64,000 nucleotides of DNA from Candidatus Latescibacterota bacterium (GCA_965248355.1 OZ252098.1:672001-736000), one strand, 5' to 3'; shown: positions 1-64,000, numbered from the stretch's first letter. Notes: generated by a model not told the origin, from the letters alone. Translations and numbers: made by a program.

Positions 1-35
1 TGACGACCCCCCATGCCGTCGACGCGCCGCCGCAG

Positions 36-1352
36 GTGGCGAAGTCCCTGGAGATCTACGAACGCGCCCGCCGGCTCATCCCCGGCGCCACCCAGTTGAT
101 CAGCCGCCGGCCCACCCGGGCCGCCCTCGGCATCAGCCCGATCTACGCCGAGCGCGCCAAGGGCTGCCGCATCTGGGACGTGGACGGCAACGAGTACGTC
201 GACTGGTTCAGCGCCGTGGGGCCCATCGTCCTGGGCTACGCCAACGAGGTGGTCGACGCCGCCGTGAAGGAGCAGATCGAGCGCGGCTCCATCTACTCCA
301 TCGTCCACGAGTCGGCCGTGGAGCTGGCCGAGCTGCTGGTGCGGCTCGTGCCGTCGGCGGAGATGGTGCGCTACGCCAAGGGCGGCGGCGAGGCCTGCAC
401 CGTGGCGGTGCGCATCGCCCGCGGCGTCACCGGCCGCGACAAGGTGCTGTTCAGCGGCTACCACGGATGGCACGACTGGTACCTGGCGGCCAACCTCGGC
501 TCCGAGCGCCTCGACGGACACCTCTTCAACGGCATCGAGCCGATCGGGGTGCCCCGGGCCCTGGAGGGCTCCTCCGTGCCCTTCGCCTACGGGGACCTCG
601 ATCAGCTCGAGGATCTGCTGAAGGCCCACGGCGACGAGGTGGCCTGCATCATCATGGAGCCCATGCGCACCGAGCTGCCCCCGGCCGGCTACCTCGAAGG
701 GGTCCGCCGGCTGGCCGACCGCCACGGCGTGGTGCTCATCTTCGACGAGGTCTCCTGCGGCTGGCGCGTGGCGCTGGGCGGCGTGCAGGAGGTGGTGGGC
801 GTGACCCCGGACATGACCGTCTTCGCCAAGGCGATCTCCAACGGCTATCCCATGGCCGCCGTCGTCGGCCGGCGGGAGGTGATGGAGCCGGTGTCGCGCA
901 TGTTCATCTCCAGCGCCTACTGGGACGACAACGTGGGCATCGCCGCCGCCCTGGCCACGGTGCGGGAGCTGGAGCGGGTGGACGCGCCGGCCATCTTCGA
1001 GCGCCTCGGCAGCGACTTCCGCCGGCGCATCGACGCGGCCGCGGCCGAGACCGGGGCGCCGGCGCGGTGCGTGGGCGTGGCCGCCCACCCGGGGATCCGC
1101 TTCGACGTGCCCGCCGAGCTGATGCCCAAGGTGGCCACCCTCTTCGTGCAGGAGAACGCCCGCCGCGGCGTGATCCTGTCCCAGGGGTTCTTCTTCAACA
1201 CCGCCCACGACGACGAGGAGGCCCTCGACCGCACCGAGAGGGCGGTCCGGGAGAGCTTCGCCGTCATCGCCGACGGACTGCGCCGGGAGCGGCTGGACGA
1301 ACTGATCGAGTGCGAGCTGGTGGAGGAGTCCTTCCGCCGGCTCGTGCGCTGA
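36..1352 (+). CDS. Class III PLP-dependent aminotransferase (glutamate-1-semialdehyde aminomutase-like)
   Basis: Motifs WDVDGNEYVD, GYHGWHDW, LIFDEV and PDMTVFAKAISNG (PLP lysine). The frame stays open back to the window edge, so the true start may lie just before base 1. Confidence 0.88.
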   Translation: MAKSLEIYERARRLIPGATQLISRRPTRAALGISPIYAERAKGCRIWDVDGNEYVDWFSAVGPIVLGYANEVVDAAVKEQIERGSIYSIVHESAVELAELLVRLVPSAEMVRYAKGGGEACTVAVRIARGVTGRDKVLFSGYHGWHDWYLAANLGSERLDGHLFNGIEPIGVPRALEGSSVPFAYGDLDQLEDLLKAHGDEVACIIMEPMRTELPPAGYLEGVRRLADRHGVVLIFDEVSCGWRVALGGVQEVVGVTPDMTVFAKAISNGYPMAAVVGRREVMEPVSRMFISSAYWDDNVGIAAALATVRELERVDAPAIFERLGSDFRRRIDAAAAETGAPARCVGVAAHPGIRFDVPAELMPKVATLFVQENARRGVILSQGFFFNTAHDDEEALDRTERAVRESFAVIADGLRRERLDELIECELVEESFRRLVR

Positions 1353-1365
1353 CCGGAGAGAAAAG

Positions 1366-3285
1366 ATGCCTGCGACGACGACAATGAGAACCTGGAATGG
1401 CCCCGAAGCCCTCGACCGGTGCACGCGCCGCAACGTGGTGCGCGGCGTCTCCGGCGGCGGCCTGCAATTGCGCCGCGGCGTCATGGTGGCCGACGAGGCG
1501 GCTCGCTGCAGCAAGCGCGACGAAGAGCGCATCGCCGGGGGCCGGCAGATCCGCAAGCGCCTGGTTCTCGGGCCGGTGGCCGCCGATGGCGCCCGGCTGA
1601 TCGGCTACCTCTCCTGCGACCAGGCCGGGGGCGAGCTGGAGGCCCTGGTCAATGGCCATTCCACCCGCTTCGTCTGGGAGCAGAAGCGCGAGTACTGGGT
1701 CGACCGCTGGCGCGCCGTGGAGATCGATCCGGCGTGGCTGCGGGAGGGCGAGAACGAGATCGTGCTGCGCGCCGTGGGCGACGCCGGCTGGACGGTGCTG
1801 GTCGAGGAGAGCGTGCAGCCCGACCGCAGCGAGGTCAGCGACGACGGCGGGCGCACCTGGCGCTCCGACGAGCTGGGGGTGAACGACCGCGTCGACGGCG
1901 AGTACGTGGTGCGCCTGTGGCTCGATCAGCACATGAGCGCGGGCGAGGTCTGCTCCGAGGCCGTCGACCTGCTCAGCCCCGAGGAGGGCGGTATCGCCGC
2001 GGCCGGCGCCGCCCTCGGCGTGCGCGTCGAGCTGCAGGGGCAGGAGCCGGACGGCACCAGCCGCCGCCTCGAGTGGCGGGCCGGCCCGACGCCGGCGTAC
2101 GAGCCCGAGGGCTGGAGCGCCTGGGCGCCGCTCGAAGGGGAGGTCCAGGTGCCGGAGGGCGCCCGGTTCTTCCAGTGGCGGGCGCTGCTGTCGACCGGCG
2201 ATCCGGCGGTGACGCCGACCCTGGCCGGCGCCCGCCTCTCGGCCCGCGTGGAGGCGCGGGACCCGGCCGCCGCCAGGCTGGTGGAGGCGGACAACCGGCC
2301 CCTGGCGTACAGCTCCTACCGGTTCTCGTACCTGGCCGCCGGCGAGCCCCGGGCGAAGGTCCTGCGCGAGCGCTGGAAGCTCGACCAGGTGGTGGGCCCG
2401 GCCAAGACCGAGTTCGAGGCCCTGACGCGCCTGCGCCAGTGGGTGCGCGAGCAGTGGGAGGACGGCTGGAACATGGGGGGCCTGGACTACTGCCCGCCCT
2501 GGGACGCCCTGGTCGTCCTCGAGCTGGCCGGCCAGCAGCTGGCCCTGGGCATGTGCACCCACTACGCCTCCGTCTTCACCCAGTGCTGCGCCGCCCTCGG
2601 GTTCACGGCCCGCACCCAGATCATGCGCTCCCACTGCATCACCGAGGTCTGGTCGAACGACTACGGCAAGTGGGTGACCATGGACCCGGGCGGCGACAGC
2701 AACGACGCCACCAAGTTCACCTACCACTTCGAGCGCCACGGAGTACCGCTGAGCGCCCTCGAGGCGCACACGGCCTGGGTCGACGACGACCTCGGCGACA
2801 TCTGCGTGAGCCCGCCGCCCCCGGAGGCCGCCGGCGAGCGCTTCCGCGTGGAGAACCGGATCCACCTGTGGTCGCGGTTCATGATCAACCGGCGCAACGA
2901 CGAGCCGGCCACCCTGAGCCCGGGCGAGCCCGAGCACGGCGCCGGCTCCTACCACTACGACGGCTACCTGTTCTGGGAGGACGAGAAGACCCCGGCCCTG
3001 CCGTGGTTCAGCCGCCACACCGACCGCGAGGCCGACCTCTACTGGGACGTGGACCGCACCCGCATCCATCTGCAGGCCGGCGGCGGGCAGGACCTGCGCG
3101 TCGACCTGGAGGCCGTCTGTCCCAACTTCGAGCGCTTCGAGGTGCGCGTCGACGGCGGCGGCTGGGACCCCCGTCCCGCCTCGTTCGCCTGGGCCCTGCA
3201 CGCGGGGGAGAACCACCTGGAGGCGCGCGCCGTCAACGCCATGGGCCGGGCCGGGGCGGTCAGTTCGGTCTCGGCCGCCGTCTAG
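1366..3285 (+). CDS. Transglutaminase-like (Cys-His-Asp) domain protein with a beta-rich N-terminal region
   Basis: GMCTHYASVF...SHCITEVWSNDYGKWVTMDP matches the transglutaminase-like triad spacing. Strong GC3 codon bias in this frame. Confidence 0.72.
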   Translation: MPATTTMRTWNGPEALDRCTRRNVVRGVSGGGLQLRRGVMVADEAARCSKRDEERIAGGRQIRKRLVLGPVAADGARLIGYLSCDQAGGELEALVNGHSTRFVWEQKREYWVDRWRAVEIDPAWLREGENEIVLRAVGDAGWTVLVEESVQPDRSEVSDDGGRTWRSDELGVNDRVDGEYVVRLWLDQHMSAGEVCSEAVDLLSPEEGGIAAAGAALGVRVELQGQEPDGTSRRLEWRAGPTPAYEPEGWSAWAPLEGEVQVPEGARFFQWRALLSTGDPAVTPTLAGARLSARVEARDPAAARLVEADNRPLAYSSYRFSYLAAGEPRAKVLRERWKLDQVVGPAKTEFEALTRLRQWVREQWEDGWNMGGLDYCPPWDALVVLELAGQQLALGMCTHYASVFTQCCAALGFTARTQIMRSHCITEVWSNDYGKWVTMDPGGDSNDATKFTYHFERHGVPLSALEAHTAWVDDDLGDICVSPPPPEAAGERFRVENRIHLWSRFMINRRNDEPATLSPGEPEHGAGSYHYDGYLFWEDEKTPALPWFSRHTDREADLYWDVDRTRIHLQAGGGQDLRVDLEAVCPNFERFEVRVDGGGWDPRPASFAWALHAGENHLEARAVNAMGRAGAVSSVSAAV

Positions 3286-3323
3286 AGGGCTGCCACAAGG
3301 ATGGGGGAGGCCGTATCCGCAGC

Positions 3324-4517
3324 GTGACTGACTCTCCCATCCACGTGGACTCCGCCTTCGAGGGCGGCAGCGCCGGCGGGATCCTGCCCACGGGCGAGGA
3401 CGCCTTCGAGGCCTTCCCCCTGCCCGAGCCCGTGCCCCGATGGTTCTTCGACGCCCTGGAGGAGCACTTCGGCGGCGCCGGCGTGCCCCGCGAGTACGCC
3501 TGTCACGTGCGCCTGGTCTCCCGGGCCCCGCAGGAGCGCACCGTCAGGCTGCGGTTCCGGTTCACCGAGACCAGCGGCGCCGCGTACATGGCGCCGCCGT
3601 ACTGGCTCTTCCAGCGTTGCCGCTGGCGGCCGGTCCCGGCCCGCGACACCGAGTACGCCGAGGGCTCCCACGTGGACTTGGCGATCCGCCTGGCGCCGGG
3701 CGAGGAAGTGCGGCTGGCCAACAAGCCCTACGCCGGCCTCCGCGACGTTCGCGACGACATGGAGACGCTGGCCGCCTCCGGTCTCTTCGAGATCCGCGAG
3801 ATCGGCCGCACGGCCCAGGGGCGGTCGATCCAGGCGCTGGAGTCGAGGGGCTCCGCCTCCGACGCCATCCTGATCGGCGCCACCCTGCAGCCGGCCGAGC
3901 CGGCGGCCCGTCCGGTGCTGGCCATCGCCCACTGGCTCACCGACGGCAGTGGCCTCACGCGGCGGCTGCTGGAGCGCTTCCGCTTCGCCTTCGTGCCCCT
4001 GCCCAACCCGGACGGCACCGCCGACGGGCGCTCGTGCACCAACGGCGTGGGAGAGGTGCCCATTTTCAGCTTCGGCCGCCTGCTGGCGGGGGAGCCGGCC
4101 CCGGCCGAGACCCGGGCCTTGTGGGAGTACACCGAGCACCTGCGGCCGCTCTCCTACCTGGAGCTGCACACCCACTACCAGGACGTGCGCGCCCACAAGC
4201 TGAACCCCATGGCCGCGGAGTGGTTCGCCGACCCGGGCCGCTGGGAGCTGGCTGTCCGGGTAGACCGGGCGCTGCTGTCGCTGAACGCGGACTGGCGGGT
4301 GACCGCCATCGAGCGCGCCACGCCCTTGAGCGGGGCCGGCGGTTTCACCAATCTCGCCGAGCGCTTCGGCACCCTGGCCTACTGCTACCAGATCTACTGC
4401 GTCACCGAGGAGGCGACCTGCGCCCACGCCGTGAGCGTGGCCCGCACCCTGGCCGCGGCCCTGGCCGGCCCCGAGTGGGAGGCCGGCGCGCCGCCGCCGA
4501 ACATCGAGAAGGGATAG
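3324..4517 (+). CDS. M14 zinc-carboxypeptidase-like protein with an atypical metal site
   Basis: GTG start at 3324 in the frame of ORF 1419..4517. IHVDSAFEGG N-domain, IGRTAQGRSI, PLPNPDG and LELH. The expected HxxE reads QPAE. Confidence 0.68.
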   Translation: MTDSPIHVDSAFEGGSAGGILPTGEDAFEAFPLPEPVPRWFFDALEEHFGGAGVPREYACHVRLVSRAPQERTVRLRFRFTETSGAAYMAPPYWLFQRCRWRPVPARDTEYAEGSHVDLAIRLAPGEEVRLANKPYAGLRDVRDDMETLAASGLFEIREIGRTAQGRSIQALESRGSASDAILIGATLQPAEPAARPVLAIAHWLTDGSGLTRRLLERFRFAFVPLPNPDGTADGRSCTNGVGEVPIFSFGRLLAGEPAPAETRALWEYTEHLRPLSYLELHTHYQDVRAHKLNPMAAEWFADPGRWELAVRVDRALLSLNADWRVTAIERATPLSGAGGFTNLAERFGTLAYCYQIYCVTEEATCAHAVSVARTLAAALAGPEWEAGAPPPNIEKG

Positions 4518-4578
4518 GCTGGACGCGGTACGAGGGCCTGGGCGTGCCGCTCGGGGGGCGGCCGGCGCCGCAGGTCGG

Positions 4579-6537
4579 ATGAGCCCCGGGGACGGCGACC
4601 GGTCCACCCAGGGCGTCACCTCCCGGTCGGTGCTGACCGGGGCCTTGCTGGTGGCGGCCATCAGCGTCCTCAGCCCCTGGGCGATCCTGGTCGTCAAGGG
4701 CTCGCAGCTGACCAGCAACGCCATCCCCATCGTCGCCGTCTTCCTGCTCTTCGCGGTCACCGCCGCAGCCCAGCCGATCCTGCGCCTGCTCTCGGTGCGG
4801 CTGGCCTTCGGGCGGGCGGAGCTGATCGTCGTCTACGTGATGATGCTGGCCGGCTCGGTGGTCGTGACCACGGGCTTCACCGGCTCCTTCCTCTCCGTCG
4901 TCACCGGCGCCTTCTACTACGCCACGCCCGAGAACGACTGGGCCTCCCTCTTCCTGCCGTACCACAGCCGCTGGCTGTCGCCTGCCGACACCGAGGCGAT
5001 CCGCCTGTTCTACGAGGGACTGCCGCAAGGCATGGCCATCCCCTGGGAGGCCTGGGCCACACCCCTGGTCACCTGGATCTCCTTCATCCTCGTGTTCTAC
5101 GGCGTCCTGTTCTGCCTGGGCGTGCTGCTGCGCGGCCAGTGGGTGGAGAACGAGCGCCTCGTCTTCCCCCTGACCCGGCTGCCCCTGGAGATGGTCGAGG
5201 CCGGGGACGCAGCCCGGGGGTCGGTCGCGCGCCGCCTGTTCACGAGCCGCATCATGTGGCTGGGCTTCGCCATCCCCCTGCTCCTGCACAGCTGGAACTC
5301 CCTCGGCAACTACGCCGACGGCTTCCAGAGAGTCCCCGTCGCCGGCGCCCTGGCCCTCATGCCGGGCCTGCCGGCCATCCCCTTCCGCCTCAACCTGCCG
5401 GTCATGGGGCTGGCCTACCTGATGCCGCTGAACGTCGCTTTCAGCGTCTGGTTCTTCTTTCTCGTCGGGCAGCTGCAGCGCATCGTCATGGCCCGCGTCG
5501 GCCTGCAGCACGGGACCGGCGACATCTGGACCTCCGGCGGCGGCGGGGCGGTCCTGGGCTACCAGATGGCGGGGGCGATGATGGTCTTCGTCGTCTTCCT
5601 GCTGTACACCGCCGCGCCCCACATCCGCCGCCTGTGGCGCCACGCGGTGAGCGGCGAGGGCGACGTCAGCCGCGAGGTGCTGCCGCCGCGCCGGGCCTTC
5701 GCCGGCCTCGGTCTCGGCGCCCTGTTCATGACCGGGTGGCTGACGGTAACCGGCCTTTCGCTGTACGTCTCGGTGATCCTCGTGATCGGCGCCCTGGGCG
5801 TCTTCATCGGCCTGTCGCGGGTCGTGGCCGAGGCCGGCCTGCCCGGGGCGCAGACGCCGATGGTGCCGCAGGCCTTCATCACCCGCGGCTTCGGTCCGGA
5901 GGTCCTCGGCCTGAAGAACATGACCGGCCTCGGGCTGAGCACGGTGTGGATCGGCGAGACGGCGGCGAACATGATGAACGCCGTCGTCCACTCGCTGAAG
6001 CTGACCACCGAGGAGGAGGGCGGCCGCCGCTACCGCGGGGTGCCCCTGGCGCTGGCGGTGGCCGTGATCGTCGGGCTGGCGGGCTCGATCTGGTTCACCA
6101 TGCACATGGCCTACAGCTTCGGCGGCATCAACCTGCACCGCTGGTACTACTCGGGGGCGCCGCGCTGGCCCTTCCGCTACATGGCCTCCGTGTACAACGC
6201 CCCCGAGCCGTTCCTGCCCCGCCTCGGGTACACCAGCCTCGGCGGCGGGGTGATGGCGATGCTCCTGTTCCTGCGCCACCGCTTCATCTGGTGGCCCCTG
6301 CACCCGATCGGCTTCCCCATCGCCAACACCTACACCATCATGTGGTACGGCTGGTTCGCCATCTTCCTGGCCTGGCTGGTGAAGAGCACGGTGCTGCGCT
6401 ACGGCGGCCCCGGCACCTACCGCGCCCTGATGCCGTTCTTCCTGGGCCTGATCCTCGGGGAGTTCACCACGGCCTGCGTCTGGGTCTTCCTCGACGGCCT
6501 CTACGGCTTCGAGGGCAACATGATCTTCAACTTCTGA
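4579..6537 (+). CDS. Polytopic membrane protein, DUF6785/DUF6784-like (putative transporter)
   Basis: Many hydrophobic segments. Motifs QWVENERLVFPL, WWPLHPIGF and LRYGG...PFFLGLILGE. Confidence 0.75.
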   Translation: MSPGDGDRSTQGVTSRSVLTGALLVAAISVLSPWAILVVKGSQLTSNAIPIVAVFLLFAVTAAAQPILRLLSVRLAFGRAELIVVYVMMLAGSVVVTTGFTGSFLSVVTGAFYYATPENDWASLFLPYHSRWLSPADTEAIRLFYEGLPQGMAIPWEAWATPLVTWISFILVFYGVLFCLGVLLRGQWVENERLVFPLTRLPLEMVEAGDAARGSVARRLFTSRIMWLGFAIPLLLHSWNSLGNYADGFQRVPVAGALALMPGLPAIPFRLNLPVMGLAYLMPLNVAFSVWFFFLVGQLQRIVMARVGLQHGTGDIWTSGGGGAVLGYQMAGAMMVFVVFLLYTAAPHIRRLWRHAVSGEGDVSREVLPPRRAFAGLGLGALFMTGWLTVTGLSLYVSVILVIGALGVFIGLSRVVAEAGLPGAQTPMVPQAFITRGFGPEVLGLKNMTGLGLSTVWIGETAANMMNAVVHSLKLTTEEEGGRRYRGVPLALAVAVIVGLAGSIWFTMHMAYSFGGINLHRWYYSGAPRWPFRYMASVYNAPEPFLPRLGYTSLGGGVMAMLLFLRHRFIWWPLHPIGFPIANTYTIMWYGWFAIFLAWLVKSTVLRYGGPGTYRALMPFFLGLILGEFTTACVWVFLDGLYGFEGNMIFNF

Positions 6538-6638
6538 TCCACGCGAACGGCTCCGGCAGCGGGGTCGCGGCGGCGCCGCTTGAGGGAGGCCGGGGGTTTC
6601 ACCGATCTTTCCGACCCACCAGAAAGGGAGAAGAGACC

Positions 6639-7715
6639 GTGAAGATCGACCGAATCGAGCTCATCCAGATCGAGACGCCCCGCTACCACGGGATGATCTC
6701 CGGGCACGTGATCCTCAAGCTCCACGTGGACGACGGCCCCGTCGGCCTCGGCGAGGCGTCGGACAGCAAGTGCGACGACGTGCCGGCCCTGGCGCAGCAG
6801 CTCAACGAGCAGCTCAAGGGCCGGGACGCGCGCCGCATCAACGAGATCAACGACTTCATGCTGGGCCGCCAGTGGGGCTCCACTGTCAGCGACCGGCACG
6901 TGGCCTCCGCCGTCGACCTGGCCCTCTACGACCTCAACGGCAAGGTGCAGGGCGTGCCCGCGTACCAGATGCTCGGCGGCAAGGTGCGCGACCGCCTCTA
7001 CTGCTGCTACCCGATCTGGGGCCGCCAGGTAAGGGAGGACTTCGAGCTGGCCGGCTCCTACCTGCAGCGCCTCGTCGACCTCGGCCACCACCTCTTCCGT
7101 TTCTACGTCTCCGGCGACGCCGAGCTCGACGACCGCTTCCTCACCGAGATGAAGTCGCGGCACGGCGACGACATCCGCCTCAAGTCCCTCGACTTCTCCG
7201 GCCGGTTCTCCGACTGGCAGGAGGTCCTGCGCTACGGCGACCGGCTGCGCCGCCACGACCCCTTCCACTTCGAGCAGCCGAGCTGGGACATGCGCGCCAG
7301 CGCCGAGTTCACCAAGCGCGTCGACCTGCCCGTGACCTGGCACATCGGCTCCCTGCGCCAGGCCTGGGAGGCGGCCGACAGCGGTGCCTGCACCGCCTTC
7401 AACCTGGCCTGCGTCTACGGCGGGCCGACCCACATCAAGCGCATCCTGGCGGTGGCCGAGGCGATGGGCCTGAAGTGCCTCATCGGCACCGACCAGGAGT
7501 CGACCCTCGGCGTCAGCGCCCAGGTCGCCGTGGGCGTCAGCTCGCCCCAGGTGCAGTTGCCCTGCGACCCCATGGGTCCCGTCCTCTACATGGCCTCTCC
7601 GGCCAAGGAGCGGGTGAAGGCCGAAGGCAGCTACCTGACGCCCTTCGAGGGGCCGGGCCTCGGCGTCGAGCTGGACGAGGCGAAGCTGGACGAGCTGACC
7701 GTGGGGAGGGCCTGA
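6639..7715 (+). CDS. Enolase-superfamily (MR/MLE) acid-sugar dehydratase, galactarate dehydratase II-like
   Basis: GTG after an AAAGGGAG RBS. Motifs SAVDLALYDL, CYPI, FRFYV (RxY), KSLDFS, EQP, His as third ligand, GTDQE and GPGLGVELD. Confidence 0.85.
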   Translation: MKIDRIELIQIETPRYHGMISGHVILKLHVDDGPVGLGEASDSKCDDVPALAQQLNEQLKGRDARRINEINDFMLGRQWGSTVSDRHVASAVDLALYDLNGKVQGVPAYQMLGGKVRDRLYCCYPIWGRQVREDFELAGSYLQRLVDLGHHLFRFYVSGDAELDDRFLTEMKSRHGDDIRLKSLDFSGRFSDWQEVLRYGDRLRRHDPFHFEQPSWDMRASAEFTKRVDLPVTWHIGSLRQAWEAADSGACTAFNLACVYGGPTHIKRILAVAEAMGLKCLIGTDQESTLGVSAQVAVGVSSPQVQLPCDPMGPVLYMASPAKERVKAEGSYLTPFEGPGLGVELDEAKLDELTVGRA

Positions 7716-7717
7716 GA

Positions 7718-8473
7718 ATGGCGGCCATCGGCATCACCGACGCGCAGTTGGCTCACTTCGAGAGCAAGGGCTTCTTCTTCGTCCCCAATCCCCTCGGCGC
7801 CGAAGGGATGCGCGAGGTCGACGCGCGGCAGCAGGAGGTGGAGCCGGTGTGGGAGCAGACCGAGTTCCCGGGCTGCAACCGGCTGGCCTGCCAGTTCCTG
7901 ATGATCGGCGAGCCGCTGCTGAGAATGGTGGAGAGTCCGATCCTGGTGGAGGCGGCGCGGCGCATCCTGGGCGCCGAGGACGTGCACGTGGGCGCCTGCG
8001 GCATCGGCGACGCCTCCAAGGGGCGGCCGATCCGGCAGGTCCACTGGCACGCGGACGGCGGCCCCGACGTGAAGCAGGTCTCCTTCCGCACCGCCCTCGA
8101 CCGCCACGACGCCAGCAACGCGCCCCTGCGGGTGCTGCCCGGCAGCCAGGACCGCCCCCGCGAGGAGGTGGCCGCCGAGCTGCTGCAGCTCGAGCTGGCC
8201 ACCGGAAAACACGAGGAGCCCCCCGACCACTGCTACGCCCTCCATCCCCGGGAGGTGGAGGTCGTCCTCGACCCGCGGTGGACCCTCGTGTGGACGCCCT
8301 CCTGCTGGCACGCCACCGGCCTCAAGACCGGCGCCGGTCCGCGGCGCGCCATGGGCTGGAACTACTTCCCGCCCGGAGGCCGCAAGCGCGACGTGGCGGC
8401 GGTGAAGCACCTGCACCCCGGATGGCCGGACTGGCCCGAGGAGCGCCGGCGCCTCTGGGGCCTGGATTCGTGA
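7718..8473 (+). CDS. Phytanoyl-CoA dioxygenase (PhyH) family Fe(II)/2-oxoglutarate oxygenase
   Basis: ITDAQLAHFESKGFF start, WHAD (HxD), PLRVLPGS, distal His in CWHAT, and PRR. Confidence 0.82.
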   Translation: MAAIGITDAQLAHFESKGFFFVPNPLGAEGMREVDARQQEVEPVWEQTEFPGCNRLACQFLMIGEPLLRMVESPILVEAARRILGAEDVHVGACGIGDASKGRPIRQVHWHADGGPDVKQVSFRTALDRHDASNAPLRVLPGSQDRPREEVAAELLQLELATGKHEEPPDHCYALHPREVEVVLDPRWTLVWTPSCWHATGLKTGAGPRRAMGWNYFPPGGRKRDVAAVKHLHPGWPDWPEERRRLWGLDS

Positions 8474-9669
8474 GCGGCTCCGCCGCGCCGGCCGCCGCCG
8501 CGGTCGACGTGGCCGCGGTGCGGGCCCAGTTCCCGGCCCTGAGCAACTACGTCTGGTTCCAGAACGGCGGCGTCTCCATCACCCCGGAGCCCATCGCCCG
8601 CGAGCACATGCGGCTCATGGAAGAGCTGCTGGCCCGCGGCCCCCTGCACATCATCTACCCCGACGAGGAGTACCCCCGCCGCCGCCGCACCATGGAGCGC
8701 CTGGCCCGGTACTTCGACGTCGACGCCGACGAGCTGGCCGTCATGCGGGGCGTGAGCGAGGCCTTCCACACGGTGCTGCGCGGCCTCCCGTGGGAGGCGG
8801 GCGACCGGATCGTCATCTCCGACAACGAGGAGGCGGCCCTGCTGCTGCCCAGCCTGCACCTGCGGGACCGCCTCGGCGTGGAGGTGGTCAAGCTGCCCCT
8901 GGCCGAGGACCGGGAGGAGCTGATGGCCGCCGCCGCCAAGGCCCTCACGCCGAACACGCGGCTGCTGGCCCTGAGCCACGTGACCACCGACATGGGCTTC
9001 CGCTTTCCCGCCGAGCCCCTGTGCGCCCTCGCGCGCGAGCGCGGCATCCCCTCCTTCCTCGACCTGGCCCACTCCTGCGGCGCCGTGCCCTACGGGCTGC
9101 GCGACCTGGGCTGCGACTTCGCCGGCCTGCTCTCCTACAAGTGGATGTTCTCGCCCTACGCCGCCGGCGCCCTGTGGGTCCGCCGCGAGCGCCTCCACGA
9201 CATCGAGGTCACCTACGCCGGCTGCCGGGCCGAGAAGTGGCTCGACTTCGAGACCGACACCTTCGAGCTGCCCGACACGGCGCAGCGCTTCCAGTACGGC
9301 CCCTGGTCGTGGCCGCTCGTGCACGCCTGGGCGGCGGCGGCGGACTGGCTTCAGGAGATCGGTCCGGAAGCGGTCTGGTCCCGCATAAGCGAGTTGACGG
9401 ACCGGCTGAAGGCGGGACTGGCCCGGATCGACGGCGCCGAGCTGTACACGCCCCGGAGCGCGGACGACTCGGCGGCCCTGGTCAGCTTCGGCCTGCGCGG
9501 CTGGACGGGGGCGGACCTGACGGCGGCCCTGCAGGAGCGCTGGAACATCGTCATCAAGCCGCTGCCCCACACCGTGGAGGGCCTGCGCGCCAGCATCTGC
9601 TTCTTCCAGCTCGAGGAGGAGATCGACCTGCTCCTGGCGGCGTTAGGGGAGCTGGCGGGGGAGAGGTGA
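8470..9669 (+). CDS. Class V PLP-dependent enzyme (aminotransferase / C-S lyase-like)
   Basis: VRAQFPAL, FQNGG, LSHVT, LDLAHS, SYKW (PLP lysine) and LRAS. The GTG start overlaps the upstream TGA. Confidence 0.85.
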   Translation: MSGSAAPAAAAVDVAAVRAQFPALSNYVWFQNGGVSITPEPIAREHMRLMEELLARGPLHIIYPDEEYPRRRRTMERLARYFDVDADELAVMRGVSEAFHTVLRGLPWEAGDRIVISDNEEAALLLPSLHLRDRLGVEVVKLPLAEDREELMAAAAKALTPNTRLLALSHVTTDMGFRFPAEPLCALARERGIPSFLDLAHSCGAVPYGLRDLGCDFAGLLSYKWMFSPYAAGALWVRRERLHDIEVTYAGCRAEKWLDFETDTFELPDTAQRFQYGPWSWPLVHAWAAAADWLQEIGPEAVWSRISELTDRLKAGLARIDGAELYTPRSADDSAALVSFGLRGWTGADLTAALQERWNIVIKPLPHTVEGLRASICFFQLEEEIDLLLAALGELAGER

Positions 9670-10140
9670 GGGTGGGTCTTCTCCTGGCTCGTCTCGGCCT
9701 GGCCGCCGCGGCCTTCGCCGTCAGTCTGCTCGCCGGGGAGTTCGTCGTGCGGCTGGTGATCGATCCGGTCGATTACCTCCGTCCCGAGGTCCGGACCCGG
9801 TCCTGAAGCTCCGCGTGGAAGCAGGCTCCGCCGGCCACGACGCCTGGGGGTTCCGCAACGCTGAGGTGCCCGAGGGCGTCGACCTCGTCGCGGTCGGCGA
9901 TTCCCAGACCTACGGCAACAACGCGCCTGCTACGGAGGCTTGGCCACACTGGCTCGGGCGCGCCTCCGGGAAGAGCGTCTACAACCTCAGCCTGGGGGCG
10001 TACGGTCCCTTCGAGTATCTCCACCTGCTGTGGACTCGTGCCTTCCAACTCTCCCCCGAGGAGGTGATTGTAGGCTTCTACCTCGGCAACGATCTCTGGG
10101 ACGCCTATCACTCGGCCTACACCGTGGAGCATTGGCTAAC
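9666..10140 (+). pseudogene. Frameshifted, 3'-truncated SGNH/GDSL hydrolase
   Basis: A membrane-anchor N-terminus (9666-9806) ends at a frameshift. A second frame gives HDAWGFRN, VGDSQTYG, YNLSLGAYGP and FYLGNDL. No DxxH block follows. Confidence 0.7.
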
Positions 10141-10269
10141 CCCGGCGTTGATCGCGCGAGCAGGAGGAACGTCTCTACCGGCGCACGCCGGACGGCCACC
10201 CCGTGTCTCGAGGCTACGAGGTGATCGGCCGCCGCGCCGCGGTGGTCTTGGGGCTGGCGCGCTGACCAT

Positions 10270-10452
10270 CCCCGGCCCTGGGAGACCCTGTCCCACCTGC
10301 TGGACCTCGACTTCGAGAACCTCCTGCCCGGGCACGGCGACGCCATCGTCGGCGGCGCCAGGGAAACCCTTCGGGAGATGATGGAGGAGCGGCGCAGCAC
10401 CTCGACCGGGCCGCCGAGGGTTACCTGGTTCCCGAAACATCCGGCTGGCTGA
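10270..10452 (+). pseudogene. C-terminal fragment of an MBL-fold metallo-hydrolase
   Basis: Reads WETLSHLLDLDFENLLPGHGDAIVGGARETLREMM..., stop at 10450-10452. No start and no HxHxDH motif upstream. Confidence 0.55.
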
Positions 10453-10580
10453 CGGAGCGGCCCCGTGGGAGGGCGCCTAGCCCGCAGAGGTGATCGACGT
10501 CATGGGGATCCGAGTGCCCGGCGTGAGGGTTTGCGGTTCCGGAGGGGTCGGGCCCCATCAATTCACGCGATCCTACCGCC

Positions 10581-11192
10581 CTACAGAATCTCGCGCCCGA
10601 AGTCGGCGTAGGTCCCGGCCGTCACCAGCTCCACCGGCTCATCGACGCCGTCCAGATCTCCGGCGATCTCCTCCAGGGCGGCGAAGTCCGGCAGCACCCA
10701 CACGGCGAGCCCTCCCGGCTCGGGAGCGAGCCGGCCGATGCGGTGCAGGAGCAGGTTCAGCCGCAGGCGGGGATGCCCGCGGGTCCGCTCCGCGTAGAAG
10801 GCGGATATCGTCTCTGCAGGGGCCCGGGGGCGGAAGAACTCGACGTAGTAGGTGCCGTCCCGCGTGTGCACCGGCTCGATGAGGGGCGAGTAGCAGCCGG
10901 CCACGTCGATGCGGGCCACCTGGAAGAAGGCGCCCTCCAAGTGGTCGGCCTCGCCGCCGCGGAAGATGCGGTCCCAGTCGTCGAGGCGGTCGAGGCCGGC
11001 GCCGGGGCAGTGCCAGGCGGCGAAGTACTCGGGCTCGGGACCGAGGCGCCAGGTGCGCCCGGCGTTGAGCACGAGGCGGTCGGCGTCGTAGCCGCTGTCC
11101 CAACCCTGCTGGCCCTCGGCGACCCCCGCCCGGAAGGCGTCCAGGTCCACCCCGGGGCGGCGGCTGAAGTACTCGATGTAGATCAGACTCAT
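10581..11192 (-). CDS. Hypothetical protein with two similar halves (possible alpha-beta barrel fold)
   Basis: ATG at 11192 after GAGGAG. The halves begin IYIEYFSRRPG and YYVEFFRPRA, and each contains a (W/G)RL(G/A)PEP motif. Confidence 0.65.
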   Translation of the reverse strand: MSLIYIEYFSRRPGVDLDAFRAGVAEGQQGWDSGYDADRLVLNAGRTWRLGPEPEYFAAWHCPGAGLDRLDDWDRIFRGGEADHLEGAFFQVARIDVAGCYSPLIEPVHTRDGTYYVEFFRPRAPAETISAFYAERTRGHPRLRLNLLLHRIGRLAPEPGGLAVWVLPDFAALEEIAGDLDGVDEPVELVTAGTYADFGREIL

Positions 11193-11200
11193 TCTTCTCC

Positions 11201-12277
11201 TCACTCGATGGGGACCGACAGGGGCACCTCCCGCCCCCGGGCTTCGGACTCGTAGAGGGCATCCATCAGGCGCTGGATGCGCACGATCTCGGCGCCCGAC
11301 ACCGGCGAGGGACCGCCGCTGCGCACCGCCTGGAGGAACGCGGTGTACAGTCTCTCCATGCCGTAGCCGCCGGGAGCCAGCGCTCCCGGGGGAGGCCCGT
11401 CGTCGATCCAGGATCCGTCCTTGACGATGCGGAAACGGAGGGGCGAGAGGGAGGCCGCGCCGCGCTCCCCGAGGAGCTCCCACCCTTCGTGGCGCCCCGA
11501 GGGCGGCTGCAGCCAGTCCGCCTCGACGGTGATCACGGTGTCACCCTCCAGCCGCACGAAGGCCATGGCGAAGTCCTCGATCGCCGGGTTCACGGCGTCC
11601 ACGTCGATGACGTCGAGGGAAGGCCCGAGCGCCCCGGGGGAGGTGTGCAGCCGCTGATGGCAGAAGGCGCTGGCCGTGACGGGCTCCGGATGGTCCAGCA
11701 GCCAGAGGGCCAGGTCGAGGTTGTGGATCGTCCAGTGGGCGAGGACGCCGCCCCCGGCGCGGGCGAGCCGGTGGTAGTCGGGGTTGGTGGCGAAGCCGTG
11801 CACACCGCCGCCCCATGTACGGGCCGAGTGGACGTGGCCCAGGTCGCCGCCGGAGATGCGCTCCTTGAGCCAGACCGACTCGTCCCAGTGCCGGTACTGG
11901 AAGCAGACGCTCAGGAGGCGGCCGGCTTCTTCCGCGGCCATCACCATCTGTCCCGCTTCGATGGCGCTCAGGGCCACGGGTTTCTCACAGAGAACATGAC
12001 ATCCCGCGGCGAATCCTTGAATCGCCAGTTCCATGTGAGAGTCGGGAAATGTGGTGATCACCAGGACCTCGGGCCGCGTGCGGACCAGCATCTCCGCTAC
12101 CCTGTCGAAGGCGGGCGCGCCGTACTCGCGCGAAACCGACTGGGCCCGCTCGGGGACGATGTCGCATACCCCCACGAGCTCGCAGAGTCCGGCCTCGGCC
12201 GCGGCCCGGCAGGCGGGAAGATGCCCGCTGACGGCGATGCTCCCACAGCCGGCCACGGCGACTCGGGTCGGCTTCAT
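11201..12277 (-). CDS. Gfo/Idh/MocA family oxidoreductase
   Basis: VAGCGSIA, HVLCEKP and GGGVLAHWTIHNLD. Confidence 0.88.
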   Translation of the reverse strand: MKPTRVAVAGCGSIAVSGHLPACRAAAEAGLCELVGVCDIVPERAQSVSREYGAPAFDRVAEMLVRTRPEVLVITTFPDSHMELAIQGFAAGCHVLCEKPVALSAIEAGQMVMAAEEAGRLLSVCFQYRHWDESVWLKERISGGDLGHVHSARTWGGGVHGFATNPDYHRLARAGGGVLAHWTIHNLDLALWLLDHPEPVTASAFCHQRLHTSPGALGPSLDVIDVDAVNPAIEDFAMAFVRLEGDTVITVEADWLQPPSGRHEGWELLGERGAASLSPLRFRIVKDGSWIDDGPPPGALAPGGYGMERLYTAFLQAVRSGGPSPVSGAEIVRIQRLMDALYESEARGREVPLSVPIE

Positions 12278-12486
12278 GGGGCCGCCAGGCCGGCGATGGC
12301 GATGAAAGGCCGCCCGTAGCGCAGGGTATTCGCGTGCCGAATCCATAGAAGAGAGAATAGACGAGATTCCGGGTGGCAAACAGGGGCTGATCCACCGGGG
12401 GGCGGCCAGGTTCCCCCTACCGGCTTCGGACCCTCAGGGGGTGTACCCTCCCGTGGGTCCGGGGCATGGAAGCCTTCCAAGGGGGG

Positions 12487-12514
12487 TTGACCAAGGCTCA
12501 ATCTCCCGTATACT
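12487..12514 (+). promoter_or_regulatory. Putative sigma-70 promoter upstream of the DEAD-box helicase
   Basis: TTGACC-N16-TATACT in an intergenic region of a very GC-rich genome. Confidence 0.55.
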
Positions 12515-12803
12515 CTCTGAACCTTCTTGAAGGAGGCCACCGGCTCTCGATTCCGCCGGGATGACCAACTGGCCTGCTTCAGCTTCTTTTCTTGAGATAC
12601 CCTTTCAGAGCAGGCAGGATCCAGACGAACGGCATGCCTTACCGTGCCTGCGGCCGGGGCGTCATGCCGTCTCCCCCTGGCCGTCCGGTATGATGGTGAG
12701 CGGGTGCGCCTGATCTGGCGCGCTCAGTTCCATCCACCAACGGTCCACGATCTCTCCTCTCTCACCCTGTGTCACTCGCATAGACCAAGGAGTCTGCTTC
12801 CGT

Positions 12804-14162
12804 ATGCCTCTCGAACGCCCATCGACCCGCTCACTCAATTCCAGCCGCAGGCAACGCCACAAGGCCGTTTGCGCCAGTTGCGGCAGTTCCACCACGGTTC
12901 CCTTCCGGCCAACCCGCGACAGGCTGGTGTACTGCTCGCCGTGCTTCCAGGCCACCCGCAAGGATGCCCGCTCCCCGGGAATCGCGCCTGCAAAGGAGGC
13001 ACTTCCACCCCGTGAGGCCACTGCCCGCGGCCCACTTGAGGGTTCGTCGTTCGGGAGCATGGCGCTGAGTCCCGGAACCCGGGCGGCGATCTCCCGGATG
13101 GACATCTCCGAGCCAACGCCTATCCAGGAGAAGGCCATTCCCGAGCTGCTCGCGGGACGGGACGTGATCGGGCAGGCGCGCACGGGGTCCGGGAAGACGC
13201 TGGCCTTTGCCGTGCCGCTGGTCGAGCGGTGCGATTCGTCGACTCGGCGAGTCCAGGCGCTCGTGCTCGTGCCCACGCGGGAGTTGGCCATCCAGGTGGC
13301 GGGGGTCACGGAGGCGATCGCCTCGGCCCACGGGCTGCGCGTGACATTGCTCTACGGTGGCCGGGGGCTGGCGCCGGAACGGAGCGCGGTGAAGGGCGGG
13401 GCGCAGATCATCGTCGGGACTCCGGGGCGGACGCTGGACCACCTGCGGCAAGGAAATCTCGACCTGCGATCGGTGCGCTTCCTGGTCCTGGACGAGGCGG
13501 ACGAGATGCTGGACAGAGGGTTCGCGCAGGACGTCGAGGCGATCCTCGGCTACGCCTCCTCGCCCTGTCAGACGGCGCTTTTCTCCGCGACCATGCCCGA
13601 GTGGGTAGCGAAGACAGCTTCGAAGCACCTGCGGAGCCCCGTAACGGCGAAAGTCGATGCCGAACTGCAAGCGCTGCCGACGGTGGAGCATCTGGTCTAC
13701 ACAATCGAGAAGTGCGACAAGATAGGCGCGCTGCAAACGCTGCTGGACCAGCGGCAAGGCGCCCCGGTCCTGGTGTTCGGCAGGACCAAGCGCGGGGTCA
13801 GGCAGCTGGCGAAACGTCTGGACGCGCTGGGCTACGCGGTAGGCGCCCTGCAGGGAAACCTCAGCCAGAACGCGCGGGAACGGGCGTTGGTGAACTTTCG
13901 GTCAGGCGCCACGCCGATCCTGGTGGCAACGAACGTGGCCGCGCGAGGGTTGGATATCGAGGGAATCGGACAGGTGATCAACTTCGATCTGCCGGACTCG
14001 GAGCATCTGTTTACGCACAGGGTCGGACGAACGGGCCGTATGGGGCGCTCCGGAGAGGCGGTGACCTTCATCATGCCGGGAGAAGAGAAGAAGTGGCGTG
14101 AGATAAGACATGGGCTTGGCCTCCGGCTCACCAGCAAGCCATGGCCACTTCCCGCAAGGTAG
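12804..14162 (+). CDS. DEAD-box RNA helicase with an N-terminal CxxC-x17-CxxC zinc ribbon
   Basis: Q motif PTPIQ, ARTGSGKT, PTRELA, TPGR, DEAD, SAT, ARGLD and HRVGRTGR. N-terminal CASC-x17-CSPC. AAGGAG RBS. Confidence 0.92.
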   Translation: MPLERPSTRSLNSSRRQRHKAVCASCGSSTTVPFRPTRDRLVYCSPCFQATRKDARSPGIAPAKEALPPREATARGPLEGSSFGSMALSPGTRAAISRMDISEPTPIQEKAIPELLAGRDVIGQARTGSGKTLAFAVPLVERCDSSTRRVQALVLVPTRELAIQVAGVTEAIASAHGLRVTLLYGGRGLAPERSAVKGGAQIIVGTPGRTLDHLRQGNLDLRSVRFLVLDEADEMLDRGFAQDVEAILGYASSPCQTALFSATMPEWVAKTASKHLRSPVTAKVDAELQALPTVEHLVYTIEKCDKIGALQTLLDQRQGAPVLVFGRTKRGVRQLAKRLDALGYAVGALQGNLSQNARERALVNFRSGATPILVATNVAARGLDIEGIGQVINFDLPDSEHLFTHRVGRTGRMGRSGEAVTFIMPGEEKKWREIRHGLGLRLTSKPWPLPAR

Positions 14163-14219
14163 AACAGGCTTCGCGCTCCCCGTGGTCAGCCGGGAGGCAT
14201 GGCCACCAAGGGCGGCGGC

Positions 14220-15845
14220 TCAGAAGACCGGGGCCGGCAGGCCGTCGATGGTGACGTCGATGACCGCGGGCCGGCCGCTGGCCAGGGCGCGCTCAACGGC
14301 GGGCGCCAGCTCGCCGGGATCCTCGACCCGCTCGCCGAACCCGCCCAGGGCCTCGGCGACGCGGTCGTATCGGGTCGGCAGGAGGTCGCAGCCGATGGTG
14401 CGGTCCGGTCCGTACTGGCGGATCTGCAGCTGCACCTCGGCGTTCCAGCGGGCGTCGTTGCCGACGATGATCACGACGGGCAGGCCGTAGCGCAGGCAGG
14501 TGTCGATCTCCAGGGCGTGGAAGCCGAAGGTGCCGTCCCCCTGAAAGACGAAGACCGCCCGCTCCGGATGGCGCACCTTGGCGGCCATGCCCATGGGCAG
14601 GGAGCTGCCGATGGAGCCGGAGGGGCCGTTGATCAGCCGCAGCCCGGCGGCGAGTCCGGCCTGCATCCACTGTCCGAACTCGCCGCCGTCGCAGACGAAG
14701 ACGGCGTCCTGCGCCAGGAAGGGCTGGAGCCTTTCGCAGAGCGCCAGCGGGTGGATGGGTGAGGAACCGCTGTCGCGGTGGGCCCGCCACTCCGGTGGCT
14801 CGGTGCGCGCGCCCTCGAGGTCCCGGCGCCATGGGTTCTCGCTCCATTGCCGCTGTGCCGCCGCCTCGGCGAGGGTGCCGACAGCCTCGGCGGGATCGCC
14901 CCGGAAGCAGCCCTCGAGGCGGGTCCCGTCGAGGGCCTCCTCGGCATCGACCGAGAGAAAGCGGACGGATTCGGAGAAGGCGGGGGGCTCTCCGAAGCGC
15001 AGGGTGAAGTCGAGCCTCTTGCCGAGGAGCAGCACGAGATCCGCCTCGGCCAGGCAGCGGCTGGCGCCGCGCAGCCAGGGATCGTCGACCCCCCGGGGGC
15101 TCTCGCACGGCAGGGCCGGGACGCCGGAGGCCGACTGCAATTGCAGCACGGCGTTCCAGCTGTCGCGGCGCGACATGGCGGGGCCGGCCAGGATCAGGGG
15201 GCGGGCGGCCCCCTGCAGGCGGTCGAGGATGTCCCCGGCTTGGTCCTCGCTCAGCCGCGGCCCGTCGTCGGGCGGCCACTCTACCGGCGGGGGCGGTCCT
15301 GCCTCGGGAAGCCTCTGCGCCGTCGAGGGCGGCTGCGGGTCCGCCTCGGCCTGCAGCAGGTCCATGGGCAGGCTGAGGTGCACGGGGCCGGGGCGGCCGC
15401 CGGCCGAGGTCTGCAGCGCCCGGGCCACGATGTCCGCCAGCGGCTCGGCCCCGGTGGCCACGTGGGACCACTTGGCCGCCGGCGCCGCCATGGCGGCCTG
15501 GTCCAGCTCCTGGAAGGCCCCCATGCCGGCCTGCGAGAGCGGGCTGTGACCGCTGATCATCACCAGGGGAGACTCGGCCGCACGGGCCACGAAGAGGCCG
15601 GTGACGCCGTTGCAGTGTCCGGGCCCGGCGGTGAGCAGGGCGACCCCGGGCTCGCCGGTGAGGCGGCCCCAGCCGTCGGCCATGTGCACGGCCGCCGCCT
15701 CGTGGCGGGTGTGGATGAGCTGGAGGCCGCTGCCGATGCAGGCGTCGAAGAGCGGCAGGTTCTGGTTGCCGGAGAGGGCGAAGAGATGGCGGACCCCGGC
15801 GGCGGTCAGGGCCTGGACGACGCTCTCGGCCCCGGTCATGGCCAC
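14220..15845 (-). CDS. Thiamine pyrophosphate-binding enzyme (acetolactate synthase / 2-hydroxyacyl-CoA lyase-like)
   Basis: TRHEAAAVHMADG, TAGPG, RPGPVHLSLP and the GDG...N TPP motif. Alternative ATG at 15839. Confidence 0.9.
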   Translation of the reverse strand: MAMTGAESVVQALTAAGVRHLFALSGNQNLPLFDACIGSGLQLIHTRHEAAAVHMADGWGRLTGEPGVALLTAGPGHCNGVTGLFVARAAESPLVMISGHSPLSQAGMGAFQELDQAAMAAPAAKWSHVATGAEPLADIVARALQTSAGGRPGPVHLSLPMDLLQAEADPQPPSTAQRLPEAGPPPPVEWPPDDGPRLSEDQAGDILDRLQGAARPLILAGPAMSRRDSWNAVLQLQSASGVPALPCESPRGVDDPWLRGASRCLAEADLVLLLGKRLDFTLRFGEPPAFSESVRFLSVDAEEALDGTRLEGCFRGDPAEAVGTLAEAAAQRQWSENPWRRDLEGARTEPPEWRAHRDSGSSPIHPLALCERLQPFLAQDAVFVCDGGEFGQWMQAGLAAGLRLINGPSGSIGSSLPMGMAAKVRHPERAVFVFQGDGTFGFHALEIDTCLRYGLPVVIIVGNDARWNAEVQLQIRQYGPDRTIGCDLLPTRYDRVAEALGGFGERVEDPGELAPAVERALASGRPAVIDVTIDGLPAPVF

Positions 15846-16356
15846 CGCGGCGCCAGTTGGTCCAGCAGGGGTCGGAGGCGCTCTCCCCGACCGGCGGAAG
15901 GGGCGGGGGCCGCGTCGGCCTCGGCGTCCGTGAGCCTTTCGATCTCGAGTCGAGTCATGGTCCAGTCGCTGAATAGTGGGGATGCCGAATCAGGATGAGC
16001 CGCAGCCGAAAGATAGGAACCGCGGCTGTCGGGGGTGGCAAGCCCGGCCGGAGCCCACCGGAGGTAATTGCCCGCCTCCTCGGCGAATCCCAGACCTGTG
16101 CGTGTCGGGCAATGTCTCCGGTGGAATCGACCTGGGGCATCCCTTCATCGTGGCCGTCAATGACTGCCACAGTGAGTTCGAGTGGGACCCTCATGGCATT
16201 CAGTGTGCTTTGGCGAATGACGTCGGGGCGATACACGATTCGAGCTTCCAACCCAAATTCCATCGCATCTCCGGTGTTCGGCGATCTGCTCGGACACGGT
16301 GGAGGGTCCGTAGGAGTCGAAGTCAGTCGGTAACGGCAGGGCCCGGGAATGCAATA

Positions 16357-17037
16357 ATGTCGCTGAACCTGGACGCCAAGTATCCCAAGACGCCCTACTG
16401 GCCCTGGTCGCCAGCCATCGGCAGGGAGGACGGGGTGCACGCGGATCCCCAGCGATTCGTCGGCGAGCCCGTGGTCGTAACGGAGAAGCTGGACGGTGGC
16501 AACACCCTCCTGCACGCCGGCAAGGTGTACGGCCGCAGCGTGTCGGTTCCTTCCAGCGACAAGTGGATGGCGATGGTGAAGAAGCACCACGCCTGGAAGG
16601 TGCGGGAGCCCGATGTCTATCTCTACGGGGAGGACATCTACGGTGTGCACAGCATCGAGTACGATCCCGTTCCGGAGCGGGAGACCTTCTACGCATTCGC
16701 GCTTCGGGACGGGGAGGGCGCTTTCGCCTCCTTCGAGGAGCTTGAGGTGTACGCCAAACCCCGGGAGATTCCGGTCGTGCCCGTCCTCTTCCGGGGCAGC
16801 TTCCAGTCGGTTGCAGGGATAGGCGCCTTCATGGAACGAGCCCACGGCGAGTCCTCGGCCCTCGGGGGTGCGCGGGAAGGGGTGGTGTTGCGGCTGGCGC
16901 GAGGGTTTCCTGCGTTGGAGTTTCCCAGCAACGTCTGCAAGAGCGTCCGCGCCGGCCATGTGCAGAGCGACGAGCATTGGACCAGGGACTGGAGGCCCTG
17001 CAGGATCGCACGGACCCCAAGAAAGGAGAGCTTGTGA
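16357..17037 (+). CDS. RNA ligase family nucleotidyltransferase (Rnl2-like adenylation domain, stand-alone)
   Basis: KYPKTP, motif I TEKLDGGN, III LYGE, IIIa FYAF, IV REGVVLR and V CKSVR. Confidence 0.82.
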   Translation: MSLNLDAKYPKTPYWPWSPAIGREDGVHADPQRFVGEPVVVTEKLDGGNTLLHAGKVYGRSVSVPSSDKWMAMVKKHHAWKVREPDVYLYGEDIYGVHSIEYDPVPERETFYAFALRDGEGAFASFEELEVYAKPREIPVVPVLFRGSFQSVAGIGAFMERAHGESSALGGAREGVVLRLARGFPALEFPSNVCKSVRAGHVQSDEHWTRDWRPCRIARTPRKESL

Positions 17038-17777
17038 GAGTGGCCGTCATGGGCGCCGCCGGGTGGGTCGGCCGGGCGGTGCTGGACAACTTCGCCGGCC
17101 GCCACGAGGTGCGGGCCTTCGACTACAACCCCGAAGCCTGGGACGCGTACCGCCGATTCCATGGGGACTGGGAGGGGGAGAAGCACCACGGGGACATCGC
17201 CGACTTCAACGCCGTCCACGGGGCCCTGGAAGGCATGGACGGCGTCGTCCATCTGGCCGCCTACTTCGGCTACGAGAACCCGCCCGAGGACGACCTGAAC
17301 CCCTTTCTCTTCAACGTCAAGGGGATGTGGAACGTCCTGGAGTCGGCCCGGCGGCACGGGCTCCAACGGGTGGTGCACATGAGCTCCTGCGTCGTGGAGC
17401 ATCCGGACGGCGTCTTCCTGTCGTCGGAGGTGCGCAGCAAGGAGGGCAGCCTGTACGGCATGACGAAGCGTCTGCAGGAGGAACTGTGCCGCCAGTTCCA
17501 CGACGCCTGCGGTCTGCGCATCATCGTCCTCCGGCCGTGCAGCATCGGCGACAGCCGGCTCGGCATCACCCGGGACGGCTCCCCCGCCCGCGGCGGCATC
17601 AGCTGGGTCTGCCGGCACGATCTGGCGGAGGCCTGCCACCTGGCGCTCACATCCGGCGCCATCGACTTCGACATCATGCACACGGCCAGCCACCCGGAGG
17701 CCGACAAGCACTGCAACGTGGCAAGGTCCCGGGAGTTGCTGGGTCTGGAGTACAAAGGCCACTTCCCCGGCGGCTGA
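17034..17777 (+). CDS. NAD-dependent epimerase/dehydratase (SDR)
   Basis: GAAGWVG, VVHLAA and YGMTK (YxxxK). GTG overlaps the ligase TGA; AAGGAG RBS. Confidence 0.88.
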   Translation: MRVAVMGAAGWVGRAVLDNFAGRHEVRAFDYNPEAWDAYRRFHGDWEGEKHHGDIADFNAVHGALEGMDGVVHLAAYFGYENPPEDDLNPFLFNVKGMWNVLESARRHGLQRVVHMSSCVVEHPDGVFLSSEVRSKEGSLYGMTKRLQEELCRQFHDACGLRIIVLRPCSIGDSRLGITRDGSPARGGISWVCRHDLAEACHLALTSGAIDFDIMHTASHPEADKHCNVARSRELLGLEYKGHFPGG

Positions 17778-17778
17778 C

Positions 17779-19167
17779 TCAGGGGGCTTCCGCGGCAAAG
17801 GCATCGGGCCGCGTGGAATCGGCGGGCCAGTATCCCCGGGGGGATTGGCGCCACCGGGTGCCGCACAGACCGGAGATCACGCTCCACTCCGGCGCCCCCA
17901 GGTCCGGGTCCGGCTGAAAGAGGAAGCGCCGGGCCCCGGCCCGCTCGGAGGCGGTCAGGATGCCGTGGAGGTCCCTGGCGGTCATGGCCTCGCCGCCGTG
18001 GGGCTGCCGGCCGGTGGAAACCCAGGGGATCGCCTTGTCGTCCCCTATGGCCTCCAGCGCGCGCCTCGTCTCGTCGTGGACCAGCCGCTCGAAGAACTCC
18101 TCCGGAAAGCCCAGCTCCATATCCGCCAGCGATTCGATCCCCGGTAGTTCCAGCCCCAACCACGCTTTGACCACCGAGAAGCAATCCGCCTCGGTCAGGG
18201 CGGGGTTCCAGGCGCCGACCTGCTGAACCCAGCGGGCCACGGTTCCGTAGAGGCCGTCGTTGCCCCGGTGCCAGAAGTAGTGCTTGGGGAAGACATAGTC
18301 GAAGTAACGCGCCATCTGTCCGAAGTCCTGGCCGGTGAGCCCGGAGAAGGCCGCGGTGCGCGGGATGCCGCCCAGCTCCAGCGAGCAATCGAGCTGGTCG
18401 ATCCGGGAGCGCACGGCGTCCATGAAGTCGATCGCGGTCTGGCGCCGCACTTGCAGCCAGTAGAGGCCGTCCTCGTCCAGGTCGAACAGAGTCAGGGCGC
18501 CCAGCAGGCCGCCCGTGGCATGGTAGCGCACGAGAGCCGGCGTCAATTGGTGGAAGCGCCGGCGCAGCCGGGCCATGCCGCGCTCGATGCGGGGCACGTC
18601 CGCCCCCTGCATCTCGAAGCGGTAACGCTGGAGACCGTGCAGTTGCAGCAGCTGGGTGCCGCGGTGCAACTCCAGCTCGTAGTCGTGCTCTCCCGGCTGG
18701 TCCAGAATGACGCCGTGGGCCTGGGGAAAGGCGCCCATGATGTCCCGCACCCCGGCGGCGATCTCCAACGCACCCACCGGATCCCGCTCCGGGGGCAGGC
18801 CCGAGACGGTGCCCTGGCCGCGCTGGTAGAGCAGGCGGAGACCGTCCCTGGAATCGAATATCATGATCTTCCAGCCCCGGGCGGCCGCGTCGTCGAGCAG
18901 GGCGTGGAGCTTCTTCTCCTTGGCCTCATTGCGAGGCGTCTCCGGAGGCGGGTTGATGCCCAGTGCGGCGTATACCTCCGGATCGGCGGGGAAGGCGGGC
19001 GTCAGCGTATCCCCCCACAGCGGCATGCCGTGGCCGTCCTCCTGGACGAACCACAAGCGGCCCACGACGATGCCGCGCACCCCGCCGTCCTCCCAGGCGT
19101 CGAAGATGCGGCCGTACTCGTCCAGCCAGCGCTCGAGCGGATTGTGCACGAAGATCCACGGTGTCAT
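17779..19167 (-). CDS. Hypothetical protein (possible TIM-barrel, glycoside hydrolase-like)
   Basis: ATG at 19167 opens a 462 aa ORF with host-like codon bias. No diagnostic motif recognised. Confidence 0.6.
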   Translation of the reverse strand: MTPWIFVHNPLERWLDEYGRIFDAWEDGGVRGIVVGRLWFVQEDGHGMPLWGDTLTPAFPADPEVYAALGINPPPETPRNEAKEKKLHALLDDAAARGWKIMIFDSRDGLRLLYQRGQGTVSGLPPERDPVGALEIAAGVRDIMGAFPQAHGVILDQPGEHDYELELHRGTQLLQLHGLQRYRFEMQGADVPRIERGMARLRRRFHQLTPALVRYHATGGLLGALTLFDLDEDGLYWLQVRRQTAIDFMDAVRSRIDQLDCSLELGGIPRTAAFSGLTGQDFGQMARYFDYVFPKHYFWHRGNDGLYGTVARWVQQVGAWNPALTEADCFSVVKAWLGLELPGIESLADMELGFPEEFFERLVHDETRRALEAIGDDKAIPWVSTGRQPHGGEAMTARDLHGILTASERAGARRFLFQPDPDLGAPEWSVISGLCGTRWRQSPRGYWPADSTRPDAFAAEAP

Positions 19168-19346
19168 TTCGCTACCCCTCTCACACGGAACGCGGGACAC
19201 ACAGGGCGGGATTCGCCGCCTGCCGGGATCGGCGTGCAGATGGTGGGACGGTGAAGGGTGGCTGTCAAAGTGACGCCGATCTTGATGCGGGATTTCCGGG
19301 CGCCTTGTATCTTGGCCAGCGCCGCCCTCCTATCTCACGAGAGCCC

Positions 19347-20483
19347 ATGATCCCATCCCCTTTCTCCGACCTCGAGACCCCGGCGGTCCTGCTCGACCGG
19401 GCCGTCCTGCAAGCCAACATCGACGCCGTGCAGGACAAGGCCCGGCGCCACGGGCTGCGCCTGCGGCCCCACATCAAGACCCACAAGTCCCTGGAGATCG
19501 GCCGCCTGCAGATGGCGGCAGGCGCCTGCGGAATCACGGCGGCCCGGGCCGACGAGGCCCTGGTCTTCGCCCGGGGCGGCTTCGCCTCGGTGACCCTGGC
19601 CCAACCCCTGCTGACGGCCACCAAGCTCGACCGCCTGCTGATCGAGGGCCGCGACCTCGGGGTGGACCTGCGCCTCATCGTCGACAGCCGGGAAGGGCTG
19701 GACCTGCTGGCCGCCAGGGCCCGGGAGCACGGGACCGAGCCGGGGGTCTTCCTCAAGATCGACGTGGGCCTGCACCGCTGCGGCCTGGCCGAAGACGACC
19801 CCGCCATCGCCGACCTGGCCGGGCGCATCCACGGGAGCGCGGAGCTGCGCTGGCGCGGCCTGCTGTCCCACGCCGGCCAGTCGTACGGCGCCGCCGACGC
19901 CGGGCAGGTGCGCGGCATCGCCGAGGCCGAGCGCCGCATCCTGCTGAGCGTGCGCGACCGCCTGCAGCGGCAGGGCCTGCCCGTCCCCGAAATCTCCGTG
20001 GGCTCCACCCCCACGGTGCTGGCCGCCGAGGATTTCGCGGGTCTCACCGAGATCCGGCCGGGCAACTACGTCTTCATGGACCACACGCCCCTGCGCCTGG
20101 GGCTGATCGAGCCGCTTCAGGTAGCCCTGAGCCTCCTGGCCACCGTCATCAGCCGCAACGACGAGTACTTCATCACCGATGCCGGCTCCAAGAGCCTGAC
20201 CTCCGACCAGGGCGCCCACGGCCTGCAGGGCGCGCCCGGCTACGGCACCGCCTACGCCCTGGCCGACTATGCCGGCCGGAGGAGCCCCCTCACCGTGGCC
20301 AAGCTCTCGGAGGAGCACGGCTTCGTCCCCAGGGGCGCGGTCGACCTGCCCCTCGGCAGCCGGCTGCGCATCGTGCCCAACCACTCCTGCCCGGTGGCCA
20401 ACCTGGCGCGCTCCTACGTCGTCGTCGACGGCGAGGAGATCACGGACACCTGGGCGGCCGAGGCGGCGGGCCCGAGCCGCTGA
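19347..20483 (+). CDS. Fold-type III PLP enzyme (D-serine dehydratase / D-threonine aldolase, DSD1 family)
   Basis: LETPAVLLD, LRPHIKTHK, VGSTPT, EIRPGNYVFMD, DAGSK, LSEEHG and PNHSC. Confidence 0.9.
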   Translation: MIPSPFSDLETPAVLLDRAVLQANIDAVQDKARRHGLRLRPHIKTHKSLEIGRLQMAAGACGITAARADEALVFARGGFASVTLAQPLLTATKLDRLLIEGRDLGVDLRLIVDSREGLDLLAARAREHGTEPGVFLKIDVGLHRCGLAEDDPAIADLAGRIHGSAELRWRGLLSHAGQSYGAADAGQVRGIAEAERRILLSVRDRLQRQGLPVPEISVGSTPTVLAAEDFAGLTEIRPGNYVFMDHTPLRLGLIEPLQVALSLLATVISRNDEYFITDAGSKSLTSDQGAHGLQGAPGYGTAYALADYAGRRSPLTVAKLSEEHGFVPRGAVDLPLGSRLRIVPNHSCPVANLARSYVVVDGEEITDTWAAEAAGPSR

Positions 20484-20497
20484 CCGGTGCGCAGAGC

Positions 20498-21811
20498 TTG
20501 TTCACCCCGTCGCGAATCCTGCCCGCCGTCCTGATGTCGATGCTGGCTGCGTCGGCGGCCGCCGGTGCGGTTCCGGGTTGGAAGTGGCAACCCCCCGAGG
20601 ACCGTCCCTTCCCCATGGTCGCCTGGTACGGCCCCGGCCGCGGGCTGCTCACCGACGAGGTCTGGAGCGATGTCGCCGAGGCGGGGTTCAACCTGTGCCT
20701 GCCCTCCTTCCACGGCACGACCGAGGAGTACCGGCGGACCCTCCAGCTCGGCGAGAAGTACGGCATCGGCCTGCTCCTGGGCGGCCTGGTCAACTGGGAG
20801 TGGGGGGAGAGGGAGGAGAAGGCCGAGGAACTCGTCGAGAGTTTGAAGGAGCGCACGGAGCGCTACTCGGCCGAGCCCGCCTTCGCGGCCTACGTCCTCA
20901 AGGACGAGCCCCACGCGGTCAGCTTCCCGGCCCTGGCCCACAGCCGCCGGCTCCTGGCCCGCATGGATCCCGGCCACTTCGCCTACGTCAACCTCTTCCC
21001 CAACTACGCCCCGGTGAACGAGCGGGAGAACTACCTCGGCACCCGCGACTACCAGGAATACGTCGACCGCTACATGGAGGTATTCCGGCCCGAGGTCCTC
21101 ATGTTCGACCACTATGCCGTCGAGGGCTACCGGTTCCGCGAGGCCGACTACGCCATCCGCGTGCGGCCCGAATACTTCGAGAACCTCGAGATCATCCGCG
21201 CCGCGGCCCTCGAGCACCGCGTCCCCTTCTGGGCCTTCACCCTGAGCACGCCCGTGTTCTCCTACCCGACCCCCACCGAGGGTCACCTGCGCTTCCAGCT
21301 CTACTCCTGCCTGGCCTACGGCGCCCGGGGGATGCAGTACTTCACCTACGGACCCGCCGAGGGGGAGAACGGGCTGATCGACGGCCAGGGGAAGAGGGGA
21401 CCCTGGTACGAGACGGCGAAGCGGATCAACCGGGAGATCCAGAACATGGGCGGCCTGCTGCTGGCCCTGACCTCCACCGCGGTCTTCCACACCTCCCCCC
21501 AGCCGCGGGGCACGACGTGGATCCACGAAGGCCACGGGGGACTCGCCAGCTGCCTGGGCGCGCCGGCGGTGCTCGGCTTCTTCGACGGCCCCGCTGGCCG
21601 CCGCTTCCTGTTGGTCGTGAACCGCGATCCCATGAAGGCCGCGGAGCTGACCCTGACCTTCGCCGAGGGCGTCGCCGTGGCCGAGGTCGACCGGTCCCGG
21701 ACCGACGGGGCCGTGCGGCCGGTGGACCTCACGGACGGCGAGCTGAAGATGACCCTCTCCGACGGCGACGGACGCCTGCTGGAGCTGATCCCGCGACTAG
21801 ACCTGAAATAA
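20498..21811 (+). CDS. Secreted glycoside-hydrolase-like protein; last codons supplied by an IS end
   Basis: Signal peptide (...LAASAAAGA), LKDEP, YVNLFP, MFDHY and AYGARGMQYFTY. The stop codon lies inside the IS1380 inverted repeat. Confidence 0.62.
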   Translation: MFTPSRILPAVLMSMLAASAAAGAVPGWKWQPPEDRPFPMVAWYGPGRGLLTDEVWSDVAEAGFNLCLPSFHGTTEEYRRTLQLGEKYGIGLLLGGLVNWEWGEREEKAEELVESLKERTERYSAEPAFAAYVLKDEPHAVSFPALAHSRRLLARMDPGHFAYVNLFPNYAPVNERENYLGTRDYQEYVDRYMEVFRPEVLMFDHYAVEGYRFREADYAIRVRPEYFENLEIIRAAALEHRVPFWAFTLSTPVFSYPTPTEGHLRFQLYSCLAYGARGMQYFTYGPAEGENGLIDGQGKRGPWYETAKRINREIQNMGGLLLALTSTAVFHTSPQPRGTTWIHEGHGGLASCLGAPAVLGFFDGPAGRRFLLVVNRDPMKAAELTLTFAEGVAVAEVDRSRTDGAVRPVDLTDGELKMTLSDGDGRLLELIPRLDLK

Positions 21812-23082
21812 GCGTGTCGCCCGATGGCCGGCCTCGCTGACGGGCGGCTGAAGCCGGGAGGTCGTGAAATCGGGTTTTACGCTGTCGATGGGGGATCGAG
21901 TGGCTTTCATCGAGTGTCGGGGACGGCAGATTGGGCAGCGTCCTCCCGTGGTCGTGTGTGGAGCCCGACGAACCGGCCGGTCGGCGGCGGGCGGCGGCGT
22001 GAGCGTCAGAACACGGTGCGTTCGATGGTTCGCCAGGTACTGGCGATCGCTCTGGCGGTGCATCATCATCGCCATCCACGACTTGAGATTCCAGGCCAGC
22101 GTGGCCATGACCATGTAGGCCCAGTTGCTGACCAGGTCGTAGAGCGGCACGCGCATGGCGTGGACGCCGTTCTTGAGCTGCTCGATGACGTTTTCCTGGT
22201 CGCACCGCTGGTTGGCGCAGGCGACCACCTCGGCCGCGCTCAGGTCGGTGCGCGTGGTGATGTAGAAGAAGTAGCGGATCTCGTCGAACAGGGTCCGCTC
22301 GCCTTTCATCTGGCTGAGGTTCTTGCGCAGCGCCACGACCCGGTAGGGGCGCTGGCAGGCCCGCGGCTGGTAGTCGAACTCGGCCACGTCTTCGTAGTTG
22401 AGCTGGACGTTGACGAATTCGCGCTCCTTGACCAGGCGCTCTTTCTCGCGCGGCTGATACCGCTGCCGGTCGCGCCGTAGCTCGCTCCGCGTCTCCTCCT
22501 TCGAGCGGCGCTGCAAGCGCTGCCAGCACGCCTCCTCGAGCGCCTCGGCGTGGCGGCGCAGGGTCGCGTTGCAGTCCATGCCGAAGAGAAGTCGACCTGT
22601 TGCGCCCAGCGGTCGAAATGGCGGGTCAACGAAAAGTCGGTGTCGCCGCGCAAACAGATGCGGGCGTTGTAGGCCAGATTCAGCACGTGGTCCGACTCGT
22701 GATAGGGCAAGTGCACCTTCAACAGGTGCAGGCGCTGGTCGATCTGTTTCGGCAGGCCCAGCTTGGTCACCAGCCGATGCACCACGCCGATACCGCCATA
22801 GGGGGTCACGTCCGGGTGGGCGCCGATCTCGTAGTGCACCGGCCCGGCGGTGAACAGGGGCCGCGCCTGAGGCGACCAGTGTCCCGCTTTCGCGTGGCGC
22901 GCCTTCACCTTGCGCTGGCGTCGGGCCCTGTTCCTGCGGCTCTGCGGTGCCGATATTCTCTTCACCGGAAAGGCTCCTGCGTGGGGGGGAGCGAATCTCG
23001 CTTGGATGCTGCTAACTCCCACTACGGTAAGCCTTTCCGGCCTTTCAGAACAGCCAAATCGAACCCGCCACGCTTATTCAGG
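21802..23082 (-). mobile_element. IS1380-family element, copy 1 (internally deleted and frameshifted transposase)
   Basis: Ends CCTGAAATAAGCGTG and CACGCTTATTCAGG. Fragments HLLKVHLPYHESDHVLN, RGDTDFS and RCDQENVIEQLKNG. About 0.4 kb shorter than copy 2 (junction YNA|RICL near 22665). Confidence 0.82.
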
Positions 23083-23097
23083 GATAGGACGGGGATC

Positions 23098-25017
23098 ATG
23101 ACCAGGACGAGACGTACCATCGCGCAGGCCCTGACCCTGCTGCTGGGCCTCGGCACCACCGCCCAGGGGCTGACCATCTACCGCATCGGGGGTTCGATTC
23201 TGCCACCGCCCGAGCTGCCCGAGGGGGCCGACTTCGTGCAACTGGACTGGCAGGCCGCCGAGGACAGCGATCACGGCGCCATCGATCTGCTGCACGGGCT
23301 CGAGCCCGACGCCCTGGAGCCGGACAAGCTGGACCCGACGGTGAACCTGGCCCCCATTTTCGAGGAGATCGGCGGGCGCATCATGAGCTCCGCCTCGCAC
23401 GGCTTCGTGGCCGGGTTCAAACCAGACGCCGTCCTCTTTGACGGCGATCCCGAGACCGTGAGTCTCGGGGACGGCCACTGGGGCGGAGCCCACCACTACC
23501 GCTTCCTGGAACTCATCTTCGTGTTCCCGGGCACCTTCAGCATCGCGCGGATCAAGATGTATCCGCGCGAGCGATACATGTCGAGCCGCTTCGTGCAGTG
23601 GTTTCGCATCGGATTCAACGACGCCGAACGCAGCAGAAGGGGCGGCCCGGTCATCCGCGCCCTCAACTGGGAGTTCGAGCTCGTCTACGAGGACCTCGAA
23701 AACTCCCGGGGGTTCATCGAACTGACCACCCTGCCCGAGTACCCGGTGAAGGAGCTGCTCGTCTCGCTGGCCGAGAACACGCAGGGCATCTGGGAAATGG
23801 CCGAGATCGAGGTCTACGGCCGGGGCTACACGCCCGAGGCCACCTACGTGAGCCAGGTCATCGACCTCGGGGGTCCCTCCGCGCTGGGGGACCTCGGTTG
23901 GTCCGCCGAGGTCGACCCCGGAGCCGATCTGAAGTTGCGCATGCGGGCCGGGGACGATCCGGTTCCCAACAACTACTGGCGTTACACCTTCCGCGGCAGT
24001 GGGTCCACCAGCCGGTTGGACGAGCAAGGCCAGCCCCTGACAAAGGGCGGATACCTGGGCCTGGACAGGCGGGAACGGGCCGGGATCACGCCGGACACCG
24101 AGAACTGGGACGGTTGGAGCACGTCCTTCGACCACTCCGAAGGGACCGTGCCTTTCCAGGCCTCACGGCCCCGTCAGTACCTCCAGGTGCGCGCCGATTT
24201 CAACTCCACCGTCGACGCCGGCTCCCGCCTCCAGTACCTGCAGTTCGCCGTCTCCCAGCCGCCGCCGGCCACCGTGGTCTTCGGGGAGATCACCCCGACC
24301 ATGGCCTCCGTCGACGAGGTGACGCCCTTCACCTACCTGATGACGCCTGTCATGCGCTCCGGGAACTTCGGGTTCGACCGCATCCTCATCGACACGCCCA
24401 CCACCGTGGCCGGCATCGACGGCGTGCGCTTCAACGGCCAGCCCGTGGCCTACGAGGTTCTTCGCCTCGACGAGTCGGGCTTCGAGATCGCCATCCCCCG
24501 GGTCGACGAGAGCCGCGACGGCGAGCTCATCGAGATCGACTTCCGCTCCCGGATCTTCCGGTTCGGCACCGTCTTTTCCGGCCGGGTCATGGACAGCCAG
24601 CGTCCGGAGGAGGTGGCGCAGGTGGTCTCCCCCGGCGAGGCGGACCCGATCGTCGACAGCAACACCCTGAGCGTCGGCCTGGAGGAGGTGGGCCGGCGGA
24701 CGGTCAATGCCCTCACCGTCGAGCCGCCGGTCTTCAGCCCCAACGGAGACGGCATCAACGACCGGATGAGTTTCGAGTACGAGCTGGTGAACGTGGGGGG
24801 TGACGCCGAGGTGGCCGTCGTCCTCTACGATCTGCGGGGCTCGCCCGTGGAGGAGGTCTTCCGCGGACCGGCCGGCAGCGGCCGGTTCCGCGCGGAGTGG
24901 GACGGCCGCGATGCCGGGGGACGCCTCCTCGGGCCGGGGATCTACATCCTGCGGATCGAGGTCGAGTCGGACCTCGGAATCAGGTCCAGGGAAAGGGTCG
25001 TCTCCCTCGTCTACTAG
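23098..25017 (+). CDS. Secreted protein with a C-terminal FlgD-like Ig domain
   Basis: ATG at 23098 and a signal peptide. C-terminal FSPNGDGIND...LYDLRG...WDGRDAGG...PGIYILRI. Confidence 0.8.
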   Translation: MTRTRRTIAQALTLLLGLGTTAQGLTIYRIGGSILPPPELPEGADFVQLDWQAAEDSDHGAIDLLHGLEPDALEPDKLDPTVNLAPIFEEIGGRIMSSASHGFVAGFKPDAVLFDGDPETVSLGDGHWGGAHHYRFLELIFVFPGTFSIARIKMYPRERYMSSRFVQWFRIGFNDAERSRRGGPVIRALNWEFELVYEDLENSRGFIELTTLPEYPVKELLVSLAENTQGIWEMAEIEVYGRGYTPEATYVSQVIDLGGPSALGDLGWSAEVDPGADLKLRMRAGDDPVPNNYWRYTFRGSGSTSRLDEQGQPLTKGGYLGLDRRERAGITPDTENWDGWSTSFDHSEGTVPFQASRPRQYLQVRADFNSTVDAGSRLQYLQFAVSQPPPATVVFGEITPTMASVDEVTPFTYLMTPVMRSGNFGFDRILIDTPTTVAGIDGVRFNGQPVAYEVLRLDESGFEIAIPRVDESRDGELIEIDFRSRIFRFGTVFSGRVMDSQRPEEVAQVVSPGEADPIVDSNTLSVGLEEVGRRTVNALTVEPPVFSPNGDGINDRMSFEYELVNVGGDAEVAVVLYDLRGSPVEEVFRGPAGSGRFRAEWDGRDAGGRLLGPGIYILRIEVESDLGIRSRERVVSLVY

Positions 25018-25018
25018 A

Positions 25019-26725
25019 CCTGAAATAGGCGCGTTCGCCGCGGTCGAAGGACGCCGTGCGGCCAGGGACGCCCGTTCGTCATGGGGCCAGGGATTGGGCA
25101 GTTGATGGATGGCCGGGTGCCTGGATTGCGTGATTTTGTCGTTGGTAGCGGCAGAGTCCTGCCGGGGTCGTCCGAGAGCCCGACGGGTGGCCGATGGTCG
25201 GCTTGTTGCGAAAGCGTGTCAGAAAACGGTGCGTTCGATGGTTCGCCATGTGCTGAAGAGCCGATCCACGGCAGGAGCATGAGGCTGTGAAGGAAGCGCC
25301 GAAACTCCATGCGTACGTACTCCTGCCGGTCGCTCTGGCGGTGCATCATCATCGCCATCCACGACTTGATGTTCCAGGCCAGCGTCGCCATGACCATGTA
25401 GGCCCAGTTGCTGACCAGGTCGTAGAGCGGCACGCGCATGGCGTTGACCCCATTCTTGAGCTGCTCGATGACGTTTTCCTGGTCGCAGCGTTCGTTGGCG
25501 CAGGACACCACTTCGGCCGCACTGAGGTCCGTGCGCGTGGTGATGTAGAAGAAGTAGCGGATGTCGTCGAGCAGGGTGAGCTCCCCTTTCCTCTTGCTGA
25601 GGTTCTTGCGCAGCACGACGACTCGATACGGACGGGCACAGGCCCGGGGCTGGTAGTCGAATTCGGCCACGTCTTCGTAGTTGAGTTTCACGTCCCAGAA
25701 GCCGCGCTCCTCGACGATGCGCTTCATCCCTCGGCTTGCGCTCCAGGCGTTGCCAGGCCGCCTCGTCGAGAGCCTCGGCGCGACGGCGCAGGGCGGCGTT
25801 GCAGTCCATGCCGAACACGAAGTCCACCTGCTTCGCCCAACGGTCGAAGTGGGCGGTCAGCGAGAAGTCCGTGTCGCCTCGCAGGCAGACCCTCGGGGCC
25901 TGGGGGGTCAGCAGGGCGATGGCCTTGTCCAGCCAGCGCGCCGCGCCGGTGTGGCTCGGCACGTTCCCGGGACGATTCACGACGTAGAGCACCTCCTTGG
26001 TGTTGGCCAGAGACACGACCAGCGGATGGTAGCCCCAGATGCCTTTGTAGGAAATCTCCATCCCGGCCTTGCGCTCTCCGCAGGTCGGCGCCAGCACGCC
26101 GTCCACATCGATGTAGGCCATCGGTCCCAACAGGTCGCGGCCCCGCCCTTGCCACAACTTCGGGCGCACCGCGTTGATCGCCTCCATCAGTTCGACCACG
26201 TCGGACGCCTCGAAACGTCGACAGAAGTCCCCCGCGGTCGTCGGGTCGGGGATCAGGTCGTGTCGGCGGATCTCGATATCCTGCAGCCGAGTGCCGCCGC
26301 ACAGCGCGTTGTAGCTCAAATTCAGCACGTGGTCCGACTCGTGATACGGCAAGTGCACCTTCAGCAAGTGCAGGCGCCGGTCGATCTGCTCCGGCAGTCC
26401 CAGCTTCGTCACCAGGCGATGCGCGACCGCAATCCCGCCATAGCTCATCACGTCGGGGTGGCCACCGATCTCGTAGTGCACCGGGCGGGCGCTCAACATC
26501 GGCCGGGCCTGAGCCGACCAATGTCCCGCCTGCGAATGAGCGGCCTGCACGCGGCGTTTCCGTCGTGCACTGTTCCTCCGACTCTGCTTGGCCGTAATTC
26601 TCTTCACCGGAAAGGCCCTCCGTGTTGGGGTAGCGAATTCCTCCAGAATCCTGCTAACTCCTACTACGGTAAGCCTTTCCGGCCTTTCAGAACAGCCCAA
26701 TCGAACCAACCACGCTTATTTCAGG
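25019..26725 (-). mobile_element. IS1380-family element, copy 2 (frameshifted transposase pseudogene)
   Basis: Ends CCTGAAATAGGCGCG and CACGCTTATTTCAGG, flanked by ACTAGA at 25013-25018 and 26726-26731. IPDPTTAGDFCRRF, YIDVDG, GYHPL and RGDTDFS. Frameshift near 25730. Confidence 0.86.
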
Positions 26726-26832
26726 ACTAGAGCGGCGACCCTGGGGGACCCCGTTCCATCCCGCGGGCCCTCCGCGCACAGGCCGGTCGAATCTGGACAT
26801 GCGGAGAGGGCCCCGGTACCTTCGACAGCGCC

Positions 26833-28614
26833 ATGGCCTTCCGTCTCGATCCGGCTGAATCCGTCCCCGACGGGGTGCGGCGGATCGCCCACGAGCAGCT
26901 CGACCACTCCATCCACCGTCTCACCGAAGGCACCGGCGACCGCGACCGCGACGTGCACTCGGCCCGCAAGTCGATGAAGTGCCTGCGGGGCTTGGTGCGC
27001 CTCGTGCGCCCGGACCTCGGGCGCGACATCTACCGGCGCGAGAACGAGACCTACCGCGACACGGCCCGCCAACTGGCCGGCCTGCGCGACGCCACCGTGC
27101 TCGCGGCCACCCTGGACCAGGTGGCGGCCGGCCTCAACGGCGACGCCGGGGACCTCGGTCCCCTCCGGGAGCGTCTGGCCGGCCGCCGGGGCCGGGCCTG
27201 CGAGTCCGGCGAGAGAGCGCCCGTCCTCGGCGCCTGCGCCGAGGTCCTGCGCCAGGCCCGGGATCGCGTCGACCACTGGCCCCTGCAGGACGCCGGGTGG
27301 AGCGGGCTCGGCCTCGGGCTGCTGGCCGTCTACCGCCGGGGCCGCGGCGAGTGCCGGCAGGCGAGCTGGCGGCCGTCGGTGGAGAGCCTGCACCAGTGGC
27401 GCAAGCGGGTGAAGTACCTGTGGTACCACAGCCGCCTCCTGCAGCCCCTGTGGCCGGCGGCGATGGCCGCCTGGCGAGGAGAGCTGGACCGCCTCGGCGA
27501 GCTGCTGGGGGACGATCACGACCTGGCCGTCCTCGCCGGGGTGCTGCGCAAGGAGGGAGAGCCGGAGGGGGAGGAACTGCTGGGACCGATCTCCCGGCGG
27601 CGCCACGAGCTGCAGGAGGAGGCCCGCGTCCTGGGGATGCGCGTCTACTCCGAGCGGCCGAAGGACCTGCGCCGCCGCCTGCGGGGCTACTGGCGGGCCT
27701 GGGAGGAGGAGAGGCGCCGAATGTCCGGGGCGGCGCCGGCGCCGGCGGCTTCCACCACCCTCGAGCGGGTGGCCGACACCCGCTGCCGCACGGGGGAGGG
27801 GCCCCTCTGGCACGAACAGGAGCAGCGCCTCTACTGGGTCGACATCCCCGAGGGCCGCCTGTACCGCTACGATCCCGCCACGGGCGCCCACGAGCAGGTC
27901 TTCCAGGGTGAGCCCATCGGCGGCTTCACGGTGCAGGCCGACGGCTCGCTGCTGCTGTTCATGGCCCGCGGCGCCATCGCCGTGTGGCGGCCGGACCGGC
28001 CCCTGTCCCCCGTGGTGGAGGAGATCCCCGTGGAGCGGGACTCCCGCTTCAACGACGTCATCGCCGACCCCGAGGGGCGCGTGTTCTGCGGCACCATGCC
28101 GGGCCCGGCCGGCGGTGGCCGCCTCTACCGGCTCGACCGCGACGGCACGCTCACCGAGCTGCTCGACGGGGTGGGGCTTCCCAACGGCCTGGGGTTCTCG
28201 CCCGACGGCGGCCGGATGTACTTCGCCGACTCGAAGGCCGGGGTCATCTGGAGGTTCGCCTACGACCGGGTCACCGGGGAATTGTCCGACCGCCGCGTCT
28301 TCGCCGACACCGCCGGCCGGGAGGGCGCCCCGGACGGTCTGGCCGTCGACGCCGAGGGCGGCGTCTGGTGCGCCCGCTGGAACGGCGGCTGCCTGGTCCG
28401 CTACCGGCCCGACGGCGGCGAGGAGCGGCGGGTCGAGCTGCCGGCGCGCAAGGTGTCCAGCGCCTGCTTCGGGGGGCCCGGCCTCGACGAGCTCTACGTG
28501 ACCACGGCCGGGGGCCCCGACCGCGACGCGGAAGGCCCCGGCGCCGGCGCCCTCTTCCGGCTGCGTCCCGGCCTTGCGGGCCGGCCCGGCTTCCCCTCGA
28601 GGATCGGACTGTGA
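26833..28614 (+). CDS. CHAD domain fused to an SMP-30/gluconolactonase/LRE domain
   Basis: CHAD motifs VHSARKSMK, LRDATV, LHQWRKRVKYL and LGDDHDL. SMP-30 motifs GEGPLW, RFND, PNGLGFSPD and PDG. Confidence 0.82.
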   Translation: MAFRLDPAESVPDGVRRIAHEQLDHSIHRLTEGTGDRDRDVHSARKSMKCLRGLVRLVRPDLGRDIYRRENETYRDTARQLAGLRDATVLAATLDQVAAGLNGDAGDLGPLRERLAGRRGRACESGERAPVLGACAEVLRQARDRVDHWPLQDAGWSGLGLGLLAVYRRGRGECRQASWRPSVESLHQWRKRVKYLWYHSRLLQPLWPAAMAAWRGELDRLGELLGDDHDLAVLAGVLRKEGEPEGEELLGPISRRRHELQEEARVLGMRVYSERPKDLRRRLRGYWRAWEEERRRMSGAAPAPAASTTLERVADTRCRTGEGPLWHEQEQRLYWVDIPEGRLYRYDPATGAHEQVFQGEPIGGFTVQADGSLLLFMARGAIAVWRPDRPLSPVVEEIPVERDSRFNDVIADPEGRVFCGTMPGPAGGGRLYRLDRDGTLTELLDGVGLPNGLGFSPDGGRMYFADSKAGVIWRFAYDRVTGELSDRRVFADTAGREGAPDGLAVDAEGGVWCARWNGGCLVRYRPDGGEERRVELPARKVSSACFGGPGLDELYVTTAGGPDRDAEGPGAGALFRLRPGLAGRPGFPSRIGL

Positions 28615-30088
28615 AGGGCGGGGTGGAGGAGCCGCGGCGCGGCCAGGGATCCCTGAGCCGGCGCCTGGTCTTCAGCTTCGTCACCCTCGCCCTGGCCGGG
28701 TTGGGGGGCAGCGGCTGGATCCTCTACCGGCAGGCCCTCCACAGCCTCGAGGAGCAGCTCGCCTCGCACCTGAAGGTGGAAGCGCAGATGATCTCCACCG
28801 AGCTGGCGAGGAGCAGCGTCATCAGCCTGCGGCCCGGCATGGAGGGCAACTTCCTGCACCAGCTGCTCCAGCAACGCATGCGCGATGCCCAGAAGGCCCT
28901 GGGGGCGCGCCGCATCTACGTATTCCACCGCAACGGCCGGAGTCTGCTCGACACGGAGGAAGGCAAGCGCATCGGCCGCGAGATCCACCTGCTCACCTTC
29001 CACAAGCCCCAGGTGGAGGCCATGTGGCGGGGCGAGCCGGCGAACACCCAGCGGTTCACGGACGAGGACACGGGCGACCACTACATGACCGGGTACGCGC
29101 CGATCTACCGGGCCGGCCGCATCGTGGCCGGCGTGGGGGTGGACATGGGCGCCGGGTACATGGACGCCATCCTCGGCTTCAAGCGCTCCGTCTACCTGCT
29201 CGCCGGCCTGGGCACCTTGCTCACCTTCCTCGTCGGCCTCGGCGTGGCGCGCCACATCACCGGCCCCGTCCACCGCCTGGTGACGGCGGCGCGCGAGATC
29301 GGCCGCGGCAACCTCGGCCGGGCCGTGCAGGTGCAGGCCCGCGACGAGATCGGCTACCTGGGTCAGACGATGGAGGAGATGCGCAGCAAGCTGCTGACCC
29401 GCGACGCCCAGCTGCGCCAGATGCTGGCCGGGGTCGCCCACGAGATCCGCAACCCCCTGAGCGGCATCGAGATCTACGCCGGCCTCATCGCCGACGAGCT
29501 GCCCTCCGGCGATCCCCGGCGGGAGCACATCCACAAGGTGACCGCCCAGGTGAACACCATGAACCAGGTGATCTCCGAGTTCCTGCACTTCGCCCGGCCG
29601 CCTTCGCCCCAGCCCGGCGAGGTGGTGCTGTCCCAGCTGGTGGACGACGCCCGTTTCCTGCTGTCGCCCGAGATGGAGGCCGCCGGCGTCACCTTCCACA
29701 CCGAGGTGGCGCCCGAGGCGCGGGTCCACGCCGACCCGGAGCAGGTGAAGCGGGCGGTGGTCAACCTGATGAAGAACGCGGTGCAGGCCATGTCCGAGGG
29801 GGGCGCCCTGACCGTGCGCGCCGAGCGCGCCGGGGACGACGTGGCCCTGGAGGTGGAGGACACCGGTCCGGGCCTGCCCGAGGAGGTCCGCCAGCGCCTC
29901 TTCGAGCCCTTCTTCACCACCCGCGAGAAGGGCTCCGGCCTGGGTCTGGCCATCGTCCAGCAGACGGCGGAGACCAACGCCGGCCGCGTCGAGGTCGAGT
30001 CCATTCCCGGGCGCGGTTCCGTCTTCCGTCTCGTGCTGCCGGCCTCCGGGGCGGTGCCCGCGCCGGCGGCGGCGCAGGAGGTCGGCGC

Positions 30089-30092
<4 letters not shown>
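28611..30092 (+). CDS. Membrane sensor histidine kinase (HAMP-HisKA-HATPase)
   Basis: Two TM helices, HAMP (RDEIGYL), AHEIRNPL, NLMKNA, DTGPG, FEPFFTT and GSGLGL. Confidence 0.92.
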
Positions 30093-31476
<1,384 letters not shown>

Positions 31477-31480
<4 letters not shown>

Positions 31481-32352
31481 CTCGATCCCTTCTCATCCTC
31501 CCGGCCCTGCTCGGGACGGTCCTGCCCGGGGCCGCCCAGATCGAGGACCTGGCGGCTCTCAAGTCGTCGCGGGAGCGGATCGACCGGGTCTCCGAATCCC
31601 TGCAGCAGATCCGCAGCCGCTTCCTGGCGCGCAAGGACTCCCTCTCGTACCTGGTGGACAGCCTGCGCGGCCTGGACCCGGCGTCCACGGGCCTGTGGCG
31701 CCTGCAGCTCCAGTCCCGGCAACTGCTGGACCGCCTCCTGCACGTCGAGGCCCGGCTCGACAGCGCCGCGGCGGACATGGACTCCCTCGACCAGGAGCTG
31801 CGCACCGCCTACGACTGGGAGATCAGCCGGTTGATCCGGCTGCTGGAGGACGAGGGCTGGGACGACGGCCTCTACAGGCAGCTGGAGGTGTTCCAGGACG
31901 AGCGCAAGGAGCTGGGCAACGCCGCCGGTCCGGGGCACTACCGCCTCGATGACGAGCACGAGCTGGCCCTCAACGAGCAGGACGGCCCGGGGGAGATCCG
32001 GCAGAAGGTCGAGCTCGCCCAGTACATGGCGACCAGGGCCCGGAAGGACGGGCACGACATCTCCCATCGCCTCGAGTGCATCGAGCAGCAGCTGCTGCTG
32101 TTGCAGCAGTTGGGCCGCGTCGACGGCGGCGAAGGGCCCCGGCGCCGCCGCCCGGGCCCGGCGCGGCCGTTGGTCGTCGACTCCCCGTCGCCGGACCCGG
32201 TCCCGCCGCCGCCGGCGGAGGCCCCCCTGCTGCTGGAGGCCCGGCGGCTGAAGGCGAGGCAGCAGGAGCTGCGCGAGGTGATGGCCTTCCTGCAGGAGCG
32301 CATCGACGCCTTTGGCGAGCGCCTGGCGCAGATCCTCGGTGGCGCCGAATAG
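31477..32352 (+). CDS. Secreted coiled-coil hypothetical protein
   Basis: ATGA overlap with the regulator, signal peptide (LLILPALLGTVLPGAA) and heptad-rich helices. Confidence 0.6.
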
Positions 32353-32394
32353 GCGCCCCGCGCCTCCCCGTTCCGGGGCTCCGGAGCCGTCCCC

Positions 32395-33150
32395 TTGACC
32401 GACGATTTCACCCGCGCCTTCGAGGAGCTCTGGGTCGAGTTCCGGGCGCGCTGGTGCGATTCCCGCGACCTGGGGGGCGCGCGGGCCTTCCACCACGACG
32501 AGGTGAAGATCCCCATGCTGCACCGGGTGGTGCAGGCGAGCGCGGCCGCCGGCGAGACCGACCGGCTCATCGACGCGGCCCTGCGCCACTTCCGGGAGAA
32601 GGCCTTCGACTGCGCCTTCACCCTGACGCCGCTGGACCGTCCCGCCGATCTTGGTGACCGCCTGCTGCGGCGGGGGTTCGCCCTCGAGGTCCGGGCCACG
32701 GCCATGCTCTGCGACGGTCCCGCCGAGCCGCTGCCGGAGACGGACGTGGAAGTCAGCGTGCCCGAGGCCGGCGAGCACGGCCTCTGGGCCGAGGTCATGT
32801 GCCGGAGCTTCGGCCATCCGCCCGAGGCCGGGGAACTCGGCCGGACCGTCCTCGACATCCCCCAGGTGCGGCTCTACCTGGCCCGGCGCGGCGGCGAGCC
32901 GGCCGGCACCGCCCTGCTCTACTCGGCCTGCGGCATGGGCTACGTGGACCTGGTGGCCACCCTGCCCGGACACCGCCGCCAGGGGGTCGCCTCGGCCCTG
33001 GTGGCGCGCGCCGCGGAGGACTCCCGGGCCCTGGGCCACCGCTGGACCTCGCTGGAGACCGAGTGCGACAGCGGCGCCGAGAGGGTTTACCGCCGCCGCG
33101 GCTTCCGCCGCATGCACCTCCGTCCGCGCTACGTCCGGGCGGCCGGCTGA
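32395..33150 (+). CDS. GNAT family N-acetyltransferase
   Basis: VATLPGHRRQGVASAL acetyl-CoA motif and VYRRRGF. Confidence 0.85.
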   Translation: MTDDFTRAFEELWVEFRARWCDSRDLGGARAFHHDEVKIPMLHRVVQASAAAGETDRLIDAALRHFREKAFDCAFTLTPLDRPADLGDRLLRRGFALEVRATAMLCDGPAEPLPETDVEVSVPEAGEHGLWAEVMCRSFGHPPEAGELGRTVLDIPQVRLYLARRGGEPAGTALLYSACGMGYVDLVATLPGHRRQGVASALVARAAEDSRALGHRWTSLETECDSGAERVYRRRGFRRMHLRPRYVRAAG

Positions 33151-33178
33151 GCCCCGCGCCGGCCGCCCTGCGCCGCTC

Positions 33179-34012
33179 GTGAACTCCCTGGCCCGACTGC
33201 GGCGCCGACTCGACCCGGGCGGCCCCGTCATCGACGCCCACGTCCACCCCCTCGACAACTTCGGCGGCTTCCCGCTGTCGGGCGCCGCCGAGGACGCCCA
33301 GCGGCTGGGCGCCGCCGCCCGGCGGTCCGGGATCACGCGGGCCGTCCTGTTCTCCCTGCACTCGAGCGTCCCGAGGGAGCCGGCCGCCGCCCAGTGCCGC
33401 CAGGCCAACGACTACGCCCTGGCCATGCGCGACCTCTCGCAGGGCTTCTTCCTGCCCTTCTGCTACGTCACGCCGGCGCACCCCGAGGCGTCGGTGGCCG
33501 AGATCGACCGCTGCGTCGCCGGGGAGGGGATGGTGGGCGTCAAGCTGTGGGTGGCCCGGCGCGCCTGCGAGCCCGGCCTCGACCCGATCCTGGCGCGCTC
33601 GGTGGAGCTCGACGTGCCGGTGCTGCAGCACGCCTGGCGCAAGACCACGGGCAATCTGGCGGGCGAGTCCTTCCCGGGGGACGTGGCCCACCTGGCCCGC
33701 CGCCACCCGCAGGCGCGGATCATCATGGCCCATCTCAACGGCTGCAACCCCCGCGGCATCGAGGACGTGCGGGACTGCGGCAACGTCTTCGTGGACACCT
33801 CGGGAGGCGATCCGGAGAGCGGCATGGTGGAGCTGGCGGTGCGGCGCCTGGGCCCCGGGCGCGTGGTCTACGGCTCGGACGCGCCCATCCGCCACTTCGG
33901 CGTCACCCTGGCCAAGGTCCTGGGGGCCGACCTGGAGGCCGCCGACAAGCGCCGCATCCTGTGGGACAACCTGCTCGGGCTGCTGCCGGCGCGGGCCGGC
34001 CTGGGGGATTGA
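33179..34012 (+). CDS. Amidohydrolase_2 family protein
   Basis: IDAHVH, GVKL, VLQH, IIMAH and YGSD. Confidence 0.85.
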   Translation: MNSLARLRRRLDPGGPVIDAHVHPLDNFGGFPLSGAAEDAQRLGAAARRSGITRAVLFSLHSSVPREPAAAQCRQANDYALAMRDLSQGFFLPFCYVTPAHPEASVAEIDRCVAGEGMVGVKLWVARRACEPGLDPILARSVELDVPVLQHAWRKTTGNLAGESFPGDVAHLARRHPQARIIMAHLNGCNPRGIEDVRDCGNVFVDTSGGDPESGMVELAVRRLGPGRVVYGSDAPIRHFGVTLAKVLGADLEAADKRRILWDNLLGLLPARAGLGD

Positions 34013-34779
34013 GGGGTCCTTTGGAGACCGTCGACGTCTGCGCCTGGACCGGCCACTGGGGCGCCCTGCGGCTTCCCGGCGGGCCGGGCCGGGTGGTGGC
34101 CTCCCTGGAGGAGGCGGGGGTGGACCGCGTGCTCCTGTCGCCCCTGGACGCCGCCTTCGCCCACAACCCGCACCTGGCCAACGCCGATGTCTACGAGGCG
34201 GCGGCGCGCTTCGCCCCGGTGCGGCCCGTCCCCGTCCTCGACCCCGGTCTGGCCACCTGGCGCGAGGAGCTGGATCTGGCCGTCGAGCGGGGGGCGCCCG
34301 CCGTGCGCTGGCTGCCGGCCTACGGCGGCTACGACCTGAAGGACGGCGACGAGTGCGCCGCCGCCGTGGGCGAGGCCGGGCTGGTCCTGTTCGTGCAGAC
34401 GCGGCTGGAGGATCCTCGACGGCAGCATCCCGGGGCCGTGGTCCACGACGTGGATCCAGCCGGGATAGCGGATCTGGCGCGGCGGAATCCCGGGGTGCCG
34501 GTGGTCATCGGCGGCGCCACCTGGAAGGCGATCCTCGATCTGGGGCCCCGGATCCTCGCCCTGGACCGGCTCCATGCCGACGTCTCCCAGGCCGACGGCA
34601 TGGACAGCCTGCTGCGCATGGTGGAGGCGGGCCTGACGCCGCGGCTGCTCTTCGGCACCCACGCCCCGTTCTTCGTGCCCCTGGCCGGTCTGGCCCGGGT
34701 CGTCCTCGACCTGGAGGCGGCCCCGGCCGAGGCGATCCTCGGGGGCAACGCCCGGCGGCTGCTGCCTCAGCCGCCCTGA
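34009..34779 (+). CDS. Amidohydrolase-fold protein lacking canonical metal ligands
   Basis: VDVCAWTG in place of DxHxH, LLFGTHAP and ILGGNARRL. TTG start at 34009 or 34021. Confidence 0.72.
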   Translation: MRGPLETVDVCAWTGHWGALRLPGGPGRVVASLEEAGVDRVLLSPLDAAFAHNPHLANADVYEAAARFAPVRPVPVLDPGLATWREELDLAVERGAPAVRWLPAYGGYDLKDGDECAAAVGEAGLVLFVQTRLEDPRRQHPGAVVHDVDPAGIADLARRNPGVPVVIGGATWKAILDLGPRILALDRLHADVSQADGMDSLLRMVEAGLTPRLLFGTHAPFFVPLAGLARVVLDLEAAPAEAILGGNARRLLPQPP

Positions 34780-35879
34780 GCCGCGGCCCGCTCCCGTCTC
34801 ACCCGGGCCGGCACGCCGTCCTCGCGGATCTCGGAGGACAGGATGCCCAGGCCGCGGTCGGCCAGGGGCAGGTCGACCTTGACGCCGCCCCGGCGGTGGG
34901 ACTCGCGCAGGGCCACGGCCACCTCCAGCGCCGCCCGGCCGTCGTCGCCGGAGCAGCGCGGGTCGCCGCCGGACTCGACGCAGCGGATCAGGTCGTCGAC
35001 GATGGTCAGGCCCATGCCCTGCATGCGCGCCGGCCAGGGGAAGGGCACCCGCGCCGCCAGTCCGCGGTTGCGGGGGCCCCCCGGCACCGGCTGCCACATC
35101 TCCCAGTCCAGGGCGTTGGACCCCGAGCGCACCCGGCCCCCGGTGCCGATCACGTCCACCTCCCAGGAGGCGAGTCCGCCCTCGGTCGATCGCAGGTAGG
35201 CGCGGACGCCGTTGTCGAAGGCGAGGTAGCCGTTGCCCTGCAGGTCGGTCTCGCCGGCGGCGGCTTCGTCGGACTCCATCTCGCCGAAGACCCAGTTCAC
35301 CTGGCCGCCGGCGAGGTAGCGGATGATGTCGATGGCGTGGGAGCCGTTGTGGGACAGGCCGCACTGGGCGTAGGCCGTGATCTGCAGCAGCCGCCCCAGG
35401 TCCCCGGTCTCGATGCGCCGCCGGGTCTCGGCGAAGAACGGGTTCCAGCGCCGGGCGCAGTTGACGGCCAGGGCGGCGCCGTGGCGGCGGCAGACGGCGA
35501 CCATGTCGTCGGCCTCGGACAGGGTCAGGGCCAGGGGCTTCTCCGCCCAGATGGCCCGCACCCCGGCGGCGGCGCAGTCGAGGACGATGCGGTGGCGGAC
35601 CCGGGCGGTGGTGCACACGCTCACCAGGTCGGGCCGTTCCTCGGCGAGCATTTCCCGGTAGTCGGCGTAGAGGCGGCCGGCCTCCAGGCCCCAGCGCTCG
35701 CCGAAGATGGCCCGCTGCCCGTCGTGGGGGTCGGCGCCGGCCGCCAGCTCGACCTGGGGGTGGGCGTGGTAGCTGGGGCCGTGGCAGTAGGGCAGGAAGA
35801 TCGAGCCGCCCCACTCCATCTCGTCGTCGAAGGTGCTGCCCATGCGGCCGAGGCCGATCACGGCGGCGCGGTACGGCAT
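34767..35879 (-). CDS. Gfo/Idh/MocA family oxidoreductase
   Basis: VIGLGRMG, IWAEKPLA and GSHAID. Confidence 0.88.
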   Translation of the reverse strand: MPYRAAVIGLGRMGSTFDDEMEWGGSIFLPYCHGPSYHAHPQVELAAGADPHDGQRAIFGERWGLEAGRLYADYREMLAEERPDLVSVCTTARVRHRIVLDCAAAGVRAIWAEKPLALTLSEADDMVAVCRRHGAALAVNCARRWNPFFAETRRRIETGDLGRLLQITAYAQCGLSHNGSHAIDIIRYLAGGQVNWVFGEMESDEAAAGETDLQGNGYLAFDNGVRAYLRSTEGGLASWEVDVIGTGGRVRSGSNALDWEMWQPVPGGPRNRGLAARVPFPWPARMQGMGLTIVDDLIRCVESGGDPRCSGDDGRAALEVAVALRESHRRGGVKVDLPLADRGLGILSSEIREDGVPARVRRERAAAQGG

Positions 35880-36042
35880 CGGGATTCTCCTCGGAATCGG
35901 GTCCGGTTGAGGGTCACCGGAAGGAAAGCGGCGCCCCTTGCCCCTGTCCACCGGCGGCGGGTACCCTTGCGTCTTCCGCCCTGGCCCCGCTGCCGCGGAC
36001 GGGCGTGTTCCCGCGGCGGCCACGACGACGGCTGAGGACCCC

Positions 36043-36840
36043 GTGCGCATCTACGGCATCTCCGACCTGCACGTCGACTTCGCCGCCAACCTCGAGCAGG
36101 TGGCCTCCCTGCCCGTGGGGCCCCACCGAGGCGACACCCTGCTGGTGGCCGGCGACGTCTCCCACCGCATGGACCGCACCGAGCAGGCCCTCGCCCTGCT
36201 GGCGGCGCGCTTCGAGCGGGTCTTCCTCGTGCCGGGCAACCACGACCTGTGGGTGGAGGACGGGAAGCCCCTCCCGGAGGGGGCGGGGGAGAGCTCCCTG
36301 GACCGCCTGGAAGCCCTGAAGCGCCTGGCCCGCCGGATCGGCGTCGAGATGGGACCGGGCGGCGCCGGTCCGGAGTGGTGGATTCTGCCCCTCCATGGTT
36401 GGTATGAGCCGGGCTTCGGCGCCGACGGCGCCCCGGAGGAGGAGATGTCGCGGCACTGGTCGGACCCCAACCGCTGCCGCTGGCCGCCGGAGCAGTCGAG
36501 CGACGTGGACCGCTGCGCCTATTTCGAGGAGTTGAACGGGCCGGCCCTGGGACCGCCGCCGGGCCGCCGCGTGCTGAGCTTCTCCCACTTCGTACCGCGG
36601 CCGGAGCTGATCCCGCCGCTGGAGGGGCTGCGGTTCAAGCAGTTGCCGCGCGTGGCCGGCACCCTGCGGCTGGACCGCCAGTTGCGCGCCGCGGGGTCGC
36701 GGCTGCACCTCTTCGGCCACACCCACATCCCCTGGGACGCCGTCATCGACGGGGTGCGCTACGTGCAGCGCCCCCTGGCCTATCCCCACGAGCGCGCCCG
36801 CCGGGGCCGGCCGGGGATCGAGCTGCTGCGGCTGGTCTGA
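36043..36840 (+). CDS. Calcineurin-like metallophosphoesterase
   Basis: SDLH, AGD, PGNHD, FSHF and FGHTH. Confidence 0.88.
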   Translation: MRIYGISDLHVDFAANLEQVASLPVGPHRGDTLLVAGDVSHRMDRTEQALALLAARFERVFLVPGNHDLWVEDGKPLPEGAGESSLDRLEALKRLARRIGVEMGPGGAGPEWWILPLHGWYEPGFGADGAPEEEMSRHWSDPNRCRWPPEQSSDVDRCAYFEELNGPALGPPPGRRVLSFSHFVPRPELIPPLEGLRFKQLPRVAGTLRLDRQLRAAGSRLHLFGHTHIPWDAVIDGVRYVQRPLAYPHERARRGRPGIELLRLV

Positions 36841-36851
36841 GGGGGAGGGGG

Positions 36852-38096
36852 CTACTCGTAGCGCAGGGCGTCGATGGGGTTCAGCAGGGCCGCCTGGCGG
36901 GCCGGGTAGTAGCCGAAGCCGATGCCCACGGCGGCGGCCACTCCGAAGGCGAGGGCGATGGTCCACGGCTGGACGATCGTCTTCCACTCGGCGTAGAGGG
37001 TGATGACCTCGGTCATGAAGTAGCCGAGCAGCACGCCGATGACGCCGCCGATGAGGCTCACCATCACCGCCTCCACCAGGAACTGGGCGAGCACGTCGCG
37101 CCGGCGGGCGCCCAAGGCCCGGCGGATGCCGATCTCCCGGGTGCGCTCGAGCACGGAGGCGAGCATGATGTTCATGATGCCGATGCCGCCCACCATGAGG
37201 GAGATGCCGGCGATGCAGCCCATGACGATGTTGAAGATCGCCTGGGTGCGCTGGCTCTGGCGCATGAGTTCCTCGGGGATGGCGATCTTGAAGTCGTCCA
37301 CCCCGCGGTGGCGCCGCTGCAGGATGGCGCGCACGATGTTGGCCGCCTCCTGCAGGCGGCCGGCCTCCGCCACCTTCACCGTGATCTGGGTCAGCTCGGG
37401 GTCGGTGGGCTCCCACTTGAACCGCTTGAGGATCGTGTTCAGCGGGATGTAGATGTCCTCGTCGGTGTTCCGCACCTCGAGGACGCCGCCGATCTTGCCG
37501 CCGGCCGCGCCCTTGTCCTGGAGGACGCCGACCACGGTGAACCACTGGTCCTGGACCTTGATCGGCTGGCCCAGGGCCTCCTCGAAGTAGAACAGGGCGC
37601 GCTTGGCGTCGCTGCCGAGGACGCAGACGCGCCGCGCCTGCAGCAGGTCCTCCTCCGACAGGAAGACGCCCTCCTTCAGGGTGGCGTCGAGGACCTGGAT
37701 GTACTCGGGGGTGGTGCCCACGAGCATGGTCTGGAAGGAGTTGCTGCGGTGGCGGGCCTTGACCTTCAGCTCCCGCTGGGGGGTCACGGTCCTGGCCAGG
37801 GGGCAGATCTCGCGCACCGCCCGGGCGTCGGCCCGGGTCAGCCCCTGCGACAGGTTGCTGCTGCCGGACTCTCCGCCGGTTCCCTCCTCCTCGGGGTTCC
37901 AGTGCTGCACGATGATGTTGTGGATCCCCATCTGGCTGATCTGGTGCAGGGCCTCCTGCTTGGCCCCCTCGCCGATGGAGAGCATGGCGATGACGGCGCC
38001 GACGCCGAAGATGATGCCGAGCATGGTGAGGACGGTGCGCAGCTTGTGGGACAGAAGTCCCGTCACGGACAGGTCGAAGGTCTCGCGCAGGTCCAC
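36852..38096 (-). CDS. MacB/FtsX-type ABC transporter permease
   Basis: LTMLGIIFGVGAVIAM, VGGIGIMNIMLASVLERTREIGIRRALGA and LNPIDALRYE. Confidence 0.93.
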   Translation of the reverse strand: MDLRETFDLSVTGLLSHKLRTVLTMLGIIFGVGAVIAMLSIGEGAKQEALHQISQMGIHNIIVQHWNPEEEGTGGESGSSNLSQGLTRADARAVREICPLARTVTPQRELKVKARHRSNSFQTMLVGTTPEYIQVLDATLKEGVFLSEEDLLQARRVCVLGSDAKRALFYFEEALGQPIKVQDQWFTVVGVLQDKGAAGGKIGGVLEVRNTDEDIYIPLNTILKRFKWEPTDPELTQITVKVAEAGRLQEAANIVRAILQRRHRGVDDFKIAIPEELMRQSQRTQAIFNIVMGCIAGISLMVGGIGIMNIMLASVLERTREIGIRRALGARRRDVLAQFLVEAVMVSLIGGVIGVLLGYFMTEVITLYAEWKTIVQPWTIALAFGVAAAVGIGFGYYPARQAALLNPIDALRYE

Positions 38097-38101
38097 GGCC
38101 G

Positions 38102-39466
38102 CTACTCCAGCGAGGCGGCGGCCGGCTCCGCCTCCTGCTCCTCCTCGACGCCGCCGAGCTTCTCCAGCACCGCCGTCGGGTCGCGCAGGGCGACCCGGTC
38201 GCTGCCGCCCAGCCCCTCCTCGACGATCACGTAGTTCTCGTTGCGCGATCCCAGGGCGACCTCCTGCTCCACCGGCTGGCCGGCCTGGATCCGGTAGACG
38301 AGGGTGCGGCCGCCCTTCTCGAAGACGGCGTCGATGGGGATGTAGAGGGGGATCCCGGCCACCTCGGTCTCTTCGGCCTCCTCGATCTCGGTGTCGTCCC
38401 GCGCGGGGCGCGGGGGGATGGTCTCGACGATGACCTCGCAGGCGGCGGTCATGCCCGGCTTCAGGCGGGCGTCCTCCTCGTCGATCTCCACGAGGATGTC
38501 GAAGACCTGCACGTTCTTGTCGCCCTCCTTCTCGTGACCGAGGGAGGCGATGTTGGAGATCTTCCCGTGGAAGACCGGCCCGGGCAGGGCGTCGAGGCGG
38601 ATCAGGACCTCGTTGCCCACCTCGAGCTTGTCCACGTCGACCTCGTTGACCCAGGTCTTGACCTGCATGCGCGACAGGTCGGGCAGGGTGATCAGGGTCT
38701 GCCCGCCCCAGGGCTCGTCGCCGACGCGGATCTTCTCGTTCCGGCCACCCTTCCAGACCCTCTGGTAGACCACGAGGCCGGGCTTCCCGGCGTGGATGGT
38801 GAGCGACTCCAGGTCCCTCTGCGCTCTCTCCAGGCCCCGCTCCTCGTCGGCCACGCGCAGCTCCTGCTTGGTGCGCTCGGCCTCGTCCACGATGCGCTGG
38901 GCCTCGATCTTCTTGCGCGCCTGCTCCAGGGCCAGCTCCGCCTGGCGGGTCTTGAGCTTGGCCTCCTCCCGGTCGATGAAGGACTCGAACTTCATCTTCT
39001 CCATCTGCAGCTCGGCCAGGCGGAGGGAGGCTTCCTTGTTCTCGATGTCGGCCTCCTGGCGGGCCATCTCCACCCCCTGGTTGGCCAGGGTCTTGCCCTG
39101 CTCGGCCTTCGCCGCCTGCAGCTCGTGTTCCTCCTCGGTGACCTTCTTCTCGAACTCGACGCGGTCGAACTCGATGACCAGGTCTCCCACCTCCACGATC
39201 TCGCCCTCGGGGAAGAGGTGGGTGATCTTGAGCTGGCCGCGCACCCTGGGGGAGGTGATCTGCTCGGACTTGACCGCCTCCAGCTCGCCGTCCTTCAGGT
39301 GCAGGGAGATGACGAACTCGCCCTGCTTGACGGGGAAGGAGGCGACGGCGGCGGCCTGCTCCTTCAGCAGCAGGTGGGAGGTGGCCACCGCCGCGGCCAC
39401 CAGGAGCAGGATGCCCCCGGCCAGCAGGAGGGTCCGGGTACCGGTGGAGCGGGTCTTCGCGGGCAT
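38102..39466 (-). CDS. Periplasmic adaptor (membrane fusion protein, MacA/HlyD-like)
   Basis: N-terminal anchor, lipoyl half-motifs, coiled coil, LPDLSRM, VNEVD and LKPGMTA. Confidence 0.88.
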   Translation of the reverse strand: MPAKTRSTGTRTLLLAGGILLLVAAAVATSHLLLKEQAAAVASFPVKQGEFVISLHLKDGELEAVKSEQITSPRVRGQLKITHLFPEGEIVEVGDLVIEFDRVEFEKKVTEEEHELQAAKAEQGKTLANQGVEMARQEADIENKEASLRLAELQMEKMKFESFIDREEAKLKTRQAELALEQARKKIEAQRIVDEAERTKQELRVADEERGLERAQRDLESLTIHAGKPGLVVYQRVWKGGRNEKIRVGDEPWGGQTLITLPDLSRMQVKTWVNEVDVDKLEVGNEVLIRLDALPGPVFHGKISNIASLGHEKEGDKNVQVFDILVEIDEEDARLKPGMTAACEVIVETIPPRPARDDTEIEEAEETEVAGIPLYIPIDAVFEKGGRTLVYRIQAGQPVEQEVALGSRNENYVIVEEGLGGSDRVALRDPTAVLEKLGGVEEEQEAEPAAASLE

Positions 39467-39476
39467 GACCTCTCTC

Positions 39477-40709
39477 CTACTTCAGGTCCGGATCGCGAAG
39501 GGCGACGGCGTCGCCCTCCTGCAGGCCCTCGTCGATGACGATCCTCAGGCCGTTGGCCTCGCCCACGGACACGTCCACGGCCTCGAAGCCGGCGGACCCG
39601 CGGCGCCAGGCGACGGTGCCCTCGCCCCGCAGGTGGACGGCGCCGAGGGGCAGGGTCAGGACATCGGGCCGGGTCTCGAGAATGACCTCCACCGACGCGG
39701 ACATGCCCGGCAGGAGCCGGTCGTCCTGCTCGGTGATGTCGACGATCATCTCGAAGACCTGCACGTTGGGGGCGCCCTCCTTCTCGGCGGCCATGGGGGC
39801 CACGTCGCGGACGACGCCGTGGAAGACGGGCCCCTGCAGGGCCTCGAGCCGGATCAGGGCCGGGAGCCCCGCCTCCACCGAGTGCACGTCCATCTCGCCC
39901 ACCTGGGACACGACCTGCATGGAGTCGAGCTCCGGCAGGGCCAGCAGGCTCATGCCGCCCCAGACCATGTCGCCTTCCTTCACCTTGCCCCGCCGGCCGG
40001 CCCCGCGCTTGCGGATCACCTCGTGGACGACGATGCCCGGACGGGAGGCGCGCACGCTGAGCCGCTCGTAGTCGGACAGGGCGCGTTCGTAGTCCTGCTG
40101 ACGGTGGGCGATGCGGATCTCCATGTGGGACCGCTCGACGCGCTCCACGATCTCCTGGGCCTCGAGGTTGGCGCGCGCCTGCTTCAGGGCGCGCTCGGCC
40201 TGGCCCACGCCGATGCGGGCCTCCTCGCGCTCGATGGACGAGCCGTACTCCGACTTCTGCAGGCTGATCCGGGACAGCTCGAGGGCCGCCTTCTTCTGCT
40301 CAACCTGCATGGTCAGCTCGGCGCGCTGCCGTTTCTGCACGGCCTCGAACTTGGTCAGGTCGGCCCGGGCCTGCTCGAGCCGGCCGGCCTCTTCCTTCAC
40401 GTCCTCGGCGTGCCGGGTGCGGTCGAACTGGAGGATCAGGTCCCCGGGCTCCACCTGCTCTCCCTCCGGCCACAAGTGCACGATCTTGAGGTCGCCGCGC
40501 ACCCGCGGGGAGACGACCTTCTCGTCCCGGGCGGCGCGCAGCTGGCCGGCCTCCACCTGGGTGCGGCGGAACTCGCCGCGGGTGACGGTGGCCGTGGGCA
40601 CGGCGTCGCCCGCCGGGCCGTCGAAGAAGGCGCTCACGGCGACGGCCGCCCCGGCCAGGCCGGCGGTCACGCACCCGGCGCCGATCCACCGTCTCCCGGC
40701 CGGACCCAC
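39477..40709 (-). CDS. Second periplasmic adaptor (membrane fusion protein)
   Basis: Paralog of the adjacent gene: SPRVRG, PEGE, VGEMD, LLPGMSA and GLQEGD. Confidence 0.86.
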   Translation of the reverse strand: MGPAGRRWIGAGCVTAGLAGAAVAVSAFFDGPAGDAVPTATVTRGEFRRTQVEAGQLRAARDEKVVSPRVRGDLKIVHLWPEGEQVEPGDLILQFDRTRHAEDVKEEAGRLEQARADLTKFEAVQKRQRAELTMQVEQKKAALELSRISLQKSEYGSSIEREEARIGVGQAERALKQARANLEAQEIVERVERSHMEIRIAHRQQDYERALSDYERLSVRASRPGIVVHEVIRKRGAGRRGKVKEGDMVWGGMSLLALPELDSMQVVSQVGEMDVHSVEAGLPALIRLEALQGPVFHGVVRDVAPMAAEKEGAPNVQVFEMIVDITEQDDRLLPGMSASVEVILETRPDVLTLPLGAVHLRGEGTVAWRRGSAGFEAVDVSVGEANGLRIVIDEGLQEGDAVALRDPDLK

Positions 40710-40712
40710 GCC

Positions 40713-41443
<731 letters not shown>

Positions 41444-41444
<1 letters not shown>

Positions 41445-42124
41445 CAGTCGTTCCCGTGGACCGGGCGCAGGAGGTCGGAGCGCACCCAGCCGGCGGTGGT
41501 GTCGGCGGGCACCCGCACCCTTGTCCAGCCGTCGCGCCCGTCCTCGGACCCCTCCTCGAGCAGCAGCACGGTGGCGGCCTCGAGCCGGGTGCTGTCGGCG
41601 GCGCCGGGGGTGCGGCGCAGACCCGCCGGCCAGGCGAGGTAGACCATGCGCCCGAGGAGGCCGTCCACGGTGCGGCGGAAGCTGTCGAGGGCGTCGCGGG
41701 CGTAGTCGTCGAAGGCGTTCACCGGTTCCGCTGCGAGGCTGTTCAGCCTCCAGGTGACCTCCAGGGTCTCGCCGGCCCGGCGGCGCAGGGCCGGGACGGC
41801 GTCCCCGGCGCCGTCCTCCAGGGAGCGCGGCCCATCGACGAGAAAGCGCGCCGTCACCAGGGCCTCGGTCTCGGGGCTGGCCGGGTTGGGCCGGGCCTGC
41901 CAGCCCTGGAGCCGGGGGTTCTCGAAGGCGGTGAGGGCGTAGGCCCGGGTGACCTCGTCGAAGGAGGCGGTGATCCCCCGGTACTCGCACTCGGCGGCGC
42001 GGACGGACTCCACGTCGAGAGCCGGGAGGCGCTCCACGGGCGTCGGCGGATCGGGGATGAGGGGGATGGCAGCGACGATGAAGAGGGCCGGAATCTGCGT
42101 GACCCGGCGCCGGGGATCGGCCAT
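41444..42124 (-). CDS. Exported hypothetical protein with a C-terminal SH3b-like domain
   Basis: Hydrophobic N-terminus. C-terminal LRRTPG...GWTRV...GWVRSDLL. Confidence 0.62.
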
Positions 42125-42297
42125 CAGCGCCTGGCCAGGCGACGTAAGTGGTTGAATAAGTTGAGGGTAACGGGAGAAGTGATCATGGTCAAGGGCGCGG
42201 CGGCCCGGCTGGGCACAATCATTATTATTGACACCGACGGCCATGAGGAAGTGCAGGCCCTGCTCATCACCCTGACGGTAGATCTCGGAGCGCTGCG

Positions 42298-43545
42298 GTG
42301 AAACCCTCGGAACTACGCGAACTGATAGCCGGCGGCGAGAACTCCGGACTGGAGTTCAAGCGGGATGATCTGCGCCCGGAGCAACTGGCTCGGGATGTGG
42401 TGGCGCTAGCCAACTTCCAAGGGGGCCGCGTCCTTCTCGGCGTGGAAGACGACGGCGCCATCACCGGTATACGGAGAACAGATCTCGAACAATGGGTGAT
42501 GGACTCCGTGTTCGGGCGCCTGGTTCATCCGATGATACTGCCGTTCTACGAGGAAGTTCCGGTCGATGCTGTTCGCCGAGTCGCGGTTGTCACTGTCACC
42601 CAGGGGGCCACCAAACCCTACGTCGTCCGGCATCGCGGCGGAGAAGAGATCTACATACGGGTCGGCAGCACCTCCCGGCGAGCCTCGCGTGAGCAGCAGG
42701 CGCGCCTCTTCGCGGCCGGTGGGTTGATTCACACGGAGCTGTTGCCCGTTTCCGGCAGCGGCCTGTGCGATCTGAGCCGGGAACGGCTGGCGGATTATCT
42801 CACCGCCATCGTCCGCGACCGGGAAGTGCCGGAGGACGACGAGACATGGAACGAGCGGCTCTGCGCGCTGGGATTCATGGCCGAGCGGGAAGACGGCCCG
42901 CCCGTCTGTACGATCGCCGGATTGATCCTGTTCGGCTACCGGCCCCGCCGCCTCCTGCGCCATGCCGGCATCCGCTGGATGTGCTTTGAGGGGCAGGAGA
43001 AGAGCTACGATGCCCTCGACGATCAAGTGATCGAAGGGCCGCTCGTCGATCTTTGGCAGGTGCTCTCAGGGGGGCGTGAACTGGTGGAGAAGGGACTGAT
43101 CGAACGCCTTGCCGATGCGATGCGGCCCTTCGTATCGGAGGAGGCCGGCCAGGTCGCAGAATCGATGCGCCGGGAACGACGCTGGCACTATCCGCTGGAA
43201 GCGCTGCGCGAAGGCGTTGTAAACGCTCTCACTCACCGGGACTGGACGCGGTACGAGGAGATCGAGGTGGTCCGCTACTCGGACCGGTTGGAGATACTCA
43301 GCCCCGGCGCGCTGCAGAACGGCATGACCGTCGAGAAAATGGTCGCCGGCCAGCGGGTGCCCCGCAATCTGCTCATCTCCGAGACCTTGCGGGACTACAG
43401 CTATTCCGATGCGCGCGGCATGGGGGTGCGGAACAAGATCATCCCGTTGATGCGGGCCCACAACGGCGTCGACCCGGAGTTCGAGGCGACGGAGGACTAC
43501 CTGCGGTTGACGCTGAGGCGGGGGTCGGGCAAGGGTTCAGCATGA
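42298..43545 (+). CDS. AlbA_2 (Schlafen-like) domain + HATPase_c_4 (RecG C-terminal-like) protein
   Basis: GENSGLEFK, VALANFQGG..LLGVEDDG, YIRVGS, ALREGVVNALTHRD, ILSPG, RN and GMGV. Confidence 0.85.
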   Translation: MKPSELRELIAGGENSGLEFKRDDLRPEQLARDVVALANFQGGRVLLGVEDDGAITGIRRTDLEQWVMDSVFGRLVHPMILPFYEEVPVDAVRRVAVVTVTQGATKPYVVRHRGGEEIYIRVGSTSRRASREQQARLFAAGGLIHTELLPVSGSGLCDLSRERLADYLTAIVRDREVPEDDETWNERLCALGFMAEREDGPPVCTIAGLILFGYRPRRLLRHAGIRWMCFEGQEKSYDALDDQVIEGPLVDLWQVLSGGRELVEKGLIERLADAMRPFVSEEAGQVAESMRRERRWHYPLEALREGVVNALTHRDWTRYEEIEVVRYSDRLEILSPGALQNGMTVEKMVAGQRVPRNLLISETLRDYSYSDARGMGVRNKIIPLMRAHNGVDPEFEATEDYLRLTLRRGSGKGSA

Positions 43546-43626
43546 GTGGACGTCGGAGCGCGGACAGTCGGTTCCGATCCCACTGTCCCGAGGGCCTTGA
43601 TGACGAGTGAACGCAAGACGCACTCG

Positions 43627-43705
43627 GCTGGGGCCCGTGTGAGCATGGACGATCGCGGCTGAATGCTGGGAGAATGTCGCCATCGAGAGGCTGTGGCGCT
43701 CCTTC
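43627..43705 (+). pseudogene. Tiny decayed IS3-family integrase-core remnant
   Basis: Translates, with a stop and a frameshift, to VSMDDRG* / ENVAIERLWRS, resembling the IS3-family ISMDGxG...NxxIERLWRS motif. Confidence 0.5.
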
Positions 43706-43783
43706 CGTACCCCCGCTCGGTCCCCTCGCTGAGCCGCGCACGGCCAGCTTTCCGTGGGCGAAGGCATGATCTCGTCCGGGAAA

Positions 43784-43811
43784 TTGACCAAGGACTTGCT
43801 CCGCCTATTAT
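43784..43811 (+). promoter_or_regulatory. Putative sigma-70 promoter, probably the native promoter of the SNF2 operon
   Basis: TTGACC-N16-TATTAT about 65 bp upstream of the pre-insertion position of the helicase start codon. Confidence 0.5.
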
Positions 43812-44701
43812 CTGGTACCGAAGTCTTTCAGCTACGCGGCGCGACGATAGACTGCCGGGATTGGTCTGCTGCTCCATGCCTAGGGCAAGTCCCATTTTCA
43901 GTTGAAACGTAGCCCAGGCTCGAGTGGATGAGTCAGCCCGTCATCGCGAGCTGTTTGAGGCCGAGTTCGGCTTGGAGCGCTTGTCGGAGCATCGGCAGGT
44001 GGTGGTAACCGTTGATCCGGCGCAGGCGAGGTTCGATGTCGAGCAACGCCGTGGCGACCCAGCGGTGACGCTGCGACGAGTTCGTCCAGCGCCGCACGTT
44101 GTGCGTCAACTGCTCCAGGAGACTGTTGACGTTCTCGATACAGTTGGTGGTACGGAAGGAGGCCTTCAGCATCGGCATCAGGCCCAGGCGGTGGAGCGTG
44201 AGGGTTTCTTGCTGGCCTTCCTCCAAGCTGCGCAGGGCCGACTGGTTCATCAACTGCAACCCCGGTTTCAGCGCCTCCAGGGCGGCTTGGGCCTCCTCGT
44301 ACGTCGAGTGCCCATACGCCGCTTCCAGCTTTCGACGAAGGCCGGCCTGCTCGCTCTTGGGCAGGTACGAGACCACGTTCTGGCGCTTGTGATACTGGCA
44401 TCGCTGCACGCAGGCATGGCCCTGGAGCACCGACCGCACTGCCTTGTACAGGCCCTTGCCTCCATCGATCACCACGAGCAGCCCGGCCTCGTATTGCAGG
44501 CCCCGCTCGACCAACTCCGCCAGGAAGCGACGACAGACGCGCTCGTTCTCGGTCGCCGCCTGCACGAAACCCAGAGGGATCTTGTGTCCTTCCACAGTGA
44601 CGCCCAGGGCGATGAGGATTTCCTCGTCGGCAAAGCTCTTGCCGTCCAGAAACAGCGCCACCAGGTCGTAGCCTTCCAGGGATCGCTGCTGGAATTCGGC
44701 C

Positions 44702-46257
44702 GGGTGTAGCCTTCACTTTACGCAGATTGTCGATAAAAGGGGGACCCCAAGTCCGGGCACGAATGTATCTTTGGGTGTAAGGACTTACGCCCAAACCCGG
44801 AAAGGGGTCCCTGATGGAAGATACGAAGGATTTTCACGCTCGCCTGACAAAGTTCGAGGAAAATGTCCTCCAGTGGGAGCATCGCCCGCAATCCCCGGAG
44901 GCCGGCCCGGAGGACTTTCGCGAGAGGGTGAGCGAGTTGCGAGATGCTTTGGACGACCTCGGTCGAATCGGTTTCCAACGGCTGGCGCAGGCGTGCGAGA
45001 TCGCCGACGACACCGTGGTCCACCACGGTCGGGTCTACCGGTTCAAGCAAGTGGTCCACAAGGAATGGATGACCCTGTGGGGCAAGGTCCAGGTGCCGCG
45101 TCGGCTGTATCAGCCCGATCGGGGCGGCCCCAGCCGGGTGCCCTTGGATGAGCGCTGCGGCATGGTCCACCGATTCATGGTGCCGGCGCTGGAGCGTTTC
45201 ACGGCCTTTCTGGGCGCCCGCCTGGTCCCGGCCGAAGTCGAGGCCAGCTTGGCCGAGCTGTTGCCGGCGTCCCCGTCGCGCACCGCCATTCAGCATCTGT
45301 TGACCACCGTCGGTCAGTACGCCGAGGACCACGCCGAGCAACTCGAGCTGGCCTTGCAGGAGGCGGCGCCCCTAAAGACCGAGGGCGACACCCTGGTGGT
45401 CAGTTGGGACGGCGTCACCGTGCCGCTGCGGGAGCCGGCGCCGAAACGCGGACGGCCCGCCGAACGACCGACGGATCCCGACCCCGACCGCGCGCCCACC
45501 GCCTGGAAGGAGGCCGGGGTAGGGATGGTCGCCACGTATGGGACGCCGCTGGACCCGGCGACGGAAGACCCCCAACGCGTCGATGTGCGCTACGCCGCGC
45601 GCATGCCGGAGCCCAAGATGAAGACCCTGGTCCACGGCTTGGTGGAGGAGACGGCCCGGGCCCTGCAGCGGGGGGAGTATGACCACCGGGTGGTGTTGGC
45701 CGACGGCCAGCGCCAGATCTGGCGCAGCGTGGATCGGCAGCCGGTGTTCGACGGCTTCACCCGGATTCTCGACTTCTATCACGCGGCCCACCACCTGTCA
45801 AAGGCCGCCGAGCCCCTCTTCGGCAAGCGGTCGTCGAAAGCGGCTCGCTGGTACCGATCCTGGCGGCACAAACTGCGTCATGAGCCCGGGGCCGTTCAGG
45901 GCCTGATCCGCTCCCTGGCCTACCACCGCCGCAACCTTCGTCCCGGCTCCCAACGCCATCGTCAGGTGACCACCGAGCTGGGCTACTTCCGGAACAACCG
46001 GGACAAGATGGACTACGCGCGCTATCGCGCTTCGGGGTTGATCCTCTCCAGTGGTCCCGTGGAGGCCGCCGCCAAGACCCTGGTCGGCCATCGACTCAAA
46101 CGCAGCGGCATGCGCTGGACCCGCCAAGGAGGCCAGCAGATCCTCAATCTACGAGTCCACGTGCAATCCCAACGATGGGAGGCCTTCTGGAACTGGTACC
46201 TCCATCAGACTACACAACAGACCGACAAGACGGCTGCGTAAAACCGAGGCTACACCC
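44702..46257 (+). mobile_element. ISKra4-like (ISKra4/ISLre2 group) insertion sequence
   Basis: 24-bp inverted repeats GGGTGTAGCCTTCACTTTACGCAG and CTGCGTAAAACCGAGGCTACACCC. Perfect 8-bp duplication ATTCGGCC at 44694-44701 and 46258-46265. Confidence 0.88.
44814..46241 (+). CDS. ISKra4-like DDE transposase
   Basis: SWDG, LADG, ILDFYHA, MDY...SGPVEAA and RLKRSGMRW. Confidence 0.88.
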   Translation: MEDTKDFHARLTKFEENVLQWEHRPQSPEAGPEDFRERVSELRDALDDLGRIGFQRLAQACEIADDTVVHHGRVYRFKQVVHKEWMTLWGKVQVPRRLYQPDRGGPSRVPLDERCGMVHRFMVPALERFTAFLGARLVPAEVEASLAELLPASPSRTAIQHLLTTVGQYAEDHAEQLELALQEAAPLKTEGDTLVVSWDGVTVPLREPAPKRGRPAERPTDPDPDRAPTAWKEAGVGMVATYGTPLDPATEDPQRVDVRYAARMPEPKMKTLVHGLVEETARALQRGEYDHRVVLADGQRQIWRSVDRQPVFDGFTRILDFYHAAHHLSKAAEPLFGKRSSKAARWYRSWRHKLRHEPGAVQGLIRSLAYHRRNLRPGSQRHRQVTTELGYFRNNRDKMDYARYRASGLILSSGPVEAAAKTLVGHRLKRSGMRWTRQGGQQILNLRVHVQSQRWEAFWNWYLHQTTQQTDKTAA

Positions 46258-46872
46258 ATTCGGCCAGCTTGCGCGCCGTGCCTTTCACATACCGGCGAGA
46301 GACCGAGGAACGGGACAGACCGAAGGCTTGCGGGACGGTCTCGGCGCAGGCCTCGTAGTTGCGCGTGGCCAGGCCCTTCAGCACCCGCAACAACAGCCCC
46401 TGATCCATCTGCCTCGGCGTCTGCAGGGCCTGGTAGGCCTCCAGCGGGACCTCGGTGCCGCGGACCACATCGCGCACGCGCGGCACCTCGACCGGCAGTT
46501 TCTGATCGCCCAGGTACACCGACCCGGCCTGCGCCCCCCAGCGGCGCAACGGCTGATCCGGCCCCTTGCGCTGATACCGAGGTCCGGCCAGGGCCTCCAC
46601 GCCCCGTCGCAGCTCCTCCCCAACCGCCTGCAGCCCCAGGGGGATCAGCAGCTGGATGATCTCGATGCGAGTCTCCAGATCGTCCATCGACGCGGTGGCT
46701 TGGCGGTTCACGGGGCCGATGGTCACGGTCCGTTTGACGCCCCTTTTCCGTGCTTGTAGCTTGCTCATGGCAGGCTCCTTGGGTTACCGAATACGAGGCT
46801 TCTTGGCGATTTCTCGTATCAAACGTAACGATGGGAGCCTGTGTTATTTCAACTAAGATCGGGACAATGCCC

Positions 46873-49848
46873 ATGCCTATGCACCCCATCCATCGCCGTT
46901 ACCACGCAGAAGAGTTGGTCCGCCTCCGGCGCGCTGGGGAACGTCGAAGGCAGGTAGCGTCACAACGCCGTGGGCGGATCGACCCCAACCCGCACCAGAT
47001 CGACGCCGTGATGTTCGCGCTCCGCCGCATCCCAGAGGGCGGCTGCATCCTCGCGGACGAGGTCGGGCTCGGCAAGACCATCGAAGCCGGCCTCGTCATC
47101 GCGCAACTGCTGGCAGAGGGGGCCACGCGGATTCTCATCATCTTGCCGCGCCCTCTACTCGGACAGTGGCACCAGGAACTCTACACGCTTTTCGGCATTG
47201 AGGCCGTCGAGGCGACGGATGCCGCTGTGGACATTGCAGGCTCCGGCGTGTTCCTCGTCGGGCGGGAATACGCAGGCGGTAACGCGGGGTTCGAACGCCT
47301 ACGGGGATCCCCGCCGTTCGATCTCTGTCTGATCGACGAAGCCCACGAGGTATTCGCGGGTATCCACCGTCGGTTCGACCGCGACGGAGTTTACGACGAA
47401 GACAGCCGATACGCGCGCACGGCGCATCGGGTGCGAAAAATCATCGGCGCGTCACCGGTACTGCTGCTGACCGCGACGCCAATTCAGAATACGCTCGCCG
47501 AATTGTGGGCGCTTGTCCAATACGTTGATCGTACCGGCACGCTGCTCGGCGCGAAACCCGTGTTCGAAGGTCTTTTCTGCTCCGGCGGCGATGGCCGCGG
47601 CGTCGCTGCGGAACAGGCTCAGGAACTCAAGCGCCGGCTCGGCACCGTCGTTCAACGCACGCTGCGCCGCCAAGCTCAGGATTTCCTTGACAAGCCGTTC
47701 GTCGGCCGCCGGGCTCAGCTCTTCGAGTATCGCATGAGTCCGGCCGAGCGGGCCCTGTACGACGATGTCATCGGGTATCTGTTGAGCCCCAGGCTGTATG
47801 CTTTTCACGGCCGTTCGCGGCAGTTGCTCCTGCTCGGCTTCCACCGACGCATGGCGTCTTCCACGGTCGCGCTGGCCACGAGTCTCGATCGTGTAGCGGA
47901 CCGATTGCGGGCCATGTTGGAGGGCAGCACAGAACAGGGCACGGGTGCTGTTTTTGCGGAAGATCTCGAAGACGATCCGATGGAGGCGCCGGCAAACGAC
48001 AACGTCGACCCGCAAGTCACCGAAGCGGCCAGAGTGACGGCGTTGGACGGCGCCGCGGTGTGCGGAGAGTTGGCGCTCGTGGAAGACTTCGCGCGGCGAG
48101 CCCACGCGCTGCCTCGGGACAGCAAGGCCCAAAGCTTGGTTACTGCGGTGCGCCTCGTCATGGACCGCCCCGAGGATCGGCGCAAGGTGGTGATCTTCAC
48201 GGAATCGCTTACCACTCAAGACTACCTGCGTGGGCTACTTCTCGACCAGACAGAACTCGTGGACGGTGACATCACACTCTTTCGGGGAATCAACGACTCG
48301 CCCCGGGCGCTCACCGCGCTCAAGGTCTGGCGCGAAGAGGTCGAGCCTGACATCGCGCACCACCTACGGCCGAGTCCGACCGTTGCTGTGCGCCTCGCCC
48401 TAGTGCATGAGTTCCGCACACGCTCCGCAGTGCTGATCTCGTCAGAGGCCGGGGCTAAGGGCCTCAACCTGCAGTTCTGCGATACTGTCGTCAACTACGA
48501 TTTGCCGTGGAATCCGCAACGCATTGAGCAGCGCATCGGCCGTTGCCACCGTTACGGTCAGCAGCGCGACGTCACCGTGATCAACTTCCTCGCCAAGGAC
48601 AACGAGGCGGAGCGCCTCACGTTCGACATACTCAGCACCAAACTCGATCTGTTCGGCAAGGTGCTCGACATGTCCGATGTAGTGCTCCAGACGCCGCGCT
48701 CGGATTCGTCCGAGGAGTTGGCCTCGGCGCTCGGCCCGGACTTCGAGGCCGAGGTGCGCCGCATCTGGGACCGGGCGCGGTCGGTGCAGGAGGTCGAGGA
48801 CGAGTTGCGCCGCCTGCGCGACACGCTGGAAGAACGCCGACAAGAACTGGAGCAAGTGCGTGGACGCACGATGGGGCTCATCGAAGAGAGCCTCGACGAG
48901 TCCGTGCGCGAAGTCTTCTGCCGCATCCAATCCGACCTGCCGGCAACCCTCGCCGAACTCGATGAGGAACTCGAGCGCGTGCTAACAGCCTATCTCAATG
49001 CAGCGGGCGTTGCCTGGGGTGCCTCTGAGCGAAACGGGCGCCGGGTGTTCCACATCGGAGCTTCTCGGCGCCTCCCAAGGCACACTGCCGCTGGCGTGAC
49101 GGTGGCCCTCGGCTCTGCGCGTGATCTTGCCGACATCGAGTCGCTGCACCTCGCCCATCCGCTGATCGAAGCTGCGGTCGCCGAAGCCCGCCGGGCTGGC
49201 GCTGGCGCTTTCCGTGTTCGTTTCCGTCTCGGCGCCGACGCTCCCGAAGTATTGCGGCGGCATCTTGGCGCTCGTGGCCGCTTGGCGCTGACGAAGGTCA
49301 TCCATCGCGGTTTCGAGGCGGAGGATCGGCTCCGCGTTACAGCCGTGTTCGAAGATGCGGAAGTCCTGCGTCCGGCGGAGGCGGCACTTGATCTGCTGCA
49401 CCAACATGCCGAAGACGTGGGTGTCTTCGATCCGCCGCTCGCTGTGACCGCCGAACACTTGGACGAGGTAGTCGGCGAGGAGATGTTTCTCGATCACTGC
49501 GTGGTCGCGCCCGGCGACCGCTCGGCCTTTGAGGAGGCCATGGACCAGCTCGACCAGTTCGTTGCCGACCGTGTCCTGGTATTGCGCCGGCTCCGGGACC
49601 AACACGCTAAGCGCCTCGCCGCCGCCGAGCACCAGCGTGATCGGGCACTAGGTTTGGACAACCGGAAAAAGGCAGAGGCGCGTATACGCGCCGAGGAGAC
49701 CAGGATCGATGAACTTGACGCGCAGGTCGCGCAACTTGCCGCGCGCGAAGACGACACGTACCGACGCTGGAAGGAGGCCGCGCACCGTCGCCGCTTTCAG
49801 CGTCCGGAAACAGAGCGGCTGCTGACGGCGGAGTTTGTTATCGAGTGA
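46873..49848 (+). CDS. SNF2-family (RapA/HepA-like) helicase with a long C-terminal extension
   Basis: PHQ, ILADEVGLGKT, DEAH, LTATP, VIFTE, EAGAKGLNLQ and YDLPWNPQRIEQRIGRCHRYGQ. The ATG lies in the IS256 target duplication. Confidence 0.92.
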   Translation: MPMHPIHRRYHAEELVRLRRAGERRRQVASQRRGRIDPNPHQIDAVMFALRRIPEGGCILADEVGLGKTIEAGLVIAQLLAEGATRILIILPRPLLGQWHQELYTLFGIEAVEATDAAVDIAGSGVFLVGREYAGGNAGFERLRGSPPFDLCLIDEAHEVFAGIHRRFDRDGVYDEDSRYARTAHRVRKIIGASPVLLLTATPIQNTLAELWALVQYVDRTGTLLGAKPVFEGLFCSGGDGRGVAAEQAQELKRRLGTVVQRTLRRQAQDFLDKPFVGRRAQLFEYRMSPAERALYDDVIGYLLSPRLYAFHGRSRQLLLLGFHRRMASSTVALATSLDRVADRLRAMLEGSTEQGTGAVFAEDLEDDPMEAPANDNVDPQVTEAARVTALDGAAVCGELALVEDFARRAHALPRDSKAQSLVTAVRLVMDRPEDRRKVVIFTESLTTQDYLRGLLLDQTELVDGDITLFRGINDSPRALTALKVWREEVEPDIAHHLRPSPTVAVRLALVHEFRTRSAVLISSEAGAKGLNLQFCDTVVNYDLPWNPQRIEQRIGRCHRYGQQRDVTVINFLAKDNEAERLTFDILSTKLDLFGKVLDMSDVVLQTPRSDSSEELASALGPDFEAEVRRIWDRARSVQEVEDELRRLRDTLEERRQELEQVRGRTMGLIEESLDESVREVFCRIQSDLPATLAELDEELERVLTAYLNAAGVAWGASERNGRRVFHIGASRRLPRHTAAGVTVALGSARDLADIESLHLAHPLIEAAVAEARRAGAGAFRVRFRLGADAPEVLRRHLGARGRLALTKVIHRGFEAEDRLRVTAVFEDAEVLRPAEAALDLLHQHAEDVGVFDPPLAVTAEHLDEVVGEEMFLDHCVVAPGDRSAFEEAMDQLDQFVADRVLVLRRLRDQHAKRLAAAEHQRDRALGLDNRKKAEARIRAEETRIDELDAQVAQLAAREDDTYRRWKEAAHRRRFQRPETERLLTAEFVIE

Positions 49849-50837
49849 ACGACGCGGCCGGAAAAGTCCAGGATGCAGAGGAGAGAGACGTGGCGCTGAC
49901 GTTGCTGCACACCGCTGACTGGCACCTCGGCCGCCGCTTTCCCGCGTTCGGCCCCGACCAGGAGCTACGTCTGACCCGGGCCCGCTTGGAGGTCGTCGGC
50001 CGCATTCTGGACTTGGCGGACAGCCGCGCGGTCGATGCAGTGCTCTGCGCCGGCGATCTGTTCGATCAACCGGTGCCGGACCGGGAGTGGTGGGACGGCG
50101 TCCTGAAAGAGTTTCAGCGCCGGGATTGGCAGCGCCCGGTGCTGTTGCTGCCGGGCAACCATGACCCGCTAACACCGCGTTCCCTCTATCACCACGACCA
50201 CCCGTTCCGAACCGGACTACCCGGCTACGTGCACATCGTCGATAGGCCAGGGTGGCAACTGCAGCTCGGCGAGAACGCCGACTACCTCGCCATCGGCGAC
50301 ACCCACGCCTTCCGCGATGTTGAGCCGGACGCGCCTAGGCCCACGGTTTACCCGGGCGCGCCGGAAGCCACCAACTTCGGTGAAAAGAACACATGCAACG
50401 TGGCCATCGTCTTCTTCCCTCTTGATCGCCGTCGCCGTGCCTTAGTCCGGCCCGAAGTGGTTGGCTCCTGGACTTGGCGTGAAACGACCTGCCGGTCTAT
50501 GGCGGAACTGCGCGCGCTCAGCGTGGCACCGGATCTGCGCAGGACCGTGCTGCGCCTGACCCTCGACATGGCATTGCCCATGGCCGAGTACGACGAGGCG
50601 GAGCGCATCCTGGGCGAACTCGGTGGCTCCATGGCCACAACGCCGCGGGTCGGCGTCCTCGTCGTGGACCGCACCGGGCTGCGACTCGCCAAGGATGCAC
50701 CCATCGAGTTCGGCACCGAACTGCCGCCCGTCCTGCTCGCCGCCGTGGGCAGGTTGCAAGCTCACGCCGAGAACGAACCCGCGCTTGCAGAGCGTGCCCT
50801 GCACCATCTTTACCGCTTGGCGCGGGAGACAGGTTGA
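49845..50837 (+). CDS. Mre11/SbcD-like nuclease (metallophosphoesterase), probably with an in-frame internal deletion
   Basis: HTADWHLG, AGDLFD, LPGNHD, DYLAIGDTH and YPGAPE. The His-Gly motif segment between GNHD and DYLAIGD is absent. Start is GTG 49845 (GTGA overlap) or GTG 49890. Confidence 0.82.
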   Translation: MNDAAGKVQDAEERDVALTLLHTADWHLGRRFPAFGPDQELRLTRARLEVVGRILDLADSRAVDAVLCAGDLFDQPVPDREWWDGVLKEFQRRDWQRPVLLLPGNHDPLTPRSLYHHDHPFRTGLPGYVHIVDRPGWQLQLGENADYLAIGDTHAFRDVEPDAPRPTVYPGAPEATNFGEKNTCNVAIVFFPLDRRRRALVRPEVVGSWTWRETTCRSMAELRALSVAPDLRRTVLRLTLDMALPMAEYDEAERILGELGGSMATTPRVGVLVVDRTGLRLAKDAPIEFGTELPPVLLAAVGRLQAHAENEPALAERALHHLYRLARETG

Positions 50838-53800
50838 CGACATGTGGATCAGACGCCTCCACGTGACCGATTGCGCTGGCATCGCCGATGCCTCCATTGA
50901 CCTGGAATTCGGGCTGAATGTCCTACACGGTCCCAACGAACTTGGCAAATCCAGCTTGGTTAGCGCCGTTCGCGCGGCATTGCTCCTGCAGTCGTCCTCG
51001 TCCGCCGCCGAGCCTCTGCGCGATTGGCACGCAGACGCGGCGCCGGTGGTGGAGCTCACCTTCGAGGAGGAAGCGCAGCGTGTGTGGCGGGTGCGCAAGA
51101 GTTTCGCGAGTAGTGGCGGCTATGCCTATCTCGATTTCTCCCGCGACGGCAGCGAATTCACCCAAGATGGTAGGGGTGGCGAAGTCGACGGGAAGCTTCG
51201 GGATCTCCTGCGCTGGGGTGTCGAAGCACCGGGCGGCCGCCGGGGTCGGCGCGGCATGCCGGAGTCCTTCATCACGACCGCTCTCCTCGGCGAGCAGAGC
51301 GACGTCGTCGCCATCTTGGGGAGCAGCCTCGACAAGGATCCGGACGGCTCGGGCCGCGAACGTCTCACTGAGGCGCTGCAGGCGATGGCGGAAGACCCGC
51401 GCTTCAAGCGGGTTCACGCGGCTGTGCAGCAAAAGGTGGACGAAGCGTTCACCGCCACCGGCCGGAGACGCTCCGGCCGTGCATCGCCTTGGTCGCAGAT
51501 CCGCGAGCAACGCGTCGCCGCCGAAGCGAACGAGCGCAACGTTCACCAGCAGATGGAGGAAAGCGAGGGCGCACGACTGCGCATCGAGGAACTGCACCGC
51601 GAATTGCTGGCGGCGGAGTCGGAGAAGGAACGGACGGCCGGCGTTCTCGCGAATTCTCAAGCTGCCCTCGAACAACGCAGGAAGCGTGCAGCGACCACCG
51701 ACAGCCTTGCCGATGCCCAGGCCGAGTTTGACCGCATTCAGGGGCTATTCGCGAAACGCGACGACAACGTCGACGCTATCAACACCGCAAGAGAGAAGGT
51801 CGCCAAGCTTGAATCCGCCTGCGGAGAAGCCGAAACCGCCGCGGAAGCTCTGGCGCCCCGGGTCGAGGCCGCGCGGCAAGGCGTGCGCCGCCTGGAGACC
51901 GGCGCCGGCGAGCAGCAACGCCGGTTGCGGGAGGAGGAGGCGAAGAATCGCCTCTTGAAGCTGAGACACGACGAGGAAGCACTTGAACGCGACATCGCCC
52001 GGGCCGAGGCCTTGGCCACGCTCGACGAGGAGGTGACCGCGCTAGCGGCCGACATCGAAGAGCGCGAAGCTGCTCTTAATGAGAGCCGAGATCTCTTGGG
52101 CCAAGCGCAGGACGTTACCGACAGTGATCAGGAGGAGATTGTAGGTCTCGAAATCAAGCGTCGCTGTGCCCGCTATCTCGTGGCGTTGGACGCAGCGCGG
52201 GCGTCCACCAAGAAACTCGATACCGCACGGGAACACATCGGGCAGGCGACCGTACTGGAACGCAAGGCCGCCGAGGCGCACGAAGAGGCCAGCAATTTGG
52301 GTGCGCCAGTTGTCGCTGAACTCGATCGGCTCGATCACTTGAGACGGATCGGCGCATCGCCCAAGAGAAACTTGCCGTTGGACTCGTCGTGGGCGTCGAG
52401 CTGAAGCAGGCTGGTGATGCCGAAGTCAACATCGACGGCCAGCCGCGGCAGGTTCGAATCGGGCTCGGCAAACAGGCCAAATTCGAGGCCGAGCGGGAAC
52501 TGCGACTCGACATCGCCGGCATTGGTGCTATCCACGTGCGCGGCGGAGGCCGCGACCTTCTGCGTGCGGCCAAAGCTGCGGAGGATAGCTGGAACGCCGC
52601 TGCGACGCCGATCTTCACCCGTACCGGCTGCGCGGCCCTCGGAGAACTCGAGGATCTGCGCGAGCGCGCCGACGGCTATCGCGAAACAGCCGTCGACCTC
52701 GAACGGCAAGCCGAGCAGGAGCGGGTGCGAGCAGAAGGCGTCGATGAATTCGAACGCGGCGTCGTCGTCGCGAAGGCTGAGGAAGAACAACGCCGCTCTG
52801 CGCTTGCAGAGTTGCTTGAGGAAGACGAATCCGTGGAGGAGTACTTGGAAAGCCTTGACGAGCCGCCGGACGACGAACTCGCCTTGGAGGAGGCCATTGA
52901 GAAGCGTCGCACCGTTATGCAAGATCGCGAGGAGCTCTGTCAGCGAATGGAAAGCAAGGTCACCGATGGGGAAGGGGAGGTTGTGCGTCGAGGCCGAGAA
53001 CTCGCTGGCAAACGGGCGCTGCTGCGTGAGGGATCGGAGATGGACGACTGGCGCGCGTTTCTCGCCGGAGTGGACGCTGAGCGGGACCGCTTGAGTCGGA
53101 GACTCGAAGCAGTCGATGACGAGTTGGCGCTGATCGGGGCCGAAGGGGCCGCCGAAGTCGGTGAGGCGCGGCAGGCACTCAACGATCTCGCCGGCGAGGA
53201 GAATCGGGCCCAAGAAGCGTTGCGCGTGGAAACCGAGCAATTGGCGAACGCCCGCGACGAACTCTCTAGGCTCGAAGGCGAGGCGGCCGGGCTTCGAGCA
53301 GCGACCGAAAACGAGGACTTGGAAGCCGGTGGAAGGTTGCGCGATCAACACCGTGACAAATTGGACGCGCTACCGATTCCGATCGACGACATCGATCCGG
53401 CAGAGCTTCAGGATGTCGAGAGTGCCGCCACCGCTACCGCCGATTGCTTCCGGCAACTCGAGATGCAACTCCGAAACGCCGAAGGTGCGCTCGAACAGGT
53501 GGGCGGCCAGTACATACTGGAACGGGCCGAACAGGCGGGTCAGGCCCTTCGCGCTCTGGCAGAACGTGAAAGCGAGCTCGACTTGGAGTACAGAGCGTGG
53601 CGGCTTTTGCACGAAACCCTCGTGCAAGCCGAAAAGGAAGATGCGGTACATCTCGGCAACGCCTTGGTAAAGCCCGTCAGCGAGCGTATGGCCGCGTTGA
53701 CCGGGGGCCGATATGGCGAGATTGCCATCGGCCCGCAACTCGAGGCCGCCGGAATCCAGTCGGCTGGCTGCGAACGCAAATTCGAGGCCCTGTCCGTCGG

Positions 53801-53883
53801 TACCCTGGAACAGATCGCGCTGTTGCTGCGACTCTCCATCGCTGAAGCCCTCGATAGCTTCATAGTCTTCGACGATCAGCTTA

Positions 53884-55180
53884 GGCACTGCGCAGAAATA
53901 AACGCTGTTCTTTCTGATAGAAAGGTGTTATCCTTGACGGGTGGACACGGAAAGCACCCTGCGGGCGAAATACGAAGCCTTGACGCCGGTGTTGAACGAG
54001 CGCACGCGACGCTTGTGGGCCGCGTCGGAGGCGCAAGCCCTGGGACATGGCGGCATTGCGGTGGTGGCCCGTGCGACGGGCCTGTCGCGGACCCGGATCG
54101 CTCGCGGCCTGCAGGAACTGCGGTCGGACGCCCCGTTGGACTCCGGCCGTGTGCGTCGGCCGGGCGGCGGCCGCAAGCGGCGCGTCGACACCGACGTGAC
54201 GCTGTTGTCGGACCTCAACGCCCTGCTCGAGCCGGTCACCGCCGGGGCGCCGGACGACAGCCCCTTGCGATGGACGTCGAAGAGCATCCGCAAGTTGGCG
54301 GTCGAGTTGCAGGCCCTGGGCCATTCGGTGAGTCCTGGCCTCGTCCACGGACTGTTGCACGAGCTCGGCTACACGCTGCAGGCGAATCGCAAGACGAAAG
54401 AAGGCACGCAACACCCGGATCGGGACGCCCCGTTTCACTACCTCCACGACCAGGTCCGAAGGGCCCAGGCCCAAGGCCAGCCGGTCATTTCGGTGGACAC
54501 CAAGAAGAAGGAGCTGATCGGCGACTTCAAGAACGTGGGTCGCCCATGGCGTCCGAAGGGCGAGCCGGAGCGCGTGAAGGTCCACGACTTCATCATCCCG
54601 GCCCAGGGCCAGGCGATTCCCTACGGGGTCTACGACCTGGGCCGCAACGAGGGCTGGGTCAGCGTCGGCGTCGACCACGACACCGCCCACTTCGCGGTGA
54701 ACGCCATCCGCAGCTGGTGGAAACGCATGGGTCGTCCGGCCTACCCGGCGGCCTCGCACCTGTGGATCACGGCCGATGCGGGGGGCCGCAACGGTCCGAG
54801 ACTGCGGCTGTGGAAATGGGAATGGCAGCGCTTGGCCGATCGCACGGGCCTGACGATCACGGTCTGCCACTATCCTCCGGGCACGAGCAAGTGGAACCGC
54901 ATCGAGCATCGCCTGTTCTCCTATATCGCCATGAACTGGCGAGGCCAACCTCTGGTCAGTCTGGCCACGGTGGTCAACCTGATCGGCCGGACGACAACGA
55001 AGAAAGGGCTTCGCGTGCGCGCCGAGATCGACAAGCGAGCGTATCCCAAGGCCGTGGTCGTCAAGGACGAGCAAATGGAGCGGATCCATCTCTCGCCCCA
55101 TGCGTTCCACGGGGATTGGAACTACACGATCCGGCCGGCCACTGAGGGTTGAAGTGAATCATCTGTTTCGGGACAAAGCC
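53884..55180 (+). mobile_element. ISAzo13-family insertion sequence
   Basis: Imperfect inverted repeats GGCACTGCGCAGAAATAAA and TCTGTTTCGGGACAAAGCC. TTA duplication at 53881-53883 and 55181-55183. Confidence 0.88.
53941..55152 (+). CDS. ISAzo13-family (Rhodopirellula-type) transposase
   Basis: LNERTRRLW, PLRWTSKS, ISVDTKKKE, PYGVYD, TADAGG, PPGTSKWNRIEHRLFS and HGDWNY. Confidence 0.92.
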   Translation: MDTESTLRAKYEALTPVLNERTRRLWAASEAQALGHGGIAVVARATGLSRTRIARGLQELRSDAPLDSGRVRRPGGGRKRRVDTDVTLLSDLNALLEPVTAGAPDDSPLRWTSKSIRKLAVELQALGHSVSPGLVHGLLHELGYTLQANRKTKEGTQHPDRDAPFHYLHDQVRRAQAQGQPVISVDTKKKELIGDFKNVGRPWRPKGEPERVKVHDFIIPAQGQAIPYGVYDLGRNEGWVSVGVDHDTAHFAVNAIRSWWKRMGRPAYPAASHLWITADAGGRNGPRLRLWKWEWQRLADRTGLTITVCHYPPGTSKWNRIEHRLFSYIAMNWRGQPLVSLATVVNLIGRTTTKKGLRVRAEIDKRAYPKAVVVKDEQMERIHLSPHAFHGDWNYTIRPATEG

Positions 55181-55477
55181 TTACGCAATCCGATCCCGTG
55201 CGCATGGTGTGGATGCGGGAACTACTTGAGAGAGCGGCGGAACAGATCCAGGTGGTCGTATTGACATGCCATCCTGAGGATTACACGGTTGGGGATGGGC
55301 AACGTCATGTCGTGGACTTGTCGAGTTGCATTCGGCGGCGGGAGGTCTCGAACGCGCAAGTCGATGACGGGGAGGACGGCCTTGGTTCCGAGGCGCCACA
55401 TGACTCCGCAGTTGAAGTCGACTCAAGTAACGCAGACCCCGCGGAGCAGGCCGATCCTTCCCCGACTCGGCGCTCTA

Positions 55478-56648
55478 GTGTCGCGTCCGACAAATGAGTT
55501 GTAAAAACAGAGTCAAGGCCTTATCTTCAGGCCATGGCCCGCCCGGTGTCCCGCCTTGAGTTGACCGCGTCCGAGCGACAGGAGTTGGAGCGTCGCGTCA
55601 GGGCCCCCTCCGCGTCCCAGCGCGACAGCCTGCGCGCGGCCATCGTCCTGCGCCGGGCCGAAGGGATCAAGCAGGTGCAGGTGGCCGCCGAGTTGGGCGC
55701 CAGTGTGGCGTGTGTGAACAAGTGGTCGCAACGCTTTGATCGCGAGGGTTTGGCGGGACTGAACGACGCCAAGGGCCGGGGCCGGCCGGCGAGCTTGCCG
55801 GCGGACAAGGTCGAGCAGGTCCTCACCGCGGTCACGCAGCCGCCGAAGCCGCGCACGCGCTGGAGCGTGCGCTCGATGGCCCAGGCGGCGGGGATGTCGC
55901 CGGACAGCGTGCACCGGATCTGGAAGGCCAACGACATCAAGCCCCATTTGACCAAGACCTTCAAGGTCTCCACGGACCCGCACTTCGAGGAAAAATTCTG
56001 GGACGTGATCGGGCTCTACCTGGATCCCCCCGAGCGCGCGCTGGTGCTGTGCTGTGACGAGAAGAGCCAGTGCCAGGCGCTGGAACGGACCCAGCCGGGC
56101 TTGCCGCTGGGGATCGGCGACATCCGCACCCGGACCCACGATTACAAGCGCCACGGTACGATCACCTTGTTCGCCGCGCTCAACTACCTCGACGGCAAGC
56201 TCATCGCGCGTCTGGAGGCGCGTCATACCCACGTCGAATGGCTCCGCTTTCTCAAGCAGATCGACCGCGAGACGCCCAAGAACCTGTCGCTGCACCTGAT
56301 CGTGGACAACGCCGGCCCCCACAAGGAGGAGAGCGTGCAGCATTGGTTGTCTCGGCATCGGCGCTTCCATGTCCATTTCACCCCCACCAGTTCCTCCTGG
56401 ATGAACTTGGTCGAACGGTTCTTCGGCGAGCTGACGCAGGATGTGATTCGGGACGGCAGCTTTGCCAGCGTCGGGGAGTTGGTGCGCGACATCGAAGCCT
56501 ACTTGGCGCAGCGGAACTTGGCCCCCAAACCCTACCGCTGGAAGGCCGACGGCGAGACCATCCTGCGCAAGATCCAGCGCGCTCGGGAGACGGTGGCGGC
56601 GACATCGGACAGCCCTTGTTGATTCTTCTTAATTCTCGGACGGGACAC
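55478..56648 (+). mobile_element. IS630-family insertion sequence
   Basis: Inverted repeats (TA)GTGTCGCGTCCGA and TCGGACGGGACAC(TA). TA duplication in a CTAG context. Confidence 0.88.
55534..56622 (+). CDS. IS630-family transposase
   Basis: HTH region, CCDEKSQ, THDYKRHGT, IVDN and FTPTSSSWMNLVERFF. Confidence 0.93.
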   Translation: MARPVSRLELTASERQELERRVRAPSASQRDSLRAAIVLRRAEGIKQVQVAAELGASVACVNKWSQRFDREGLAGLNDAKGRGRPASLPADKVEQVLTAVTQPPKPRTRWSVRSMAQAAGMSPDSVHRIWKANDIKPHLTKTFKVSTDPHFEEKFWDVIGLYLDPPERALVLCCDEKSQCQALERTQPGLPLGIGDIRTRTHDYKRHGTITLFAALNYLDGKLIARLEARHTHVEWLRFLKQIDRETPKNLSLHLIVDNAGPHKEESVQHWLSRHRRFHVHFTPTSSSWMNLVERFFGELTQDVIRDGSFASVGELVRDIEAYLAQRNLAPKPYRWKADGETILRKIQRARETVAATSDSPC

Positions 56649-56751
56649 TAGGCCCGCTTCTGCGAAGACGTTTCCCGTGCACTCGGCATCGGGCCCCCGA
56701 CCTCACAGCGAGTCGGCCGCGACGACACCTCCGGGCTGAGAGTCTTCCCTG

Positions 56752-58755
56752 ATGAGAAGCCCCCGGTTCTTCAACGTCGTCCTCGTGTTGATTTCTGCCC
56801 TGCCCGCACAGGAAAGCCGCGCCCAGGACCATACCCGCATGGGTCTGCCCGAAGGGGCTGATGCGCGTCTCGGCAGGGGGTCGCTGTTCGGGATCGGTTT
56901 CCTGCCCGACGGCCGGCTCGCGGCGGCCACCAGTATCGGCGTGTGGCTGTACGACACTCGCACCGGCGGCGAAGTCGCCCTGCTCCCGGGGGAACACAAG
57001 GATGATGTCCATGACGTCGCGTTCTCGCCAGACGGCCGCACCCTGGCTGCCAGCGAGAGCTGGGACCCCACGATCCGGCTGTGGGACGTGGAGAGCGGCC
57101 GCCTGAAGGCGGCCCTGGAGGGGAATGGGGGCGGGGTCTGCTCCGTGGCCTTCTCGCCGGAGGGGAAAGTCCTCGCCGGCGGGGGATTCAACAGCAGGGC
57201 CATTCGGCTGTGGGACGTGGAGAGCGGCCGGTTGAAGGCAACCCTGGATGCTGGCAGGAACGGCACCTGTGCCCTCGCCTACTCGCCGGACGGAAACACG
57301 CTGGCCACCGACGGCCGCGGCGGAATCCTGTTGTGGGATGCCGGGACGGGAGAGCTCAAGGGCATCTTGGAGGGGAACAGGTATGGCGTCAGTTACCTTG
57401 CCTATTCACCGGACGGGAGGATCCTGGTCGGCCATGGAGACGACGGCACGATCCAGCTGTGGGACACGGGCACCGGCGAGCTGAAGGTCGCCATCGAGAG
57501 GCATGAGAGCAGCGTCCGGAGCGTGGCCTTCTCACCCGATGGCCACATCTTGGCAGCCGGCACCTGGGATGGCCCGGTCCAGCTGTGGGACGTGGAGCAC
57601 GGCCACCTGAAGAGCACCCTGGAAGGACATGGGGGCAAGGTCTTCGCCGTGGCCTGGTCGCCCGATGGCCGGACTCTGGCCAGCGCGGGCCGGGACGGCG
57701 CGGTCAGGTTGTGGGACGCCGCGAGCGGAGCACCGACAGCGAACCTCGACGGGCATGGCAGTCCCATCGGTGCTGTCGTGTATTCGCCGGATGGGCGTAC
57801 CCTCGCCAGCGGGAGCAGGGACGGCGTGATCCGGTTGTGGGACACGGACAGCGGCCTCCGCCGAGCGATCTTCAGGGTACATCTGGACAGGATTACGTCC
57901 CTGGCTTACTCGCCGGATGGCAGTACCCTCGCCAGCGGGAGTCGCGACGAGACCATCCACCTGTGGGAACCCGGGACGGGCCACCGGATGGTCATCAGGG
58001 GGACCAGGCACTATCCCTGGTCGCTGGCATTCTCGCCGGACGGTCGGACCCTGGCCAGTGGGGGAGGTGGGTGGGATGGGGAGTCCCGGGTGGCTGGAGA
58101 GACCCGGTTGTGGGACGCTGGCACCGGCCTGCCGGAGACTGTCCTCGACAGGCCTGGAGTCACGGTCTGGTCCGTGACTTTCTCGCCTCATGGTCACATC
58201 CTGGCCAGTGGTCTGGCCGACGGCCGGCTCAAGCTGTGGGACGCCGACACCGGCCGGCTGCTGGCCACCCTCCGGCAAGGCCGGGAGTGGGTCTTCTGTC
58301 TGGCCTTTTCCCCGGACGGCTTCAACCTGGGCCATTGGGCGAGGTCCGTGGCGTTTTCCCCGGATGACGGCACCCTGGCCAGTGGCAGTTGGGACGGCAC
58401 GATCCTGCTGTGGGACATGTCGCCGTACGCCACGCCTGCCCCTGCCGACGCGCCGGAAGCAGGGGAGGAGGAGCCGGCCGCGAGCATCCTGGAGCCCGCC
58501 GCCCCGAATCCCTTCAACATCACCACCCGCATCGCCTACCGGATCGCTACCCCCGGTCCGGTGCGGCTGGAGGTCGTGAATGCTCTGGGGCAGTCGCTGC
58601 ACACGCTTGTGAACGAGGTGCAGGCTCCCGGCTCCTACCAGGTCTACTGGAATGCCCGCAACCAGCGCGGCTCCCCGGTGGCCGCGGGCGTCTACTTCAC
58701 CCGCCTCAGCCACTCCGGCGGGGTGCAGGTGCGGCGGCTGCTCTATCTCAGGTAG
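56752..58755 (+). CDS. Secreted WD40-repeat protein with a C-terminal FlgD/T9SS-like Ig domain
   Basis: Signal peptide, GLPEGADARLGRG, about 13 repeats of the type GH..V..(A)FSPDG..LASG..D..IRLWD, and PNPFN...WNARNQRG...GVYF. Confidence 0.9.
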   Translation: MRSPRFFNVVLVLISALPAQESRAQDHTRMGLPEGADARLGRGSLFGIGFLPDGRLAAATSIGVWLYDTRTGGEVALLPGEHKDDVHDVAFSPDGRTLAASESWDPTIRLWDVESGRLKAALEGNGGGVCSVAFSPEGKVLAGGGFNSRAIRLWDVESGRLKATLDAGRNGTCALAYSPDGNTLATDGRGGILLWDAGTGELKGILEGNRYGVSYLAYSPDGRILVGHGDDGTIQLWDTGTGELKVAIERHESSVRSVAFSPDGHILAAGTWDGPVQLWDVEHGHLKSTLEGHGGKVFAVAWSPDGRTLASAGRDGAVRLWDAASGAPTANLDGHGSPIGAVVYSPDGRTLASGSRDGVIRLWDTDSGLRRAIFRVHLDRITSLAYSPDGSTLASGSRDETIHLWEPGTGHRMVIRGTRHYPWSLAFSPDGRTLASGGGGWDGESRVAGETRLWDAGTGLPETVLDRPGVTVWSVTFSPHGHILASGLADGRLKLWDADTGRLLATLRQGREWVFCLAFSPDGFNLGHWARSVAFSPDDGTLASGSWDGTILLWDMSPYATPAPADAPEAGEEEPAASILEPAAPNPFNITTRIAYRIATPGPVRLEVVNALGQSLHTLVNEVQAPGSYQVYWNARNQRGSPVAAGVYFTRLSHSGGVQVRRLLYLR

Positions 58756-58816
58756 GACTCGCTTCGACCGCGTCCTGGTGGCGGGGCGAAGCCGAGGCCG
58801 AGTGTTGGTCCAGCCG

Positions 58817-59554
58817 TCAGAGGTGCCCGGCCAGAAGGGTGCGCGCCTTCTTGGCGGAGGCCACGGGCGTGAGGGTGCAGGCGATGCGGGCGTAGTAGAA
58901 GGCGCTCAGGCCCTCGAATCCGGAGTCGGTGCCGACGATCAGCCACAGCCGGCCCTCGGCGTCGGCGGTGACGGATACCGGACGGCCGGCGTTGTCGAGG
59001 GACTTCACGCGGTACTCCTCGCCGGTCACGGCGGGGTGGGCGACGTTGCCGACGACCACCATCGACTCGCCCCCGTTGGACTGGCCGCTTTCGTCCTCGG
59101 GCGTCACGGGTTCGACGGTGGAGGCTCCCGCCTTCACGAAAACGCTCTCACCCGGAGAACCGCCGATGCCGACGAGGCCGGCGGCCACGTTGGTGGCCAG
59201 CTCCAGGGAGAGGACGGCGGAGTACTCCGCGCCGGGCTTCAGGCCGCCGACCTGCCTCTTGAAGAACATGAAGAGGTCGGCGCTGCGGTTGTGTCCCTGG
59301 ATGTAGAGGCCGTAGCCCTCGAGCCCGTTGGGCAGCGGGCGATGCCCGGAGTCGAGCTCGTAGATCGACGGGTCGAAGTCGACGGGAAGATCCGCGAATC
59401 CGGCGGTCCAACCCTCGGCACCGCCTTCGAAGGAGAAACTGAACTCGGCCTCGACGGCCTCCTGCTCGTCCGCCTCCCGAGTGGAGGTGCAGGATGCGCT
59501 CGCCAGACAGGCGGCGAGAAGGGCGCCAGGGATCCAGCTCAGCCGCCGGGCCAC
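58817..59554 (-). CDS. Hypothetical lipoprotein
   Basis: GTG start and lipobox-like LASASC. Beta-rich body (GWTAGFADLP, NRSADLFMF, VGTDSGFEG). Confidence 0.62.
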   Translation of the reverse strand: MARRLSWIPGALLAACLASASCTSTREADEQEAVEAEFSFSFEGGAEGWTAGFADLPVDFDPSIYELDSGHRPLPNGLEGYGLYIQGHNRSADLFMFFKRQVGGLKPGAEYSAVLSLELATNVAAGLVGIGGSPGESVFVKAGASTVEPVTPEDESGQSNGGESMVVVGNVAHPAVTGEEYRVKSLDNAGRPVSVTADAEGRLWLIVGTDSGFEGLSAFYYARIACTLTPVASAKKARTLLAGHL

Positions 59555-59881
59555 GTCCCTCGCGGGTGGGTTCGGAGGCAGGTTACGCCGTCGATCGCCA
59601 GCCGGTGAACCTGAGGCACGTTCTCTTCCCACGTCATGGCGATCCCCCTGGGAATGGGGACGCCGGTCCTCTCGTCCCCGGCGGTTGCCCTTGCCCACGC
59701 CACCCCGCATCAGGGCACTCAGCGTCGTTCGTGGCGCCGGATCAGCACGACGAGGCTTTCACCTGCCCAGAGAGCCAGCCGTGCCGCGCCCCTGTCAGCT
59801 TGACCTGAAGCGCTGGCCCCTTTCATCTTGACGGCTCGGCCCCCTTCCCTCGCCTTTCCAACCCCTACATAGGTCGAACCC

Positions 59882-61768
59882 ATGAGCTCCATCCAGATTC
59901 GTGCGGGTCTGCAGAGCGCCTGTCCCGACGTGTACACGCCCGCGGCCTTGGCGGCCCTCGAGGCGCTGGCTCCCTTCAACCAGGAGCAGAAGGCGGTCAT
60001 GGCGGAGAGGATGGAGCGGCGGGCGGCGCGGGCCCGCTACCGGGAGCCCATCGCCTTTCTCGACGAGGATGACTGCATCCCCCGGACCCCCATCCGCGTG
60101 GGCGAGGCCCGGGGGGGCGACTTCATCGGCTCGGAGATCCCAGCCGACCTGCGGCGCCAGTGGATCCAGGGGACCGGCCCCGCGTGCAAGCCCCGGGCCC
60201 CGGTGGAGCGCAGCATCCGCAACGTGGCCTACGCCCTGCTCTCCGGCGCCGACGGCTGGATGTTCGACGGCGAGGACGCCCTCGGCCAGATCACCACCAT
60301 GTCCCTGGACAACCAGCGGAACCTGGCCCTGGCCATCCGCCGGGACCCCGTCTTCCTGCAGGCGGCGGAGCAGGTGGCCGGGGAGATGAACGAGTGGGCC
60401 TCCGGCTTCTTCGGCCGGCGGATCGTCGAGGACTGGGAGGGGCAGCTCGGCTTCACGACGAAGATCTTCCGCGCCCGGGGGCTGCACCTGGACGACCGCC
60501 ACACCCGGGACGGGGAGGGGGTGGCCTTGGCCGCCTCGATCGTCGACCTGGCCCTGTACGTGGCCAACAACCACGAGGAACTTCAACGGGCCGGCTCCTC
60601 CATCGTCCTCTACCTGCCGAAGATCCAGACCGCCGGGGAGGCCGCCCTGTGGGCGGAGATGCTCGACGCCCTGGAGGCCCATCTCGGGCTGCCGCAGGGC
60701 GCCGTCAAGGTCTACGTCCTCGTGGAGCAGCTCGAGGCCACCTTCCAGCTCATGGAGATCCGCGCCGCCCTGGGCCGCCACTTCGTCGGCTTCAACACCG
60801 GCCGCTGGGACTACATCAACAGCGTCTCCGACGCCATGGCCTGGGACCCGGGGTTCGTCAACCCCGACATCGAGGCCATCACCATGACCTACGGGTACAT
60901 GCGCAACTACGAGGACCGCGTCCGCCGGGCCGTCAACACCCCCGACCGGGCCGGCGGCTTCGCCCTCTGGCAGGGCGGCATGGAGCCCAACATCCCGGTG
61001 GGATCGGAGGAGGGGGTGGCGCTCAGCATGGAGAAGGCCGTGGCCGGGGCCGAGCGCGAGCAGCGCGAGGGGGCCAGCGGCAAGTGGGTGGCGCACTGGA
61101 AGATGGTCCACATCGTCCGGCCCGTGTGGGAGAGGGCCTGGGCCGAGAACCAGCTCGGGCGGCGTTTCCCGCCCCTCACCCATACGCAGGACGACGCCGA
61201 CGGCCTGACGTTGCTGGAGCCGGCGCCGCGCACGGTCCGGGGCGCCCGCAACCTGATCAGCGTCGCCGCCCAGTACGGCAACGCCTTCGGCCAGGGGTTC
61301 CAGGCGGCGGCCCTGAAGCCGGCGGACTTCTTCGGCGACGACGACATCCTCTACCTCATGGAGGACATGGCCACCGGCGAGATCCGCCTGAGCATCCTCT
61401 GGGAGTGGCTCCACAAGGGCGGCCGCCTCACCGAGGGCGACGAGGAGACCGGCGCGGGGGAGGGGGAGGTCTTCGGACTGGAGCTGTTCCGCCGGCTGCT
61501 GACCGAGGAATACGGGAAGCTGCAGCAGGCCGGGGACCGGGACGTGCACGACGACTCCAAGGGCTCCACCCTGCCCATCGCCCGGGAGATCGTCGAGAGC
61601 TACGTGCTGTGGGAGGCCAAGACGCCCTGGTACATCGACCTGCTGAACATCAATCTGAACAACCACGATCTGGCGACGGCGAAGGAACGGATCCGTCTGT
61701 ACTCGCAGGCCTTCGCCCGGGACGGCACGAGGATCACGGAGAACCTGGACTTCGAGCCGGCCCGATAG
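59882..61768 (+). CDS. aceB: Malate synthase
   Basis: MFDGED, FRARGLHL, LYLPKI, VLVE, NTGRWDYI, GGM, GKWVAH and MEDMATGEI. Confidence 0.88.
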   Translation: MSSIQIRAGLQSACPDVYTPAALAALEALAPFNQEQKAVMAERMERRAARARYREPIAFLDEDDCIPRTPIRVGEARGGDFIGSEIPADLRRQWIQGTGPACKPRAPVERSIRNVAYALLSGADGWMFDGEDALGQITTMSLDNQRNLALAIRRDPVFLQAAEQVAGEMNEWASGFFGRRIVEDWEGQLGFTTKIFRARGLHLDDRHTRDGEGVALAASIVDLALYVANNHEELQRAGSSIVLYLPKIQTAGEAALWAEMLDALEAHLGLPQGAVKVYVLVEQLEATFQLMEIRAALGRHFVGFNTGRWDYINSVSDAMAWDPGFVNPDIEAITMTYGYMRNYEDRVRRAVNTPDRAGGFALWQGGMEPNIPVGSEEGVALSMEKAVAGAEREQREGASGKWVAHWKMVHIVRPVWERAWAENQLGRRFPPLTHTQDDADGLTLLEPAPRTVRGARNLISVAAQYGNAFGQGFQAAALKPADFFGDDDILYLMEDMATGEIRLSILWEWLHKGGRLTEGDEETGAGEGEVFGLELFRRLLTEEYGKLQQAGDRDVHDDSKGSTLPIAREIVESYVLWEAKTPWYIDLLNINLNNHDLATAKERIRLYSQAFARDGTRITENLDFEPAR

Positions 61769-61880
61769 AGCCCGGCGATGCGGCACGTCCACACAGGTGT
61801 GGTTGTGCGAGCCGTTGATGCGGATGCGCTCGCCGGCAACGCGATGCCGCCCGTCGTGCGCCATCGCGGCGGCCGGTACG

Positions 61881-62183
61881 TCAGGCAGCGCTCTGGCGCT
61901 TGATGCGCGCCTCCGTCTCCGGGCTGAGGCCCAGGCGGGCTTGCTTCAGGTCGTAGCAGGCCTGCAGGTTGAGCCAGTATTCCGCGGAGTTCCCGAAGTA
62001 AAGGGACAGCCGCAGGGCCGTGTCCGCGGTAATCCGGCGCCGGTTGTTGACGATGTCGGCGATCCGGTTCGGGGAGATGCCGATGGCGCGGGCGAGCTGG
62101 TTCTGAGACAGCTCGTACTCGGCGAGGAACTCCTCCTTCAAGATCTCCCCGGGAGTGACAGGAGAGAATTCGGGGTCGGCCAT
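61881..62183 (-). CDS. higA: HigA-family antitoxin (HTH_3)
   Basis: TPGEILKEEFL, LSQNQLARAIG, RRITADTALRL and YWLNLQACYDL. Confidence 0.9.
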   Translation of the reverse strand: MADPEFSPVTPGEILKEEFLAEYELSQNQLARAIGISPNRIADIVNNRRRITADTALRLSLYFGNSAEYWLNLQACYDLKQARLGLSPETEARIKRQSAA

Positions 62184-62196
62184 GGAAGACTCCCAA

Positions 62197-62289
62197 TCAG
62201 TGGTAGTCGATAATCCGGACGCCATGTGCGTTGCCCGCCTTCCAGCGAAAGACGACGCGCCACTGGTCGTTGATCCGGATCGAGTAGTG
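62197..62289 (-). pseudogene. higB: HigB (RelE-like) toxin, C-terminal remnant
   Basis: HYSIRINDQWRVVFRWKAGNAHGVRIIDYH* directly upstream of higA. The N-terminal part is absent or frameshifted. Confidence 0.8.
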
Positions 62290-62337
62290 TTACCGCGTAC
62301 CGGGATGCGGTCAAGTGGGGAGAGTCGGCGAAGATCG

Positions 62338-64000
62338 GACGTGGTCGCCGTCGACAGCGACGAGCCCGGGGACACCTCGGCCTGGGTCGCCTGGAACCGC
62401 AGCCGCTCCAAGCACCTGACCGAGAACCTGGGCCGCCTGATCCTGGCGGAGTCCGACCTGGGGACCCTGGACGTGCGGGTCCTCTCCTCGGGCGCACCCG
62501 TGGCCGGCGCCCGCCTCGAGCTGTGGCGCGCTGGCGCGCTGGTGCTGGCGGACGAGACCGGCGACAGAGGCCTGGCGCGGCACTGGCTGCCCCCGGGGCG
62601 CTACACCGTGGCCGCCGCTCCGCGGGGGTACCGGCCCTACAGGCGGCAGGTCGAGGTCGCCGCCGGCGGCCTGCAGCAGGTGACCGCGGCCCTCCAGGAC
62701 CGGGGCACGCGGTTTCACGTGGACGACGACGCGCCATCCGGGGGCGACGGCAGCGCCGGGCATCCCTTCGGGACGATCCAGCAGGCCCTGAACGCCGTCA
62801 GCTACGGCGACACCGTGCAGCTGGCGCCCGGTGTCTACCGCCGGCCGGCGGAGCTGATCAGCGGCGTCACCATCCTCGGCCCCGGCCCCGGCCGGACGCG
62901 GGTCACGGGCGAGGCCCACTGGGGCCTGGCCCAGCGTCCCTTCATCCAGTACTACAACGGCCTGTGGAGCGTGAAGCTGCGCGACGTGGTCATGGACGGC
63001 TTCACCCTCGAGGAGGGGGAGAGGTATCCGGCGCGCCCGGCGCGGGAGGTCTCGGACGGCCTCGCCCTGGCCATGGCCGTGAACGCCGCCGACGTGGCCG
63101 CTGTCGAGGCCATCCTGGAACGCTCTCCCCGGGCGGCCTCGGGCCGCATCCTGTCACCCGACGCCGACCCCGGGGGCAGCACGTTCCTGCACCGCATCGT
63201 CAGCGTCTACGCCGACGCCACCGACGCCGAGCACCGGATCGCCCGGCTGCTCATCGAGCACGGCGCCGATGTCAACGCCCTCGGCGGCCAGGCCCGGGGC
63301 CGCGGCGAGACCGCCCTCGGCTACGCCGGTTTCTTCGCCGACTCCCGCCTGGTGGAGCTCTACCTGGCCCACGGCGCGGACCCCAACCACGTCAACCCGA
63401 CGGGAGGGACGCCCGTGGACGCCACCGCCCGCGAGGGGTCGCACCAGCGCAACCGGCCCACCTTCATCCCCGCCTTCGAGGCCCTCGTGCGGGGGGGAGG
63501 CCGCTACCACCTGGGGCACCTGGTCCTGCTGGGACACACGGAGCGCCTCGTGGCCGATCTCGACGAGGACCCCGGACTCGTCGACGCGGTGGTCCCCCTC
63601 CGGTACGAGCCGGACGAGCGCGCCACCCCCCTGCACCAGGCCGCCGCCGTCCACGACGAGGAGATCGCGCGGCTCCTGCTCGACCGCGGAGCCCGTGTGG
63701 ACGCCGTCGACAGTCAGGGGCAGACCCCCCTGCACCGGGCGGCCGGCGGCGGCTCCGCCCCCGGGTTCGTCGAGCTGCTCCTCGACCGGGGCGCCGACCT
63801 GGAGGCCCTCGACGCCGAGGGCCGCTCCCCCCTGCGGCGGGCGGTCCGCAACCGGCGGCAGGAGAAGGCCGCCGTGCTCATGGAGAGGGGAGCCCGGGTC
63901 GACCTGTACTCCGCCGTCGCCCTCGGAGACGCGGGGCGGGTGCGGGCCCTGCTCGCCGGGGATCCGCAGCGGATCCACGGCCGGGATGCGGACGGGAAGT
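62338..64000 (+). CDS. Multi-domain ankyrin-repeat protein, 5'-truncated and running off the window end
   Basis: Stop-free, GC3-rich frame. Carboxypeptidase-regulatory-like segment (LPPGRYTV), DUF1565-like GDGSAGHPFGTIQQAL...LAPGVY, then ankyrin repeats (LLIEHGADVNA, TPLHQAA, GQTPLHRAA, LLDRGADLEA). Confidence 0.78.

Follow-up and report, generated by a model that had tools for sequence, protein, structure and literature searches.

Genes and lesions at the locus

Three genes of the window, the whole 64,000-nucleotide stretch of DNA that was analysed, lie head to tail on the + strand and encode an SNF2-family helicase, an SbcD/Mre11-like nuclease and a Rad50/SbcC-like ABC ATPase (Table 1). The helicase is contained in an ORF of 46750..49848 (+), its 991 residues being counted from 46873. 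The nuclease ORF begins with GTG at 49845 and therefore overlaps the TGA stop of the SNF2 gene (49846-49848) as GTGA, and a gap of 4 nt separates its end from the ATPase start. The tight packing described in the original prediction thus agrees with the ORF coordinates. The GC3 of the trio is foreign to the host (0.73-0.79 vs 0.94-0.99 in the flanking host genes), a bias that had been noticed before, and the GC content over 42-57 kb is 0.62-0.68, the flanks reaching 0.70-0.76 in most 1-kb windows. Also present, in line with the earlier description, were a Schlafen AlbA_2 gene upstream (42298-43545) and five IS families around the trio: IS256, ISKra4, ISAzo13, IS630 and the IS4-type DDE_Tnp_1_4.

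Table 1. Features of the three-gene locus, in coordinates of the window
Feature	Position	Strand	Remarks	Evidence
SNF2-family (RapA/DrmD-like) helicase/translocase	46873..49848	+	991 aa, apparently intact	Pfam, PADLOC, NCBIfam, ESM Atlas
SbcD/Mre11-like metallophosphoesterase nuclease	49845..50837	+	330 aa, in-frame 61-aa deletion	Pfam Metallophos, TIGR00619
Rad50/SbcC-like (SbcE-like) ABC ATPase, first piece	50842..52332	+	N-terminal head and first coiled-coil arm, until the frameshift (end approximate)	Pfam, PDB profile, co-linear with L005
Frameshift site in the ATPase gene	52330..52340	+		Three-frame translation vs L005
ATPase, middle piece	52334..53883	+	Apex beta-domain, second coiled-coil arm, signature motif, Walker B (start approximate)	Translations; motifs located in L005
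ISAzo13-family insertion sequence inside the ATPase gene	53884..55179 (about)	+		PF07592, NCBIfam ISAzo13
ATPase, C-terminal tail	55184..55497	+	H-loop (LTCHP)	Translation vs L005

The helicase alone is still whole among the three genes. As had been proposed, it appears intact: it is co-linear with the 989-aa protein of the related locus L005, it carries the Pfam domains SNF2-rel_dom, Helicase_C and ResIII, and it is 99% identical to the 991-aa protein P0121 over residues 600-991, the part searched. The motifs GLGKT, DEAH and QRIGRCHRYGQ were invariant in 42 sequences. In the PDB profile search its best solved relative was RapA (E 4e-33), and the C-terminal part (residues 640-991) was RapA_C-like according to the ESM Atlas (score 0.96).

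The nuclease gave a match to Pfam Metallophos and PDB profile matches to the Thermotoga and E. coli SbcD/Mre11 proteins (E 3e-15). The family had been assigned correctly in the original prediction, but an in-frame deletion was overlooked. The window protein lacks 61 residues, with the junction at about 50279/50280, which all 10 aligned homologues have; one of the family (P0001, 376 aa) is 100% identical to it over the aligned columns and retains the missing part. Intact homologues carry the Mre11-type phosphoesterase motifs DxH, GD, GNHD/E, H and GDxH, the invariant positions in 35 of them being D21, H23, G66-D67, G100-N101-H102-D103, H177, G208-D209 and H211. The deletion takes out the nearly invariant HGQTFD stretch, that is, the conserved His motif (the fourth), and judging from the sequence the window nuclease is probably inactive.

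The ATPase, of roughly 1,100 aa, is broken into three pieces when compared with L005, so the coiled-coil ABC ATPase with a frameshift and an IS interruption was described properly. Near 52,333 the translation passes from ...AELDRLD to SLETDRRIAQEKLAVGL... in another frame, the L005 counterpart reading AELDQLRSLETDWRIAREKLAVGL (three-frame translation). The ISAzo13-family element splits the gene directly after Walker B. Its transposase (53941-55152) matches PF07592 (E 1.4e-134) and the NCBIfam ISAzo13 model (559 bits), and the element is flanked by CTTA at 53880-53883 and again at 55180-55183. Beyond it the frame picks up with TQSDP, and the tail TQSDPVRMVWMRELL...VVVLTCHPEDY corresponds to TQSDPERMTWMRDLL...VVVMTCHPEHY in L005.

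The middle piece holds the signature LSVGTLEQ and the Walker B motif FIVFDD. In a 1,076-aa ATPase the head motifs stand at the two ends (Walker A GPNELGKS, Q-loop LLGEQ, signature LSVGTQEQ, Walker B IVLDD and H-loop TCHP), with a coiled coil of about 800 aa between them. The N-terminus of the window ATPase matches the P-loop region of AAA_23 and of AAA_27, which we take to be the YhaN-type head family; AAA_27 matches are borderline (20.6-22.1 bits, the cut-off being 22) and cover only the first 46-62 residues of the ATPases. A Rad50 head was matched in the PDB profile search (E 1e-10). The CxxC zinc hook was absent, none of 36 ATPases containing any CxxC, and the structure model places at the apex a small six-strand beta-domain (pLDDT 96) for which no solved look-alike was found in the PDB at E <= 0.001.

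Three lesions were therefore counted in the window copy, whereas the original prediction had listed the ATPase frameshift and the insertion and missed the nuclease deletion. Because the nuclease lacks its conserved His motif and the ATPase is both frameshifted and split by ISAzo13, this sequence is read as a decayed copy, predicted to be unable to work, of a self-contained three-gene operon. The window contributes only this dead copy, and its value lies in the family to which the copy points.

Conservation and distribution of the trio

The homologue search detected the nuclease in at least 550 of 185,579 species genomes, and the neighbourhood counts are based on the best 80 of these loci. An SNF2 gene was directly upstream of the nuclease in 74 of the 75 loci with room for it, and 72 of 74 had the ATPase downstream; the synteny that the original prediction had proposed to look for is thus conserved, the gene order repeating in essentially all related loci. 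Of the 62 loci long enough to hold the entire trio, 52 had all three ORFs near full length. Among these 52, the junction was a 4-nt overlap 32 times between SNF2 and nuclease and 20 times between nuclease and ATPase, and most of the remaining junctions were of 10 nt or less. The pairwise distance matrices of the three proteins were correlated (r = 0.92-0.93; 0 of 999 permutations as high), and the catalytic motifs were invariant across 35-42 sequences. No conserved fourth gene was found in the flanks, the best family occurring at 7 of the 80 loci. Translational coupling links the three genes, and they pass on as one unit, by inheritance and in part by transfer. Long spurious ORFs are numerous in high-GC DNA, but the idea that these are unrelated neighbours or artefacts of GC-rich sequence is practically untenable and was refuted by the conserved order and the correlated divergence, together with the invariant motifs, family matches for all three proteins, and order and overlaps kept in dozens of phylogenetically distant loci.

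Decay is frequent in the family, the window copy included: at up to 10 of the 62 loci the three ORFs are not all near full length, which for at least two (L025 and L076) is probably an effect of ORF calling.

In the SNF2 tree 15 phylum changes are needed, where 6 would be the minimum. The 19-row clade that contains the window helicase mixes Pseudomonadota, Acidobacteriota and Spirochaetota at 64-85% identity. These sequences indicate a distribution that is patchy across phyla and, in the window's clade, a gene tree in conflict with taxonomy; the patchiness is one of the features that the original prediction had proposed to look for. It had also named a vertically inherited core repair locus as the contrary outcome, and part of the family fits that picture. 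Most Myxococcota sequences group into coherent clades whose flanks are shared, as a stable cellular gene would show; the operon often lies there amid housekeeping genes, in a placement conserved within Polyangiaceae and Myxococcaceae (in Polyangiaceae repeatedly beside glycogen phosphorylase and glutathione peroxidase), and it looks vertically inherited.

Genes of defence families were among the two nearest genes on either side at 18 of 69 loci, or 13 of 69 on a stricter count that leaves out methylases standing alone, any second SNF2 gene and a partial match to Ppl, both being raw rates and not enrichments; the other 51 loci had no defence gene within two genes. The neighbours were of Gabija, Zorya, BREX, AbiE and RM types, among others: GajA and GajB with SspD (L065), ZorA and ZorB (L076), PglZ and BrxHI overlapping the SNF2 start (L073), AbiEi/Eii (L033 and L066), a type II REase (L047), SngA (L067), PD-T4-4_A (L023) and PDC-S37-like genes (L040, L041 and L070).

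Comparison with known systems

By their sequences the three proteins are a predicted RapA/DrmD-like translocase of double-strand DNA, an Mre11/SbcD-type nuclease and a Rad50/SbcC-type ATPase. PADLOC-DB 2.0 holds no model for the nuclease or the ATPase: four of four intact nucleases were without a match, and the ATPases matched at the P-loop only (<=36 bits). No name for the SNF2-nuclease-ATPase trio was found in the papers searched, nor any report there of an Mre11/Rad50-type nuclease partnered with a RapA-like SNF2 defence helicase, in line with the earlier remark that the combination was not recognised as a named system. What appears new is a conserved unnamed cassette of these three genes in many bacterial groups, the pair itself being of the known Mre11/Rad50 kind.

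The trio resembles SbcCD/Mre11-Rad50 in having a nuclease with motifs I-V just upstream of an ABC ATPase that is split by a coiled coil. It differs in the apex beta-domain that takes the place of the zinc hook, in being always joined to an SNF2 gene, and in scores far below the NCBIfam cut-offs. Against TIGR00619 (sbcd) the nuclease reached 59 bits in the window and 59-64 across the family, the cut-off being 77.65, and the ATPase reached at most 33 bits with the Rad50 models, whose cut-offs are 700-1087.

With class 1 DISARM the likeness is in the helicase architecture, the DrmD models spanning motor and C-terminal region; the same architecture occurs in other RapA-like SNF2 defence helicases, namely ARMADA ArmA, IetH of ietHAS and BrxHII. 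The window helicase scored 394 bits with the PADLOC DrmD model PDLC02619, but it stayed below the curated equivalog cut-offs of DISARM_DrmD_b (NF038318; 393 bits vs 950) and DrmD (NF038317; 213 vs 610, residues 519-967 covered), and the existing defence models in PADLOC gave no full match to the trio. Among 582 plasmid SNF2 records, the closest relatives were 35-37% identical over helicase residues 36-637, and the two whose surroundings were read (H43 and H51) belong to HTH-SNF2-methylase-DEAD-helicase loci with the class 1 DISARM layout. The trio helicase has an Mre11/Rad50-type nuclease module as its partner instead. None of DrmA, DrmB (DUF1998), DrmC or the methylase DrmMI was linked among the flank families of the 80 loci, and DrmA/B were absent from the nearest-gene scans.

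Lamassu (LmuB) and Wadjet, two defence systems of the SMC family, detect DNA ends or DNA topology. They share with the trio a long coiled-coil ABC ATPase and a nuclease, and by analogy it is plausible that the trio would also sense DNA structure and not sequence or methylation. The trio differs in having no LmuA-, LmuC- or kleisin-like or Toprim partner, in its Mre11-type nuclease and in the added SNF2 motor. The LmuB models of PADLOC matched the ATPase with 31-33 bits, mostly at the N-terminus and P-loop.

The nuclease and ATPase are closer in kind to the SbcE/SbcF pair of B. subtilis, the characterised hook-less proteins that come nearest, than to SbcCD or LmuB. According to PMC2811018, SbcE (YhaN) is an SMC-like ATPase that has no hook and possesses a central domain of a distinct kind, the SbcD-like SbcF (YhaO) is encoded just upstream, and the pair acts in double-strand-break repair and competence. 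Likened by that description, the trio ATPase is also hook-less with a central domain of its own and a nuclease gene directly upstream. In the same report SbcEF stands next to yhaM, is described as conserved across Gram-positive bacteria and has no SNF2 partner, whereas the trio has one.

Hma also combines an SNF2 motor with a nuclease, and the HmaA model matched the helicase with E 2e-41. HmaA is an SNF2 helicase fused to a PD-(D/E)xK nuclease in a tested anti-phage system (PMC11232893). That nuclease is thus fused and of another fold, with no Rad50-like ATPase, while the trio nuclease is a separate gene. RapA/DrmD-like SNF2 proteins are described as required parts of the tested defence systems Hma (PMC11232893), ARMADA II (PMC13463889; bioRxiv 10.1101/2025.09.15.676423) and ietHAS (PMC13069673).

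Defence, repair or cargo

The likeliest of the readings considered is that the trio is an unnamed anti-mobile-DNA defence system, a reading that draws on its association with defence genes and for which we find the case evenly balanced. In its favour we count, besides the defence neighbours, the DISARM-type loci of the closest plasmid SNF2 relatives, the tested systems that need RapA/DrmD-like SNF2 proteins, the patchy spread, the foreign GC3, the frequent decay and the lack of an upstream SOS-box-like motif. The 51 loci with no defence neighbour, the many housekeeping flanks, the coherent Myxococcota clades, the repair role of SbcE/SbcF and the megaplasmid pairs that have no SNF2 gene weigh against it. 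The mobile module sensing foreign DNA that the original prediction proposed is thereby partly supported: the synteny, the patchiness, the missing PADLOC models, the helicase score below the DrmD cut-off and the defence neighbours agree with it, and the support is limited by the vertical appearance in Myxococcota, the closer likeness to SbcE/SbcF and the non-functional state of the window copy. The lack of PADLOC models for two of the genes is equally compatible with novelty and with a non-defence role.

In such a system the nuclease and ATPase would form an SbcCD-like, ATP-gated machine that recognises and degrades DNA ends, hairpins or blocked ends. The SNF2 motor would track along duplex DNA, either carrying the nuclease to its substrate or stripping the bound proteins that shield it. 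Since no methyltransferase or other self-marking gene was conserved in the flanks of the 80 loci, the distinction between self and non-self would depend on DNA structure, with no epigenetic mark involved, and the cue could be free or protected ends or the replication intermediates of phages and plasmids. Tentatively, and at somewhat less than an even balance, the family could be a widespread immune system, the first on a true Mre11/Rad50-type pair, with SNF2 feeding or unmasking foreign ends, a new apex domain for the hook, and spread as a cross-phylum cassette that sometimes lies in BREX, Gabija or Zorya islands.

Mre11-Rad50/SbcCD is the universal DNA-end-sensing machine and is often blocked by viruses. 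To our knowledge, reuse in bacterial immunity has up to now been demonstrated only for distant relatives of the SMC family (Lamassu, Wadjet) and for OLD-type ATPases. If the defence reading is true, a genuine Mre11/Rad50-type pair with a defence-type SNF2 motor would be a case of an entire repair machine taken over by immunity; otherwise, the cassette would be the bacterial equivalent of end resection aided by a remodeller. The DrmD/RapA-like helicases, which are needed in DISARM, ARMADA and ietHAS, would also gain a tractable biochemical partner, and the apex domain without a zinc hook offers a testable variation on Rad50-like arm pairing.

The strongest competing reading makes the trio an accessory module for genome maintenance that acts on the cell's own chromosome. 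An SbcEF-like nuclease for ends and hairpins would be paired with a RapA-like motor whose task would be to remove RNA polymerase or other protein roadblocks from breaks, stalled forks or transcription-replication collisions. This reading is a real possibility, if the less probable outcome. The SbcE/SbcF arrangement with its role in repair and competence (PMC2811018), the relationship of the helicase to RapA, the missing self-marking gene and the housekeeping flanks at many loci (e.g. tRNA synthetases, methionine synthase), with the conserved placement in Polyangiaceae and Myxococcaceae, all favour it. On the other hand, for a repair role the trio is rare and unevenly distributed, its high identity across phyla comes with a discordant tree, and the window copy has a foreign composition, lies among many IS elements and is in decay. 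In a quarter of loci the trio adjoins genes of Gabija, Zorya, BREX, AbiE and RM types, and the closest SNF2 relatives with context read are DISARM DrmD genes. The upstream regions yielded no SOS-box-like motif (gamma-type motif 0 of 57), although this test is a weak one.

It is quite unlikely that the trio is mobile-element cargo serving the element itself, in recombination, replication-end processing or competition between elements, and not host defence. Mre11/Rad50-like pairs are common in phages, integrase, Tn3, IS and toxin-antitoxin genes adjoin the close relatives L004, L005, L024 and L035, and the window copy sits inside an IS-rich, low-GC island, all of which would fit cargo. Against it, no conserved element backbone flanks the trio at the 80 loci, and many loci lie in long chromosomal contigs amid housekeeping genes. 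A search of 50,697 phage records gave no close homologue, the best match being partial with 30% identity, and neither did one of 72,556 plasmids, in which all matches were below 60% identity and the 30 best listed reached at most 35%. On rhizobial megaplasmids the nuclease-ATPase pair has distant relatives, which stand without SNF2 among metabolic genes.

Gene order and conservation of the cassette

The conserved peptides of the nuclease were used to scan 185,579 species, each represented by a single genome. At least 550 confirmed nuclease loci were obtained, and the best 80 were kept. These belong to Pseudomonadota (mainly Pseudomonadales), Acidobacteriota, Myxococcota, Spirochaetota, Planctomycetota, Verrucomicrobiota, Rokuibacteriota and Binatota and come almost entirely from MAGs; no actinobacterial locus was present among these best 80, so that an actinomycete origin, at first suggested by the GC content, was rejected. 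When the window proteins were compared with the loci by tblastn, the three-gene synteny put forward in the original prediction was found to hold in the homologues. A same-strand SNF2 gene lies directly upstream of the nuclease in 74 of the 75 loci with room for it, the sole miss (L079) having an FG-GAP protein in this place. The ATPase gene directly follows the nuclease in 72/74 loci with room; the two misses are L004, in which a truncated nuclease is followed by unrelated genes, and L020.

Of the 62 loci long enough to hold the complete trio, 52 had three near-full-length ORFs. Among the other ten, no fewer than two (L025 and L076) look like ORF-calling artefacts, and the rest are fragmented. 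Intact loci include L005 (7011-14379), L001 (590-8256), L028 and L060. A 4-nt overlap was observed at the SNF2-nuclease junction in 32/52 loci and at the nuclease-ATPase junction in 20/52, the others being mostly of 10 nt or less. These overlaps suggest a stoichiometric co-production of the gene products. When flank ORFs with a minimum length of 119 aa were clustered, no fourth conserved gene emerged: any other family occurred in at most 7 of the 80 loci, and the cassette therefore consists of exactly three genes. The distance matrices of the three proteins correlated with r = 0.92-0.93 (32 shared loci; 0 of 999 permutations as high), a correlation that shared organismal history alone would also give. 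The SNF2 motifs GLGKT, DEAH and QRIGRCHRYGQ and the nuclease motifs DxH, GD, GNHD, H and GDxH were invariant across the homologues, as were the GK[ST], Walker B DD and signature Ser/Gly/Gln residues of the ATPase. The trio is a real, compact and widely distributed cassette.

Of 1.84 billion representatives, 660 matched the nuclease profile at E <= 1e-30; some 30 of these are full-length with scores above 300 bits. The first 270 residues of one homologous protein of 1,338 aa (P0256) matched this profile with 453 bits, and the protein may represent a fusion of nuclease and ATPase, or else a read-through. The ATPases of a Kofleriaceae/Haliangiales clade (L060, L061, L064 and L073) are about 1,282-1,297 aa long, compared with the usual 1,050-1,160 aa, a surplus of ~200 aa.

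Comparison with known systems

The best PADLOC model for the SNF2 helicase of the window was DrmD PDLC02619 (394 bits over residues 33-691). The motor scored 393 bits against the NCBIfam DISARM model NF038318 (curated cut-off 950), and the C-terminal part (residues 519-967) 213 bits against NF038317 (curated cut-off 610). The final 350 residues were RapA_C-like in the ESM Atlas (score 0.96), the RapA_C/DrmD likeness of this domain being based on the NCBIfam and ESM Atlas matches only. In a profile search the nearest solved relative was RapA (E 4e-33). For the window nuclease, SbcD and Mre11 were the top curated matches.

The ATPase of the intact trio L005 (1,076 residues) carries Walker A, the Q-loop, the signature "LSVGTQEQ", Walker B and the H-loop at its two ends. 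No CxxC motif was found anywhere in the sequence of the 36 full-length ATPase homologues. The conserved centre (L005 residues 465-630) was modelled with a pLDDT of 96 as a six-strand beta-domain with two helices on either side; this apex domain had no PDB match at E <= 0.001 with Foldseek and no named relative in the ESM Atlas. Compared by description, the ATPase fits Bacillus subtilis SbcE (YhaN) as presented in PMC2811018.

None of the four intact nucleases tested against PADLOC-DB 2.0 gave a match, nor did the window copy, and for the ATPases the matches were confined to P-loop stretches in the GajA, LmuB, AriA and PtuA models (<=36 bits). The NCBIfam cut-offs were reached by none of the three proteins. 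The annotations of the relatives read only "SNF2-related protein", "DEAD/DEAH box helicase", "DNA repair exonuclease" or "hypothetical". The combination was not found described in the literature searched on SNF2, SbcC/SbcD-like, DrmD and YhaN/YhaO proteins, nor in comparative-genomics papers on BREX and Dnd, the YprA/ARMADA preprint, a domain-centric discovery paper or a viral Mre11-Rad50 survey. The trio is provisionally considered unnamed, being absent as a combination from PADLOC-DB 2.0, NCBIfam and the literature searched, in partial support of the original prediction of a candidate undescribed system. Three assignments were rejected: canonical SbcCD by the missing zinc hook and the sub-threshold scores, DISARM by the lack of DrmA/B/M, and Lamassu by matches limited to the P-loop. 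The trio joins Mre11/Rad50-type machinery with a defence-type SNF2 helicase.

On rhizobial megaplasmids, remoter nuclease relatives (30-35% identity) are paired with an ATPase ("DNA repair exonuclease + AAA ATPase") and lack a SNF2 gene, which makes the trio one subfamily within a broader two-gene family. On a Bradyrhizobium plasmid (L081, NZ_CP066352.1 152754-169665), a distant pair of this kind ends a same-strand run that also has a response regulator, a 1,138-aa ATP-dependent helicase and five hypothetical genes. This locus may represent another form of the two-gene family that is linked to a helicase.

Neighbours, distribution and possible role

Entries of E. coli SbcCD cryo-EM work were among the PDB profile matches of the nuclease. 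The established mechanism of SbcCD/Mre11-Rad50, as reportedly seen in that work, comprises the clamping of DNA by the ATP-bound heads, the closing of the coiled coils and cutting by the nuclease dimer at ends, hairpins and blocked ends. By analogy, the nuclease-ATPase pair would be the effector and would probably also sense DNA ends. The SNF2 protein, as a duplex translocase, would transport this pair along DNA or remove nucleoid or end-binding proteins.

For 69 loci, the two predicted genes closest to the trio on either side (240 ORFs) were compared with PADLOC at E <= 1e-20. By raw count, a specific defence-family neighbour was judged present in 18/69 loci, and in 13/69 when second SNF2 genes, the partial Ppl match and methylases occurring alone were disregarded. 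Ser/Thr kinases (L015, L056 and L058), an IstB match to the "DrmD" model (L035) and weak single matches (L010, L041 RecD, L060 and L062) had been excluded from the 18.

Defence-family neighbours of the trio in the related loci
Locus	Neighbour
L003	DpdE/ZorD-type SNF2
L012	AbiEi
L013	MTase
L014	part of Ppl, beside Schlafen gene
L023	PD-T4-4_A
L033, L066	AbiEi + AbiEii
L040, L041, L070	PDC-S37/Hhe-like helicase-REase directly upstream
L047	type II REase
L061	MTase, WYL
L065	GajA + GajB upstream, SspD downstream
L067	SngA
L069	AbiEii, MTase III
L073	PglZ + BrxHI; BrxHI overlaps SNF2 start
L075	second SNF2
L076	ZorA + ZorB

These neighbours argue for defence and against an accessory repair role; the 51/69 loci without such a neighbour speak against defence. 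So do the housekeeping genes that were frequent among the first 120 flank ORFs searched with Pfam, e.g. MetH, the Glu/Gln-tRNA synthetases (L019 and L026) and glycogen phosphorylase with glutathione peroxidase (L017, L018 and L021). No SOS boxes were detected upstream of the trio with motifs of limited taxonomic reach.

As to a vertically inherited core repair locus, an alternative raised in the original prediction, the results were divided. The SNF2 tree of 61 sequences required 15 phylum changes (minimum 6, shuffled mean 30.4), which speaks against repair, and the well-supported 19-row clade of the window mixes Pseudomonadota, Acidobacteriota and Spirochaetota; single cases of such mixing are weak, as bins can contain foreign contigs. 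The Myxococcota sequences, on the other hand, fall into mostly coherent clades whose flanks are shared, in the manner of a stable cellular gene, which speaks against defence.

The trio DNA had no megablast match among plasmids, and protein searches of phages and plasmids returned distant relatives only. The nearest SNF2 genes among 72,556 plasmids share 35-37% identity over the motor. In the two of these records examined for their surroundings (H43 and H51), the genes follow the HTH-SNF2-methylase-DEAD-helicase layout of DISARM class 1, a further point for defence. RapA/DrmD-like SNF2 proteins are required in ARMADA II (PMC13463889; bioRxiv 10.1101/2025.09.15.676423), ietHAS (PMC13069673) and Hma (PMC11232893), whereas B. 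subtilis SbcEF is a repair system (PMC2811018), which favours repair. Weighing the evidence for and against defence left the defence role of the original prediction evenly balanced, the accessory repair role possible though doubtful, and an element-serving role improbable.

In several Acidobacteriota and Myxococcota loci, e.g. L040, L041 and L070, the trio is directly preceded on its own strand by a very large SF1 helicase with the domains REase_MTES_1575 and DUF3320 (PADLOC models PDC-S37/Hhe). In a Kofleriaceae MAG (L073), PglZ and BrxHI (E 3e-300 and 0) precede the trio in the same orientation and BrxHI overlaps the SNF2 start, so that the trio looks like an addition to a BREX locus.

The damaged copy of the window and its surroundings

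The ORFs, the domains and a GC3 of 0.73-0.79, compared with 0.94-0.99 for the flanking efflux and malate-synthase genes, bear out the three tightly packed genes of weaker GC3 that had been predicted. Relatives of the malate synthase reach 93-97% identity, the best named one being from a Latescibacteria MAG at 80%. The SNF2 protein is co-linear with the L005 protein of 989 aa and therefore appears intact, as anticipated. The frameshift and the insertion in the ATPase gene were likewise recovered. A further lesion, absent from the original prediction, lies in the nuclease: in the alignment with ten homologues (376-408 aa), 61 consecutive residues are missing in frame, including the nearly invariant "HGQTFD" stretch. 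The deletion is recent, because a homologous protein (P0001) is identical to the window nuclease over all aligned columns yet retains the deleted segment. Judged by its sequence, the trio carries three lesions and the helicase alone is whole. The window holds a mere wreck of the cassette.

Features of the window and of related loci
Feature	Position	Strand	Remarks
IS4-type (DDE_Tnp_1_4) transposase fragments	21797-22579; 25014-25727	-	two fragments
805-aa ORF	22600-25017	+	between the IS4-type fragments; good coding statistics
Schlafen AlbA_2 + HATPase_c_4 gene	42298-43545	+	upstream of trio
IS256-family transposase gene, split	43933-46768	-	C-terminal part 43933-44661; N-terminal part 46250-46768
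ISKra4-family element	44702-46257		splits IS256 gene; 24-nt inverted ends 44702-44725 and 46234-46257
ISKra4-family transposase	44814-46241		196 bits, cut-off 205
SNF2 helicase ORF	46873-49848	+	991 aa; Pfam SNF2-rel_dom, Helicase_C, ResIII
Nuclease ORF	49845-50837	+	GTGA overlap with SNF2 ORF; Metallophos protein
ATPase gene start	50842	+	4 nt after nuclease ORF; Rad50/SMC-type N-terminal P-loop (AAA_23, AAA_27)
ATPase frameshift	near 52,333	+	other frame carries on to 53,883
ISAzo13-family element inside ATPase	about 53,884-55,179		CTTA at both junctions; directly past Walker B "FIVFDDQL"
ATPase tail	to 55,497	+	reading resumes "TQSDP...LTCHP"
WD40-repeat protein	56752-58755	+	about nine repeat units of 126 nt
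Ankyrin-repeat protein	62155-63999	+	continues past window end
Schlafen homologues	L014 2849-4048; L022 207-1403; L023 3354-4580; L052 16563-17765
Large SF1 helicase	L040 31-2448; L041 1426-6036; L070 1566-6809		flank cluster of 6 loci
PglZ and BrxHI, followed by trio	L073 15-7032	same strand

The GC content is reduced over the entire 42-59 kb stretch, which contains the Schlafen gene, the IS256 transposase gene split by the ISKra4 element, and one element each of ISAzo13 and IS630. The Schlafen gene gave no PADLOC match at E <= 1e-20; homologues of it (27-48% identity) lie less than 10 kb from the trio in 4/80 related loci. The 805-aa ORF is without a Pfam, NCBIfam or strong PADLOC match. The window also encodes WD40- and ankyrin-repeat proteins, eukaryote-like repeat proteins of a kind common in host-associated bacteria.
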